From: Eutreptiella sp. 'Long Island Sound 2002'
Taxonomy: Eukaryota; Protista; Euglenida
DNA length: 64,000 nt
Assembly: GCA_964036045.1 (NCBI GenBank)
Contig: OZ038378.1
Coordinates: 10,354,001-10,418,000, forward strand
Direction: 5' to 3'
Part shown: piece after piece, positions 1 through 64,000 of the stretch
Numbering within the stretch: the stretch's first letter is position 1
Layout of the letters: each line of letters opens with the position of its first letter
Position numbers and translations under genes: made by a program
The notes under the pieces: generated by a model
The model's input: only the letters and a program-made list of their open reading frames with translations
The model's database searches: none
What the model was told of the DNA's origin: nothing

Positions 1-1740
1 GTCCTGTCCCAACCCAACCCAACCCCCGACCTCCGTGGTGCATAGCAGACCGGGAGGGCGTGCTGTGGGTAACACGCGATCTGTCACACACCCACCCTCC
101 CCCGCTGCACAACGTTGTGTATTTGTCTGCTTACCTACACCACAGCGTTCGTCTGCTTACCTACGCCACAGCGGCCCTGACAGCCCTCCATCATCAGCTT
201 AGCCGCCACCACGGCGTAAACAATCCTTGTGCTCACGCCACTTCGGTTGCACCACCGATGCGGTGGAGGTCGGCAGCAGGTACTGTCCTGTTCATCGGCC
301 GTCAATCGTGGCAGCTTTAAGGAGGAAAAGCCTTCAGGACCCCTACAGCACTACCCCCTATGAAGCACCCATGCACAGAGCAATGCCGGACCCATGTACA
401 CAAGTGTGGCCACTCCCAAGCCCTTTGCCCACCGTTACTCACGCCACGCCCGCCCCCCCAGGACCACCGCAGGTACCAAATCCATACGATCCATTGGGGC
501 TCCCGCTCTGGGAACGGGGAGTTGTGCAGCTGTGGGGGGGAGGGGGGGGCAGGGGTAGTAGGCCCCCAAAACACTCTCCAGTGGGGCCCTTTGGCTGTGC
601 ACAATGCAGACCATTGCACACCATTTGTCAAGTGTCAAAAGACCAGGAACATTACATCACCGCACACAAATCTTGGTATTGCACGAGCTTGTCTTCAAAC
701 GGTGCCGACTTGGTGCCATGAACCATCCAAAGGGGGGTGGGTTTGCCACTTGTTAGTTGCGGTTCAACGCACTTTGGGTGTGTTTGGGAGAGGCGTGTCC
801 CTGGGTTGTGGACGGCCGATGCTTTGGCGGTGCAGTGTCTGCTGCCTGCGGAACATTAGTCTCAGTTTTCGTCTGTGCTGACTGGACCCGGGGGGGGGGG
901 GGGTCTCACGTGGGTGACCCTTCTCTAGTTTGGGGGGTCGTATAATCCAATGCACCAATGCCGAACGATCCAACAGCATTGCCCATTCAGCTGGACACAG
1001 GGCATAAGTGCTGGCATAGACGCAGGCAGGCGCAGCCGTCGCCACGCAGGCACGAGGCCCGTGGGGGTTGAACGGATGTGCCTGCCCGACCTTTATGCCT
1101 TGCCGGGCTGCGGCCTGTGGGCAGGGCATAGGGAAGGGCATAGTGGGTGCGCATGCGCACTGTGCTCGCACCACGCGCCTTCCGGAACACTCTTCTCAGG
1201 TGCGAAGGAGGTGAGATCAGCCAACACCCAATCGATGAGCAGCCGTAGGAGGGGGTTGCTCTAGCCCCGGGCACTCTTCGTTGGTGCCACAGGAAATGCC
1301 ATTCAGCCGGCAAGCACGGCTGCTGCGCACGCACTGCGGTGAGAGCCCTCGTGGGAAGAGAGCGTAGCAAAGGCTGCATGCCTGGGCCAGGGTGCAGGGG
1401 TAGGGGGCGAAGCACGCCGGAAGACCTGATTGCAAACGCAATGGCCCCCTTCATCATCGTTTTTGTCACGTTGGGGTCCTGTCATCCAAAAGAGTGACGC
1501 GGCATGAGGCAAGTGGGGGCGCCGCAGGGCACAACGGGTGAGGCACCAGCAAGAGACCGCATGCAGCCGCAGCAACATGAGGGGACAAAACCAGAGACTA
1601 CCCACACAATGCCGTGCGTGATACCTTGACCCCTCCATTTACCACCGGGTCCTGACCAGTCACCCAGTGCAAGGGCGGTCCTTAACAGAGTAAAAAAAAA
1701 AGTTCTACTGCGCCGGAACTGGAGTGAGGTCCCCTATCCC

Positions 1741-2782
1741 TAATCAAGACTCAATATTGGGACCGAGCTGGTGGGGGAGGGAACATCAGCTATGACTGGT
1801 GAGGGACATCAAGAATGTTTCAAACATTGATGGCTCTTGACAGAGTGAAATCACCTTGCAAGTGAACCCCATTGCCACGAGGCCCACTTTCAAGGCTTTT
1901 TGGACTTCTCAAGGGCCAAAATGGCCCAAAATGGGCTCAAAATGCGCTCATTGCACCCGTTTGTGCACCCCAAATGGTCTAGGATGAGGTCTGGGAAAAT
2001 GCGTTTTTGACCCATTTTGACCCATTTTTGGTCCCAAAACACCCCATTTTCAAGGCATTTTGGGATTGGCGGAGGACCCAAATGGGCCACCACAAGCTCA
2101 AAACGGTCCAAAAACACTTGTTTTAGCGTCGCACATGGTGTAGGATCATTTTTGAGAAAAGTCATTTTTTTGCCCCTACTGGACCCTGTTGACCCATTTG
2201 GGCACCCACGTGTTTGGGCTTGAGCTTGCAGCTTGCCGCAGCCTAGTGGGCCTAGGTATTGGGGTCTAGGCGTCCCTTTGGGCAATTCTGAGGGGTGGAA
2301 ACCACAAAAAGGGGGGGGTTGCGGGTGTAGTAGGTGCCCTCAGGATCGCATTTTGAGCCATGTAGCCAAAGATATGGCCTATTCTTGGTTTGTGGCTGTC
2401 GGCATTGGGAGCTTTTGGGGCGCTTTTTGGGCCTTTTCCGGGACATATCATGGAGTTAGAGGGCGGCAAAGAGCTCGTTGACACGGGGAAGTCAAGCCGC
2501 ACGTTGAGTGTACCCACCGTTTCCCTTCGTTTGGCCGTTTTGAATGCGTTCCAAGGCTTTTTTGGCCCAAAAATGGCTGTTTTTGGCCCTAAACTGCAGT
2601 TTTTGAAACTGAGGTCCGCCACTTGCGCATCCTGTTCTCGGCCGCCACCGTTGAGTTTTTTGCTCCAACTTTGTGTGATTGTATTTCACACCCATAGGTA
2701 TCATCCACCAAATTTTCAGCCGAATCTGAAGCACCACGACGGAGGTCTGATTTTTTCCCATTTCGCGCGTGCTGCTGCTTGC

Positions 2783-2813
<31 letters not shown>

Positions 2814-2955
2814 GCTGCTGCTCCTGCTGCTGCTAAACCTGGTAGGTCCACCCTAGACCCTAAAAAGGGTTATAAAACCAAGACTGTTTCCACCAACTCG
2901 GTGACCCTGGCCCTAACCGTAACCCTAACCCTACCCCTAGGGCTACCCCTAACCC
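1741..2955 (+). repeat. ~1.2-kb repeat family unit, copy 1 (contains a GCTT/GCT microsatellite and ends in a degenerate CCCTAA tract)
   Basis: Junction TAATCAAGACT..ATATTGGGACCGAGCTGGTGGGGGAGGGAACATCAG recurs at 1741 and 2956 (period 1215). The body aligns by eye with 2956-4072 and 4455-5530. Confidence 0.9.
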
Positions 2956-2957
2956 TA
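2905..2957 (+). repeat. Interstitial degenerate telomere-like tract (CCCTAA variants)
   Basis: CCCTAACCGTAACCCTAACCCTACCCCTAGGGCTACCCCTAACCCTAATC. Shorter versions occur at 5464-5476 and, inverted, at about 6881-6890 and 8354-8365 (TTAGGGTTAGGG). Confidence 0.75.
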
Positions 2958-3979
2958 ATCAAGACTGAATATTGGGACCGAGCTGGTGGGGGAGGGAACA
3001 TCAGCTATGACTGATGAGGGACATCAAGAATGCTTCACACATTGATGGCTCCTGACAAAGTGAAATCAGCTTGCAAGTGAACCCCATCACCACAAGGCCC
3101 ACTTTCAAGGCTTTTTGGACTTTTGAGGGGCCAAAATGGCCCAAAATGGGCTCAAAATGGGCTCATTTCACCCGTTTGTGCACCCGGAATGGTCTAGGAT
3201 GAGGTTTGGAAAAATGTGTTTTTGTGGTCCCAAAACAGCCCATTTTCAAGGCATTTTGGGATTTTCGGAGGACCAAAATGGGCCACCACAAGCTCAAAAC
3301 GGTCCAAAAACACTTGGTTTAGCGTCGCACATGGTCTAGGATCATTTTTTGGGAAAAGTCATCTTTTTGCCTCTAGTGGACCCTGTTGACCCATTTGGGC
3401 ACCCACCTGGTTGGGCTTGAGCTTGCAGCTTGCCGCAGCCTAGTGGGCCTAGGTATTGGGGTCTAGGCGTCTGTTTGGGCAAATTCGAGGGGTGGAAACC
3501 ACAAAAAGTGGGGGGTTGCGGGTGGACTAGGTGCCCTCGGAATCACATTTTGAGCCATGTAGCCAAAGATATGGCCTATTCTTGGTTTGTGGCTGTCGGC
3601 ATTTGGAGCTTTTGGGGGCCTTTTTGGGCCGTTTCCGGGACATATCATGGAGTTAGAGGGCCGCAAAGGGCTCGTTGGCACGGGAAAGTCAAGCCGCACG
3701 TGGAGTGTACCCGACCTTTCCCTTTGTTTGGCCGTTTTGAATGTGTTCCGGGGCTTTTTTGGCCGAAAAATGGCTGTTTTGGCCCTAAACTGCAGTTTTT
3801 GAAACTGAGGTCCGCCACTTGCGAATCCCGTTCCCGGCCGCCACCGTTGAGTTTCTTGCTCAAACTTTGTGTGATTGTACTTCACACCCATAGGTATCAT
3901 GCACCAAAATTTCACCCGAATCTGAAGCACCACGACGGAGTTCTGATTTTTTCCCATTTCGCGCGTGCTGCTTGCTTGC

Positions 3980-4014
<35 letters not shown>

Positions 4015-4072
4015 GTTAAACCTGGTAGGTCCACCCTAGACCCTAAAGAGTGTTATAAAACCAAGACTGGTG
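2956..4072 (+). repeat. ~1.2-kb repeat family unit, copy 2 (3'-truncated)
   Basis: Same ordered blocks as copy 1 up to AAACCTGGTAGGTCCACCCTAGACCCTAAA..TTATAAAACCAAGACTGG, followed by an unrelated segment at 4076-4453. Confidence 0.9.
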
Positions 4073-4454
4073 CCATTCCGCCATATCCCATTAATTTGTG
4101 CCACGTGAGTTGGAAAAAAATTCGCGTGAATTTTTTTTCCTGCCCCCCACGTCGCCCTTAGCTTACTGCATACGTTGTGTTGTTTTGGACCACGTTCATC
4201 CTAACCTTGAAGCGAGCAACCTAACCCCGTACTCCACTCGGAATGAATGTGCTCCCCAAGCTTCGTGTTGACGTCTGCGCTCGGCTTTCGCTTCACCGCG
4301 ATCCCGTTCCTCTTTGTCTTGTTATGAGCAAATCGATGCATATGTACAATGCATTGTACTTCCTGCCACATACCTGTACCAAAAAATTGATGTCTCTATC
4401 CAGCTATTGTGTGCCTGTCAAGTGTTGCATGTTCCTTGTTTCACGCATTACGGG

Positions 4455-5530
4455 GTGCCACGAGGCCCACGTTCAAGGCTTTTTGGACTTCTGAGGGGCC
4501 AAAATGCCCCCAAAATGGGCTCAAAATGGGCCTATTTCACCCGTTTGTGCACCCCAAATGGTCTAGGATGAGGTCTGGGAAAATGCGTTTTTGACCCATT
4601 TTTGACCCATTTTTGGTCCCAAAACAGCCCAGTTTCAAGGCATTTTGGGATTGGCGGAGGACCCAAATGGGCCACCACAAGCTCAAAACGGTCCAAAAAC
4701 ACTTGTTTTAGCGTCGCACATGGTATAGGATCATTTTTGAGAAAAGTCATCTTTTTGCCCCTACTGGACCCTGTTGACCCATTTGGGCACCCACCTGTTT
4801 GGGCTTCAGCTTGCACCTTGCCGCAGCCTAGTGGGCCTAGGTATTGGGGTCTAGGCGTCTGTTTGGGCAAATTCGAGGGGTGGAAACCACAAAAAGTGGG
4901 GGGTTGCGGGTGGAATAGGTGCCCTCGGAATCACATTTTGAGCCATGTAGCCAAAGATATGGCCTATTCTTGGTTTGTGGCTGTCGGCATTTGGAGCTTT
5001 TGGGGGCCTTTTTGGGCCGTTTCCGGGACATATCATGGAGTTAGAGGGCCGCAAAGAGCTCGTTGACACGGGGAAGTCAAGCCGCACATGGAGTGTAGCC
5101 ACCGTTTCCCTTTGTTTGGCCGTTTTGAATGGGTTCTAGGGCTTTTTTGGCCGAAAAATGGCTGTTTTGGCCCTAAACTGCAGTTTTTGAAACTGAGGTC
5201 CGCCACTTGCGAATCCCGTTCCCGGCCACCACTGTCAAGTTTCTTGCTCAAACTTTGTGTGATTGTACTTCACGCCCATAGGTATCATCCACCAAAATTT
5301 CACTCAAATCCAAAGCACCACGACGGAGTTCTGATTTTGGCCCATTTCGCGCGTGCTGCTTGCTGCTTGCTTGCTGCTTGCTGCTTGCTTGCTAAACCTG
5401 GTAGGTCCACCCTAGACACTAAAAAGGGTTATAAAACCAAGACTGGTTCCACCAGCTCGGTGACCCTAACCCTAATCAAGACTGAATACAGGGACCAAGA
5501 TGGTGGGGGAGGGAACATCACAAAAACTAG
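4455..5530 (+). repeat. ~1.2-kb repeat family unit, copy 3 (5'-truncated)
   Basis: Starts at GTGCCACGAGGCCCAC..TTCAAGGCTTTTTGGACTT and ends with the CCCTAACCCTAATCAAGACTGAAT junction at about 5464-5486. Confidence 0.9.
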
Positions 5531-6980
5531 TAGAAGCGGCCGAATTTGGACGCATGTTGCAGGACACCAAGAACTTTTTAGGCCACTGCACCCCCTGTAC
5601 CTCACCTGAAACCCCTACTTGCTTGCTTCACTCCCTCGAGAGACATGCCCCCCAGCACTTCTGCCGCAATCCTCCCCTATCCACCCCCCCCCCCTTCCAA
5701 ACCCTTCCTTGCTCGCTTTGCACGCCGGAGAGACAAGCCCCGCCTCCACATTCCCCCCGGACCCCCTGGGCTGCTCTAAAATTGCCAATTTCAAGGCTTT
5801 TCGGAAACTTGAATGGGCTAATATGGGTGAAATGTAGCTCAAAATAGCCTTAAACCACTTTTTGGAGCACTCCAACTGAACGAGGAACAAGAAAATTCTT
5901 TTTTTACCACATTTGGACCCACAGTTGACCCCATTAACCCCATCCTAGCACGTGCACCGCGCGCGCTACACCACTCCGTGTTGCCAATAGGGCATTAAAA
6001 GATGTTCACCGCGTGGGAAGAGCTCGCAATTGATCCCTTCATAATGATTTATCACCACAAGGGTGCCCAACGCAATCCATGGCTGTCAAACACAGTGCAA
6101 GAAGGTGGAACTTGAAAACTTATGCAAAAAGGGTGCTTTTCACGCCTGATTTTGCGGTATTCTGTCTAGTGGGGTTTGCACCCAATCAGTGGCCTCAAAG
6201 ACCTCTTTTGGGGCCCCAAAATCAAGCTTGAAAAGCACCCTTTTTGCATAAGTTTTCAAGTTCCACCTTCTTGCACTGTGTTTGACAGCCATGGATTGCG
6301 TTGGGCACCCTTCTGGTGATGAATCTTTATGAAGGGATCAATTGGGACGTATTTCCGCGTTGTCAACATCCTTCAATGCCCTATTGGCACCACCAGCATG
6401 CATGGCGCATGTGCTAGGGTAGGGTGACTGGGTCACCTGTGGGTCCAACTATGATAAAAAATGATTTTTTCCAAAATTGTTCCTCGACCCCTTGGGTGCT
6501 CCAACAAGTGGTTTACGGCTGTTTTGAGCCATATTTGACCCATATTAGCGCTGAAAGATCCCAAAAACCTTGAAATGGGCAATTTCACCACCAATGGTGC
6601 GTACAGGGGAGTCTAGGGGGAAATGCGGGGGGGGGGGGGGGGCTTGTGTCTCGAGTGAGCAAGCAAGGAAAGAAGGGTTTTGGAAGAGGGTGAAAAGGGT
6701 TTTTTGGGGGGGGTGCATATCTCTGCAGCGAGCAAGCGAGCGAGGAAGGATTTCGGGGCGAAAGGGGTGGCATTGGCCTAAATCGTTCTTGGTGTCCCTC
6801 AACATGCATTTTTATTCGGCCCCTTTTTCTAGTGTACTTGATGTTCCATCCCCCAGCATCTCGGTCCTATTCAGTCCTGATTAGGGTTAAGGTCACCGAG
6901 ATGGTGGTAACCATCTAGGTTTTATAACCCTCTTTAGCATCGAGGGTGGACCTACCAGGTTTGGCAAGTAGCAAGCAAGC
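5391..6980. repeat. ~1.6-kb imperfect palindrome (foldback) centred near 6185, with a perfect 84-bp inner stem
   Basis: 6059-6142 is the exact reverse complement of 6229-6312 (86-bp loop). Diverged arms continue outward to AAACCTGGTAGGTCCACCC (about 5394) versus GGGTGGACCTACCAGGTTT (about 6944-6962). Confidence 0.9.
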
Positions 6981-7089
6981 GGGGGGGGGGGGGGGGCACA
7001 ATGGGTCAGGTTTGCTTCACCGCAATTAGCTCCAACCGCGCCTGCCCCACGGTCTTCATTGCTCTCAGTTCAGTGTTCCACATCATTGT

Positions 7090-8400
7090 TCTCTGTGCTT
7101 GCTGTCCGAGTGTTCAATGGCTGGGGTTGAGGGCCAAGCGGGGGGGGGGGGGCTTGTCTCTCGAGCGAGCAAAGCGAGCGAGGAAGGGTTGGGGTTGGGG
7201 GGGGTGATAGGGGAGGGTTGCAGGGAAAGTGCTGGGTTGGGCATGTCTCTCGTGCGACCAAAGCGATCCAGGAGGGGTTTCGGGGGGGGGGGGGGTAGGG
7301 GTGGCTATGTCCTAAATGTGGCCACAATTGTTCTTTGTCTCCCTCAACATGCCTTGTTATTCAGCCCCTTGTACTGGTGTACCTCATGTTCCCTCCCCCA
7401 TCAATTTGGTGCCAATATTCAATCTTGAATGCAGTTTGGGTCGGGGTCACTGAGCTAGTGGAACTAGTAAGGTTTTACAACCCTCTGTGCAAAGATCCCT
7501 TGGTGCCTACGGTTCGGCCGAAATTTTGGTGGATGATATCTGTGAGTGTGAAGCACCACTAAACAAAATTTGATCAAAAAAACTTTAACGGTGGCGGCTG
7601 AGAACAGGCGTTGCAAGTGGTGGACCTAGGTTTCCAATTTTGTCAAAAATGGCCAAAAAATGCCCTTTTTTGGCTAGTTTGGGTGCCTAGCATGTCCTTG
7701 AAGGGGAACCAGCCTAGATGATGAGCAAACACCTTTCACTATTGTCTAGTGGATTTTGCACCCAAGGAGTGGGCTCGGCGTCCGCTTTTTGGGCCCAGTT
7801 GCTACAAAATGGGCATGGAAAAGCACCCTTTGTGCATACTTTTTCGAGTTCCGTCTTCCTACACTGTATTTGACTACCATGGATTGTGTTGGGCCTCCTT
7901 GTGGTGACAAAAAATGATGAAGGGGATCATTTGCGAGCTATTTCCACACTGGCACCCTCTTTGATTTGATGCCTTGTTGGCACCACAGTGTGGGGCAGCA
8001 CGCATGGCGCACGTGCGAGGGTAGGGTTACAGGGTTCATCCTTGGGTCCAAATATGGTCAAAAATTATTTTTGACACAGTTGTTCCCAGACCACTTGGGG
8101 TGTTACAACAAGTGGTGTAAGGCTGTTTTAAGCCATCTTTGACCCATATCAGCCCATCCTAGTTCCCAAAAAGCCGTGAAATGCGCAATATTAGGACCAA
8201 ACGTGCATGACAATGCCCCCGTCCTTGCGGGGCTAGAGTGCAATCCAAATCTGAATGGCATGTTCTTGTATTGGCCTTCCTTCATTGGTGTGCTTACATG
8301 CCGCACCCCTTTCCCAACTTCCCCACCAACTTGGTCCTAATATTCAGTCTTGATTAGGGTTAGGGCTAATACTAGGCTTGGGGTCGGAGTTAGGGTCAAA
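7090..8400 (-). repeat. Reverse-orientation, more diverged fragments of the same 1.2-kb/foldback family
   Basis: Reverse-complement matches to the junction (AATATTCAATCTTGA near 7417, TATTCAGTCTTGATTAGGGTTAGGG at 8341-8365) and a copy of the foldback loop and right arm (GAAAAGCACCCTTTGTGCATA near 7819). Confidence 0.75.
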
Positions 8401-9362
8401 ATTGGGGGTAAGATTAGTGTTGGAGTGCAAAATAGACAAAAATCTCCTTCGCGCGCCTTTGATGCCCGTGTACCGTGAGGCGCCTTCAGCGCCCATAGAC
8501 TCCATAGCCGAGTACCATTAGCAACTAACTGTTGGCCAAAGACGCCCTGGGGGGGGGGGGTGTCCTAGGACTGATGGAGCCAGCCCCCCCGGTGCTTGTA
8601 CCCTTGTGCACTCAATGGGATCTCCAACTTAGTGCTGCCGGGCCACATGCTGGCCTCACAAAGCCATGGGTTAAATCCCCACAATAACAGTTGGGTGCTG
8701 TGGTACTGCATGGGCCCTGGAGCCACCCACAGCCGGGGTGCTCGCCGGTTCACCATCACTCGAACTGCACGCAGTAATGCCAGAGAGCTCCTGCACATGG
8801 GCAGCTGCGTAGTCTCCGAGTGCAAAGTGGTGCTCACAATGGCGCTGGTACTTGGTGATGTTGGTGGTGGCTGGGCTCCTGTCCGCTGATCTTTCTACGA
8901 TGCAGCAACCGCCACACCCAGCAACATTAGGGCACGGCACAGCTGTGCCACCATTGAGCAAAAGGTACCTGCCCATGTGTGCCCTATGTTTCCCTTGGCT
9001 GCAACTCCCTCGATGGCGGCCCCTTTCCACTGCAATCTGCCACAGAAATGCCACCAGTGCATGCCCACTGCTGCTGCCTCCTCCCACCCTTGCCATCATG
9101 TGGTCGAGCGAACACCCCTTGCGGGGGGAGGGGCTTGGGGGGGTGCAGCTGCATGGACACCACTGACTATGGCTCCTATGGCGGTGAGGGGGTGATTATG
9201 CATGCTGCCATACAACGCCATCGGGTCCGAGGATTGCGATACAAGACCATCTCATCTCAAAAATAAAATAAACGAAATAACATGTGGTGTTGCACTTCAC
9301 CGAAAAAAAAAAAACGATGCATGGGACGCCCGGCCACCAGCAGCGGCGGGCTAGCCAGCCAT

Positions 9363-11336
9363 TCACCGACAGTGTTCGGCGATTACCATCTAGAACAGCT
9401 GACTTCGGGCCCAGAGGGCCATCCTTCAGGACCGTCCGTAACCGAAAAACAACCGGTCCCTCTGCTCCGCCCTAATCTGCAGCACCTGCCATGTAAAAAT
9501 ATCCACCACGCCCGACACCATCAGGGACGTCTCATACAGGAACCAGGTGGCCTCTCCCAGATATTGCCTGCCGTAGATGGCCCCCGCCTCTTCATCGGAC
9601 TCCGAATCGCTCTCATCTTGGAACCACACTGAGGCAGAGCCCTTGATCTGCCGCCCCACCTCCAGCACCAAGTTCCCCTGCAAGACGGACGGGCGCACTG
9701 CAGCAGCAGGCAGTGGGCTGGGCGGGGGCCACGCAGATCCGTCGACGTGTCCCACGGCAGGCGGCCCTAGGCCGTCGGATGCGAGGGGAACTTCCACCGG
9801 ATGCCGCCGCATGCGGCTACAGGGGAGGGGGAGGGGGGGGGGGGGCCTTGTACAGGGATTGTTTCACCGGGCCACACCCGTGGGGGAGACACGACTCTCC
9901 AGGGACATAGGAGGAGCTTCTGGGATGTGCGTGATGCAGCGGGCCCCCCTGGGGCTGGTTGCCCTGCTTCCCAAAGCCTGGGAGAGCGCCATGAAACAAA
10001 CACATGAGCCACACCATCCGCATTCGGCAGCCCCTGCCAAAGGTTGTACAGAGGGGGAGGGGGTAATTTCGTGGGAAAATCTCCTCCTTAAGGAAGGTGG
10101 CGAAGTTTTCCCCGGGCGAAATTTAGGGTGTCGGCAGGGCAGTGAAGATGCCATGAGACCGGTGCAGTGCCGAATGCGCTGACTTTGTTCCTGTGTCCAG
10201 TGATGCACAGGGGGCGGAAGAAGGGCGGCGTACCTGGTGGTGCTTCTGCTCCGCCCAGTCTTTCTGCATCTGATGGAACATCTCTTTCTTCTTTTGAAAC
10301 TTTTCTCTGCGTTTCTGAAGCACAGGCAATGCCACATTTTGACCCGCGAACCAACACTCCGTCCCTGACAGCACAGCTTCGCTCCATCCGCATCATCAAA
10401 CGGCAACACAACCGGTGCACGACGACTTGTGGATCAGCGATCAGCGGGGTTCCGTCAAGGGCGCCTGGGCGGCAGGGCTGTCCTCAGTGCAACACAAGGC
10501 ACTCCCGGACTCCGGTACGCCGGGACATCAACAGATACCGACCGATCCGCAACCGCTGTCGGTTACGGGCCATCCCTTCTGCAGAGAGGCACCAGGACTT
10601 CAAAGGACTATGGCCTTCTCATGAGCCGTGTCTTGGGGGAACACAGCCCTCTGGTGCAAGGCACTCTCTCCTTTGCCAGCACTTCGTGAGGAGCTGGGGC
10701 TATTCCCTGCGGGCCGCCATCGCAGATTGGCGCTGGGGCATCTGTGGTCCGCCGGCCGCCGGCTTCTGCCCAGGGGTCGGGCGCAGGTCATGCGCAGGTA
10801 CCATCCGTGAAAACATGGGCAGTTACGCTGGCTCCCGTGGGCACTGGGCACACGCGTTCCGCTCCTGTGAGCAACGCGCATGTTCCTGTGCAAGTACCAG
10901 TGCTCTGCCTGCCTCTACCGGCGGTTTGAGCGCCAGCGGGTCGTGAGTCTCGCTTCCATGCCCCGAAAGACCGGCCACCCGGTGTCGGTGGATCATGGGC
11001 GACCTTTGACCGTTCGATCACGCGACATCCTGCCCCCTGGAACCGGAGGACGTCTTGGAAGAAGAAACCCCCTCTTTCCCCCGGGACGGTCCCACGGACC
11101 AGACCTCACGTGCGCTATCGCATGACAGACACCTGCCTCTTCTCTTCACGGCGCGCACGACGCTCCTCCCGCGCCTGGGCACGCTGCTCTTCCTGCTTCT
11201 GGAGGGCCATGTTCTTGGCGTCTTTGAGCCGCTGGTCCACCTCCTGAGCGGCCCCCTTGGCCATGCGCATGTGCTCCGACGTCTCTACTTCTGCGCCACT
11301 GTTCTCGTAGATAAGCTCCGCCTGTTCCTTCAGTTG
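9363..11336 (-). CDS. 3' part of an intron-containing hypothetical coiled-coil protein gene. Exons 11336-11133, 10314-10234, 9677-9486 and (tentative terminal) 9389-9363.
   Basis: Each internal exon is bounded by a (pyrimidine-rich)..CAG acceptor and a CAG|GT donor, and has length 204, 81 or 192 nt (all phase 0). They join to QLKEQAELIYENSG...EERRARREEKRQ|KRREKFQKKKEMFHQMQKDWAEQKHHQ|GNLVLEVGRQ...VVDIFTWQ|MVIAEHCR*. The 5' exons are not resolved. Confidence 0.65.
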
Positions 11337-13364
11337 CTGGGGAAAACAACAACAGCGGGGGTAGAGGTGGAGTGCTCGGGCCATCCTCAGTCTCCCCCGA
11401 CACACTTGACACCTGTTGACACCACAAAGGACGATGGCGACCTTTGTTGGCCCCTGGCCTGCTGATGCCCCCCCACCCCCCCTCCCGCTCCCCTGGCCCC
11501 CCGCTGCCATGAGTGGCTGCAATTGGATGTAGGGGGTGCCTTGGTGTCGGTGCGGCAACGTCTGTATCATTATTCGCACGCCCGCCCCCCCCTCACCTCC
11601 TGCAAGCATGGCCCTTCCAGCCCGCACGGGGGGGGGGGGGGGGCTGGACATAGCCTGCCGCTTCGTGCTCCGGCTGGAATAGACCGGAGACCGGGGTTCA
11701 GCAGCCATTGTGTGGACGAGCGCGAGAAGGCGGCAACGGCCAGAGGTACGGCTGAAGGCAAGGCCCCACTCCCAAGAGACATAAATGACCTCAATCGACC
11801 GGAGCAAGTCACACAGAAGACATGCCACTGGACACCGGGTGCAAACATGTGCTGGGCTACGACTTTGTGATCCCCCAACCCCCCCAGCCCCCCGACCCAA
11901 GGGGTCACCGCAGCCTCACCGCCGCCACAGACCGCAGGACTGCCGCATGCGGCGGCTTAGCATCGCCAGCCACAAACCGCGACCTGGTGCCTCTCGTCAC
12001 TTCATGTCCCCCCGCCACCAGCTGCCCCAACCGATGTGCCGACAGTCTGTCTGTCGGCGCGCAGTCATCACGATATAATTGGCATTTTTCTGTTTGAGTC
12101 TTCACGCCGTTGTCGGGCTTTGCTTTGTACGGCTGACAGAACTCGACGATGGCACCGCTTCCCCAGATGACTTTGTGGACTATTCCCTGGGGCCGGCGCC
12201 GCTACGGGACTAGATACCACGGAGGCGGTCTGCGGCAGTGGTGATCAGTGGGATGGGCACCGCGCTCTGATCCACACCACTGCACTTCTACTGCTGGGAA
12301 GGCTGGCACACGTCCCACTGGCAGACGAACAGTGTCGACCGGACCTGCGGGGACTGACCTGGTGGCACGGGGCGGTCCGACAAGAGCCTCGGGAACCGCA
12401 GGCACGAACCTGCAGCGCATTGCTCTCTGCGTCTAGCACCCCCCAAAGGACCGTTACGTGAGGTGGCGGAGGCCCGCGCGACCCACACCCAGCACCCGGT
12501 ATGCCCCGGGGAGGGCGGGTGACGGGGGATTCTCCTTGCGCCACAGCCGCCGTTGGAGAAGGCGGGGCAATCTCGTATTCTGACAAATTGCCGGACCCTT
12601 AAAATGTGTTGAAAAAAGACGAGGCGCCCCCCTTGAGGACACACTATCAGCGCAGCACGTGGCACGCCGTGCAGCTTGGGACTGGGTTCGTGTCACGTCC
12701 CTGATCCAAAGCTGCGGCCCGCCCTGAAGATCTGTGGCACATGAGGTGGGCAGGCACGCACCTTTCTGTGCCACCATGTCACAGCGAAAACACCCACGAA
12801 CAAGACTGCGAACATCTGGTAAAGAAGTCCACTGCAAAGAAACAATGCACAAGAGGTCCAGGGACACACACATTGCATTGAGCGGAGTGGATGCCGCGAC
12901 TGGACGAAGACGGAGGGAGGGAGGGAGGTTTGCCGTGCGCGCCTGAGGGACTGAGCAAAAGCCTTGCCGCCGCATTCGGAGGATGGGCCACGATGCGCGG
13001 CTTCCGTACCTCCCACTGGTCACGCTGGAGAGCCATAGCGTGCGCGGGATCACTATTGTGCTCCCAACTGTGCTCCGCGCAGGAAGCGCGGAGGGCAGAC
13101 ACCCGATCCATTGATTGCACCAAACAAGGCTGGTTGACCGGTCCCGTTCCATCTGGCGGCGTCCGCCGCTTGCCCGCACACACCCATGGCGCTCGGTGGT
13201 GGGCTTGTGGGTTTGTCCAAGCATAAGGACCTCTTCCGACTGGGCTTTTTGAGGGTCAGAAGGCCGTAATAATCTGGACTACAGACGAAAATGTCATGTC
13301 ACAGTCAAATCCTGGGACCAGGGGCGGCGCTCTCTCCCTGACAACAAGGTGAATGGTACCGGTA

Positions 13365-13619
13365 CCCGGGGGGGGGGGGGGATATTCCGTGCGGGGGAAA
13401 ATATGAATCTACAAATTCTGGCGCGACAAAATCTGTGCCTCTTCTTAAAAATGAGCGAACAAATTATGTATGGTTCTCAATAATTGCTCATGAGAAACAG
13501 TGGGCGCTTGCTGGTATTACCTGCACAAATCCTTAAAAACACCAAAGAAATTGCGTACAAAATTTTTGTACAGAATTTGGAAAGCAGAAATTCTAGCTTG
13601 TATGACCCCCCCCCCCCGG
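13365..13619. mobile_element. TA-flanked MITE with (C)CCGGGGG...CCCCCGG termini and an AT-rich interior
   Basis: TA at 13363-64 and 13620-21. The G-run/C-run inverted ends resemble the TA|CCGGAGGG ends of the 28561-29092 MITE. Confidence 0.55.
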
Positions 13620-13662
13620 TAGGATGTTGTGGATACTTCCCAGTGCACACAATGGTTTTTCC

Positions 13663-13977
13663 CAGGGCAGTCCTTAGGGAAGAAAAAAAAAGGTGTTCCT
13701 GCACCCAGGTTTCCCAAAAATGCCCCCGGGCACACCATATCTTGGCGGTGGGCGGTTGGCGGTTGGCGACTGGCGGTTGGTGGCGGTTGGTGGCAATTGG
13801 TGGTTGGAGATTGGTGGTTGATGGCGGTTGGCAGTGGTTGGCGGTTGGCGGTTGGTCGCCGCTGGCAGTTGGCGGTTGGTGGCGGTTGGCGGTTGGTGGC
13901 GGTTGGTGGTTGGCCGTTGATGGTCCCTTGGGGCGGTCCTTAACAAAAAAAAATCTCGGTCCCAAAGGACCGCCCTG
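13663..13977. mobile_element. Non-autonomous hAT-type MITE (315 bp) carrying a (GGCGGTT/GGTGGTT)n array
   Basis: 18-bp TIRs CAGGGCAGTCCTTAGGGA / CAGGGCGGTCCTTTGGGA (16/18). 8-bp flanking direct repeat GTTTTTCC (13655-62) / GTCTTTCC (13978-85), 7/8. Short TIR plus 8-bp TSD is typical of hAT. Confidence 0.85.
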
Positions 13978-16112
13978 GTCTTTCCTGAAAACCCCCATGA
14001 ATGAGTTTGGGTGCATTGTACCAATTTTCTGACGTATGCATTTCAATCCGTCTATTTTTGACCCAATGAGATCTGATGAGTCGGCAGCCATTGTGTGGAC
14101 CCCTTAATATGTTGCAGGCCCCCGGTAGGGGCTGGAAAAGGACTCCCAGCCACAACTTATTTTGCCGCCTCCCAGCCCCTGTCGCACACCCACCCACACA
14201 CCCACAAACTCCACACACACACACACCAGCAGGTGAGGGTGTCCTGCCAAATGCAGCAGGAATTGCCTACCTCTCCCTGCGCTCGCAAGGAATCGCAAGG
14301 ATACGTGATCCATTAATGTGCTAGCGGACTTCCTCTTCCACAGTACTCCCACAACGAGAGGGAGAATATAAGTCAACCCATTACCATGCGGGGAGGGGGC
14401 GTGCACCCATGGCATGGAGAAGTCCCTACAGGGCCAAAAGCTGCCTCAGTCTTGGGGCCACGGTCGAGCAGGGCCATCCACTGTTTCACTTGGGCCTGGG
14501 GGGGGCGGGGGTTCCCATCTGATGCTAACCTCCCCCCGCCCCCATATAAACCGTTTTCAGATGGGGCCGGTTCGGTATCACTGGGAGACTTCCCAAATAA
14601 GTAATCGCTCCATGAAAATGGTGGAGAATAATGGCTGTGTGGGTAATGCACCATGCAACACGTATCAGCACATTTGAGCACTCCGCAAATGGTCATGGAT
14701 CATGGGGACATTTTCTGGATTGGTTGTTACCTTACGCACCGCCTGGTGTGCATTACGTGCCACAGCATCTCGAAGGGACTGATTAGTGTCCCTCTAATGT
14801 CCCTAGAGACGGTCCTACAGCAGTAGCAGGCATGAAATAGCATTAGCTGTGCCCTGCACATTACCGTGATATTAGGTTGCATGGTGTAATATGGGGTGGC
14901 AGTAGCAAAAAGCTTGTACCTGGTTTTAGCAAAAGTGTGCATCACTAGAAATCCCACCTGCTGCACGATGCATTAGGAGACAGGCTTGCAATAGGCCCCC
15001 GTGGCAAAAGCATGCTTCAACAGGTTGCGGCAGCCATCTCAGTCTGCTACAAACAACAAGCCTCACTAGGGTATCGTGCAGTTCTTCCCATCCCATGCCA
15101 CACTGCCCCCTCCTGAGTGGACATTTCAAAGCTTCAACCTCTTCCCATCTCACGCCAATACCCCCCCCAATGAGAGTCCCCCCCCAAAAAAAACGAAAGA
15201 TTGTTAGAATGGAGCCCCCCAACCCCCCAGCCAAAGCAAAATGGCAGATGCCCCACAAGCAGACGGGCTGCAGCTTTCTTCCGACGAGCCAGGCAAGAAA
15301 TAGGACCTAGAGGCTTGTTTTCCCTGCACAGCACCTCCATCGCCGTGTTCTACAACGCCATCGGCCCTGACACAGAGGTCTGGTAGGCCATACATGGTCA
15401 AGAGATGAGGAAGACCATGGCAGCAAGCAGTGCAGGTAGCCCTGTGCCCCGCTTGTGGTGGCATTAGAGAGCCAAGCAGCACCAGCCAAAGCTTACCAAT
15501 AAGGCTTATTTGGTATGCGCAGCGTATTGGACATGCAAACAGGCAAACACAACAAAGGACCCATTTAGAAAGGTATTTGGAACCGAACACCAACCAAATA
15601 CACTGGTAATGCAAAGGAAAGCACAAAAAGACTCAAAAAACTCAGTGTGATTAATTCTCGGTTGCGTCAAAAAAAAGAGGGGGGGGGTCAGAAACCGTGT
15701 GGGACGTTTTCCCCATCAGACGCCCCCCTCTCTGCCCTCCTCCTTTCGGGCATGGTATCATACTTCCAGCAGACGGTCATTAAAATCAAAAATATTGGAA
15801 ACGACCACAGTGGGCGCTTCCACGACGTTATGTCCTGGAACCACTGGTAGAGGCACAAGAGGGGCACAGTAGTGAAGTTCATCAGCTGCATGCCCGAGCC
15901 TTGCACCACAGAGGTACTGAATTTGGGCCGCTGTTTAGAGGACTGTTCATGGAAGGCATCGGCAACTTGCTTCTGTGCTTGGGCATCAAAACACCGCTGC
16001 AATACAAGACGTACACGGAGGAGTTGCACTGAACGTAACGCACCATGAACGAAGATGCGGTTGACCTTCGGGACGTGGGGAGGAGCATGGGAAGGCTGGA
16101 GAGAGCCTATTC

Positions 16113-17640
16113 TTAGGGCCCTGCCCCCTTACCCGTACGCCTAACGGCGACTTGGTAGCAGCATGCACCGCTTCCTTGCAACGGCCGGAGGTCTTGGCTG
16201 CTTTTGCAGCTGAGATGGCCCCCTTCCTTGCCACCATGGCCCCGGCCCCAGCGCACGTGGGGGCAACACGCGGTCGCTCCCGGGGGCGGAAAGGGGGCGG
16301 CTTGCCTGCCCCCCCCCCCCCCCACAGCCAAGGACTCCATGCTCACGTCACTCCAGCAACAGATTGCTTTAGCCACTAGAGGACATCATCAACACGCTTC
16401 GCAAAGAGCTAGCCAAGGCACGGGGGGACCCGGCCCCGGCGCCGGTGCGGGTTGCTGCCTGCCACCCAGCCCCAGCGGCCTCGGTGGCCCCGGCCGCCCA
16501 GACCTCGGGCTCGGGCACGGGCTACCGCCACCTCGAACACCACAAGGGATGCCTGTGCTAGTCGTTGTCTTGCCGACCCACCCCTTCGCCGCGTCAACCC
16601 CACGTGGGCTGCCGAGGACATCAAGTCGGCCCAGGGGAATATCACCCTCTACGGCATGGGACACTTCGGCAAGAGTGCTGCTGAATTTGCTGCGGCCAAC
16701 TTTGCTGCGGAGGCGGCGGAGTGGGCTGCCGGCCGCACCGGGGCTCTCGCGCGCTCACCCACGGAGTGGTGGGTGGCGGGCCCCCGCAAGACCGCAGCCA
16801 AGCCAGCATAGCCCCACCTAGCAAGCATAGCAGACCGCCTATGCTGCTGCAGCGGTGTCCCACTTGCCCTCTAATTCCCGTTGCGGCTGGGTGCAAGTGG
16901 TCGCCGCCCCTAGGCGCAAAGTGGCGCTACTGCAGTCGGTGCAGCCCTCTATAGTGGCCTTGCACCTGCTCCTCCCGTCGATGACTACATTCCAGCCCCA
17001 GCGGCGATACGAGGGTGCCGCACGGGACTTGCTTCGCGAGCGGGGCCCCCGTACAAATCATGCAGCGGCGGCACCGGTGGCATTGGGCCCTCTACCCGAG
17101 GCCTGGTCCGCCCTGATGGCGAACAACGATCTCAAGCCGCTGTTTGCGGGGCTGGTGGAGGGCGACTCCCCGGGGCACATTGGCAACCGTCTGTAGAGCA
17201 CCAAGCCGAGTGACCCGGACGCGGTGGCCTGTGCGGCGCAACTCCTCAGTGCCCCTACCTCCATCCGCCTGCGGGGGTACCCCCGCCCTTTGTGTTGGCC
17301 ACTGACGGGTACGCCTAGCTGTGGCGGGCGGCGCAGGAGGTCTTCGGGGACGCGGCCCCAATTTGGGTCCGCCGCTGCACCAAGCTGTCATTCACCTCCT
17401 TGGCCCGCCCAGTGTTCAACTTGGAGCTGGAGGGCATCGCGCTGGGCTAGACCGGGGCCACGTTGCTAGCCAAGGATACGCGCTTACTGGACAGGGTCTG
17501 GGAGCTCGGCCACGGCCGAGGCGGTGGGGAAAGCTACCGCCCTTTGGGGCCGCGCGACCACCTCCTACACCACCGGCCGCCAACGGACGAGGCAAAGGAG
17601 CAGGCCACGAAGCGTTTTTGGTGGCCTGTAGTCTTGCCCA
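16113..17640 (+). pseudogene. GC-rich, frameshifted coding-like remnant of unknown family
   Basis: Protein-like stretches in shifting frames (RRVNPTWAAEDIKSAQGNITLYGMGHFGKSAAEF; LPEAWSALMANNDLKPLFAGLVEGD; LLAKDTRLLDRVWELGHG). No motif recognised. Confidence 0.3.
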
Positions 17641-17799
17641 GGGCTAGTCATGGCCCATGTGAAAGACGCCAAATGGTTGTTCCCGCTGAAAATGGCCTAC
17701 ATGTGTTGGATGAAAACTGTCCATTTTTCGGCGACCCCTGACAGTCCTCAAGGATAGTTGGGCCATTTTTGGGTGTGTTCATTTGGGGCCCAACAATGG

Positions 17800-18580
17800 A
17801 GGTGATCATTTGGTGACAAGGGGAGTACATATAAACCCATGGGGAGCCACGGAGCACCAACTAGGCACTCTTAGTGCGGCTTATTGGCCCTCTAATGTGC
17901 CGTTTTGGGCTTGTGTGCACTTTCGTGGGTAAAAGTTGGTGTGCCTATGGTTGTGCATCCCATTCAAACCTAGGTCCCACTCCACTTTTTTCTTCTATAT
18001 GAATCCTTAACTAATGACAAGGGCCCAGGTTCTAACCTTCCCAGATCCACCCCCTTATAGGGCCCAACCGGTGAGGACTTGCCGTTGTCAAGCCGGCATG
18101 GGCTTGCCAAAAAATGGTGATTCTTGGGTGCCCTCTGACAACCCCTAGGGACCCTTGGGCTATTGTTAGGTGAGCGTTTGGTGACAATGCGAGTACATAG
18201 AAACCCATGGGGAGCAGCACCAACTAGGCCCTCATATTGCGGCTTATTGGCCCTCAAATGTGCCGTTTTGGGCGGGTTTGCACTATTGTGTGCAAAATTT
18301 GGTTCATCTATAACGGCCAGTGTGTGTCGACTCACACGTTGTCCCATTCCACTTTATTCTTCTACATGGACCCCCAAACCAATGACCAGGGTCTCGGGTA
18401 CTATCTCCAACCTTTCCAGATTGGCCCCCCGATGGGGCCCTACCGGCATTCTAGCCGGCATGTGTTGGCTGAAAAACAGCGATTCCTTGGTGACCTCCGA
18501 CAACCCCTGGGGACCCTTGGGCTGTTGTTGGGGTGATCATTTGGTGACAATGGGAGTGCGTATAAACACATGGCCATGAT
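17800..18580 (+). repeat. Diverged tandem repeat, ~366-bp period, 2 full copies plus a partial third
   Basis: GGTGA(TCA/GCG)TTTGGTGACAA..GGAGT..ATA.AAAC.CATGG recurs at about 17801, 18169 and 18533. Confidence 0.75.
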
Positions 18581-20419
18581 GTTGATGGATCTGATGGATG
18601 ATTGCAAAATCAGCCACTTGGAGGTTTATTGCTTAGGGCAGATTCTTTGCAAGGTGGACTTGCCGAAGGCAATGGAATTCCGTCTCCCAAAATGACGGCT
18701 TTACAAGGGGTTACACATCCGATATCATACGTCATATCATGTCATCATCATTGGGGTATGCTACGCAAATACCTCCAAGAACGGGGGGGGGGGGGGCTCT
18801 GTGGCGCTCAAGCCTGCACTTGATTCAACAACCTCGCTTCAAGGTGATTTGTGTATGTGGTTTCGTTTAGGCTTGAGATTTGAAACCCACTTGGGACTGA
18901 ACTCTGAGGAAAGGGGCAAAATTCAAGGGGCACCTGCCCCCCCCAAGTGGGGGCAGGGCATCAAAGTCGGCAGTGCAGCATGCAGCACAACCGATATCCA
19001 GTGCTATCTCTTCTGTGTGACCTGCTTTTGTAGATTGAGGGTGTATATCAGGGGTTTGCAGTTTTGTGGGTCACAGTGGCAGGTCTGTTCTGCCCCCATG
19101 GCGTCCACTCTCCTGCCAGCGCCAGCAGAGCTGCACATCCAATCCTTCCCTGACGGTGAAATTCAGATGTTGGTCTCCGCCACCGATGATGAGGGGCATG
19201 TGATACACCAGCGAAAGTGGTGCGCTGCATTGTGAAGCATTGTGCCCAGGGTGTCCCTTGTCGTGTGTGCCCCCTGTGCCATCGGCCAGGCAATTCCGTC
19301 CTCAGGGTCCATGGACCCTGGAGCCCGAGCGAAGAGCCCACCCACCTCAGCTTCAGGAATGGGGGGCGGGAGTAGTCAAGGAGACGCTTAGCCACTCCCC
19401 AACTGACTAATGCAATGGCAACGTTCACTCGTTCACAGTCCCAGGGAGTCACTTGAAGGAGGAAATACCCCTTCCCCATTCCCTGCAACCCACCCCGACA
19501 CCATTCTCGGCAATTGTCTAAATCCCCAACCTCTGCCAACCGCTTTCTTGACCGCTGCAAACTGCTTCCCGCGCATTGCTGCGCAGCTGAAACCGCTTTT
19601 GTGGCTGCCACTGCACAGCCACTGCAGAGCCAATGTCCCTCAAGCAGGTCCCCACCACAACCCTCAACAATCTCTGGAAAATCCCACGGGACCCTGACGC
19701 CCAGGAACCTTCACATCCTCCCCATCTCCCCCACAGATCGCTAGGCTTCAAATACTGTGTGTGACGGTCACGCAATGCTGTGCGACAGCAATGCAACGGC
19801 AACGGTCATACACCGCTGTGCAACGGTCACGCAAAGCCATGCCCAAAACTTTACACCACAACAGGCGAAGACGGGCACACCCACAACTCCGTGCCCTCGT
19901 CATACACCGCAGAAATGGTGCATTCTAACTCTCCGACGACTGTTGAGTCTCGATGGGCGCCCGACAGCATGTTCACTGTGAGCGACTCTGAGAAGTCCTG
20001 AGGAAAGTAGCCGTGGCGGAACTGCGGAATGGCCACCGGTGTTCATCACCCGCAGCGGCACTTGACAAACAAATCAGACCATGCCACTGTCTTCCAAGCA
20101 AGTTCAGTCGACAGCCCTGATGCCCCACGCGCAGCACACCTCGTCTGGGATTTGAAATCTGCACGTTGCAGCCACTTTGTCTGGGAGAATAACACTGACC
20201 TCAATGACCTCGATGCACGCCTCCAGACCCCTGTGCAACACAAGAGCAGCTCGATGCACACCTCCAGCAGCAGAATATACGCATATGCATGCCACGTGAG
20301 ACTCAATGCAATGTGTGCGTGATGTCCGTGTCACTCCCGTACGCCGGTGCCCATGCATATACATACACAAAGGCATGTCTTCATACATATGTGCGTATGT
20401 GTACGTATATGCTCTCAAA

Positions 20420-21170
20420 AAATGATATCGTTCAATTTTGTTTTGCCCCTTTTTGAGTCATTTTAGCCCATTTGAGCCCCACAAATCCCAGCAGGCCTTG
20501 GGCGTGGGCCATTTTGGGACCAACAATTGGTCCAAAATGCGTCAAAAAGGCGATTTTCCAAGTGAAACTCAGCCCCTTGGGAGGCCCCAGCGCTTCGTTT
20601 GGCCATTTTTGATCTACGGAAATTCTTTGAGGCTGTTTTGGGTGCCAAGTGCCGGTGGGGTGAAGTGGTCTGTAGAGAGCATAGCCGCAGCGAGCAGGGC
20701 CACAGCTTGGAGCTCAGAGGATCTACATGCGGTCTAGGGTCGTCTTGGGGAAAGGGCATTTTTAAAGCATTTTTGACCAATACCTGGTCGCCAAATGGCC
20801 GGTTTTCAAGGCTTTTGGCCTTTCACGTGGTCCAAAACAGACCAAACGGGCTCAAAATAGGCCTCAGAACACCGTTTTTCGCATCCCAAGAGGTGCAGGA
20901 ACAACTTTGAGAAAGTCGTTTCTGGCCAATCGTTGACCCCTCCCTTGTGACCTAAGCCAAAATGTGCAGATTCTGGGCTGTCTGCACCTGTTCTGGGGCA
21001 TGACTTAGGGCATGCCGACAAACTTTGTTGACGCAGGCAAAATAAGCTAGCTCTGCAAAATCCCCACCATTTATCTAGCTTTGGCGGTGTTAGGGCTGTT
21101 TTGGGCCGAAAATGGCGCTTTTTGGCCGAAAAAATGCGCCAATCTGGGAGGGCACCTGCCAACCAAGCTA
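20420..21170. repeat. Dispersed repeat sharing short motifs (GGGCTCAAAAT, TTTTGGCCGAAAA, GTTGACCC) with the 1.2-kb family
   Basis: Shared short motifs and similar TTTTGG/CCAAAA skew. No full alignment could be made by eye. Confidence 0.35.
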
Positions 21171-24100
21171 GCAATCCGTTCTCCCTCTGCCAGCTGTTGG
21201 CAATGTTCACTACTTTAATAGTCCAAGCAAATGGTGTCGATACCTACTTTTGGGAGGGCCCCGGGTCTAAACCAGATAAGCTCACGCTCTAGGATCAGCC
21301 TACTCTCCCTCCTTCGATCACACCTCCCTCCATCGATCATACCTCTGGTAAATATCAAAGGTCAAGAACTCCGTCCATTGAATGGGTGGTGATACATCCT
21401 TGAAAATTTGTGTTTCAAGGTTCTGGCGTCCTGAAGACCCCCTGTGCAACAGGTAGGGTGAGTGTCATATGTGCCTGTGCTCGCTACAGCAATCTAGGCT
21501 CTCTTGTGGACCAAACGCTGCAACAGCACTGACAATGGTTGAGGCTCCAAAGGACAGAATTTCAGAACAAGCGCAAGGCGAAATACCCGCGAGCTGAGAG
21601 TAAGCGGGGGAGCCAACGCAAGGAAGAGCGTGTCTTGCTTCCCTTCGCTCTCAGGTTCGAGGCATTGAGCTTGAATGCCTGTGCTTGGAATCTTGCCGTT
21701 GGGCCTCATGTGACCTCTCAGCTTCTGGCCATGGCACCGCAAATCTGCTGTCAGGCTCGGTCTTGGATGTGGCATCAGGCTTGGTGTTTGGTACTTGGTG
21801 TTTGGTGTGATATTCGAGTCATTCGGACTCGGGCCTGCTCTCAGGCAGGGTATCACGACTACATCGCGCTTGCTCTCAGTGGCCACATGCTTGCTCACAG
21901 GTTCCTTGCACTGTGCCTCGTGTTCGCTGTTGGATTCGGTCTCATCCTCTTACTGTTGTGAAAGGTTGCTGGAAGCATGCACATGGGCAAACGGAGCATG
22001 CATTCTGCCTGCGCATCGTGGATTGCAGTGATTTGGGGCGGCGGGGGGCAAATTTCCTGAGAGCATTGAGCGAGCCCAAACGATACTGCGAACGCCACCG
22101 TCAGTCTGTTTCTCTGCCACTGGCAAGGCAGACATTCGTGGCTTCACCAATGCCTGCTTCTGAGACTTTTCTTTCGGTCCAGCAATATGTTGCGTTCTTG
22201 ACGTTGTGGCTGAGGTGTCGAGTGATGCAGGGCATACCTCAGCGTCACCCGCAGATAACATGCAAAGTCGTGCTTCTTTATAGAAAAGAGCTTCGTAACT
22301 TGCAGTCCCCGGATCACAAATCTGCCAAAACTGAAAAACAGAGCGCATATCATGCTGACTTTCGCAGGGCTTTAGCAATCTTTTTTCGATGCTGGAGCCC
22401 GTGGAACCAGCAAACAGTCATGCTGGCTGTAGGGCGGTGCCCTTCGGGATATTGCACCCTCCTCCCCCGCCCCCTTCCCAGAGCGATTGACCATCCCGCT
22501 GCAGCCGCTTCCGGGCCGCCCCCAAGTGCCCTCCTACCGTTTTGCAACTGCCAGATTTGCCCCTGAACTGCTTTCCAACGACCAGTACCCGCTTTGTACC
22601 CGGGTTCAGCAGCCCATACAAGCACGGGCTTGGGGCTGCAGTGTACCCCATCCTTCCCTTGTCCTGATCACCGCACGTGATGCGGTTTGGACAGGTCGTG
22701 GCCTGCGGGGCTCACGAACAGCAACACAATGGCGACGTCTGGGCACAGCAGTCCCAAAGCCTGCCACAAAGCTCTCACAGGTGTCCCAAGCGTAAAGCAA
22801 ATCCAATGACCGTTGAGTGGGGTCAACAAACAACCTCGGAGCGGCATATAAAATGCTGGAAGGAGTCAAGCCGCACTGGAAAATAGGAAGGATTTCAGCA
22901 GGCCAGCTTTTGAGAGCATTTCTGCCCCTGCGCCCTACGGTGTGCAAATTTGGGTGATTGACAGTTGACGCCGTACATGGGACTGTGCATTGTTGAGCTG
23001 TGTTGTGACATTGTCCTTGACCCTGTCGCAGCAATCAACCGTTGCTATACTATCTCCATGAAGCCTCGTCCGTCCCCACAGTCTTAGTGATAGATGATTC
23101 AGAGGCCAATTCTGCATGGGTTGGGTGGACCCGCAGTGGCTGAAAGATCAAAGATGTTGCGAGGAAATGCAGTATCGCGGCTCTCTTCTTGCCAGGCAAT
23201 TCGTACGGTGATTTGCTGTGTTGTGTGCTATCAAGAGAACATGTCGCCAAAGCAAGCGGAAGCATGTGCACGTTGATTTGTTGACACCATTACTCTCGGC
23301 AAAGGAAAGGATGTACAAGGGGGGGGGGGGCTCGGGATCAGTCAACTTCGTGTGGGAAACAATTTCCCGCACAATTTCCCACACGAAATCCAGGAGCTTC
23401 TGCAAAAATTTCCCCCACAATAACGACAGATACTGTGGACTCCGGTTGGGGGGGGGGCGGCACTCTTTGCTATGGGTCCCCACGCAGCAGGCGATATCAG
23501 GCAGTCACAGGCCAACAAACCCCCTAAACCCCTCCCCCTGCTCTCGACCCCTTCCCCGAACCTTTGATAAACAACCAGCCACAGTCAAGGAAACAAACAA
23601 ACATCAGTTAAACACAGGGGTCAACTGACAGCACCACTTGGAAATTTTAGCTGGGGTCCGGGAGTCATATTTAGGAATGAAGGTGGGACTAGGGAGGGAA
23701 TGCAAGGGATGAACCAGGCCAGTGCACAGGGGTTCGCGTCAGAGGTGGCAACGCATACCTCGCAGGTGGGCCATAGCGTACGCTCTGACACATGGACTGC
23801 TGCATAGTGATTTTGGGAGGTTTGTAATCCACTTTGCAATACAATATCCCGTGCCCCCCGCGATGATGCTTCTGTTTGCAGGGGGGCTGGAGTTCCGTGT
23901 GAATATCGGTGTCCAGCTTTGTATGCCCTGAGCAACAGCCCACAAAGATGAGGCACTGCCACACCATGCGGGGGCTCCAAGAGTATGGGGACCGATCCGA
24001 GGGTAGCGCATTCGAGAGGGGCTGAGAAGTACAAGATGGCCCACGTCCCTCCTTGTTACCTGAGCGATGCATACTGCCCTTCGGGCCCTCTGAGGCGGCC

Positions 24101-26362
24101 TGTTGTACTTTGAGTTTTGGGTTCGTGCTCGAAGTGCACCAATGCCCCCCCCATGTGCCCATGTGGAGTTTGTCTTCAAACGTCTTGAAGGAACCAACGC
24201 AATTTTAACTGTGGCCCCAACGCCCCACGTGCTGATGCGGCGATTCATGGCTTCCTACGAACACAGAATGCCAAGAATGATGCAAAATAGTCGCACCCGT
24301 AATTCACCTGTACCTGTTTCCTGTACGCTGGCTACCCTGGCCGGATGGAGTGTGCGTATTACGTGGTTAGTGACGCTGGCCCCACCGCCCAAGTGCGTTG
24401 TATACCACCGGAAAATAGAAACCCAGATCACCACATGCTCACCATCGGAGGTTCCGAGGAGGGCCCCAAATGAAAGGTGTAGTACCCACTAGGCCGGTGA
24501 GCGAGTGCCACGGGGCCGCAGCAAATCCGGCCTGGCTAGAATGGGTCCAACGCGGGCGGGAGCATGCACATCTCTCTTGGCTGCACCGGAATCCGCTCTC
24601 AGCAAGTATATGGGCATTTTTGCTTTGGGGAGGGGGGGGGGGGTAGCCCCCTGCCCTCAGGATTCCGTCTGCCCCACCGAGGACATCCACGAGCAGTCAA
24701 ACCGTCAAGGGCTTGGGGTGTCACAGAATGAGCAGGGCCCCTTGCCCCCCATTTTGAGGGGAGGGGTCCATCTGTCCTAATGTCCTATTTTCCGACTTTC
24801 TCGATTTCTGTCATTTTGTACCATGTTTCAGCCGCTCTGTGGGTCACCACTTTCAAGGAAGACTTGACACCCTTCTTCTTACAGCAGCACTCCTTCACCA
24901 AGAGGAAAATGAGGCTGAACTTGCAAGAAATCGGATTTTCTGGCACAAATGGGCCATTGGCACCTTGAGATCGGCTTTGGAGCAAGGACCACAGTGAGAC
25001 CTTGACCAGCAGCACTTTGGAGAGGTGCTGAAGGCTGTGGTCGCACTGGTCATCAATTGCTCCGATGGAGATGCGCCCAGGAAGTGCTGCAAAAGGCAAT
25101 GCACACTGGCTGCTGTGTTGTCCAGCATTACGAAGAACCACCCAACACAGGTTAGTGCTCATGAAAGAAGCTGATTTGCACCCTCCAGGTGCAATGACCA
25201 TCCCAAGAACAGGAGATCGTTGGCAGTTGATAAACAAGGTGGGTCGCTTGAAGGGGCGTAGGTATCCACCATACTGGTACAAGTGTGACTTGCATGGTGC
25301 CAGAACTTCTTGCCCAAATGCGGCCCACTATGGCGAGTGGGAGACCACCCAAGCGAATCTGCAAAAAACTTCCCGAAGAAGAGGAGACATTTGGGTACAA
25401 GTTGCGGTAGTCTTCCAAAGAATTGGGTTTTCAGTGGTACACAGACTCCAAGTTGCAAACTGCGGCAATATGTGCGCTGGACACTACACACAGCCAAGCT
25501 GGTGACCAAGGGTCCGGACCATGAGGAGAGCAGAAATTTACCTTGTTGGTGAGCAGGAAATCTCATTCAAAGAGCACAAAACAATGCGCTTTTCGCACGG
25601 ATTTCAAAAAGGTAACCCCCCCCCCTTCATTCACCTCACCACGGAGACCACATTTTTGCCGAAATTTCAGCGAAAAGGCTCAAACCTGGCTCATAGGTGT
25701 GGGTGGAACCCCCCTGGGCACAGGGCTCAGAGGGGGCTGGCATATAGTCAGGTCACAATGTCCGAGGATAAGAAATTATGATCGGGCTAAACGACAGTTG
25801 ACCTTGCCAGGAGGGCAGCAGTAGGGTCGAAGGGATCTGACTGAAGCATTCTGTTATGCTACGCCTCGCATATACGGCCTGGTAGAGGTCATGGATAACA
25901 CAAAAATTCAGACTACCATCCGAATCCACACCAACGGCCACAACACTGTGTGAGCCGAGAGAAGTAAGATGTGTTCAAAACGAAGGCCTTTGCGATATGA
26001 GCCCCTCAGACCAGGCTCGGAAAAACACTACGTCCCTCCGAATACCACCAGCGTCAGCCCACATCAAGATAAACGTGCACATGCATACCTAAGGTCATGA
26101 GGCACTGACCCAATATTCGGTCCGAAACAGGATGCCAATGATACACAGTAATCTGCATCAATGAACCTGCAAACACCAGCAAAGTCTATATGGCTAATGG
26201 CGGGGGCAGCTGCATAGCAAATGCACTCAGTGCACTCTGCACAACACCGGTACTGGTACAAAATGCTGATGACCATCATACTTCCGGGCGCGGCCCCCCA
26301 AGTATCATTGGACCTCTGCACTTGACGTTCTCTTTCCAAATTCTGGGGACCTCCACACGAAA

Positions 26363-26363
26363 A

Positions 26364-26405
<42 letters not shown>
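26363..26405 (+). repeat. (AC)n microsatellite
   Basis: Direct reading of the sequence. Confidence 0.95.
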
Positions 26406-26407
<2 letters not shown>

Positions 26408-27295
26408 TTGCCTTGCTTTCCATGACCAAACCAACGTCAAATATGGCCGAGTGGGCAAAAAAGCAGATGAGCACACACTGCCTGGAACCCAATACTGCCC
26501 AATTTGCTGAGTTTGGGCCTTTTGCATCTTCTGTTCAGGCATCCCGGTAAACAGCGCACCTCAAAGCTCTCGGTATTACGGAGCTAGCTCCCAGCATATG
26601 TCCCACCCTAGGTTTGGGCACAAGCTCTACGTAGTATTTCCATACATACGGCATAGCCGCCAGTTGTGCACCAAGAGGTCGAGGCCAGTGGCGGCCCAGT
26701 GTGTAGCCGTCAAGCTCCCATCCCCATTTTTAACACGGGTTGCGCATTAACAAAGGTTACGAGGCCAACCAACCAGTGGGGGGGGGGGGGGCGAGGCCGC
26801 CAAATTTGGGGGATGACAGGGTCACTGCAGAAAGCTGCTGAGGCTGTTTCTGCTGTGTGTGGATCTGGAGACAGATTCCCGTATGCAGGCACACAGATCC
26901 CCCATGTATGCATGCATACCCCTATGCATGCACACGTATCCACCTACCACATGCCCCCATGTGTGCACTGAAGCCTTCCTTGGGGCTTGCTTGCTCGCTC
27001 CACTCGCCCAAGAGGCGTACTCACTAGCTGCGCTCACTCAAGCTCTTTTTTGTTTCTTTTCGGCCCCACGAGTTTGGAGAGTGGCAGAGTGTGCCCCCCA
27101 AGACGGAGGAGGGCCCCATGTGTGCACTAGTGTCTTCCTTGGGGCTTCGTTGCCCGCTTCACTCACTCAAGGCTGACTCGCGCGCTGTGCTGGCTCAAGC
27201 TGAGCGCAGGCAGCATAGGCTACGGGGTGTCAGAGGCCAAGGTAGGCATGGGGCTATGTTGTGGGCACACAGAAGTGGCAATGTGAGTTTCCATA

Positions 27296-27297
<2 letters not shown>

Positions 27298-27385
<88 letters not shown>
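27298..27385 (+). repeat. (GT)n microsatellite, ~44 units
   Basis: Direct reading of the sequence. Confidence 0.97.
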
Positions 27386-27389
<4 letters not shown>

Positions 27390-28560
27390 ACGTATGACAG
27401 GAGAGGCAATATGTGCATAAAGGTGGGACAATGTATGCATCTCCGCAAGGCGTCGGACAAGGTGATTCAGACTCTCTTAGAAACACAGTAGAACCTCTGT
27501 GACTCAACCCACGCAACGTCGGACTCCGGGTGTATCCAGCACTGCCCCACTGTGTGTGCCATGGCGGCCGTGAGTACTGGGTGGAGTCTGACCGCCGGCT
27601 AGCACGCGAGGTGGGCCGTCCATGAGATGCAGAGGGTCGGGTGTATGACTGTGATACACTCCAGCGCCGTCATGTATTCCATGCTCCTCACCCGCGACAA
27701 GTGCCTAGGTTGATATACAAAACCACAGCATGCTCTGCCGGGCCATCGGAACCCAGAGCAGTGTGACGGCACAGTGGTAATCATGGGGAACCCCATCCAG
27801 CCTGAGGACCTTGTACTGACACGTCTGCACCGGCGCTCCCACATCCACCCCCGGCATCAGGTGCACCACCGCTCAATCCTCGTATGGATGAGCTTCCGAC
27901 CATATGTGCTCCACACTTCCCCGTCACACATCACCCATAGCGGCGGGGGTAGGTGGTTAGCCCCAGGGAGGTGCATGAGCATGCCCGCCATGCCGTCTCC
28001 CGCATGCCATCGGAAGCCCGCAAAGAGATCCCCCAGTAGAAACATGGGGGACGCCGGCGGTACGAAGCGCATACTGGGGCCTGCGGATTCCATGGGCGTG
28101 TGGGCAGCCATGCGCACTTGGCATCAGGAGCCCCACCCCCCCCTACGACAAAGCCCATGATAGCTTTTCCGCCCACGTTGCTCCAGAGCGGCCTGTGATG
28201 TCTGAACTGACTGTACACGGTATCCCAGTGAATCTTCTCAAGCAGTGTCTGCAACTTCCCGCGTACCACCTGTGACCTGTGGCAAGACAGCTGCGCAACA
28301 GTCAACACCACAGCGTCACAACACACCTCCACCACGTCCCAGCGATCAAGGCCATGGGGGGACCGCGGCACTACATTGGACATGTATGGCCACCTCCCAT
28401 ACCGCCGCATTGGGGCGCTTCATGGTGTCCACCATGTCAGAGGGATACGGCGCCGCATACCGCAGGATTCTAGGTTCCGTCCTTTCCTAGGTTCTGTTGG
28501 GATCCTATCATCAATGATGCCATACCATATTGTTAGCCCCTCCCTTGGTGGGCCCCAATA

Positions 28561-29092
28561 CCGGAGGGGGGAATTTTTGGATTAGCCGAAATTTGGAATG
28601 GCGAAATTTTGGTGCGGGCGAAATTTGGCACAAATTCTGAAATACCGTGGCGAAATTTGGTACAAAATTTCTAGATTGTGGCCAGGGGAAAATTGTTACA
28701 CTGGGAATTGAACCAAAGAGTTTTCATTTGATGACGCAATGCCTCACCAGCTCACCTACCAGCACAACCTGCATAAATTGTAAAAAATAGGGTCCATAGC
28801 ATACCAGGAAACTTGCCATAGGTCCTAGGGTAACATGCAGACTCTTGCCACCATCAGACACGGGACACGGGACCGCATACCACAACAGAACGCCGACAAG
28901 GCACAAGAGCAGGAAATTCCCCAAATTGCGCAAAAAAAATTTCACAGGGAAATTTTGTCCCGGCATGGCGAAATTTGGTGCGGGCAAAAATTGGCACAAA
29001 TTCTCAAATACCATGGCAAAATTTGGTACAATTTTGTTGTGCCAAATTTCGGCATTCCAAATTTCGCCTATTCCAAAATTTCCTCCCTCCGG
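28561..29092. mobile_element. TA-flanked MITE (532 bp), Tc1/mariner-type geometry, ~55-bp TIRs with AAATTTGG subrepeats
   Basis: Left CCGGAGGGGGGAATTTTTGGATTAGCCGAAATTTGGAATGGCGAAATTT versus reverse complement of the right end CCGGAGGGAGGAAATTTTGGAATAGGCGAAATTTGGAATGCCGAAATTT. TA at 28559-60 and 29093-94. Confidence 0.85.
28701..28763 (-). other. tRNA-like (A-box/B-box) pseudo-sequence inside the MITE
   Basis: The minus strand reads GCTGGTAGGTGAGCTGGTGAGGC...CTTTGGTTCAATTCCCAG, with an A-box-like TAGGTGAGCTGG and a B-box GGTTCAATTCC. No complete cloverleaf. Confidence 0.4.
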
Positions 29093-29250
29093 TACTCAAC
29101 CCCGGCCATCTAAATGCTTTCAACAAGAGTTTTTGAATTCTTCCCCACCCTCAAAATATGGCGGGGGACCCCACTTGCCTCCCAAAGCCCACCGAGTACC
29201 CTGGCCCCTTGGCAGATACACTGCAAATGCCATCCATACATACACACATA

Positions 29251-29622
29251 CAGGGGGCCGGGATTTTTCCGTAGGCGAAAATTCTGCACAGGGAATATTC
29301 CACACCTATCCCAAAAAGTTAAGGGGGAAATTCCGCACCTCCTAAATCTTGAGTGCATTGGAAGGAAAAGGATCCTGGGATTGCAATCCGCAAAAAACAC
29401 ACAACACAGCAAAGCAGCCAGCAATAATTCTTCAAGTGTCTGAATTGTCAAAGAATTGGACTTCACCATATGTGAGGTGATTGCTGCTGGGGTTTTGTTT
29501 GTCCACACAGGGAATATTCCGCACCTACACTGAAAAAAAGTGTGGAAAATTCTGCGTTTGAAATACGGTATTTCCCCTGTGGAAAAAACCCGTGCGGAAT
29601 TCTGTCCCCCTCCCCACCCCTG
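29251..29622. mobile_element. TA-flanked MITE (372 bp) with CAGGGG...CCCCTG ends and internal GGAA(T/A)ATTC repeats
   Basis: TA at 29249-50 and 29623-24, short inverted ends, and repeated GGAATATTCC(A/G)CACCT blocks. Confidence 0.6.
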
Positions 29623-32015
29623 TACAGCCAGAGAGATGGACGGAGGGATGGACGGATGGACGCACTGACAGACATGCAGGACTGAGCATTGAGACTGCAC
29701 TGGTTGGCAAAAGGTTTGCACACTATACACTCTGCACTCTGCACTCTATGCACACCCTGTACACTGTACACCCTACACACACCACAGTGTGTAGCAGAGA
29801 GACAGGCAGACATGCGTTCATGCAAGCTATGGCTACAACACTGTGTGCAGGCACATGCACAACTGGTGCAACTATGCATGCATTAGATTGCAGGGCAGGG
29901 CAACCTGGCTCCCAAACATCAAGTGTCAATGGTGTGGGCCAAATGGGATTGAGTTCCCGCTTGAGCACAGGTGTGAATACTTCGTCGCATCCTCTACTGC
30001 TGTGTATTGCGACACAGAGGTAAGGATCTGTCAGAAATGTTACAAAGTGCAAGGGACTAACCCAAGTTGAGCAACAGGGGGTAAAGAGAAAAGGCACAGC
30101 ACCAACTACCACAGGCCTAAGAAGTCAAAGCCAACCCACTGGGGGACGATGGCTGCCCCTGCTCCTGCTCCTGCTCATCCCTTGCACAGAGTGATCCCCT
30201 GTAGCGGCTTCGGCATAACAGTGCGCCAGAATATTTGCTCGTGCATCTGCGGCTTCATGTTCATCCAGCACAAGCCAAGTGCAGGCACGTGCAGATGTGT
30301 GGGCAGCTGCAGGTGTCTAGGGGCAGATATTTGTGCAGATGCCTGCACCTGGGCAGTGGCAGATGTGTGTGAAGATGCAGGACACATTCAGATTCAATGG
30401 CACATGACACACACACAGGGTCACATGTACGCGCTGATATGGAGGTGCAGATGCAGGTGTGGATGAAGGGGTATTAAGCAGGGGCAATTTACATGCAAGG
30501 ACAGCGCAAGGGTAGGGGTGCGGACTGAGCAAGCCACCAGAAATGGATATATGCACAGGCGGATATGCAGATGCGGAAGCGGATGCAGTGGCAGATGCAG
30601 GTACTGATGAACATTTGGGTGCAGGTTCCTGGGCATATAAGTGCAGATGCAGGCGTGTTCCACTGCATATATCTCTGCAAATGCTTTTTCCACCGGACCT
30701 ACTCATACTTCTGCCACTGCATCTGCCCGTACAGCTGTACCTGCCTGCACCCACAGGTACCTGTGCATCTACCCCTGCAGCTGCCGCTGCGTCTGAAGGG
30801 ACATCTGCACAAGCATCTGCACATGCATGCCCTTGCATTGCGCCTTTCCCTGTCTGCCACTGCATCCAGACTTGCATACACACACAAGCAAGACTGTGCA
30901 TAATATCTGGGTCATGTGTCTAACATGTTTGGTGGATGACATGTGGGCACCATATTTGCAATTAATATGGGGTTGGCCTAGTCACTACACACTTGTATTG
31001 CAATCAACGGGACACAGCCACCTGTTTTGCCCAGGTGACCAGCCAGAGCTTGTATCAACTATGCAGTAAGTGCTACCTCAGCGCTTCACGCCCATTTGGG
31101 TGATGGATTCCTACTGAGCGTCCACAGCTTTATGTGCACCATGGTGTATATGCGCTCACAAAAGCGTGGCAGATATCTACTCTTGGAATCTTGTGTACTT
31201 CCACCTCCACATTCAGGGCCCCTGATTACCTGCTGAGGGTGGCACCTCAGTTTTCCGCTCTAAATCCCGCTCCGAAAGGTAAAATGGGGGGAGTGGGGGA
31301 AACTGGGGGAAACTGGGGGGAAATGGCGGGGAATGGGTAAAGCAGGGGAGACCAGGGGAGAATGGAGGGAAATTGGTGGAGGAACGTGGAAAAAATATAC
31401 AGTTGTCCACCTAGGTGGCAAAAATCTTGCAAACACAGACACCAACCTTAGTCCTGGGTTCATATCCCAGATGGTCTTGATGGGGACATAACGCACACCC
31501 TTAAAGGGGTGCACTTGGTCAGCCATAGACAGAACAAGGGCAAGAGGGCCCAAAGATGCCGGAAGGAAGTGGGAATCCTTCCTGCGCACCGAAGGGAAAG
31601 GTTAATTACCTTTAGTGTGCATTGTCCAAGAAATTTACAATGGAACAAAAAAGTTCCATCTCTATAGAGTGAGAGACTGTGTTACCCAACTTTGTGGCCA
31701 AGGCCACGGGGGTCCTTAACGCAAAAAAAAAAAATGTTCCAGGACCTGGTATTTTCAAAAGAGCCCGCGGACAGTACATGCCTTCACCCCGGTGTTCCCA
31801 ATTGTTCAACCCTGAGTCCCTAGCCCAAATTTGTATAAGCACACAACCATATGATCCTAGCCCCACATGTGTTGCATGATAGCATCCGAACCCTACCTCA
31901 CACCCTGCACAATTCAACATGAACAAGAGCAATGCTTTTTTCAATCAAATCCAGTGACGCAGCGTTCGACCACCCAAATGTTCCATCGCCGGTGGCACAG
32001 CTGATAACAAACCTC

Positions 32016-32981
32016 CTACAGCTGGTACAACCTCTGGAAGTGCACCCTGACACGCTCCATAAGCTCACCCTTCCCCCCGCTGACACTCAAACCATGCTTC
32101 CTAGAAATGGCTTTGAACTCAACTTTAGTCCACTCATGCAACTTCCCCCTCTCCATTGCCTTCAACACCGCCTCGTCCACATCATACGCAAACACCAACT
32201 GCGCGGCAGGGTTAGAAGAGGTAGAGGGGACAGCTGATGGGTTACGAAGGTCAGAAGAGGAGCTACTGGCAACTTCACCTGGCTGCTCCAAATCCTCGTC
32301 CTCACTGTCTTCGTCCTCACCCTCCAACCCAACCCCATACACATCGCCAATGTCGGCGTGAAGTGTTGCCCTCTTGGGGACAACCCACAAATCTTGAATG
32401 TCCAACTGAACCTCTGCCTGACCATCCTCTTCCAAAGAAATTGGCAAATCCTTGAAAGCAGCAAACCCAAGCAAACCACCATCTTCCACCTCAACCGCAT
32501 GCCCTTGCTTCCGTTTGCGCGGGCGGAAAGGGGTCTTGCGCAGATCATCAAAAACCTCAAAGGGCCCCCAATCCTCTGGTGCCTCCCCATTGCACCTTAC
32601 CCACAGCGTCTCACACATGCGATCCGTGCTTTGGCCAAAGTCCGTAGCCGTCACGTAGCTAAACACTCTCTCACACGAACACGAGCTTGCCTCAACCCAA
32701 TCCTCCAGTGTAGCACTACCATCCCACGCAGTTCCCTTGAATCGTGTTTGCACGTATTCAATCAAACTGCGAAGAAACTTCATCCGGCTACCCTTGATGA
32801 GGCTACTCCCTTCGTCAACACCCAACAGTTCCTCCCACACCCCTGGAATGACATGACGCATGGTGTGCAACAGCTATGTGCACATCACGTTCATCAAACC
32901 CTGGACGGCGGCGACCCGTGCCCCCTTGGTCACTTGAACTTTCTTGCTTGTGGCACAAACCACAACAAAAACATCGCATAA
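32016..32981 (-). pseudogene. C-terminal fragment of a hAT transposase with a C-terminal SAP domain (5'-truncated, one in-frame TAG at 32874-76)
   Basis: ASSCSCERVFS (32690-32658) matches the hAT C-terminal SSxxxERxFS motif. After an acidic linker (EGEDEDSEDEDLE), LHEWTKVEFKAISRKHGLSVSGGKGELMERV fits the SAP pattern. Motifs recognised by eye. Confidence 0.75.
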
Positions 32982-32982
32982 A

Positions 32983-33735
32983 GGTGGCTACGTAACCCCT
33001 GCCGTCTCGGGGATCCCGACCGCTTCAGAGCGGGGGGCAGAATCAGAAGTGGCCCACTTGTGGGCAAGGTGGCTACGTAACCCCTGCCGCCTCGGGGATC
33101 CCCTCCGCTTCAGAGCGGGGGGCGGAATCAGAAGTGGCCCACTTGTGGGCAAGGTGGCTACGTAACCCCTGCCGCCTCGGGGATCCCGACCGCTTCAGAG
33201 CGGGGGGCAGAATCAGAAGTGGCCCACTTGTGGGCAAGGTGGCTACGTAACCCCTGCCGCCTCGGGGATCCCCACCGCTTCAGGGCGGGGGGGCAGAATC
33301 AGAAGTGGCCCACTTGTGGGCAAGGTGGCTACGTAACCCCTGCCGCCTCAGGGATCCCCACCGCTTCAGAGCGGGGGGACAAAATCAGAAGTGGCCCACT
33401 TGTGGGCAAGGTGGCTACGTAACCCCTGCCGCCTCAGGGACCCCCTCCGCTTCAGAGCGGGGGACAAAATCAGAAGTGGCCCACTTGTGGGCAAGGTGGC
33501 TACGTAACCCCTGCCGCCTCGGGGATCCCCTCCGCTTCAGGGTGGGGGACAAAATCAGAAGTGGCCCACTTGTGGGCAAGGTGGCTACGTAACCCCTGCC
33601 GCCTCAGGGATCCCCACTGCTTCAGAGCGGGGGGAAGAATCAGAAGTGGCCCACTTGTGGGCAAGGTGGCTACGTAACCCCTGCCGCCTCGGGGATCCCC
33701 ACCGCTTCAGAGCGGGGGGCAGAATCAGAAGTGGT
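32983..33735 (+). repeat. 85-bp tandem repeat, 9 copies plus a degenerate tenth
   Basis: GGTGGCTACGTAACCCCTGCCG starts at 32983, 33068, 33153, 33238, 33324, 33410, 33495, 33580 and 33665. Confidence 0.97.
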
Positions 33736-33901
33736 GCCCAAAAGAGGGCGGAATTGCTACGTAACTCCTGCTTTCTCGGCGATCCCCAAAAAGGGCGGAA
33801 AGACATGGCCCACGTTGGGCCGGGGCAAAAAGGCCTCTAGGGGCGGTCCTTAAGGGGGGGTCCTTAACAAAAAAAAATCTTGTCCCTTAAGGACCCCCCT
33901 G

Positions 33902-34136
33902 GCCAAGGCTGACCAATGGGGTGTGTTTGGCGGCACGTCTCCCAATGGGTGATGAAGTGGTCCACAACTTTCTTCCATCCCACTGTACCATCCTCGCTGC
34001 GCGCATTGTCATTGACCCACGCTATAGCTTCCAGTACTTGGTCTAGACCAGGGGTGAAAGAGATGTTGCGTGCCGCGGTGCTTTCCTGGATTTGCTTTTG
34101 GCACCACGCGGGCTCGTCTGAGGAGGAGTCACTCAT
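33902..34136 (-). pseudogene. 5' part of the outer element's ORF (possible Myb/SANT-like domain), interrupted by the nested hAT and continuing at 31696-31260
   Basis: ATG at 34136 preceded by a pyrimidine-rich AG (34152-53). Removing the nested element plus one TSD gives ...HPIGQPWPQSWVTQSLTL*RWNFF..., in frame with the 31589-31260 ORF. Three in-frame TAG/TAA stops. Confidence 0.5.
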
Positions 34137-37100
34137 GTGTGTTGAAGAGTGCTAGAGGGGGAAACCAGTAATTGACCAACAAGAAGGGGAGGGAAATGTA
34201 AACCCTGTGAAAGGAAGAATCCCAAAAAGGAAAATGCAGTAATAAAATAGGAGAAAAAATTATGTGTGGGGGGTAAACGGTACGTAGAAAATTTGTGTGT
34301 GTATGGGGCACTATTCCACTTGTATCATGGGATAATTCTTCAAATTGCGTGCCGCAGGCGCCGCAGGGGAAGGGTTCCCAGTGAAATTGCAAGCATTGTA
34401 ACTCATTTTTCCTGTGTTTTTCCCCATTCCCCCCCATTTCCCCCCATTTCCCCCCATTTCCCCCCATTTCCCCCCCATTTTCCCTCAGGCATTTTGCTCA
34501 CTACACCCCACACACACCACCCCCCCAGACCCACAAAAAGTGGTTTTCTGGGCTTCTGGTGCAACCTTGCCCCCATTTTCCACAGAACAGCAGAGAAGGA
34601 CCCATTTCCCCCCATTTTTCCTACATGGGGCTGTTTTGACGACATTACCCGCTCATTTCCAACAGCGGGAAATTAGGGGCCCTGTACATCCGCCCCTATA
34701 CCTGTGCGCCCAGGGCATGGTCCCTTGCATCGGTCACTGCATGTGCACCTGCATTTGCCCCTGCATCCACGCATATGCCTGCACTACAACAGCACAACCC
34801 ACACCACTAATAATGTGCGGAACAAGGTATTGCAGCAGGGCAGAAAAACTTCGCCAGGCGATACCTGAAAAATGGCCGTGGACAGGATCCTTTTCAATGG
34901 GCTGAAGGCCCGTGACAGAAAGGTACCGCAGGATCAGCTTCCCTGCAACAGAAACAAGGATGTGGTGGAATCCAGTCCGGTGGTCTGGTGGCATACAGGA
35001 ATAGAAACATGCAAGCATGGTGCAAATAAGTGCAAACATAAGAATAAGCACAAAGACATGCACAAGCACAAAACACACACGCCAGCATAGACAAATCTGT
35101 ACGCGAATGCCAACAGAAATGCAAATGCGGTAGCTGGGCCCCATCCTCTTCCCTGCACCTGACACCAACACCCAATCACGACCAGTATCATGCTTACTGC
35201 GACAACACCCCTTTTGTTGTCTTACTGCCTGCCTGCTGTGTGGACAGCAGAAGCAGATATCCGTCACCTGCTGTCCTCCAGCCCCAGAAAAATAAGCGCA
35301 TGACTGATTGGCTTGATGCACTTCCCTCATGGGCCCTGGCCTGAGGGCCTGTACCACAGCCTCCAGACAAACCAACAGGCTCTGAACATGAAAAACTTGG
35401 CTTGTGTGTGTACGCACACGCCATTGTGTCTGCCCACCCCATGACAGGTAGTATGAATAGATGTCATCTATCAAAATTGGACATCTTTTGTCACAAGTTC
35501 CGATCACGCATATAGGATGGACGTAGAGCAATGGGTGACAGCAAGGCACGAGCAGTGTATGCACTGGTCAGATTGTGAATGCATGTCTCTCTCAATACTT
35601 CTACTGCCCTTCAGTCTTCAATCTAGACCGTCTCCGATGCACACAACCTTGTCCCTAATGCTGCCTCCATCATGTGCACCCTTGGTGCTCATATTGAATA
35701 CGACATATTGTGCATCACCTTGTTGGTCACCACGAGGGTATGTTGCCATGCACCATATATTGAGTGCATTGCTTGTGCATTACAGGCAAAAAATTCTCTT
35801 TGCTGTTCCTACTCAATCCCACAACTTGCACCCAAGCCAAAGAAAAGAGGATTCCGCATACCCATGTGACAGTCCACCTTTCAGTATTCATCACAGGCCC
35901 TCTACAAATACCACCTTTGTAACCTAGGCATCCGCTGCAACAATACCATAACATTGATAAAGAGGGTGGGAGTTTAAAGTGCCATTGCCCTGTCATGGCG
36001 GACACCATTGCGCTGACACAGCGGACGGCTGCACATTGCACATCCCTGTAGCCTCATACGTCCTCACAACGAAAAACCCATGGCTGTGCACACCTGACCA
36101 AGGAGTGTGACACATAGATAAACTCTCAACGGCATCCCTTTGCCACACTGTCCGTATTTACACCATGGTGTATGCTGCCTATCACCTTCGGCGACTCCCA
36201 TTGTTGTTTTTGTACCTTCTAGCAAATGTATGAGTATCAAGTGTGGCTACACTTTGTTAAATTGTTCCATTGCGTTTGTGCCACATCGCAAATGGTCCTT
36301 TTGTGAAATGATGTGTGTACCTTGGCCGGGATGAATAAGACAAACCCCTTCGCCCCATCTTTAGGTTAGCAATTCTTTGTTGCCTACAACTTTGGGTACA
36401 CAACAACATGGCACCAAAGCCAATGCGCTTCATGTAAAATCTTCGGACTCTACTCTCAACAACAACATGCATCAATGACCTCTTTTGATCACACCCACTC
36501 CCTCCTGCAACACTTCCTCCTCTCTACCATGTTGGGGATTGTATGTTTCTCCAAAAAATTTCTACCATATCCCACAGCCACCACTTGTAAAACAACCACA
36601 ATCCCACTCAATCTTCATCCACGTTGCTCATACTAAAATGTTGAGCTAGTTCATGTGCGTCTTTTGTCTCCAATTCGCAAAAACTATGGTTCGATAAATA
36701 CTTCTACAAAGGTGGCAGCCTATCTACTACTTGTCCTACTATGAGCACAATGAGAAAGTCATTGGGAATAGCACACATCACTCTCATCATTGTCATCACA
36801 TCACTCTGTTGGTGCATACTTCTCCCAAGCCCTTGTGTCGGTTGTCTTCATCATTTTGCCATTCTAGTAATTGCAGTATTGGAAATGAGCACCTGGCTAC
36901 CATTAGAAGAAAGGCAATCATTTCTTGAAGCAAAATGTTGCTTAGACACCAAGGATTCACCCGTTATCTTCGCCTGCTCTACATTTCACACAAATGTCTT
37001 CAACCACACAATATTCCCCTGCAGCCTCCAGCAGCAATGTTTGCAGGTGGTATCATTGGGGTCTGGCACACATAGCCTTCACACATGCCCCTATGGCCCT

Positions 37101-37337
37101 GAATCACACTGGTGGTAGACCCCATGAACCCTCATTTACAAAGACTCGTTAAAAAATAATTCTCATGGTTTCGAGGAGCTACAGTCACATCTGCGGTGTA
37201 ATCTTCCGTGCCACATCTCAGACAACATAGAACTCCAGTGCATCTTGGAGCGATGTAAGAAAGGTGAGTTTTGCCTTCGTCGTCCAGTTAGAGCCACCTG
37301 TCCTTTGATTTCGCTCACGCGGATGGCTGAGGTGTTT

Positions 37338-37542
37338 GGCACACATGCAGTGGTCTTCAATGCCGCATGTGGCTCCACTGAAAAGCAGAGTCAGAGTTTG
37401 TTTGATGCATACATGGCCTGCCTCATTATTGGATCATTCGGGCACACATGCAGTGGTCTTCAATGCCGCATGTGGCTCCACTGAAAAGCAGAGTCAGAGT
37501 TTGTTTGATGCATACATGGCCTGCCTCATTATTGGATCATTC
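37338..37542 (+). repeat. Perfect 102-bp tandem duplication (37338-37439 / 37441-37542)
   Basis: Two identical copies GGCACACATGCAGTGG...ATTGGATCATTC separated by one G. Confidence 0.95.
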
Positions 37543-38685
37543 AAAGCAGTGTGGAAAGAAAAGGCCTAAATGGTGGCAACACAAACATTGTACAGTATCA
37601 ACTGTGGTAGGTGTGAGAAAATAGCAGCAGGGAGTGTAACCCCCTTCGTTGCATTTCTGTCAAATGTGAATTGCCTCACACACGTTTCCATGTGGCTTTA
37701 AATGTCGTGGAAAAATTGTTCATACAGCTCCTGAAGCCTCCCACAATCACTATTGGTCTTCCAGCACACCTACGGTGTGCCACATGTGCCACAACGGAAG
37801 CACTTCAACATTCGTAGATTCTTGGCCTGTTGAGGAGGGCTGTTGCGCTCAAAGCACAGGTTTGGGTTGCCAAGCAGTCTATAGTCTATATGTTGTACAC
37901 TCTGCAGTATCCTCACATTGTATGGCCTTATGCCAATCCTTACAACACACACACACACATACACACACACACACACACAAACCAGGAGGTCATTGCTTTT
38001 GGGAGTCCCCCGGAGCCAACAGAGCTGTCAACCCTACTCATGCCCTGCTCCTTAGAGGAACAGGACACCGGCCGGCAACTGTGGAAAGCCGACCCCGTGC
38101 AGAACCTTTGGCGCTTTCTGAGCCATGCCTTCTTTCATCACCAAAGGCCTCCGTCCCAACAACGTGGCACAAGCATTGGCCAATGGACACATCTTGCACC
38201 ATGACCTTGGCCTCGGCCTCGGCTTGGCCCAGGCTCCAACTTGCAGCTCAGCAAAGTCTCGAACCCACCAGGGCAACACAGCCCACGAGATGCCCCTCAC
38301 CTCCAGTCCATAAATGCAGCAGGGATGCCGACACATTCATCCCATGGGTTTAAGCTTCTCGCCCTCAAACGGGGTGGGGCCAGACACAAACTGCAGTAGG
38401 AATGCCCTCTGGCTATCCAAGGGTATGATGGGATATGCCTCCCTCAGGCGATAAGAGCATCCTACGTTCCTGGTTTGCTTCTAGAGCTTCCTTCTACCGT
38501 CACTGCTCTCTTGCACGGCTGACAACAAAATGAGGCCAATATGACAACACTTGCCCATGAGAATTTGAATCAGCAAACCCTAATCACAGCAAAGATGAGG
38601 GCCTTGGAAGATTGGAAGAGGGGACCCTTACTTACTCTGAAGACCTCGACCCCTCGACCCTCGACCCCTCAACCCGGCATACACC

Positions 38686-38771
38686 CACGCCACGCCACGC
38701 CACGCCACGCCACGCCACGCCACGCCACGCCACGCCACGCCACGCCACGCCACGCCACGCCACACCACACC
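38686..38771 (+). repeat. (CACGC)n pentanucleotide microsatellite
   Basis: Direct reading of the sequence. Confidence 0.95.
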
Positions 38772-39427
38772 ATCCCTGCCTAGGGACACAGCACCCTTAC
38801 GGTTGCTGGTAGGGCTATAGAAGAGTGGAGATAGTAGCTCTGTCCAGCGGCGTAAGGCCCTCTTGCCTCCCGCGGATCCGAGGTGTGAATGGCAGGCCTT
38901 TGTTGGGATCAAGGCCTCATCCAGGAAACTCGAGGTCGCGATGTGATCAGCATGTGCAAGCAACAGACCAGAAAAAATTCAACAGCAAGGTCTTGCACAT
39001 GATGTAACCGAGGTGTGACCAACAGGCTGCCAGTGTATTGCACACTGTGCCCATGCTATAGCATGAGGCCCGATCTGAGAAACTCGAGGTCGAGATGTGC
39101 ACAGCAAGCGACGGGGATCCACGACGGCATCATCAGCGATACCGTGCGCTTGGTCGAGAAAGCTCGGCTATGACGTGTTGTTCGAGAGCCCTTGCAGTGC
39201 CGCTTGTGCACCAAGGTCAAAGGCTATGCACCGAGGCGGCTGGCCTCAGTGACCTACACCAATGTCGACCCAAAGCCACCAACTGGCATGCATCCATGGC
39301 ACAAGGTGAGCTGCGAGGAGACGGTGTAGCGTCGCTGTTTGGGTCCAAGGGACAAACAGCGTTCTGAGGATTGTGCTGTGTCTTCCTGGGGGAGGACGCG
39401 CAGCCGCGCGAGAAAGAACAGGCGCTT

Positions 39428-39598
39428 CACCGCTACACCGCTACACCGCTACACCACACCACACCACACCACACCACACCACACCACACCACACCACACC
39501 ACACCACACCACACCACACCACACCACACCACACCACACCACACCACACCACACCACACCACACCACACCACACCACACCACACCACACCACACCACA
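39428..39598 (+). repeat. (ACACC)n pentanucleotide microsatellite preceded by (CCGCTACA)3
   Basis: Direct reading of the sequence. Confidence 0.95.
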
Positions 39599-40559
39599 AA
39601 CAGACACATACACAGAGAGAAAGAGAGAATAGGAGGATGAGGAGGAGGAGGATGCAATGGGGTGGGAAGAAGCGGAGAGACAAAAGACAGAGAGGCGACC
39701 TGTGGGTGTGGTCCGCTCGTTTGCAGATACCAACCTGTCGGCCGGAGACTCCAGATTCAGCTGCATGAACGAGGGCCGCAGCCCAAGCTTTTCCAGCAAC
39801 TTTGGGGTCCGCCGACCCGTGGATCCCTTGAGAAGGTCCTCTCTTTCCTTCAACAGACCAGCGGCCACCTCATGACCATCCTTTCCGAACGTCCCTACTA
39901 TTGAGCAATGGAACCCAATAGTGCCCTGACAGGATACTGTCTGTCCTGGCTGAGGCTGCAGCGGGACTTCAAAGTGATTTGGCTGGCCATGCTTGACATC
40001 TGAAACAGCATGTGTTGGGAAGCGGCAAGGGAATTGTCGGGAAGCACCAAAGAAATGAAGAGAGGAACCACGACCACAACAATGGACAGATCGGCAGATT
40101 TTTCAAGAATGGATACCTGTAGCAGAGATTTCGGCTTTAATGATGCCACTGCAATCACTGTCAACCTGGCGTCCAATGAAATCCTACCTTCTATAATAAT
40201 CCCACCCTCGCCTTTCCTCCAAGTCATCTGCTTCTCCCTCATGTCGCCAGAGCCGTTCATGAAGAAGCTTTACAACCAAGGCACCCCAGACTTACCACAA
40301 GCATTTGTCAGGCTAGACATGATCAGTGAGAGCTAGGACGTACTGCATCGTGCACGTGACACAGATGGTTCGTACTGACTTCTGGGTATCACTGAGTAGA
40401 TTGTGGTGGGATAGAACTGATTCCAGGGGCATCTCAATACTAATACCGGCCACTGGCGGCAAGTCTGGTGCAGGTTTCCGAGTACCAAAAGCACCATGGC
40501 GAGTGCACAATTGGTGCAGCACTTCGATTGTGACGTTCCGCAAGCGTGTCTGAGGCAAT

Positions 40560-41125
40560 TGTCAAGACCTGACACCAGCGCCCCAGCCTGACCCCGTTGC
40601 GGCCCCGCGGTCTGCCCCTGATCATGCAGCGCAGCCCCAGTCCCAGTCCTAAATCTTGCCCCATCCCCATCCCCAGCACTAAATCCCTACCAATCCCAGC
40701 AATAACCCCCCGCCCCATTGCGCGAAGAGGTGGAGGCCAATACCACCACCCTCAAGGCCAATAATCAGGCTCTAGTGGACATACAAATGCAAGAAGAGCA
40801 CTCACATGGTGGCCACAATGGAGCACACAAACACTCTTTTTTTTCGTCGACTAAACATTTCAATGGGAAAGGGCATTCCATTTCCCAGGGTTCCCAGGGC
40901 AAAGGGAACCAACGAAAGTTGTCCGATGTCACTTGGGCTGAGGCTGGGGGAGTGCTAGGGTTGGAGCAGGGGCAGGCGCTGGGCTTGGGCTTGGGGCTGG
41001 GGCTGGGGCTGGGGCTAGCAGCAGGGCTGGCACTGGGCATCGTACAGAGGCGCCTGCGGATGGGGCTGCAGGAGGATCAGCCTAGGGGCTGGGGCTGGGG
41101 CTGAGGATAGCGTCAAGGCTCATTG
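40560..41125. repeat. Foldback-like segment: (CCCCAG)n-type array on the left and (CTGGGG)n array on the right of a ~200-bp core
   Basis: Inverted orientation of GGGCT/AGCCC-type repeats at about 40575-40715 and 40935-41105. Confidence 0.45.
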
Positions 41126-44100
41126 CTGGTCGGGCCGGGGCTGGGACTTGAATGGGGCTGGCGCTGTCTGCAGTTCTCAGACTGTACCCGGGGGATCTGT
41201 GGGCTGGGTGAGTAGTACCTGACCCAACCAATACAAAAGATGCCCATTGCTACTTGCACTTCATGGGCTCCCCCCACAAACGGGCTTTGACCGCCGAATG
41301 CTCAACCATACGATGGGGAGGCGGGGGGGGTTCAGCAGCAGCATAGGCAAGGGAGGTGCATGCCCCTGAAAGATGATATCCAGCTCCATGAATGGGCCCT
41401 GAGCAGCTCAAATTAGAATGGCCTTTCCCTCAAGGAGACACTGTTCCGTTCGAAAAAGGATAAATAGCTGTCCCCAATACGACTGCACGTAACGCATGCG
41501 TGCGGTCGTATGTAAAGCTCAATGAACGATCTTGGAAAAAGAGCTGCACAGCAAAATACCTGACATTTGCAGAACGTGCTGACCCAGTGGCAGATCCTTC
41601 TTCAGCGCATTCAAATTATTGACAGTGATTAAGATTGTCTTGACACCTGAACAGCAAAACCGTTTTGTGTTTGGCAGACTGTACCGTGCTGCATCGTGCA
41701 CTGGACAACGTCACGCGCTCTGCATGCAATGTGCGTGTGTGCGCGCGTGTGTGTGCCAGTGCGCGCGTATGTATGGCGTGCAGTGCAGTGCAGTGCAGTG
41801 CAGGAGACGCGCGTTCGTGGGTTGTGGCCTCTGGTATTTCGGCTGTTTGGTGGCTTGTGTGCTGTGGACATGGGCCTTGTGCATGGTGTGGTGCAGGCGC
41901 TGCACCAATGCTGCAGTCGTTGCAACATGTCCTGCGTGCGCTGTGCACCCCACTGCATGGCACAGAATACGTGCGTGAATATATGCTGCGGAGTGCCCAT
42001 CTGCACACTGATGCCTCCTGCACCATTGCACACATTGACACACCCACAGTCAGATCAACCACCTTTGACACAGACCTGAAGGAACTAACAGCACAAAAAT
42101 TGCCGGCCACCGCGGGTTAAGATTTCTCTTGAGCACCTTCGTGCGCTGAGTGGTCTCCCCTATAGACAATGCGACAGCAAACAAGACAAACGAAACAAAG
42201 TTGGGTTGCAGAGCAGATATCAGAGATTGGAGGGGGGGGGGTTCCGTTGGGAAAAATACCCCTGTTGTAGAAGCTACCCCTCTTTTTCTGTCATTCCTTC
42301 TCTTTTCTGCTGTTAATGAGCTGCTCGTACTCCAATCACGGCTTGGCAAGCGCAGCATGTCCTGCAACAGGAAATTTCTTACAAACTACCTTTTGATTTC
42401 TGTGCGCGCTGCCTAGTTCCAAGAAAGAAATTCCGTGAAAACCAAAAGTGGAGTAGTGCAATGCGGGCGTGCCCCCCATTCTCGAGAGCATGACCTACCA
42501 ATGGCTCGCGGCGACCGGGAAGGACCAACCGGCGCCGCCGCGGCCGCCTCGTGAGGTCATCCGGCGGGCAGCTATGGCCGAGGAACGCTGGCACACCGTG
42601 CCCTGCAGCCAAATCCCTCGAGAAACTGTGTCCCAAGAGGTGGCGAGCACCAATGTGAGCATTGTGATGATGGAATTAGCAAATTGCCACCCGAGCCACG
42701 AAACACGCCGCCTAAACAGGTGGCAGACAAGTCAAAGCTTTTCAAGGCCCGACACCTCAACCATAGTAGAGGAGTGGTCGTCCTTGGGGTGTTTGTTGTT
42801 GGCATGTAGTGCAGGCACACGAGGAATTAATCAACAAGAACCATGGAGAGGTCCATGTGCACCATTGTTCCCTTGTGTAGGAGGGGGAAAATATGTGCTA
42901 CCACAATTAGGGGAGCCGAGAATAAATGGGAAAAAAGCGACACCAAATTTCTCAAAAGATGGGCGGGGGATTACACAACTCCTCCTCCTCCTCGTGGGCA
43001 TCCGCACTTGGGAAAACCTATGGCGGAGGATCGTTTTCTGAAGACCCCGGGTGCCGATCTGATTGTAGGAATTTTTGTGAATTCCGAGGTTTTCAAATGT
43101 TGTACACACAAGGGAGGGGCCAGTGGAGCAACTTAGGTTTTGCACACAGGCATGATGTAATTTGCACTAGGGACAGTGCGTTTTGCACAATGATGGTGCT
43201 CTTTGTTGCTGCAAAATGCAACAAAAAGGAAGATGTGTGCACAAGGTGTGTATTTTGCATGGTTTGTGTGCAAAGACATGGAAAATGCCCGCCACAGTGT
43301 GAAATTTGCAGCAGTGCCCGGTCCTTGGGGGGTTTTGGGCCTCCTCCTTTGCGCATGGATCACAATGCCAAGTCCTTGCTACCATGACCCCCTTGTCAGT
43401 GCCTTGAACCTATGCCGGCACACTGTCACACTCTCCCTTGAAGTGGGCCTTGAACCACAATACCACATTTGATGATACCTTGGATTTGCACATGCCATGG
43501 GATCGTGTCCATGTACCAAACAAAATGCAGTGAGTGAAAGGATTGCGCCACAAAGCATCGTCCCGCCCGTCATGGGGCATGCAAAACCAAAGCAAACAAA
43601 ACGACGCATCCTGTATTCCTCATCAAAAAGTGCACCGAATGATGTGGTGTGATGAGGAAGAAGCAAACTTCCCCCCGTCCCCATGCCTGGTCCCCTCACT
43701 ACCCAAAGGTTTTCTCAACACGAGTCCCTCTCACGTATAACAAGAAGGGGGCGGGCTCGGACCACACATGTTGGATGCGGGGAGGACACCTTCCGTGTCC
43801 GCCTAGATCCTCCGCGATCCTCTTGGGGCCCCCGCGGCATCCTATGTAACACCTCGGTTTCCTATCCTCCCTTCATAGGGCCCTCATCTTGGCCATGTGG
43901 GTCACCTTTCTCGTGAAGACTATGGTTGCAAGCGCATTTGGCACAAGCCCATCATAGTGGTACGATGGAAATCATCGATCTGTAGTTACGTGCCAATCGG
44001 TTTTTTCCACTTGTCGTATGCCAAAACGGCCGAAAAATCATGAGCTCCCAACAAAGATGCAACGACGTGGCACATACTCTAAATGCGCCTTCCTGTGCGG

Positions 44101-47100
44101 TGCAGTGGATTGTGTGCTTTTCCTAAACCCGAGTTTCAACACACCCGAGGTGACATTGGGTGAGAGGTATGGTTTGTTGTCTACTGAGGTGATCTTCATT
44201 CATTGTGTGTGTCAACGATTGTACATGGTAGTAAATTACCCCCCCCCCCCCGGAGAGTAGACACAAGAAAAAGGCACCAAGCCTAATTTTTTTCTTCTTT
44301 AATTCTTTAATTCTTTTCCCGAATAAGGAGGACCACTTTGAAAAAATACAGTTAAGAGACCCACCTAGGTTGGGCGCGGAAGGGTACAAATGTGAACCCA
44401 AATCCACCACCCGAAGTCCAAGCCATAATGTGACAAGATAGTCACTGGATGCTCCGACATTAAACATTCATGGATTGTCCCACACAATTCCAAGAAATGG
44501 GCCACAAGATCGCATTAGTCTCTAAGCCCGACACTTCGCAACATGGGGCGATCGCGCTCACGTGCTTCAAAAGCATGGAAGCGGAATGTTTCACCGAGTT
44601 TGAAAATAGGTCGCAACAAATTCCAAGATTGACATGTAAGAGACCCGGTTTCGAAAAGTACACGACAAGAAACCCAAGGCCTCGGGTAAAAAAATTAAGA
44701 GACCCGGGTCAACCCAAAACCAGCCTCCAAGAAGGCGACTTTGATGCACGTGTCAATGATAGTGCATCTTGTCTTTCGGACTCACCTCTTTGCACACCCA
44801 CCCAAAGCGTCCGCACGTTTCATTTTGGCAATTGAGCCTTCCTCAACCCCACTAGGAGCCGTTCATTTTGCATGGCATGCAAAGGTTTGCCACGTACAAT
44901 AACCGTCCACGCCTTTTTCACCCGATCAAGTTGAAAAATGTCTCACAACACAAGATGATCACTTACCCCGCCCCGGGTGAAAACCGGATGGTACCTAATG
45001 AGCGGTGGATGTGCTTTCGTTTGCCCCACCCATGAAATGCAATAGCGAGCACACGAAAACCAGCTCGGGGCTCGGAGCTTTTTTGAATCCTGCGTGCCCC
45101 ACACCGTCACGTGTCACGCAAACCTACTCTCACTTCGCAGTACGGATGGGACGTTTTCCCCTCAACTGGATCGAAGTGCACCCCCGGAAGGTCTTGGCAA
45201 TTCAAAGATGACATTACCACCGTAGAGTGATTCTCTTCGGTTGTCGGCGGTGGTCTCGTCGTGTCATGCCCGTGCGAACCGCGCGGGGGTGAGGGGGGAG
45301 GCGAGGACGAGTTTGAATCTTGACGATGTGAGTGGGAAGCCGGCCGCGGGGAAGCCACCCAGCGGAGCGTGTCCTTTACTACGTCTTTGCCATGAACCAC
45401 TTTGTCCTTGGTCTTGTCTTTGTTGTGCAAAGCCATGCCTTTGCCTTTGTCAATGCCATTGTGAAGGGAGTTGCGGAGGACCATATCCCACAGACCTAAC
45501 AAAAACACAGTATCGGTGACCGGGAAGGAAACCAAAAGGAAGCCATAGAATGTAGGGGGACTCAAAATATGCCGGGGCGGATTGACGGTTCATGCGGCAC
45601 CATCGCTAACCCCGCTTGGCCTCACACCACCTTTCCCCCTCCGCGTGAAAGTTCCATTCCAACTCCTTTCATGAGGGCCCTCGATTGCGTTGGATCATCA
45701 CCCGTTTGCGTTTGAGAAAGTCCCTTCGCCCATCATTACCACCAAAGAGAACCCTTGAACAGCATGTCTCGAACGACCACGTAGTCTTTTCGTGCCACGT
45801 GAAGATGACCAAGTTGCTTTGAAAGAATTTCTCAGATTGTCGCCTTGATACTCATTTTTGAAGGGGAGGGGCTCTTGAGAAAGAATGAGAATTGAGCATG
45901 CATACGCCAATTTGAAAGCTGGGAGTCGTAGGTGGGGTACAGTAGGTGGGGGGGAAGGCGAGGGTACACAGACCTGTAATGTTTGTGAGGTTACTTATGT
46001 ATTGGTGCCATCAAGGATGAACTTGTCGGTTATCATCCATGAATTACACATTGTGTCACTCTCGCAGTTGTAGGCGCAAAGCTACATTTATGCTTCCGGA
46101 GCGTGGGAGAGTATTCCTACGGTCTTCTGCAATCTAGGTCGCAAATCTTTTCAGTTGCTAAGAATAACGCTGGTAGGAGCTGTGCGCATGAGCAATTGAG
46201 CTGGCGCCCGCGCACATTGTGACAACAGGTCCATGAACAGTGTCTCCCCAGTGTCTTCGCACTGTCCGAATTCAGACAACGTTGGTCAGAACGTCGTGAA
46301 TATAAAAGTAGAACGAACACAGCGTGGACATCCATGGCCCCGTTAGTAAAGAAGGAGAAGCAGAACACGACATGAAACTCACGAACCAAACAAACACCAG
46401 GGCAAGGCAACCAATAACTGTTGAAACAAAGTGGATAAACGACGGGAAAACAACAAAAGCACAAAGAAGTGTGTTCTAACGTTCCCCTTTCGCTCGTTTA
46501 GAACGGCCTTTGCGATCGAGTATGCGGACGGGAGGGGACATTTGTAAAACGAGGCACTTGCGAGGAACTGCAAGCCCCCAAGCTCAGCAAAATTTCTTTT
46601 CCACATGTTCCTCTTACGTGTTTTCACCACTTGATGCACCTCTGTGTTGTGTGTGCCTAGCATTTCGCACCGTAGTGTCGTGCTTCGAGACACACTAAAA
46701 GGATGTGTGGTCGTGCGGTCACGACGTACGGATTTGTGTGATCCGCCTTCGGTGATTCGGTGCATCGGAAAGTCAAGATCTTAGGTATGGAGCACACATT
46801 CAACATGTATGAACGAAAGGGTTCTCGGGACTTCTCACGGTGTTGCATTCGTGAACACACCCGGTTGACCGGCGTGTCTCCGGCTTACTCTTGGTTGGTT
46901 GGTTGGTTGGCCATGTTATTAAAGTGCCTATTTTTTTTTTGAGATACTTCACTTCGACCAAGTCGCACCTCGGTGTCAAAGTGTCGTTACAGTGTGTTCG
47001 AAGCGTCGTTACAAGCACGGCAAGGCTACAAAACGCATGAATGTAGTCTTGAGAGCATTGTTAAACTACGTCAACGCCAAATTCTCAAAACAAACACGAC

Positions 47101-47831
47101 GGTTCGTCTTGCGTTCTCCTTGAGCGATGAGCAATTGTACTTCGATTACCTTGGCCTAATCAATTCGCCTGCCAAACTTCCAATTGGAACGAAGCTGAAC
47201 AATCACCATCCCGGTGGCTTGCAAAAGCTAGATGTGGTACTACAAACAGAACCGCCAATCCCACCCCGCTACATTCTTTGAACGCTCCCTTTGAAACAAT
47301 CAGTACAACCAAACATGGCGAATAGGTTTGCCCTGAAATTCTTTGTTGCCGATGCGTCACCACAATGAAAAAAGATGGTGTTCAAACATGCTCGGACATT
47401 GACCGAACGTTCGAAACATGTAGTCTCAAGTGCCATCCATGTCTTTTGCAGGACCTCCACACTTCCTCAATGCATCGACCCCGGTGTCGTAATCGATGCT
47501 ACTTTGCCATTGCTTTAGTTTCGGTGGAAGTCCATTGCACAATAGGTTGCCTTTGTTGAGGACATCCTTTCCTCCATTGCATTGCGAATACTATCCTTTC
47601 CTCCGCCAAATATAGTTTCTTCTTGATTGCAAGATTGATTTTGATTTGACCGCGTCGGCTACGTAGTACGTTCGCATTTTAAACCTCCGGATGAGTGAAT
47701 GTGGAAGTACAAATTAAGAGCAACGGCGTTTATTTCAAATAGGGTTTGCGGTTCGTCAAAGGCCCGCGACGTCATGGGAAACATGTTTGTTACATCTTGT
47801 AGAATTTTTCACGACCGCAATTGCAGTGGCC

Positions 47832-49452
47832 ATGGACAACCGTGGTGCTGTAACGCAATTTGAATTTGGAAGATGTGCAAACAAGTCCGCGCAAATTCAA
47901 GCGAAAGAGGTCCAAGGCCCTACGGCCTCACCGTGTCCGGTCATCCAAATTGAAGACAAGAGTGACGACACTTCCGCGTTGCCCGGTGTTTACGTCCGCC
48001 ACAAAGGACGCAAGGAAAACCGAACACCCCCTTCGGAGGAAGAAGTTTTCTTGAGTGACGAGGAAAAGGGGTGTCGGGTGCGGTTCAATTCCAATGGGAG
48101 CGAGTGCGGAATGACGATGTCCGATTCCGAAGTGGCCGCATCGTCAACCGAGGACTTGGATGCTACCCAGCGCACAGAGTCCTGCACCGAGGCTGGCAAA
48201 CTCAAGCGATCCAAACGCAACAAGAAGAGCAAAGAGAAGATGGGAAACGCGGCACTCGATCCGGTCAGATACAAAACGAAGATTTGCAAGAACTGGCAAC
48301 AATCAGAGAAGTGTCCTTATGGCCCGCGATGTTTATTTGCCCATGGAGCTCGAGATATGCGGACGTACACCACCAACAACAATGCAATCCACTCCGCCGC
48401 CATCACCGAGGCCCCCGAGCGTGCATTCTACACTCTAGGCCACTTCCCTCCATTTATGCCAGTCCCTTTCGCTTCAGAAAGCGACACTGTGTGTGTGAAA
48501 GTACCACAAAGGACGGAAACCCCAAGTCCCCTTGGGCAACCACACGAGACCGAGGCGACCGTGCACCCTCATCAACAGCACGAGGAGGAGGAAGAGAATG
48601 ATCACCTCGAAGATGAGGAAGAACAGAAAGAGGAAGAGGAGGTGCGCCCTTTGCATGTCACAAGGCATCCTTTCATCCAAGGCATTCATGGTAGGGAGGT
48701 TGGATTTTTACAAAAGGAGGGAAAATGAAACCTCATCAAGCAAAGCGTGCTCCATAGGTGCGAGTATTTGGTGTATTTAGCCACGGCACACAATTGCTAC
48801 CCCCAAACTCCAAGCCTATGCATTTTCGCATCCCTTTTCAACCCTGTACAACGTGGATATGTGCCCATGTATCTTCTGCCTCATCCCTCGCTGAGGCCCT
48901 TGAGAAGGAAGTGCATCGCAGAGGGAAGTGCACGTGTGGGATGTGCACGGCGGGGGCTGTGGGAGAAGGTCAGTGCGGGGGGGTGTTGGGCCACGTCTGT
49001 GGGAGAGGGAGGCCCCTTGCCACGTTCATTTCAGGGTAGTTCCTGCAATACCTCACCCAATGCACACATTGTCGCAGGTTGCAGAGGCAGCCGCGAGCAA
49101 GTCCAGTACCGCTCAGTATACGCACTCTCCTTATACAGCCATCACAGCGCCCGCCGTCAGGTTGATGACACAACCCGGGCAAGCGCCTTGGGAGCACGAC
49201 CCAGAAGAGTTCGAGCAGCAGGCAATCTTGGGCGTGCACGACCCCTTCGTGCATCTGAATTATCCGCCGGAGATGACTCTGTTCCCATCTTCCTTTTATA
49301 TTCCCCAGGGTTACCCCATGTATCCCATGAATCCCGTTATGCCCCAGGCGCCACACTTTGGCATGGTGCCTGACCAGTTCGGCATGCTTCCGGATCCCTT
49401 TTTTGCAGGACCCGAAGTCTATCCTATGGAGTGTTACCAACCAGTTCAGTAG
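47832..49452 (+). CDS. Single CCCH (TIS11-like) zinc-finger RNA-binding protein, ~394 aa; join(47832..48641,49078..49452)
   Basis: RYKTKICKNWQQSEKCPYGPRCLFAHG (48267-48347) has C-x8-C-x5-C-x3-H spacing. The phase-0 GT-AG intron 48642-49077 (GAG|GTGCGC...GTCGCAG|GTT) joins two open frames. The ATG at 47832 is preceded by TTGCAG at 47821-26. The start codon is inferred. Confidence 0.85.
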
Positions 49453-51949
49453 CTGTCAGGCCTTTTTCACACTCCTCGTCTGATATACACGGGTCGCCAT
49501 GGGCACAGCCACTGGCGATTTGAGGGTTTGTGACAAATTGGTTTTGGCAATCATTGACTGGAGGTGTATGATACGGCAAGTTATTTGCCAAGTTCCTAAC
49601 CAGCGTCTCATGCAAGCGCGGTTCCTTTTGTTTTTCAACTAGAGGTCCACAGTTGTGGCGAGTGATCGCGAGTGATCGCGAGCGATCGTGAACAGCCGGA
49701 TCGAAGATAGAGCCAAGTCCCCCCCTTCCTGCCCCGCTTGACCCACCCAATGCAGTCATGCATGGTCAACACCCACTGTTGCTTCCATGCGAGTTTCCCT
49801 TTGCAGACCTACCTCTCGTTGGTCGGACGCTTCTGCGATGTTCCCCGGGTCACGAGCGGCCGTTAGCGACTGTGGTCTTTAGTCTATGAGTCTTTATGGG
49901 GTTCCATCAAACACTGTCAATACACATGTTAGTGCTTAGTTTTGGTGTCATGGTTTTCGAGAAATTTCTTGAAGTGTTGGCTCACCACTCGAACTTGGTT
50001 TCAGTGGCCGCCAGTGTTCTTGTTCACGGGCTTAACCATGGATACCTCTGGCAACCACCGAGGAGGCGTCCCAGAGTTGTGTGGGCCGTCCACTACATTG
50101 CCAACAGTTGACGTGTACAAGGACGAGCCTCACGATATGTGCCAAACGCACATTGGTTCCCACGTGTAGCATCATTTGTTGCTGCCTCCTTTGCACTTCT
50201 CAACAAATTGATGAGTGGAATCCAACATACAGGTGCGGGCGTGCACACACATGCATCGCACGTGTAAGCATGAAAAAATGATGCCACAGCATGAAAGTAT
50301 AACATATTCACACGTGCAGGCGCTTGCACAGGCACATGCACAGGTACACACAGGCATGCACATGCATTCGCAAGCAGATTCATGTGCATTTATACAAGCA
50401 CAGGCACTGAGTGGTTCAGGACACCACTTTGCTGTCCAGGATCGCAGTTGTCAGTAGGCACGCCACATCTATTGCTTTTCCTCTCCTGTCTTTCTTTGTC
50501 AATATCCTCGACAGCAGCTGCTGTGTCTAGTGCTTGTCAGCACTCCATACTAGGCACACAATAGCAAAACGTCCTTCTGAAAGCCATGTACTGACATACA
50601 AACTCTTTCTCTGCAACCGTGTTGCGTCTCAAATACAACCAATGCCGATCTCTGCTTGCCTGTGCTTGCATGTGAGAAATGTTACCAACCAGAAGATATG
50701 GTGCTCTTAGCTGTTCTGTCAAATCTGCATCTCGTGGCAAGAATCTGAAATCAGAAACCCAAGGCTATCGGCACAAAGTTCCATTTTTTTACAAGGTGTT
50801 CCGGTGGATTCATTGTTATTTTGTCACGAATGATTACGAAACATTACAACCTACATTGTCACGAAACATTACAACCCATGTATACAATCACCAGAATCAG
50901 TTTTCCCTAGTGCAGCTCCGGCGAACCGGGGCACGACACCCACTATTGATCATACCCCGTGCGATCCCCGACCTATGCATGCATGTTAGTGCGATTGTTC
51001 ATTCTGCCGCAAGAAAATTTTCATTGTTGTTGAGCAAGTTTTGAAACAGGATGGAAAACACAAAGCATGGAATGCCAACCCGCAAGGGATCGAAAACAAT
51101 GCAAGGTGATATTTGTTTGACAATGATTGTTTCGGAATTATGTTCATTTTTGATTGACATCGATGACATTGTGTTGTGGATGAAACCAAAAGTAACTTTT
51201 TCATCGATGGGCCATCAGGCGCCGCGTGGTTGCTGTGCGGCGTGGCGTGTTGGTGTCCATGGCACTTGGGTTCTCGTTCACCGGGTGGTGGCCGTGTGGC
51301 GCTCAGCGTGATCGTGTTTTTTGGTGTCGTGCAAGTCCCTGTGGAGGCTGCTGGGTTTGGTGTGTGTTGTAGTGCCCGTGGCACTTGGGCTTATGTTCAC
51401 CATGTTTGGTCCCGTATTGTTTGCCATTTTCATTGGCTGGTAGTGTGTGCCCACTCCATTCAGGCATGTTTTTCATTTTTGCCTTTGTCTAATATTACCC
51501 ACCCATCCGCCAAGATATGAAAACAGAAAAAAGGGGGGGGGGGGCAGTTTAAATTAATAAAACGGGAACCACCCGGCGCTTGGTTCCCTGCACGCCGCTC
51601 TTTGTAGCTTGTCCCCATCTTGCAATGCATAGTACTGGGCGGGTAAGATGCTTTCATATTGCGATTCTGGTTGGTGTTTTGTGGTCTCCCCCGTTGAATG
51701 TGCCGCTCATGTGGCCTACTACACAGTTGTGTGTTTGCTTGTGTTGCCATGCCGGTGCCGTTGACGATTCCGTACTTCTGTGTTCTGTGTGTGGTGTGTT
51801 TCATCGTGGTTGGGTTTTGGCAGGTTAGGCGGTCAGTGGCTGAGCTGCCCGTGTTCCGTTGCCTTTTGCTTGCTTGGTGTTGTTGTGGTAGTGTTGTTTT
51901 TGTATGTGTGATATCCGGCAGCAAGTATTTCTAGTTGAGTGGGTTGGTT

Positions 51950-52400
51950 TGGGGTACATTCAACTCAGCCGGTCCAAGGTACAGTGCACTGTACATCCCG
52001 TTGAGCGGGTCCAAGCTACCTCCAATTGAGCCGGTTCAAGGTACGCAATGCATTTCCAGTTTAGCAGCGGCAAGGTACCTCCGGCTAAGTGCGTTCAAGA
52101 TATGTTGTGTTGAGCAGCTCCAAGATGCCTGCAGTTGACCTCGTCCATGGTAACGCAACAGAGCGGGTCTAAAGTACCTGCAATTGACTTGGTCAAACTT
52201 GGCACCATATGGGCAGGTCCAAGGTAACTACACTTCAGCGGAGCCAAGGTCCCTCCATCAAAATGATGTGAAAGTAAGTCCTATTGGGTATGTTTACCTT
52301 GGATTAGGTGAACTATAAGTACCTTGGGTCCGCTCAATACGGCGTACTTTGGACCGATTTAGCTGAAGGTATTTTCAACCAGCTCTACAACTAGTATCTT
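51950..52400. repeat. Degenerate ~25-bp motif array (TTGAGCGGGTCCAAGGTAC) with inverted copies at the right end
   Basis: CCAAGGTAC-like cores recur from about 51974 to 52250. Reverse-complement copies (GTACCTTGGGTCCGCTCAA) occur at about 52319-52337. Confidence 0.55.
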
Positions 52401-53070
52401 TGTACCTCTAGTGTAGCGGGTCATCTTGAGGGTACAAAACCGTGATTACCTCCATTTTGGGCCCGTAGAAAGCGGCGCAAAACATTTTTTTCCCATTCTT
52501 TGCTCGCTGTTTTGCTGACTTACCTAGCAAAATGTGCTTACGATACCTGTATTGGGCACTTTCTGATGGTTTACACTGTTACAAACTCGTTCCCAAGACC
52601 ATTTCCGATTTCAGTTCTGAAAATTGATGTTTCCTTTGAAACCGGCCCAAGGGGTCAAGAGCAGAGGTCGTAGTGGTAAGGGCAGCAACATAGCTCAGAC
52701 ATAGCAATGATAGAAGGCTGATAGTATGCTGCAAACAGATGAGGTGCAAATAGCCCTAGCAATACCTGATATGCACATATGGGATATTAAACCTATCATC
52801 CAATAAGTTTTATAAAAACAAAGGATCCAAGATTGCCTTATCTATCTCACATCCTATGTTCCTAACAAAGAAATGGAATGTAAAATACAAAGTCCCATAT
52901 ATAGGGTCAAATAATGATCCCTGAGGGGCAATGTGCTAGGGTAAGGTAACCTGCTTCACCCCCCTATTTAAAATGACAGCCACGGGCAGGAAGTACATGC
53001 CCAAGAGGAATGCAGCAGTCACAAAACTACAAAGTGCATCAAATGCCAGCATGTCACATGATCTGTCATA

Positions 53071-53146
53071 GTGGGATTCGAACCCACGCTGGCCATTTGC
53101 GCATCGGCCGCACGGCCGCTGAAGTAACCGTAATCGAACCACCGCC
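53071..53146 (-). other. tRNA-derived pseudo-sequence / possible SINE head
   Basis: Perfect T-arm GTGGG-TTCGAAT-CCCAC on the minus strand (53087-53071). No acceptor stem or D-arm pairing found. Confidence 0.4.
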
Positions 53147-54323
53147 AAAATAGTAAAATTTCATAGCGAAATCCCGCAGACACCCGATAAGTAGTCGGCG
53201 GAATGACGAGCTGTTGCACGCAGAGTTTGGTCCCCGTGTGTCACCAATGGCATTGTGGGGGCCAGTAAGTAAATTGGTAGCTTTATTGAGAATTAAAACT
53301 AAAGGCAAAGTGAAATCACACTAGTAACCAATTAAGAAAGTAATGGTACCTGCAAAAGGGCGCAATGCGACAGTGCCAAAATTTTACCTTTTGACAAAAG
53401 GTAACCACAAACATTCACACACGAGTGCGCTCGTAGCATAGGACCTTGCTTGCAACAGCGAACACGTAGGAGGTTAGGAATAGAGACAACTAACGTGATG
53501 ACCCGTGTCTTGTCACTGTCTTGTGCCGTGCTACTGCCAGTTAACAAACACTCCCACGATGGCCCCACAGTGCGCGCAGTAGCTACACAAATTAGAGGGA
53601 AGAGGCCACGATGGCCCAAGGGTAAGTGATCACTAGGCACTAAACACTAGGCAAAAAGCAAAAAACAAGCACGATGCCCACCCCTTCAATCTTCGTGCTT
53701 CAGAGAGTTTATGAGAGCTTGTATGTGCTTGATGTCCTTGATGTCTTGCTGTAACCTTGCAGCAACGAGTGAGCTCTTGCTTGTGAGATGTAATGCTTGT
53801 TTAACCTCTTTATTGAAAAGCCAGAAACAAGGCCTAGCCAAAGGCCCAATTGAAACCGACAAGCCAAACACAATTTGTGATGCAAGTCGCCAGCCGGGCG
53901 CCCGGACCGAAGATGAGCCAAGGGCCGTGGCTTGCATGTTTGTGCTTACAATGGGCGCGGCTCAACCAAGGGCCGTGACCCAACCCTGATTTAATTGTAG
54001 CATGTGTGCTACACGTGATGCATGACGTAGAGGGTAAAGGATGTAGGTACGGCGTGGGCTGTGGGTTTGAGTAGACACACTTCAATAGACACATGAGTTG
54101 ACCATGTAATAATAACTTGAGTAAGGTTTGTAACCGGTTTTGGCGATTAACCCATTAATCGGTTAATCGGCAACTATCGTCGATAATTTTTGAAAAAATT
54201 GCATTGAATCGGTTATTTTTAAAAAAACGCCATCATATTGATCATTTAATCAGAAATCCCGCTGCGAAGCGCGCCGCAAACATCGCGCAGCGCAGCGCCC
54301 GAATTACCTAATAAAAAAGTACT

Positions 54324-54391
54324 ACCAGCAGGATTTGAACGTGTGTCCGATGCATTCATGGTCCCATGCATTTCCGCTGAACGACGCCAAC
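54324..54391 (-). other. Second, more degenerate tRNA-like / SINE-head sequence
   Basis: The minus strand reads GTTGGCGTCGTTCAGCGG...CACGTTCAAATCCTGC (weak A-box-like and B-box-like motifs). Confidence 0.25.
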
Positions 54392-54433
54392 CTACTCAAG
54401 TTTTCAAACCCTCACCAATGTTTGAGCACATAT

Positions 54434-55021
54434 TGTAGCTCACTGGCTTGGCTCAAGGGTTAGGGATGGTCCTGGGGTCGTAGCTTCGGTAGATTGGGCG
54501 GCACTCCCACTCCTTCTAAACACCACCACATGCAAGACCCCGCCGAGCCTTCGGGAATCGCTTGCCACATTGTTAGCACCCTTGATGGGGGGCGTCATCG
54601 TGGGCAAGACCTAGTCCTAGTGGTGGTGGGAGCGCTCCAGTAAGACCCGGGTTAGGGGTTTGAATGGCATTAAGACCCCCAAAAATAGCACGCCCCACTT
54701 CCACCCCAGGCTATACGCCACGCCACCCCACCCCAAGGACTCTCAAGCCAAGCGGTGAGAGAGGTAGAAAGTGGGGTAAACATGTGGTACCCACTGCCCT
54801 GCTCCGGTGGGGACTGTTGTAATCGAAGGGCGCGCCGTGCATGCACCCTATTGTACCTGTCTCCCACCGCTTCTTGCTCTCTCCTCCTTTCTCCACACAA
54901 TAATACAGTCACATATTGTTTTGCTCTTTTTCCTAGCACGCTCAAGAGGGCGGTCTACCAAGGTGGGCGAGGAGGTCAATGGCTTGAGTGAGGTTATGTG
55001 TCCTCAGATACTCTCGCCACA
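54434..55021 (-). repeat. Candidate 3' LTR (~588 bp)
   Basis: The minus strand begins TGTGGC after a purine run (AAAAAAAATGG) and ends GCTACA (imperfect TG...CA inverted ends). No partner LTR in the window, so the boundaries are tentative. Confidence 0.45.
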
Positions 55022-55127
55022 CCATTTTTTTTGGGCATGGCGGTTTCCCGCCCAAAGTGTAGCAACAAACCTTATTGTACACCTTATTGTAGGAAGGTAA
55101 GAAGGTCTCAACATGCTCCTTGGTATC

Positions 55128-56354
55128 TCAATCCTTAGTGTAGCCCTGGGACCGCACTTTAAAGAGAAGTCTATTGCGCTGTTTACGATGCCCCAATATT
55201 TTTTTCACCATGTAGGTGTCCTCCTCAAGCTGCGAAGGCACCCGTGCAACATCCTCCGTGTATGTTAGAGGCACGGGGGATCGGGGCGAGTGGACTTTTT
55301 TCATTAGACAATCAACGTAGACTTCAACCAACCTCTGTTGGTCCACTTGAATGACATAGAGGTCGTGTGCCTTCTTGGCCACCACCTCATAGGGCCCATC
55401 CCAATAAGGGCACATTTTATCGCCAAGATTTTTACGTTGGCGAGGGACCGACATACGGGCCCCCGTTGAGAAATTCGGAGACATTCTTCTCCGTTTATTG
55501 TACTTATGGGCCATTGTCTCTTGCACGTGAGTCATAGCCCTACGTGCAAGAGGATGAAGCTGCTCACGTCTCTCGAAATAATGCACAGCGTCTTGGGCAA
55601 CCGCCTTTAGTTCTGCAAGAGGAGGTCCTTTAGTATGGTTGTGCGTACCAAAAACCATTTCATTGGGCGTATAACCTGAAAGACCTGTAGTCTCATGCCA
55701 CGCCCGTACCACGGCGGGCAAAACCTCGACCCAATTAGTGCCCTCTTTCAAGGTGAGGGCTTTAGCAACGGCATGCCTTAGCTGCTTGCCAGTACTCTCG
55801 GCTTTACCCTTGCCTTGGTGCCTACCCGCAAGACACATAGTCGAGCGGGCACCAATTTTGGAACAAAGGGTTTGGAAATATTGGCTCACAAATTGTGGGC
55901 CGCGGTCGGAGCATATCTCACGAGGGGCTCCGAACCTATCTACCCAACAGTCCATTATCAAATGGGCTGCCCTTTTCCCCGTTAGCCCCTCATCCTTGTC
56001 TTCGTGGCGAGGGTTAGGAATAGGGAGCGCGATGAGATAGCCGGAAAGCCGGCATACAGATAGGAGCATTCGATCATACTCGTCTCCATCGTGAGAGGTA
56101 GAGGGATAGTGAAACACATCAAGCGCTATAGAGTCCATCGGCTCCATAGGTATGGGCATAGGAGTCATATACCCATTTTTGCGCTTGGTGTCATGCTTGT
56201 GAATGGCACATGAGGGACACGTTTGACATTGCAGTTCCACTGCTTTGTACAATCCCTCACCTTCCACGCCATGGTTTACCTCTTTTCGGTGTTTCTCCAC
56301 ACTGGAAGTAGTTAGGTGAAGTGTATCATGGTATTCGGTAACGAAACGGTGCAC
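55128..56354 (-). pseudogene. Retroelement integrase (HHCC, DDE, GPY) with a degenerate C-terminal chromodomain
   Basis: YHDTLH...CQTCPSC; SIALDVF, CSDRGPQF, GKAEST; WDGPYEVV; YMVKKILGHRKQRNRLLFKVRSQGY. The frame is broken upstream and at the chromodomain. Confidence 0.9.
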
Positions 56355-57639
56355 CAGAGGCGTAGGGACTTGTCGTCCACCAACCTCACTCCGTCAGAGA
56401 AATTCCCATTCAAGGCATCTTGCCACATTTTTTTGTAACGATCACAATGTGGGTAGTGCCCAATTTATCTCAAATACATTGGGAGCATCCTCCCGATGTA
56501 TTTTGTATAAGTGTTGCCCTTTTGTGGGACTTCCACGATTTTCTTATCTTGACGATTCGCTCCAGTCTTCGAAGCATTTTATTTTGCTTCACCCCCCCCC
56601 CCCCCACTGAAGCCGAATCCTGAGGGGGTGGAACACACGGGAGCACCCCAGTAGCCCGCAGCGCCGCTTTAGCGCGGGACCTGGTAATAACGGGCGCCAA
56701 AATTGCCCCAAACATAAGTGGACTGGCGAGGAGTTCGTTCTTCTCGGCCGCCATAATGTCCTGCACGTCCCCGTCCGCTTTGGCCGTCCCATGTATGGAC
56801 ACATCGTCCAAAACTGGGTTAGCAGGGTACGCCCAACGGGACAAGAAATCACCTACAGGGTTCACGGGTCCAGGGGTGTACACCACGTGGAGGTCAAATT
56901 TAGAAAACAATTCATGCCAACTTGCTTGGCGTGGAGAGGGACCCCCCCACAGTTTTGAGGTCCTCCGTCGCCCAATTTTCAAAGCTACGGTGGTCCGTAC
57001 GGACCTCCATTTGCTTGTTCCCCACCCAACCATGCCATTTGAGAAGTGCCGCCACTATGGCATAGCACTCTTTTTCCCGCGGGCTCCAATTCAATTCGCT
57101 GCCTGACAATTTACGTGAGAAAAAGGCAAGAGGGCGCAGGGCGCCATCGGGACCTTCCTACTGTAGGGCCACCCCCACCGCCCAATTACTAGCGTCCGGG
57201 GTGAGGACCAAGTCCTTATCCCAATCGGCTAGTTGTAGGGGTTGTTTTGAAGAATGCTAAGAAAACACCACTGGTTTTACAAACATCAAGTTTGCATTGG
57301 AGTCCCTGCATCATTGGCTTGCTCATCTGTTATGAACACCGTTTTCGTTATATTGTGAAAAACGTGTACTCGGCCCGCTGTGTTTTGTGAAAAATAATGA
57401 AATCAAAGAACGCGTTGGAAAGAGACTGGCTATCCCATTGTGCAATCGCTTGTTATTGTACAACATCGAGACCTCTTGGGATAGGGGCCTAGAACAAGAT
57501 ATTCTTTAGCCCAAATAAAAACTGCTGGCCACACCTCATTTGCGCAAAACAATTGTGTCAACATATGAGCACTTGACGCTTAGTGCACCCCAACACATGT
57601 ACCTCACAGTGACTACGTAGTGGCACAAAAACAAATGGC

Positions 57640-58060
57640 TACATAACCTCTATGGTCTCGGCGGTCTCAATGCTCAGCCCGGGGAGAGAAGCAGAATAGC
57701 CTATCCAGCCTCTCCATATCCGGAGCCCAAAAAATGTCAAAATGCCTCCACAACCCATGCCCTTTCAGTGGTTCCCAATATGCAATGCGGACACAGAATC
57801 AACTACCCAACCCCCGCCCTATTGGGGACCCATTAAAGAGGAAAATAGCGACGGAACCCCTACCATATCTTGGGTTGGAGGCAGCAGGAATGGCTACCAA
57901 ACCCCTGCCGTCTAGGAGGCCCAAATATGGCCAACTGGCTACATCGCTATTGCCTTCTTAGGGGTCCCCAACACTCAATGCGGGGGCAAAATCACAATTG
58001 GCTACCTCACCTATGCTATCTTCAAGGCCCAAAAGTGGGCAAAAGTGGGTACATAGCTCC
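57640..58060 (+). repeat. Diverged relatives of the 85-bp unit (GGCTAC(A/G)TAACC / ACCCCTGCCG motifs)
   Basis: Repeated GGCTACA/GGCTACC cores and CCCCTGCCGTCT. The same motifs occur at 63555-63760. Confidence 0.5.
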
Positions 58061-58824
58061 GTTTTCCCGTAACTTATTGACAATTTTTCTTTTCTACGAA
58101 AAACTTTACTTACCAACATCTTTTTTTCTTTTCTACTAAATGTTGGAACTTAGTTAAAACCCACCCGCAGAGGGAAGGCTTCGTCACAAAACATTTTTTA
58201 ATTGGTTTTCAAAATGCAGTGGAAATTTTTGTTCAAAAATTTTATTACTAATTACTAGTTTTTCCACAGACCCTCAGGAAGCCAACAGAAACCTCCTTTC
58301 CACAGCCCGATGTATGCAGCCTGACATACTAAGAGGCTACAGACACACCATTCATTTGACTGGTGATCGGCAAAACGACATGAACTTCCAGAGTCCGCCT
58401 TCAACTACCCACATCAATCCCTTACCTTTCGCAGCAACAACCTTGCTCGTCTGACTGGTGGCACCACTTGGGTGGAATCAGGACCACAATAAGCACAACC
58501 TGAGCACAAATCCCGAAACCAAGAAATGCGAGACACACTCTTTATGCATGTTTACTGATGGACCATGAGAATAAGTGACCAAAGCACGCGATGAAGACAA
58601 GTACCTTTCTGCCTGTGCCTGATGGGTAAGATCCGAACTTGGTTTGTGTTGTTCAACCCTCCCAGCCCTGTCAACCAGCACATTGAGTGCATTTATTTGG
58701 TGCCCATAGTGGTTGTGTGCTCTTCGTATATTTACACTTTTGTTGGCAGCGAGAACTATTCACATCTATTGGTCAGCCATGCGGTACCAAAGCTATCTGC
58801 CTGCCATTCTCTCCGGTTGCGCAA

Positions 58825-58832
58825 GAGTGAGT

Positions 58833-58874
<42 letters not shown>
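58825..58874 (+). repeat. (GAGT)n(GA)n microsatellite
   Basis: Direct reading of the sequence. Confidence 0.95.
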
Positions 58875-58878
<4 letters not shown>

Positions 58879-59336
58879 GTACGTGTGTGTGTATGTGTGT
58901 GTTTGTAGAGGGGGGAATGCCATATTAAAGAGGAAGGCCTGCATGGGTCCAGGGGTGGGCGCCCAGTGGAGGGGGCCTGTGCCAAAAAGGATGTCTGATG
59001 AGAAACCATCATGACTGCACTGGCCCCCCTTTGAGTGTCGTCACCCTCGCCTAGGCCAGAGCCTGTGTGTGTTTGTAGAGGTGTGTGGCTCATTAATGAA
59101 CACACAGTTTCTACAGTTCCATGGGTGCTGGTCAGATTTGTGGGTTATGTGAAGTTGATTGTGTTGATTTGTTGTGCTTAAGTGTGTGTCACTGTGTATG
59201 CCAAACGCCAAATGCCCTCCGAGGCTTTCTCAATGTACCCATGCACCCCCTTTGTCATCTGCGGCAACCGTCTGTCGCCTGTGCAAGTTCATGGCCAAAG
59301 CAGTCGGTGGTGCTCACCAGGTGTCTGCACCCTGAC

Positions 59337-59432
59337 GTGATAGGCAGTGTGAGCCATTTGTATTGGGGAGCCCTGGACACCAGTGTGATAGGCAGTGTGA
59401 GCCATTTGTATTGGGGAGCCCTGGACACCAGT
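59337..59432 (+). repeat. Perfect 48-bp tandem duplication
   Basis: GTGATAGGCAGTGTGAGCCATTTGTATTGGGGAGCCCTGGACACCAGT x2 (59337-59384, 59385-59432). Confidence 0.95.
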
Positions 59433-59897
59433 GTGGAGCAGCTGCAGCCTTCCATGGGCGCTTTGCTGCCCGCGGCCTTTTATGAGTATCCAACAGCGTT
59501 GCATGACGCCCTTTTTGTTCGGCGAATGCCCTTCGGACCACGCAGCATGCGCCATACTCCCGCTGAAGGGAACCGGAGAACAGCGAAGGGAAGCGGGGAA
59601 AAAGTGTTCTGCGGCGCGCAGTCGTGAACAGCCCCTCTTCAACGGGCAGTCGTGAACGAGCCGTCCTGAAGCACCGAAGAAGGGGGGCACACCACGTACC
59701 TGTGCTGCCTCGGCGGGGGGCGGCGGGGGAGTGCTCGGAACTCAGCTGTGGTGCCTTTGGGCTGGGCCGTGCGCCCCATGGGTGTGTGGCACCCTCAGAG
59801 GGGCCTATGGTGTCTTGGGAGTGGGCAGGGAGTGCCATGCAACCGGTGGACATTCAGATGCCCCCCAAATGGTGTGCGCGGGGGGGGGGTGGGGGGG

Positions 59898-60644
59898 CTA
59901 TGAGGTCGATGAGGAAGTGTTGGACATGGCGGAGGAACCCGCGGAATACCGGTCGTCGTCGGTGCCCGAATCCGCTGCCGATGATTCCGCGTCGAAGATA
60001 TCATCCTTAGGGGCTGGGCTCTTGGCATCACCCGCACTGCCAACATCGTGTGCTGCGGCCACAGAGTCCTGGACCACATTCTTGTGGCATGGCACATCAT
60101 GCGAGGCCATGGACAGTGCCATGAAGCTGTCATCCAGACTCTTGCTGCGCTTGCGGTGTGGCAGCGCCTCTGCGGCGCTCTGCGGTTGACTGAAATTGCA
60201 GCTCTGGCTGCGCGGGAGCATCGCTGCCGGTCCTCTCGCGCATGCAGACGGCTCTCCTCCGTGCGTGCGACCACGTCCGTCGTTGGGTCGCTCCCGTGGC
60301 TTCTGCCGGGCCTTTGGTGTGCGCGGCAGGTCCCATCCATGGACATGAAACCCATGCCGCTGATCCCGGTCCAGCCACCCGCACTCCTCCAGCAGCTCAT
60401 CCCTCTGGCCGAGGCACTCTGCCAACATCCGCAGTCGGCATCCCTGCTCCTGGTGCTCAAGCTCGAGGGTCTGGGCAAAGGCATCCACATGCCACTGTGC
60501 GTCATAGTCAGGGGAGGGCGTGCGCTTGCGACAGCGTTCCTGTTGGCTGAGGAGGTCAAAGGCGTCCGGGAGTGGGAAGCGGGCGTCGCAGGTAGTGGGC
60601 CACGGGTCCACGTTGACACCTGAGGCAATCGGAGGGAGCGTCAT
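59898..60644 (-). pseudogene. Coding-like ORF of unknown function (248 aa), possibly a gene fragment
   Basis: Protein-like helical segment DAFAQTLELEHQEQGCRLRMLAECLGQRDELLEE and an acidic/Ser-rich tail. No domain recognised; overlapping ORFs occur in other frames. Confidence 0.35.
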
Positions 60645-61346
60645 CCAGCGGGTTGAAGCACGGCCAGAACGTCAAGCAACTCACAGGCTTTTGGGCGGTG
60701 GGAAGGGGGGACTGATGGAGTGTGCCGGTCAGTACTGCCGGGTCTGGAATGGGGGTTGACATTTTCACAGTTTCAAAGTCCACATTTTCGCAAAAATATC
60801 CCCCCCCCCCCGATCTGTTAACAGGGGAACGGGGGGCAGGTGAAATGTGGTGTGCCAAAGTTTGGCACCAGTGAACTCCCCAAAATGATTCCATTGGCGT
60901 TCAAAAATTGCCGCCATGTTCTGCTGTCAAGTCACCCTTCATGCCACGGCTCCATTGCTTTACTCAAGCTGGAGGTACCCAAAATGTCCGTGAGGACGAT
61001 ATGCTTCACCTCCAGTTGCAATGGCGGTTGTTGGGTGGTTCTTGTTGTTCTCTTGTACGATTTTCCCTCCGCTTTTCTCCGTGTCTGCACAGTGCCTCGT
61101 GATGGACAAAACCAAGCCAGGCTTCAAAAGGCCTGGGCATCAACAGAGCAGTGGCCAATCAGCGGCTGCTGTCGGTTATTAGCTGCCCGGTGTTGGTTGC
61201 CCCTCAAATGGTGCACCTCTGATTATCAATCAGCGCTGAGGTCCAAGACTGAGGATTTGCAGGGACCCCCACCACCATGTCCCACCGACCATTGTGGGTA
61301 ACCCCCCCCCCCCCCGTAATAGGTACGCAAAAGTACCAAATTAATA

Positions 61347-62750
61347 CAGTCCCTACGCCTAGTGTAGCTTGGACAAGGGCGTGGCTTGCGCACAACACAT
61401 ACCACTACCGACACACACGTGAGTGAGTGCACGGTATGAGTGCACCTTAACCTCCGTCCACGTTCTCAAAGGCATGTAAACACAAGAAAGTGTTTGAAGG
61501 AACCCGTGAAGGAACGGGGACCGGCCCACGTTTCTTTTTTTTTTCCCTCATCGAATTATCTTCTACCCACTCTGCATAGCTCTCCTCCAATGAGGATTTG
61601 AATGCACCATTGACCATTTGTTTATCACACACCTTGAATGTATGGTGTGCAGTTCGGGGCACTGATGTTAAGCCACAATTTGGTATTCTTAAAAGCAAGG
61701 GCAACGGATGCATGCATGTGGGTAGGGGCCCCATTAGCTGTAAACACCGGTGGAACATGTGAAAATAAGCGGACAACTCATCATCCAATCTTCTCTTTTT
61801 CAACCTAGAAAAAGAGAAAAAGAGAAGATTGCATGATGAGCTGGTGCAAGAAAGGGGATGTAGTGGAGAAATATCCCCAAAATCAGACCGATGTGGGCTG
61901 AAGTGCGCAGTGGGCAAACACTCACAACAAATGGTCCATGACCCTATGTAACTACCAAATTCGTCACCAAACCCATGTCTCATGTGGCTGCACTTCATTT
62001 GGTACCGAATTAAAATTAGGTATCAAATTACTATGGTCACTGCGCCTCCTGTAGCTTGGACAAGGGCGTGGCTATTACAAGGAGCGGCCGGGTACCTAAG
62101 AAGAAGAAGAAAGCGATCTTCATGGGCCTCAAGGCACGGGCACTCTGGCAACCAATGGCAGTCAGACCCCCATCTTCAATTGCATCCACACAATGGACCA
62201 AGGGGAATAAGGGGTCGTGGTGGTGCCCACACATCCTCAACACGAGTGCATGTGTGTGACCGCGGCCTTTGTGTGCCTTTTTCGGCTGATGAAGGGGGCT
62301 CAGCATAGCTGCTGACAGGGGAGGGTTGTGTTCGGACATTTCAGCCGCAAGCCAACGCCGGCCCGGCCCGCGCTTTGCCCACGCCGCATGTGCGCAGTGC
62401 AACACCCTTCCCACAGACACACGCCACGAACTCCTTGATATGTTTCTAGGATAGCGTTCGAGGGGCACCCTGCTTTGGACACACTCTTGAGCGGGCCGCG
62501 ACACATAATCAAGTGCTCACCGTACATGCACCAGTGGACATGTGGTAGATGCCGGTTGAGAGGGACAAGGACTTGTGGGCACCGAGGACGTGGAACAAGT
62601 ATTGGTTGACTTATGAGACTCATGGCAAATAGTTGTGAACGAAGAATTGGTCACATACGTCATCTCAACGCATGGTACTCGCCACATTGGGTTTGAACCA
62701 AGCGGTGGTTGTTTTTTCTCGAACCAATTCCAAGCCATCGCAAGAAACCT
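61347..62750 (-). mobile_element. Degraded pogo/Tigger-like (DDE_1) transposon remnant(s)
   Basis: LLRIPNCGLTSV...KVCDKQMVNGAFKSSLEESYAEW (third-D region, about 61560-61700) and DQFFVHNYLP..YLFHVLGAHKS (second-D-like, about 62570-62650). TA|CAGT end at 61345-50. Confidence 0.55.
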
Positions 62751-63554
62751 CTCAAGACGCTTCAGTCTTCTCCACCAAAAATATATCATTTGCTTTGTGT
62801 GTGCTCTTGACTTAGTTTATGGTGTCATCCCGACAAGGTGATGGCATTGCCATGTGACATTCGACATGTGCAAACCAATGAACAAAAAGAGGATGACACA
62901 TGAGGAGAGAAGAGGTGCCCAAGGGAAAAGAGGAGGAGAATGTGCTACAAAACATGCACCAACTACAAGAAGTTGGCGAATATAGGTTTGGAGATACTAT
63001 CGAGTGGCTGATGACATAGACGTAGATGCGGATTGGTGCCTTGTGCACAAGCCTCATATATAGATTCCGTTTGATGTCCTTGGTCAGCCAACTTACCCTA
63101 TGCGTCCTTGGGATACTGCTCAGTGACCTAGACTCGCTTCTTATGCATGCACACATACTAACGGGTAGCCTCACCTGTGGTGGGATTAGAGGAGGCAACC
63201 TTGCCTTGGTGTCGGGGTGGCGGGGGTGGATGGATCAATATTGTCCTTCACCAACCGGCTCAATGCGGGCAAGTGGAGGTGGGCTAGAGAAGACTCTCTG
63301 GCTTTCGGCCCTGAGGAGCGGGTGGGTGCAACATTCTCCTTGGGCCCTAAGACAAGATCCTCACCTTCAACCACGGGGGCTGAACTAGATGGGAGCAGGG
63401 CCTCGGAGTTGGAGGCTCGTGAGGGAGGAGACTCTCCAACTTTGGGCTCCAAGGAGGGGATGGCGGCAATGTTGTCCTTGGGCTCTAAAAGAGGATCCTC
63501 ACCTTCAACAACGGGGGGGCGAAGTAGATGCGGGCAGGTTCTGCCTTATTGGGG

Positions 63555-63760
63555 GTCCCCAAGGGGGGACAAAATCAGAAGTGGCTACAAAACCCTTGCC
63601 GTCTTGAGGGCCCACATGTGGGCAAATAGGCTACATGCCGTCCACAGGGTCCCCAATTTGGGGAGGAAATTAAAGGGGCTACATAACCCCTGCTGTCATC
63701 AGGGCCCAAATGTGGGCGAAGCGGCTACATAACCCGTGCTGTCTCAAGGACCCCCGACAA
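63555..63760 (+). repeat. Diverged relatives of the 85-bp tandem unit
   Basis: GGGGGGACAAAATCAGAAGTGGCTAC, GGCCCACATGTGGGCAA and GGCTACATAACCCCTGC match parts of the 32983-33735 unit. Confidence 0.75.
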
Positions 63761-64000
63761 GGGGAAATCCAAATCGCTTCGAAACTTGTGCTGTCTAGCA
63801 TCCCCAAAGCAGCGAGGATTTAAAGTGGCGGCATAGGCCTCTAAAAAGAGAGAATGGTTGGCCGCATTCATTTTTGTTTTTTGCTGTAGGTTGCATGTGC
63901 AAGCCAGCCCCCACATCCGGGGAAATTTTCCAACAAATTGGGGCAGCAAATCAGGGGACCACTTTCAGCAGGTTTTCAGCATGGTTCTTGGCAACACAGC

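Follow-up and report, generated by a model that had tools for sequence, protein, structure and literature searches.

Nonconventional introns of euglenids follow a splicing code that can be written as 5'-N3CDG.../...CH'GN5-6|R (PMC12501133). Knock-in experiments in Euglena defined the rules needed, namely 3 nt of spacer and CAG, a paired stem, then CTG with a 5-nt spacer, and a purine, and the same rules were sufficient for 50-nt synthetic introns (PMC12501133). Pairing directly inside CAG/CTG was shown to be required, and an acceptor exon beginning with T was tolerated in one intron but not in a second (PMC12501133). In E. agilis, nonconventional introns account for 72% of introns, and 69% of the nonconventional ones are 'slidable' because of junction repeats (PMC12501133). 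One of them, intron 4 of gapC in E. agilis ACOI 323, is strain-specific and was recently gained; it reads GTCCC|aac-cattaccttg...caaggtatg-gtccc|AAC (PMC4770533, Table S3). Its authors attributed the 8-nt repeat to break repair (PMC4770533). The origin of the nonconventional introns of Euglena has been a question since the 1990s. An origin from MITEs was put forward in 2014 and again thereafter (PMC3935182, PMC11282704, PMC12501133), without a named element family or superfamily. The locus described here and its relatives constitute an actual and abundant family; its ends together with the 8-bp scar reproduce the splicing code as defined by experiment.

Transposons of the hAT superfamily have short terminal inverted repeats (TIRs) of about 10-25 bp, which commonly start with 5'-YARNG. 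They make 8-bp target-site duplications (TSDs) in many organisms that lack nonconventional introns. Many of them prefer nTnnnnAn targets, which is a tendency rather than a strict criterion.

Anatomy of the MITE and its insertion scar

The earlier note had described a 315-bp element with CAG...CTG ends, 18-nt TIRs and an 8-bp TSD matching at 7/8, and direct reading of the sequence bore this out. This non-autonomous hAT-like MITE lies at 13663-13977 of the window, that is, the whole 64-kb stretch of DNA that was analysed (coordinates given without a sign are unstranded), and was recognised by TIR and TSD, repeat search and a shuffle test. Its left TIR, CAGGGCAGTCCTTAGGGA, is at 13663-13680 (+) and its right TIR, whose reverse complement is CAGGGCGGTCCTTTGGGA, is at 13960-13977 (-), both by direct reading and repeat search; the two are identical at 16/18 positions. 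The 19-nt arm pair (89%) of the repeat search arises because the last base of the TSD happens to pair with the first. The left TSD, GTTTTTCC (13655-13662), and the right TSD, GTCTTTCC (13978-13985), agree at 7/8. The flanks align at k=8 alone, with 4/7 at k=7 and 5/9 at k=9. Random position pairs from the same DNA give a flank match of at least 7/8 at a rate of 1.7e-3, and 20 shuffles of the window gave 0 CAG...CTG pairs with a TIR of at least 11/14 plus a TSD of at least 7/8.

In place of a coding region, the MITE carries a degenerate microsatellite of TTGGCGG-type units at 13742-13919, as detected by TRF. RNA folding showed this interior to be unstructured. The element has no credible coding capacity, and its long ORFs are microsatellite read-through. 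The TIR core (GGGCGGTCCTT) is repeated as a subterminal direct copy at 13931-13941 (+); this copy, complementary to the right TIR at 11/11 positions, faces that TIR with a poly-A tract in between. The same layout of TIR-core copy and poly-A is found at the ORF-distal ends of larger elements. Both junctions of the MITE are bridged by DNA contigs of unique depth, which shows the insertion to be genuine in the sample that was sequenced. Among the joints listed for the DNA contigs, no empty-site allele was found.

Copy number and genomic setting

The sequencing runs covering the stretch behave as genomic DNA, with flat depth and contigs up to 155 kb; none of the RNA runs searched contained sequence from 11000-17000. 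In run X1, summed contig word depth over 13601-14000 was ~6,000-63,000 compared with ~6 at the unique flanks, to be read qualitatively only. The word depth of the MITE DNA was ~1,000-10,000-fold over the single-copy level, again as summed contig depth with qualitative meaning only, and in this qualitative sense the MITE is of high copy number. Its left flank is a different high-copy repeat.

It had been noted earlier that this copy lies outside any recognisable gene, and this was confirmed, as neither flank has a credible ORF or a Pfam-supported exon. The restored, element-free junction contains short stop-free stretches only, and no interrupted gene was recognised there. ORFs of up to 337 aa across the restored junction were considered as a host gene and rejected as GC-rich noise without domain support. 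The MITE copy at 13663-13977 interrupts no recognisable gene and is not an intron. The MITE and five other elements with CAGGG ends are all non-genic, and in a ~210 kb sample of this genome no CAGGG-ended copy interrupts a credible ORF.

Other searches concerned the surroundings. Rfam had no match in the 64-kb window, and the E. gracilis spliced leader was found neither there nor in seven further loci. A BTB-Kelch ORF in one of the further loci (L004) had no transcript-derived partner in cluster look-ups. In the ENA assembly the ORF calls are without introns.

A family with CAGGG ends and 8-bp duplications

The MITE is not alone. TSDs of 8 bp had been predicted for CAGGG-ended copies, and all six elements analysed have this length: five match at 8/8, the MITE at 7/8, and no other length fits. 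The five perfect ones are the element at 31705-33901 of the window and four from other DNA of the same genome (L001, 7577-11716; L002, 8235-11665; L007, 8836-11759 and 379-589). The null rate for an 8/8 flank match is 6e-4. The TSDs read GTTTTTCC, GCCAAGGC, ACTAGTGC, GCCACACC, TGCGTGTG and CCCCTCCC. The reading of the TSD is unambiguous in three of the six, and those three share their TIR with the window copies. Once tandem arrays and long palindromes had been removed, two unbiased TIR/TSD censuses yielded CAGGG elements only. CAGGG is present at all intact family ends; no intact TIR pair was found in L003 and L004. End comparison also revealed a solitary degenerate family terminus (AAGGGCGGTCCTTAAC...poly-A) at 1671-1765 (+), for which no partner end was found.

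Both subterminal regions of the MITE are common to the ORF-bearing elements, and their polarity matches. In matching polarity, the comparison gives 70-86% versus ~40% at one end and ~61% versus ~44% at the other. The descent of the MITE from the ORF-bearing family is supported by this sequence comparison. The MITE is small and non-coding, has TIRs and a TSD, and has a larger relative with the same ends.

The larger element and the family protein

The larger copy had been put forward as the link to a hAT transposase. The element exists and has a perfect TSD, but no profile match makes its protein hAT. It is an internally deleted family element of 2,197 bp at 31705-33901, with ends CACGGGGGTCCTT... 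and ...AAGGACCCCCCTG, identified by comparison of ends and TSD. Its left terminus is CAC, not CAG. The TSD GCCAAGGC is found at 31697-31704 on the left and at 33902-33909 on the right (8/8). Inside the element are a tandem array with an 85-bp unit in 8.8 copies (32981-33734) and an ORF of 284 aa (32016-32870, -). According to Pfam and its relatives, this ORF encodes the C-terminal part of a transposase-like protein, then an acidic linker and finally a SAP domain (SAP_new25, E=1.5e-6). It carries the …SCERVFS… block upstream of the linker.

Protein search gave 167 relatives of the 284-aa ORF, all fragments, and the ORF has >150 copies in the same assembly. Word-indexed and exhaustive protein searches returned only copies in the same assembly and a single MMETSP transcript; neither reached a hAT protein from outside the assembly. 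Pfam applied to twenty-eight family ORFs and fragments detected SAP only and no hAT domain. Sequence and profile searches of the PDB with the family protein gave the SAP region of Ku70 and one chance match only. AlphaFold on a 16-sequence family alignment reached a pLDDT of 41, which is too poor for a fold search. No zinc-finger N-terminus and no clearly autonomous copy was found in the family.

In contrast to these profile and structure searches, which yielded no hAT domain match and could thus favour another superfamily with 8-bp TSDs (P element, Merlin or Zisupton), other features point to hAT. ESM-Atlas look-alikes of three separate queries, all of them longer relatives, were uniformly of hAT type (0.90-0.92; of lead strength only) and belonged to Dimer_Tnp_hAT, DUF4371 and FAM200/ZBED5. 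For one query, all ten best family-bearing matches were hAT-type. The blocks LDAG, SDGAG, AAHC, RW and SCERVFS can be seen by eye in this order in P0322 and P0250, together with D...D...E-type blocks, and we take this order to be that of hAT transposases of the Buster/DUF4371 type. Furthermore, the CAGGG ends of the family fit YARNG, the 18-nt TIR agrees at 16/18, and the 8-bp TSD is found in 6/6 elements. The nTnnnnAn preference is not seen in the six TSDs, in which T is at position 2 in one and A at position 7 in none. The family protein resembles a diverged hAT transposase that has a SAP tail, a likeness that Pfam does not confirm. Its assignment to hAT is inferred from the length of the TSD, the YARNG termini, look-alikes from a language model and motifs recognised by eye, and we consider a superfamily other than hAT improbable.

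Agreement with the splicing code

On the minus strand, the MITE and its flanks read GGAAA|GAC-CAG...CTG-GGAAA|AAC, and the span from 13980 to 13658 is 323 nt; the arithmetic of the earlier note on both points is correct. Its further statement is exact: cuts placed 3 nt ahead of CAG and 5 nt behind CTG take out the element together with one TSD. The spacers, CAG/CTG, the acceptor purine and the terminal pairing all match the published code (PMC12501133). The N3-CDG and CH'G-N5-6 parts appear as GAC-CAG ... CTG-GGAAA, and the MFE and centroid folds both contain the terminal stem. The acceptor purine is offered in one orientation only, as the next base is A on the minus strand but T on the plus. 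If the minus strand were transcribed, the predicted removal span would be 13658-13980 (-), a prediction from sequence, RNA fold and the PMC12501133 code. The sum of 3 and 5 is the TSD length, so that a cut at the code sites would leave the exact pre-insertion sequence. It was also claimed that the TSD accounts for the odd +4/-8 asymmetry of nonconventional introns. It explains why the spacers add up to 8, but the 3/5 split itself is not explained.

An 8-nt repeat split across the junctions had been expected in nonconventional introns as well. gapC intron 4 has the 5|3 split (PMC4770533), whereas several old introns are at chance level. By hand count, decayed repeats in the same register reach up to 6/8 in hsp90 intron 5 and up to 6/8 in hsp90 intron 8, and 3-5/8 in gapC intron 2; in hsp90 introns 3 and 6 the junction repeats are at chance level. 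Conventional introns score ~3/8 in this register because of the AG|GT consensus.

Origin of the element and of nonconventional introns

Taken as a whole, the locus is very probably a MITE of a CAGGG-ended, 8-bp-TSD family, with code-compliant ends, in a copy that is itself no intron. In this reading the 315-bp MITE is an internal-deletion derivative of this family, most likely of the hAT superfamily, which kept ~60-90 nt of each subterminal region around an interior of degenerate microsatellite. It was inserted by cut-and-paste, with an 8-bp staggered cut of the target, into repeat-rich, apparently non-genic DNA. The enzyme may have been supplied in trans by the transposase-like protein of the family, of which a truncated, SAP-tailed copy is present at 31705-33901. 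What is observed here is the anatomy with its 8-bp TSD, the kinship within the family, a high copy number and compliance with the code. Family members that land in exons may be spliced out at the code sites.

The earlier note went further and proposed a hAT family as an introner. The geometry, the 8-bp TSDs, the family link and the parallel with gapC intron 4 favour this, but the present copy is not in a gene and the hAT protein has no profile match. In our judgement, the chances are even that CAG...CTG hAT-type MITEs generate nonconventional introns and that the 3-nt and 5-nt spacers exist to erase one 8-bp TSD, which is compatible with the explanation given above. The published code has 3- and 5-nt spacers with CAG/CTG, and an abundant MITE family has exactly this geometry. 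gapC intron 4, the only documented strain-specific new intron, has a TIR inside an 8-nt repeat that is split 5|3, and an acceptor purine. Older introns (hsp90 5, hsp90 8 and gapC 2) keep decayed repeats in register, and the large slidable fraction in E. agilis (69%) fits as well. However, no copy in the ~210 kb sample interrupts a credible ORF, the gapC element ends with CAT...ATG and not CAG...CTG, and the TSD accounts for the sum of 8 and not for the split. In addition, hsp90 introns 3 and 6 are at chance level, and conventional introns reach ~3/8. The match could instead be a coincidence of generic hAT traits, where the splicing code arose independently and the MITEs are parasites never spliced on their own. 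YARNG termini and 8-bp TSDs are widespread in organisms without such introns, and this MITE copy and five others are non-genic. We nevertheless regard coincidence as rather unlikely, as it must cover four independent features: the terminal trinucleotide, the spacer sum that equals the TSD, the terminal pairing, and a new intron with TIRs and an 8-nt repeat.

The 8-nt repeats at new nonconventional introns might also result from double-strand-break repair rather than a transposase, so that the likeness to MITEs would be irrelevant to intron origin. This was the interpretation of the 2016 authors, and high break-rejoining activity in euglenids is cited in the same paper (PMC4770533). However, the gapC intron has TIRs directly inside the repeat, which is the signature of a TIR transposon, and TIR elements whose TSDs are exactly 8 bp abound in the same type of genome. 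We therefore consider break repair a poor candidate. Returning to the transposon origin, the 3/5 offsets would place a 2-nt 3' overhang on the stem. Such an overhang is an RNase III signature and would point to an endonuclease plus a ligase. In our judgement it is only slightly less likely than not that CAG...CTG hAT MITEs are the source of nonconventional introns, erased from exons without a scar by an endonuclease-plus-ligase pathway in either orientation that offers a purine.

We found the relation between hAT or 8-bp TSDs and 3+5 in no paper. With this sum, the 8-nt repeat published for a newly gained intron can be read anew as the scar of a transposon, and the idea of a MITE origin is now directly testable with existing data. 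If true, Euglena would have a host RNA-processing system tuned to the integration chemistry of one transposon superfamily.

Comparison with known systems

The MITE shares with hAT MITEs, such as Mar in Drosophila (PMC3517528) and the Ds-type deletion derivatives of Ac, an 8-bp TSD, short imperfect CAGGG (YARNG) TIRs, subterminal repeats of the TIR core, an origin by internal deletion and a high copy number. Unlike in those systems, the family protein is too divergent for Pfam and carries SAP at its C-terminus, a clearly autonomous copy was not recovered, and the nTnnnnAn preference is not seen. With euglenid nonconventional introns (PMC12501133; PMC3935182, PMC4770533) it shares, on the minus strand, N3-CAG, a stem inside CAG/CTG, CTG-N5 and a purine right after it, and its 323-nt span falls within their natural range. 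Those introns are defined by transcripts, whereas the MITE is a many-copy mobile element at the DNA level in no recognisable gene. gapC intron 4 is likewise a TIR element in an 8-nt direct repeat, in which the splice sites follow base five on both sides (3 nt + element + 5 nt). Its TIR is roughly 9-bp long, and its acceptor exon starts with A, as on the minus strand of the MITE. It differs in its CAT...ATG termini, its length of 160-162 nt, its unrelated sequence and its species. Introners of Micromonas, Aureococcus and dinoflagellates (PMC11282704) are also non-autonomous DNA transposons whose ends and TSD give what exact removal from RNA needs, so that insertions in exons are tolerated. They are removed by the spliceosome, with GT/AG partly made from the TSD (PMC11282704), whereas the MITE would be removed by a Euglena pathway, probably non-spliceosomal, in which the 3 and 5 nt are measured from a stem.

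Structure and Family of the MITE

The MITE at 13663-13977 was read directly from the sequence. The earlier note had described a 315-bp element with CAG...CTG TIRs and an 8-bp TSD conserved at 7/8, and this description holds. The TIRs, CAGGGCAGTCCTTAGGGA on the left and CAGGGCGGTCCTTTGGGA on the right (reverse complement), are identical at 16/18 positions, and the TSD copies are GTTTTTCC (13655-13662) and GTCTTTCC (13978-13985). When the flanks were aligned at lengths 4-12, a near-full match was found at length 8 only (7/8, vs 4/7 and 5/9). A CAG...CTG pair with comparable TIRs and a flanking repeat of at least 7/8 was never found in 20 shuffles of the window. A degenerate TTGGCGG-type microsatellite fills the interior, and long ORFs spanning the element were rejected as read-through of this microsatellite. 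The element is an ordinary MITE copy, probably of a hAT family.

Five occurrences of the family terminus were counted in the window, vs 0.63 expected. The larger copy at 31705-33901, already proposed as a relative, is confirmed as one and has a perfect 8-bp TSD (GCCAAGGC). Using its ORF as bait, we obtained seven loci (~146 kb in total) from a single ENA assembly of this genome. Elements at 7577-11716 in locus L001 (TSD ACTAGTGC) and at 8836-11759 in locus L007 (TSD TGCGTGTG) have the TIR in common with the window copies, and the element at 8235-11665 in locus L002 (TSD GCCACACC) represents a sister subfamily with the TIR CAGGGGTTGCCAT. Locus L007 also contains a 211-bp MITE at 379-589 (ends CAGGGACGCATTGG...CCTTCTAATGCATTCCTG, TSD CCCCTCCC) of a different CAGGG family, which means that the genome is home to several MITE families with CAGGG ends. 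In these four elements, the flanks match perfectly as an 8-bp TSD, and no other length gives a perfect match; the chance of an 8/8 match at random position pairs of the same DNA is 6e-4. Tabulated over the window and the ORF-selected loci, TSD length was 8 bp in 6/6 CAGGG-ended elements, in agreement with the earlier note. This sampling is biased because the loci were picked through the family ORF. Three of the six could also be read as 6 bp, since the final base of their TSD is complementary to its first base. The other three are unambiguous at 8 bp and two of them carry the TIR of the window copies; thus, the 8-bp TSD stands. In two attempts to survey elements without this bias, most of the signal was artefacts of tandem arrays and palindromes, and only CAGGG elements were left once these had been removed. 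Such TIR/TSD signals are imitated in automated scans by a ~4-kb long inverted duplication at 11821-15938 in locus L005, with the palindromic junction words CACATGTG, CAAATTTG and GAAATTTC. At 1671-1765 lies an isolated, degenerate terminus of the family (AAGGGCGGTCCTTAAC...poly-A), whose partner end was not found within the window.

The right end of the window MITE is 70-86% identical to the ORF-distal ends of the larger elements over ~58 nt (~40% to the other end), and its left end is ~61% identical to their ORF-proximal ends over 90 nt (~44% to the other end). Among the features in common are a poly-A/T tract and a further copy of the TIR core close to the terminus. Judged from these alignments, the window MITE is a deletion derivative of the larger ORF-bearing elements. 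Between the ORF and the ORF-distal end, the larger elements contain 85-bp tandem-repeat arrays (window 32981-33734, 8.8 copies at 94%; L001 ~7680-9940; L002 ~8300-9580), which give rise to long artefactual ORFs in the other strand, such as a 747-aa call in L001.

Probable Relationship to the hAT Superfamily

The family probably belongs to the hAT superfamily. The TSD length is 8 bp, and the termini fit the hAT YARNG consensus. ESM-Atlas searches with three different family members revealed Dimer_Tnp_hAT, DUF4371, FAM200/GTF2IRD2, ZBED5-like and ZMYM1-like clusters with scores of 0.90-0.92, and the ten best family-bearing matches of the last query were all hAT-type. By eye, the longest protein copies, P0250 and P0322, contain the blocks VLDAG, VVSDGAG, DAAHC, TGARW and SCERVFS in that order, which we take to be the order expected for a Buster/DUF4371-type hAT transposase. 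Pfam detected nothing but a C-terminal SAP domain in every family copy tested, and sequence and profile searches of PDB with the family protein gave no relevant match. The proposal that the larger copy supplies the hAT transposase link has the Atlas look-alikes of its ORF family in its favour, and Pfam and PDB recognise no hAT domain. The family protein ends with an acidic linker and the SAP domain, as seen in the ORF at 32016-32870 (-) and in P0151, P0250, P0303 and P0306; the domain was matched as SAP_new25 (E down to 5e-8). Such a tail is unusual for a hAT-like transposase. Sequence searches for outside homologues gave same-genome copies only, plus one MMETSP transcript. This transcript (P0153, 374 aa, marked complete) codes for the C-terminal part of the family protein and shows that the ORF family is expressed somewhere.

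Abundance and Genomic Setting

Four sequencing runs covering the window MITE act like genomic DNA, with flat depth in unique DNA (word depth ~6, 16, 35 and 2) and contigs up to 155 kb; none of the RNA runs searched contains this stretch. Both MITE junctions are spanned by contigs of unique depth. In run X1, word depth rises to thousands over 13401-13800 and ~63,000 over 13801-14000, which is a summed depth and not a copy number. Therefore, the MITE is very high-copy, as is a distinct repeat that adjoins it on the left. This repeat (13363-13622), with the G-run ccggggggggggggg and the C-run cccccccccccgg at its limits, has a word depth of 800-5,000, vs ~6 in unique DNA, and is possibly a further MITE, one that ends in G/C runs. 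Two short GC-rich segments, 11628-11647 and 16306-16323, lie 4.66 kb apart with a word depth of ~600. Many contigs link them mutually and to unrelated sequence, indicating a dispersed short repeat; a deletion allele between them was rejected on the same grounds.

The window MITE had been said to lie outside any recognisable gene, and we found neither a Pfam-supported exon near it nor a credible ORF across the restored, element-removed junction. None of the other five CAGGG-ended elements interrupts a credible ORF. The only Pfam-supported ORFs found in the window are a CCCH zinc-finger ORF at 47787-48728 (+) and an rve (retroelement integrase core) ORF at 55128-56354 (-), whose match scores below the Pfam cut-off. 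Rfam gave no match in the window, and a query with the E. gracilis spliced leader matched neither the window nor the fetched loci.

Fit to the Nonconventional-Intron Code

According to Nomura et al. 2025 (PMC12501133), nonconventional introns make up 72% of all introns in E. agilis. EgGSL2 knock-ins in E. gracilis defined the code 5'-N3CDG-/-CH'GN5-6|R, in which the CAG/CTG bases are essential, a 5' spacer of exactly 3 nt and ~12 bp of pairing adjoining the motifs are required, the 3' spacer is 5 nt (6 nt is tolerated with reduced efficiency), and a purine is preferred at the acceptor exon; wholly synthetic 50-bp sequences obeying this code were precisely spliced (PMC12501133). On the minus strand, the window MITE satisfies every rule of this code in its sequence and RNA fold, and its TIRs are predicted to pair in both the MFE and centroid folds. 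The plus-strand acceptor base is T. The minus-strand reading GGAAA/GAC-CAG...CTG-GGAAA/AAC (cuts at slashes) and the 323-nt span 13980-13658 reported earlier are both right. Both predicted cuts lie directly behind the fifth base of a TSD copy, so the product would retain exactly one TSD, which is the pre-insertion sequence. Such scarless restoration applies to all elements that combine CAG...CTG ends and an 8-bp TSD. The 3+5=8 arithmetic of the earlier note is therefore exact in geometry and restores the target, but any spacer split totalling 8 would do so; the TSD accounts for the sum and not for its uneven division into 3 and 5. With these offsets, the stem would be left with a 2-nt 3' overhang, as in RNase III products. 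For related introns, a route by RNase III and a ligase was proposed (PMC12621601).

A MITE origin of nonconventional introns was proposed in 2014 (PMC3935182) and restated in papers of 2016, 2018, 2024 and 2025; the 2024 review mentions TSD-like junction repeats. In the full-text literature searched, which covers few subscription journals, we did not find hAT named or the 3+5 spacers linked to an 8-bp TSD, and novelty is unproven. The MITE family may act as an introner, and this role is now sharply testable.

Comparison with Published Introns

We counted the 8-nt register by hand in Tables S1-S3 of Milanowski et al. 2016 (PMC4770533), and the expected split repeat was found in full in one strain-specific gapC intron, partially in older introns and not in others. 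The repeat is retained at 2-6/8 in hsp90 intron 5, up to 6/8 in hsp90 intron 8, 3-5/8 in gapC intron 2 and 2-5/8 in tubB intron 15; hsp90 introns 3 and 6 score ~2/8, equal to chance. Conventional introns score ~3/8 in the same register because of their own consensus. With non-independent strains in the count, this is only suggestive of partial junction repeats being kept in older introns. In strains WI, PO and WA, hsp90 introns 8 and 9 have identical listed 5' 20-mers and the same upstream exon pentamer (Table S2); this reflects either one element family at two positions of hsp90 or a table copying error.

The geometric link of the window MITE to nonconventional introns is exact, with one published case behind it. 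This gapC intron, present in one E. agilis strain only, bears 'eight nucleotide direct repeats', which the authors ascribed to break repair (PMC4770533). Its junctions in Table S3 are GTCCC|aaccattaccttg...caaggtatggtccc|AACCTC. It shows the layout predicted for the window MITE, with an 8-nt repeat (GTCCCAAC) cut after the fifth base on both sides, TIRs (~9-bp) inside the repeat, and an acceptor exon starting with A; unlike the window MITE, its termini are CAT...ATG.
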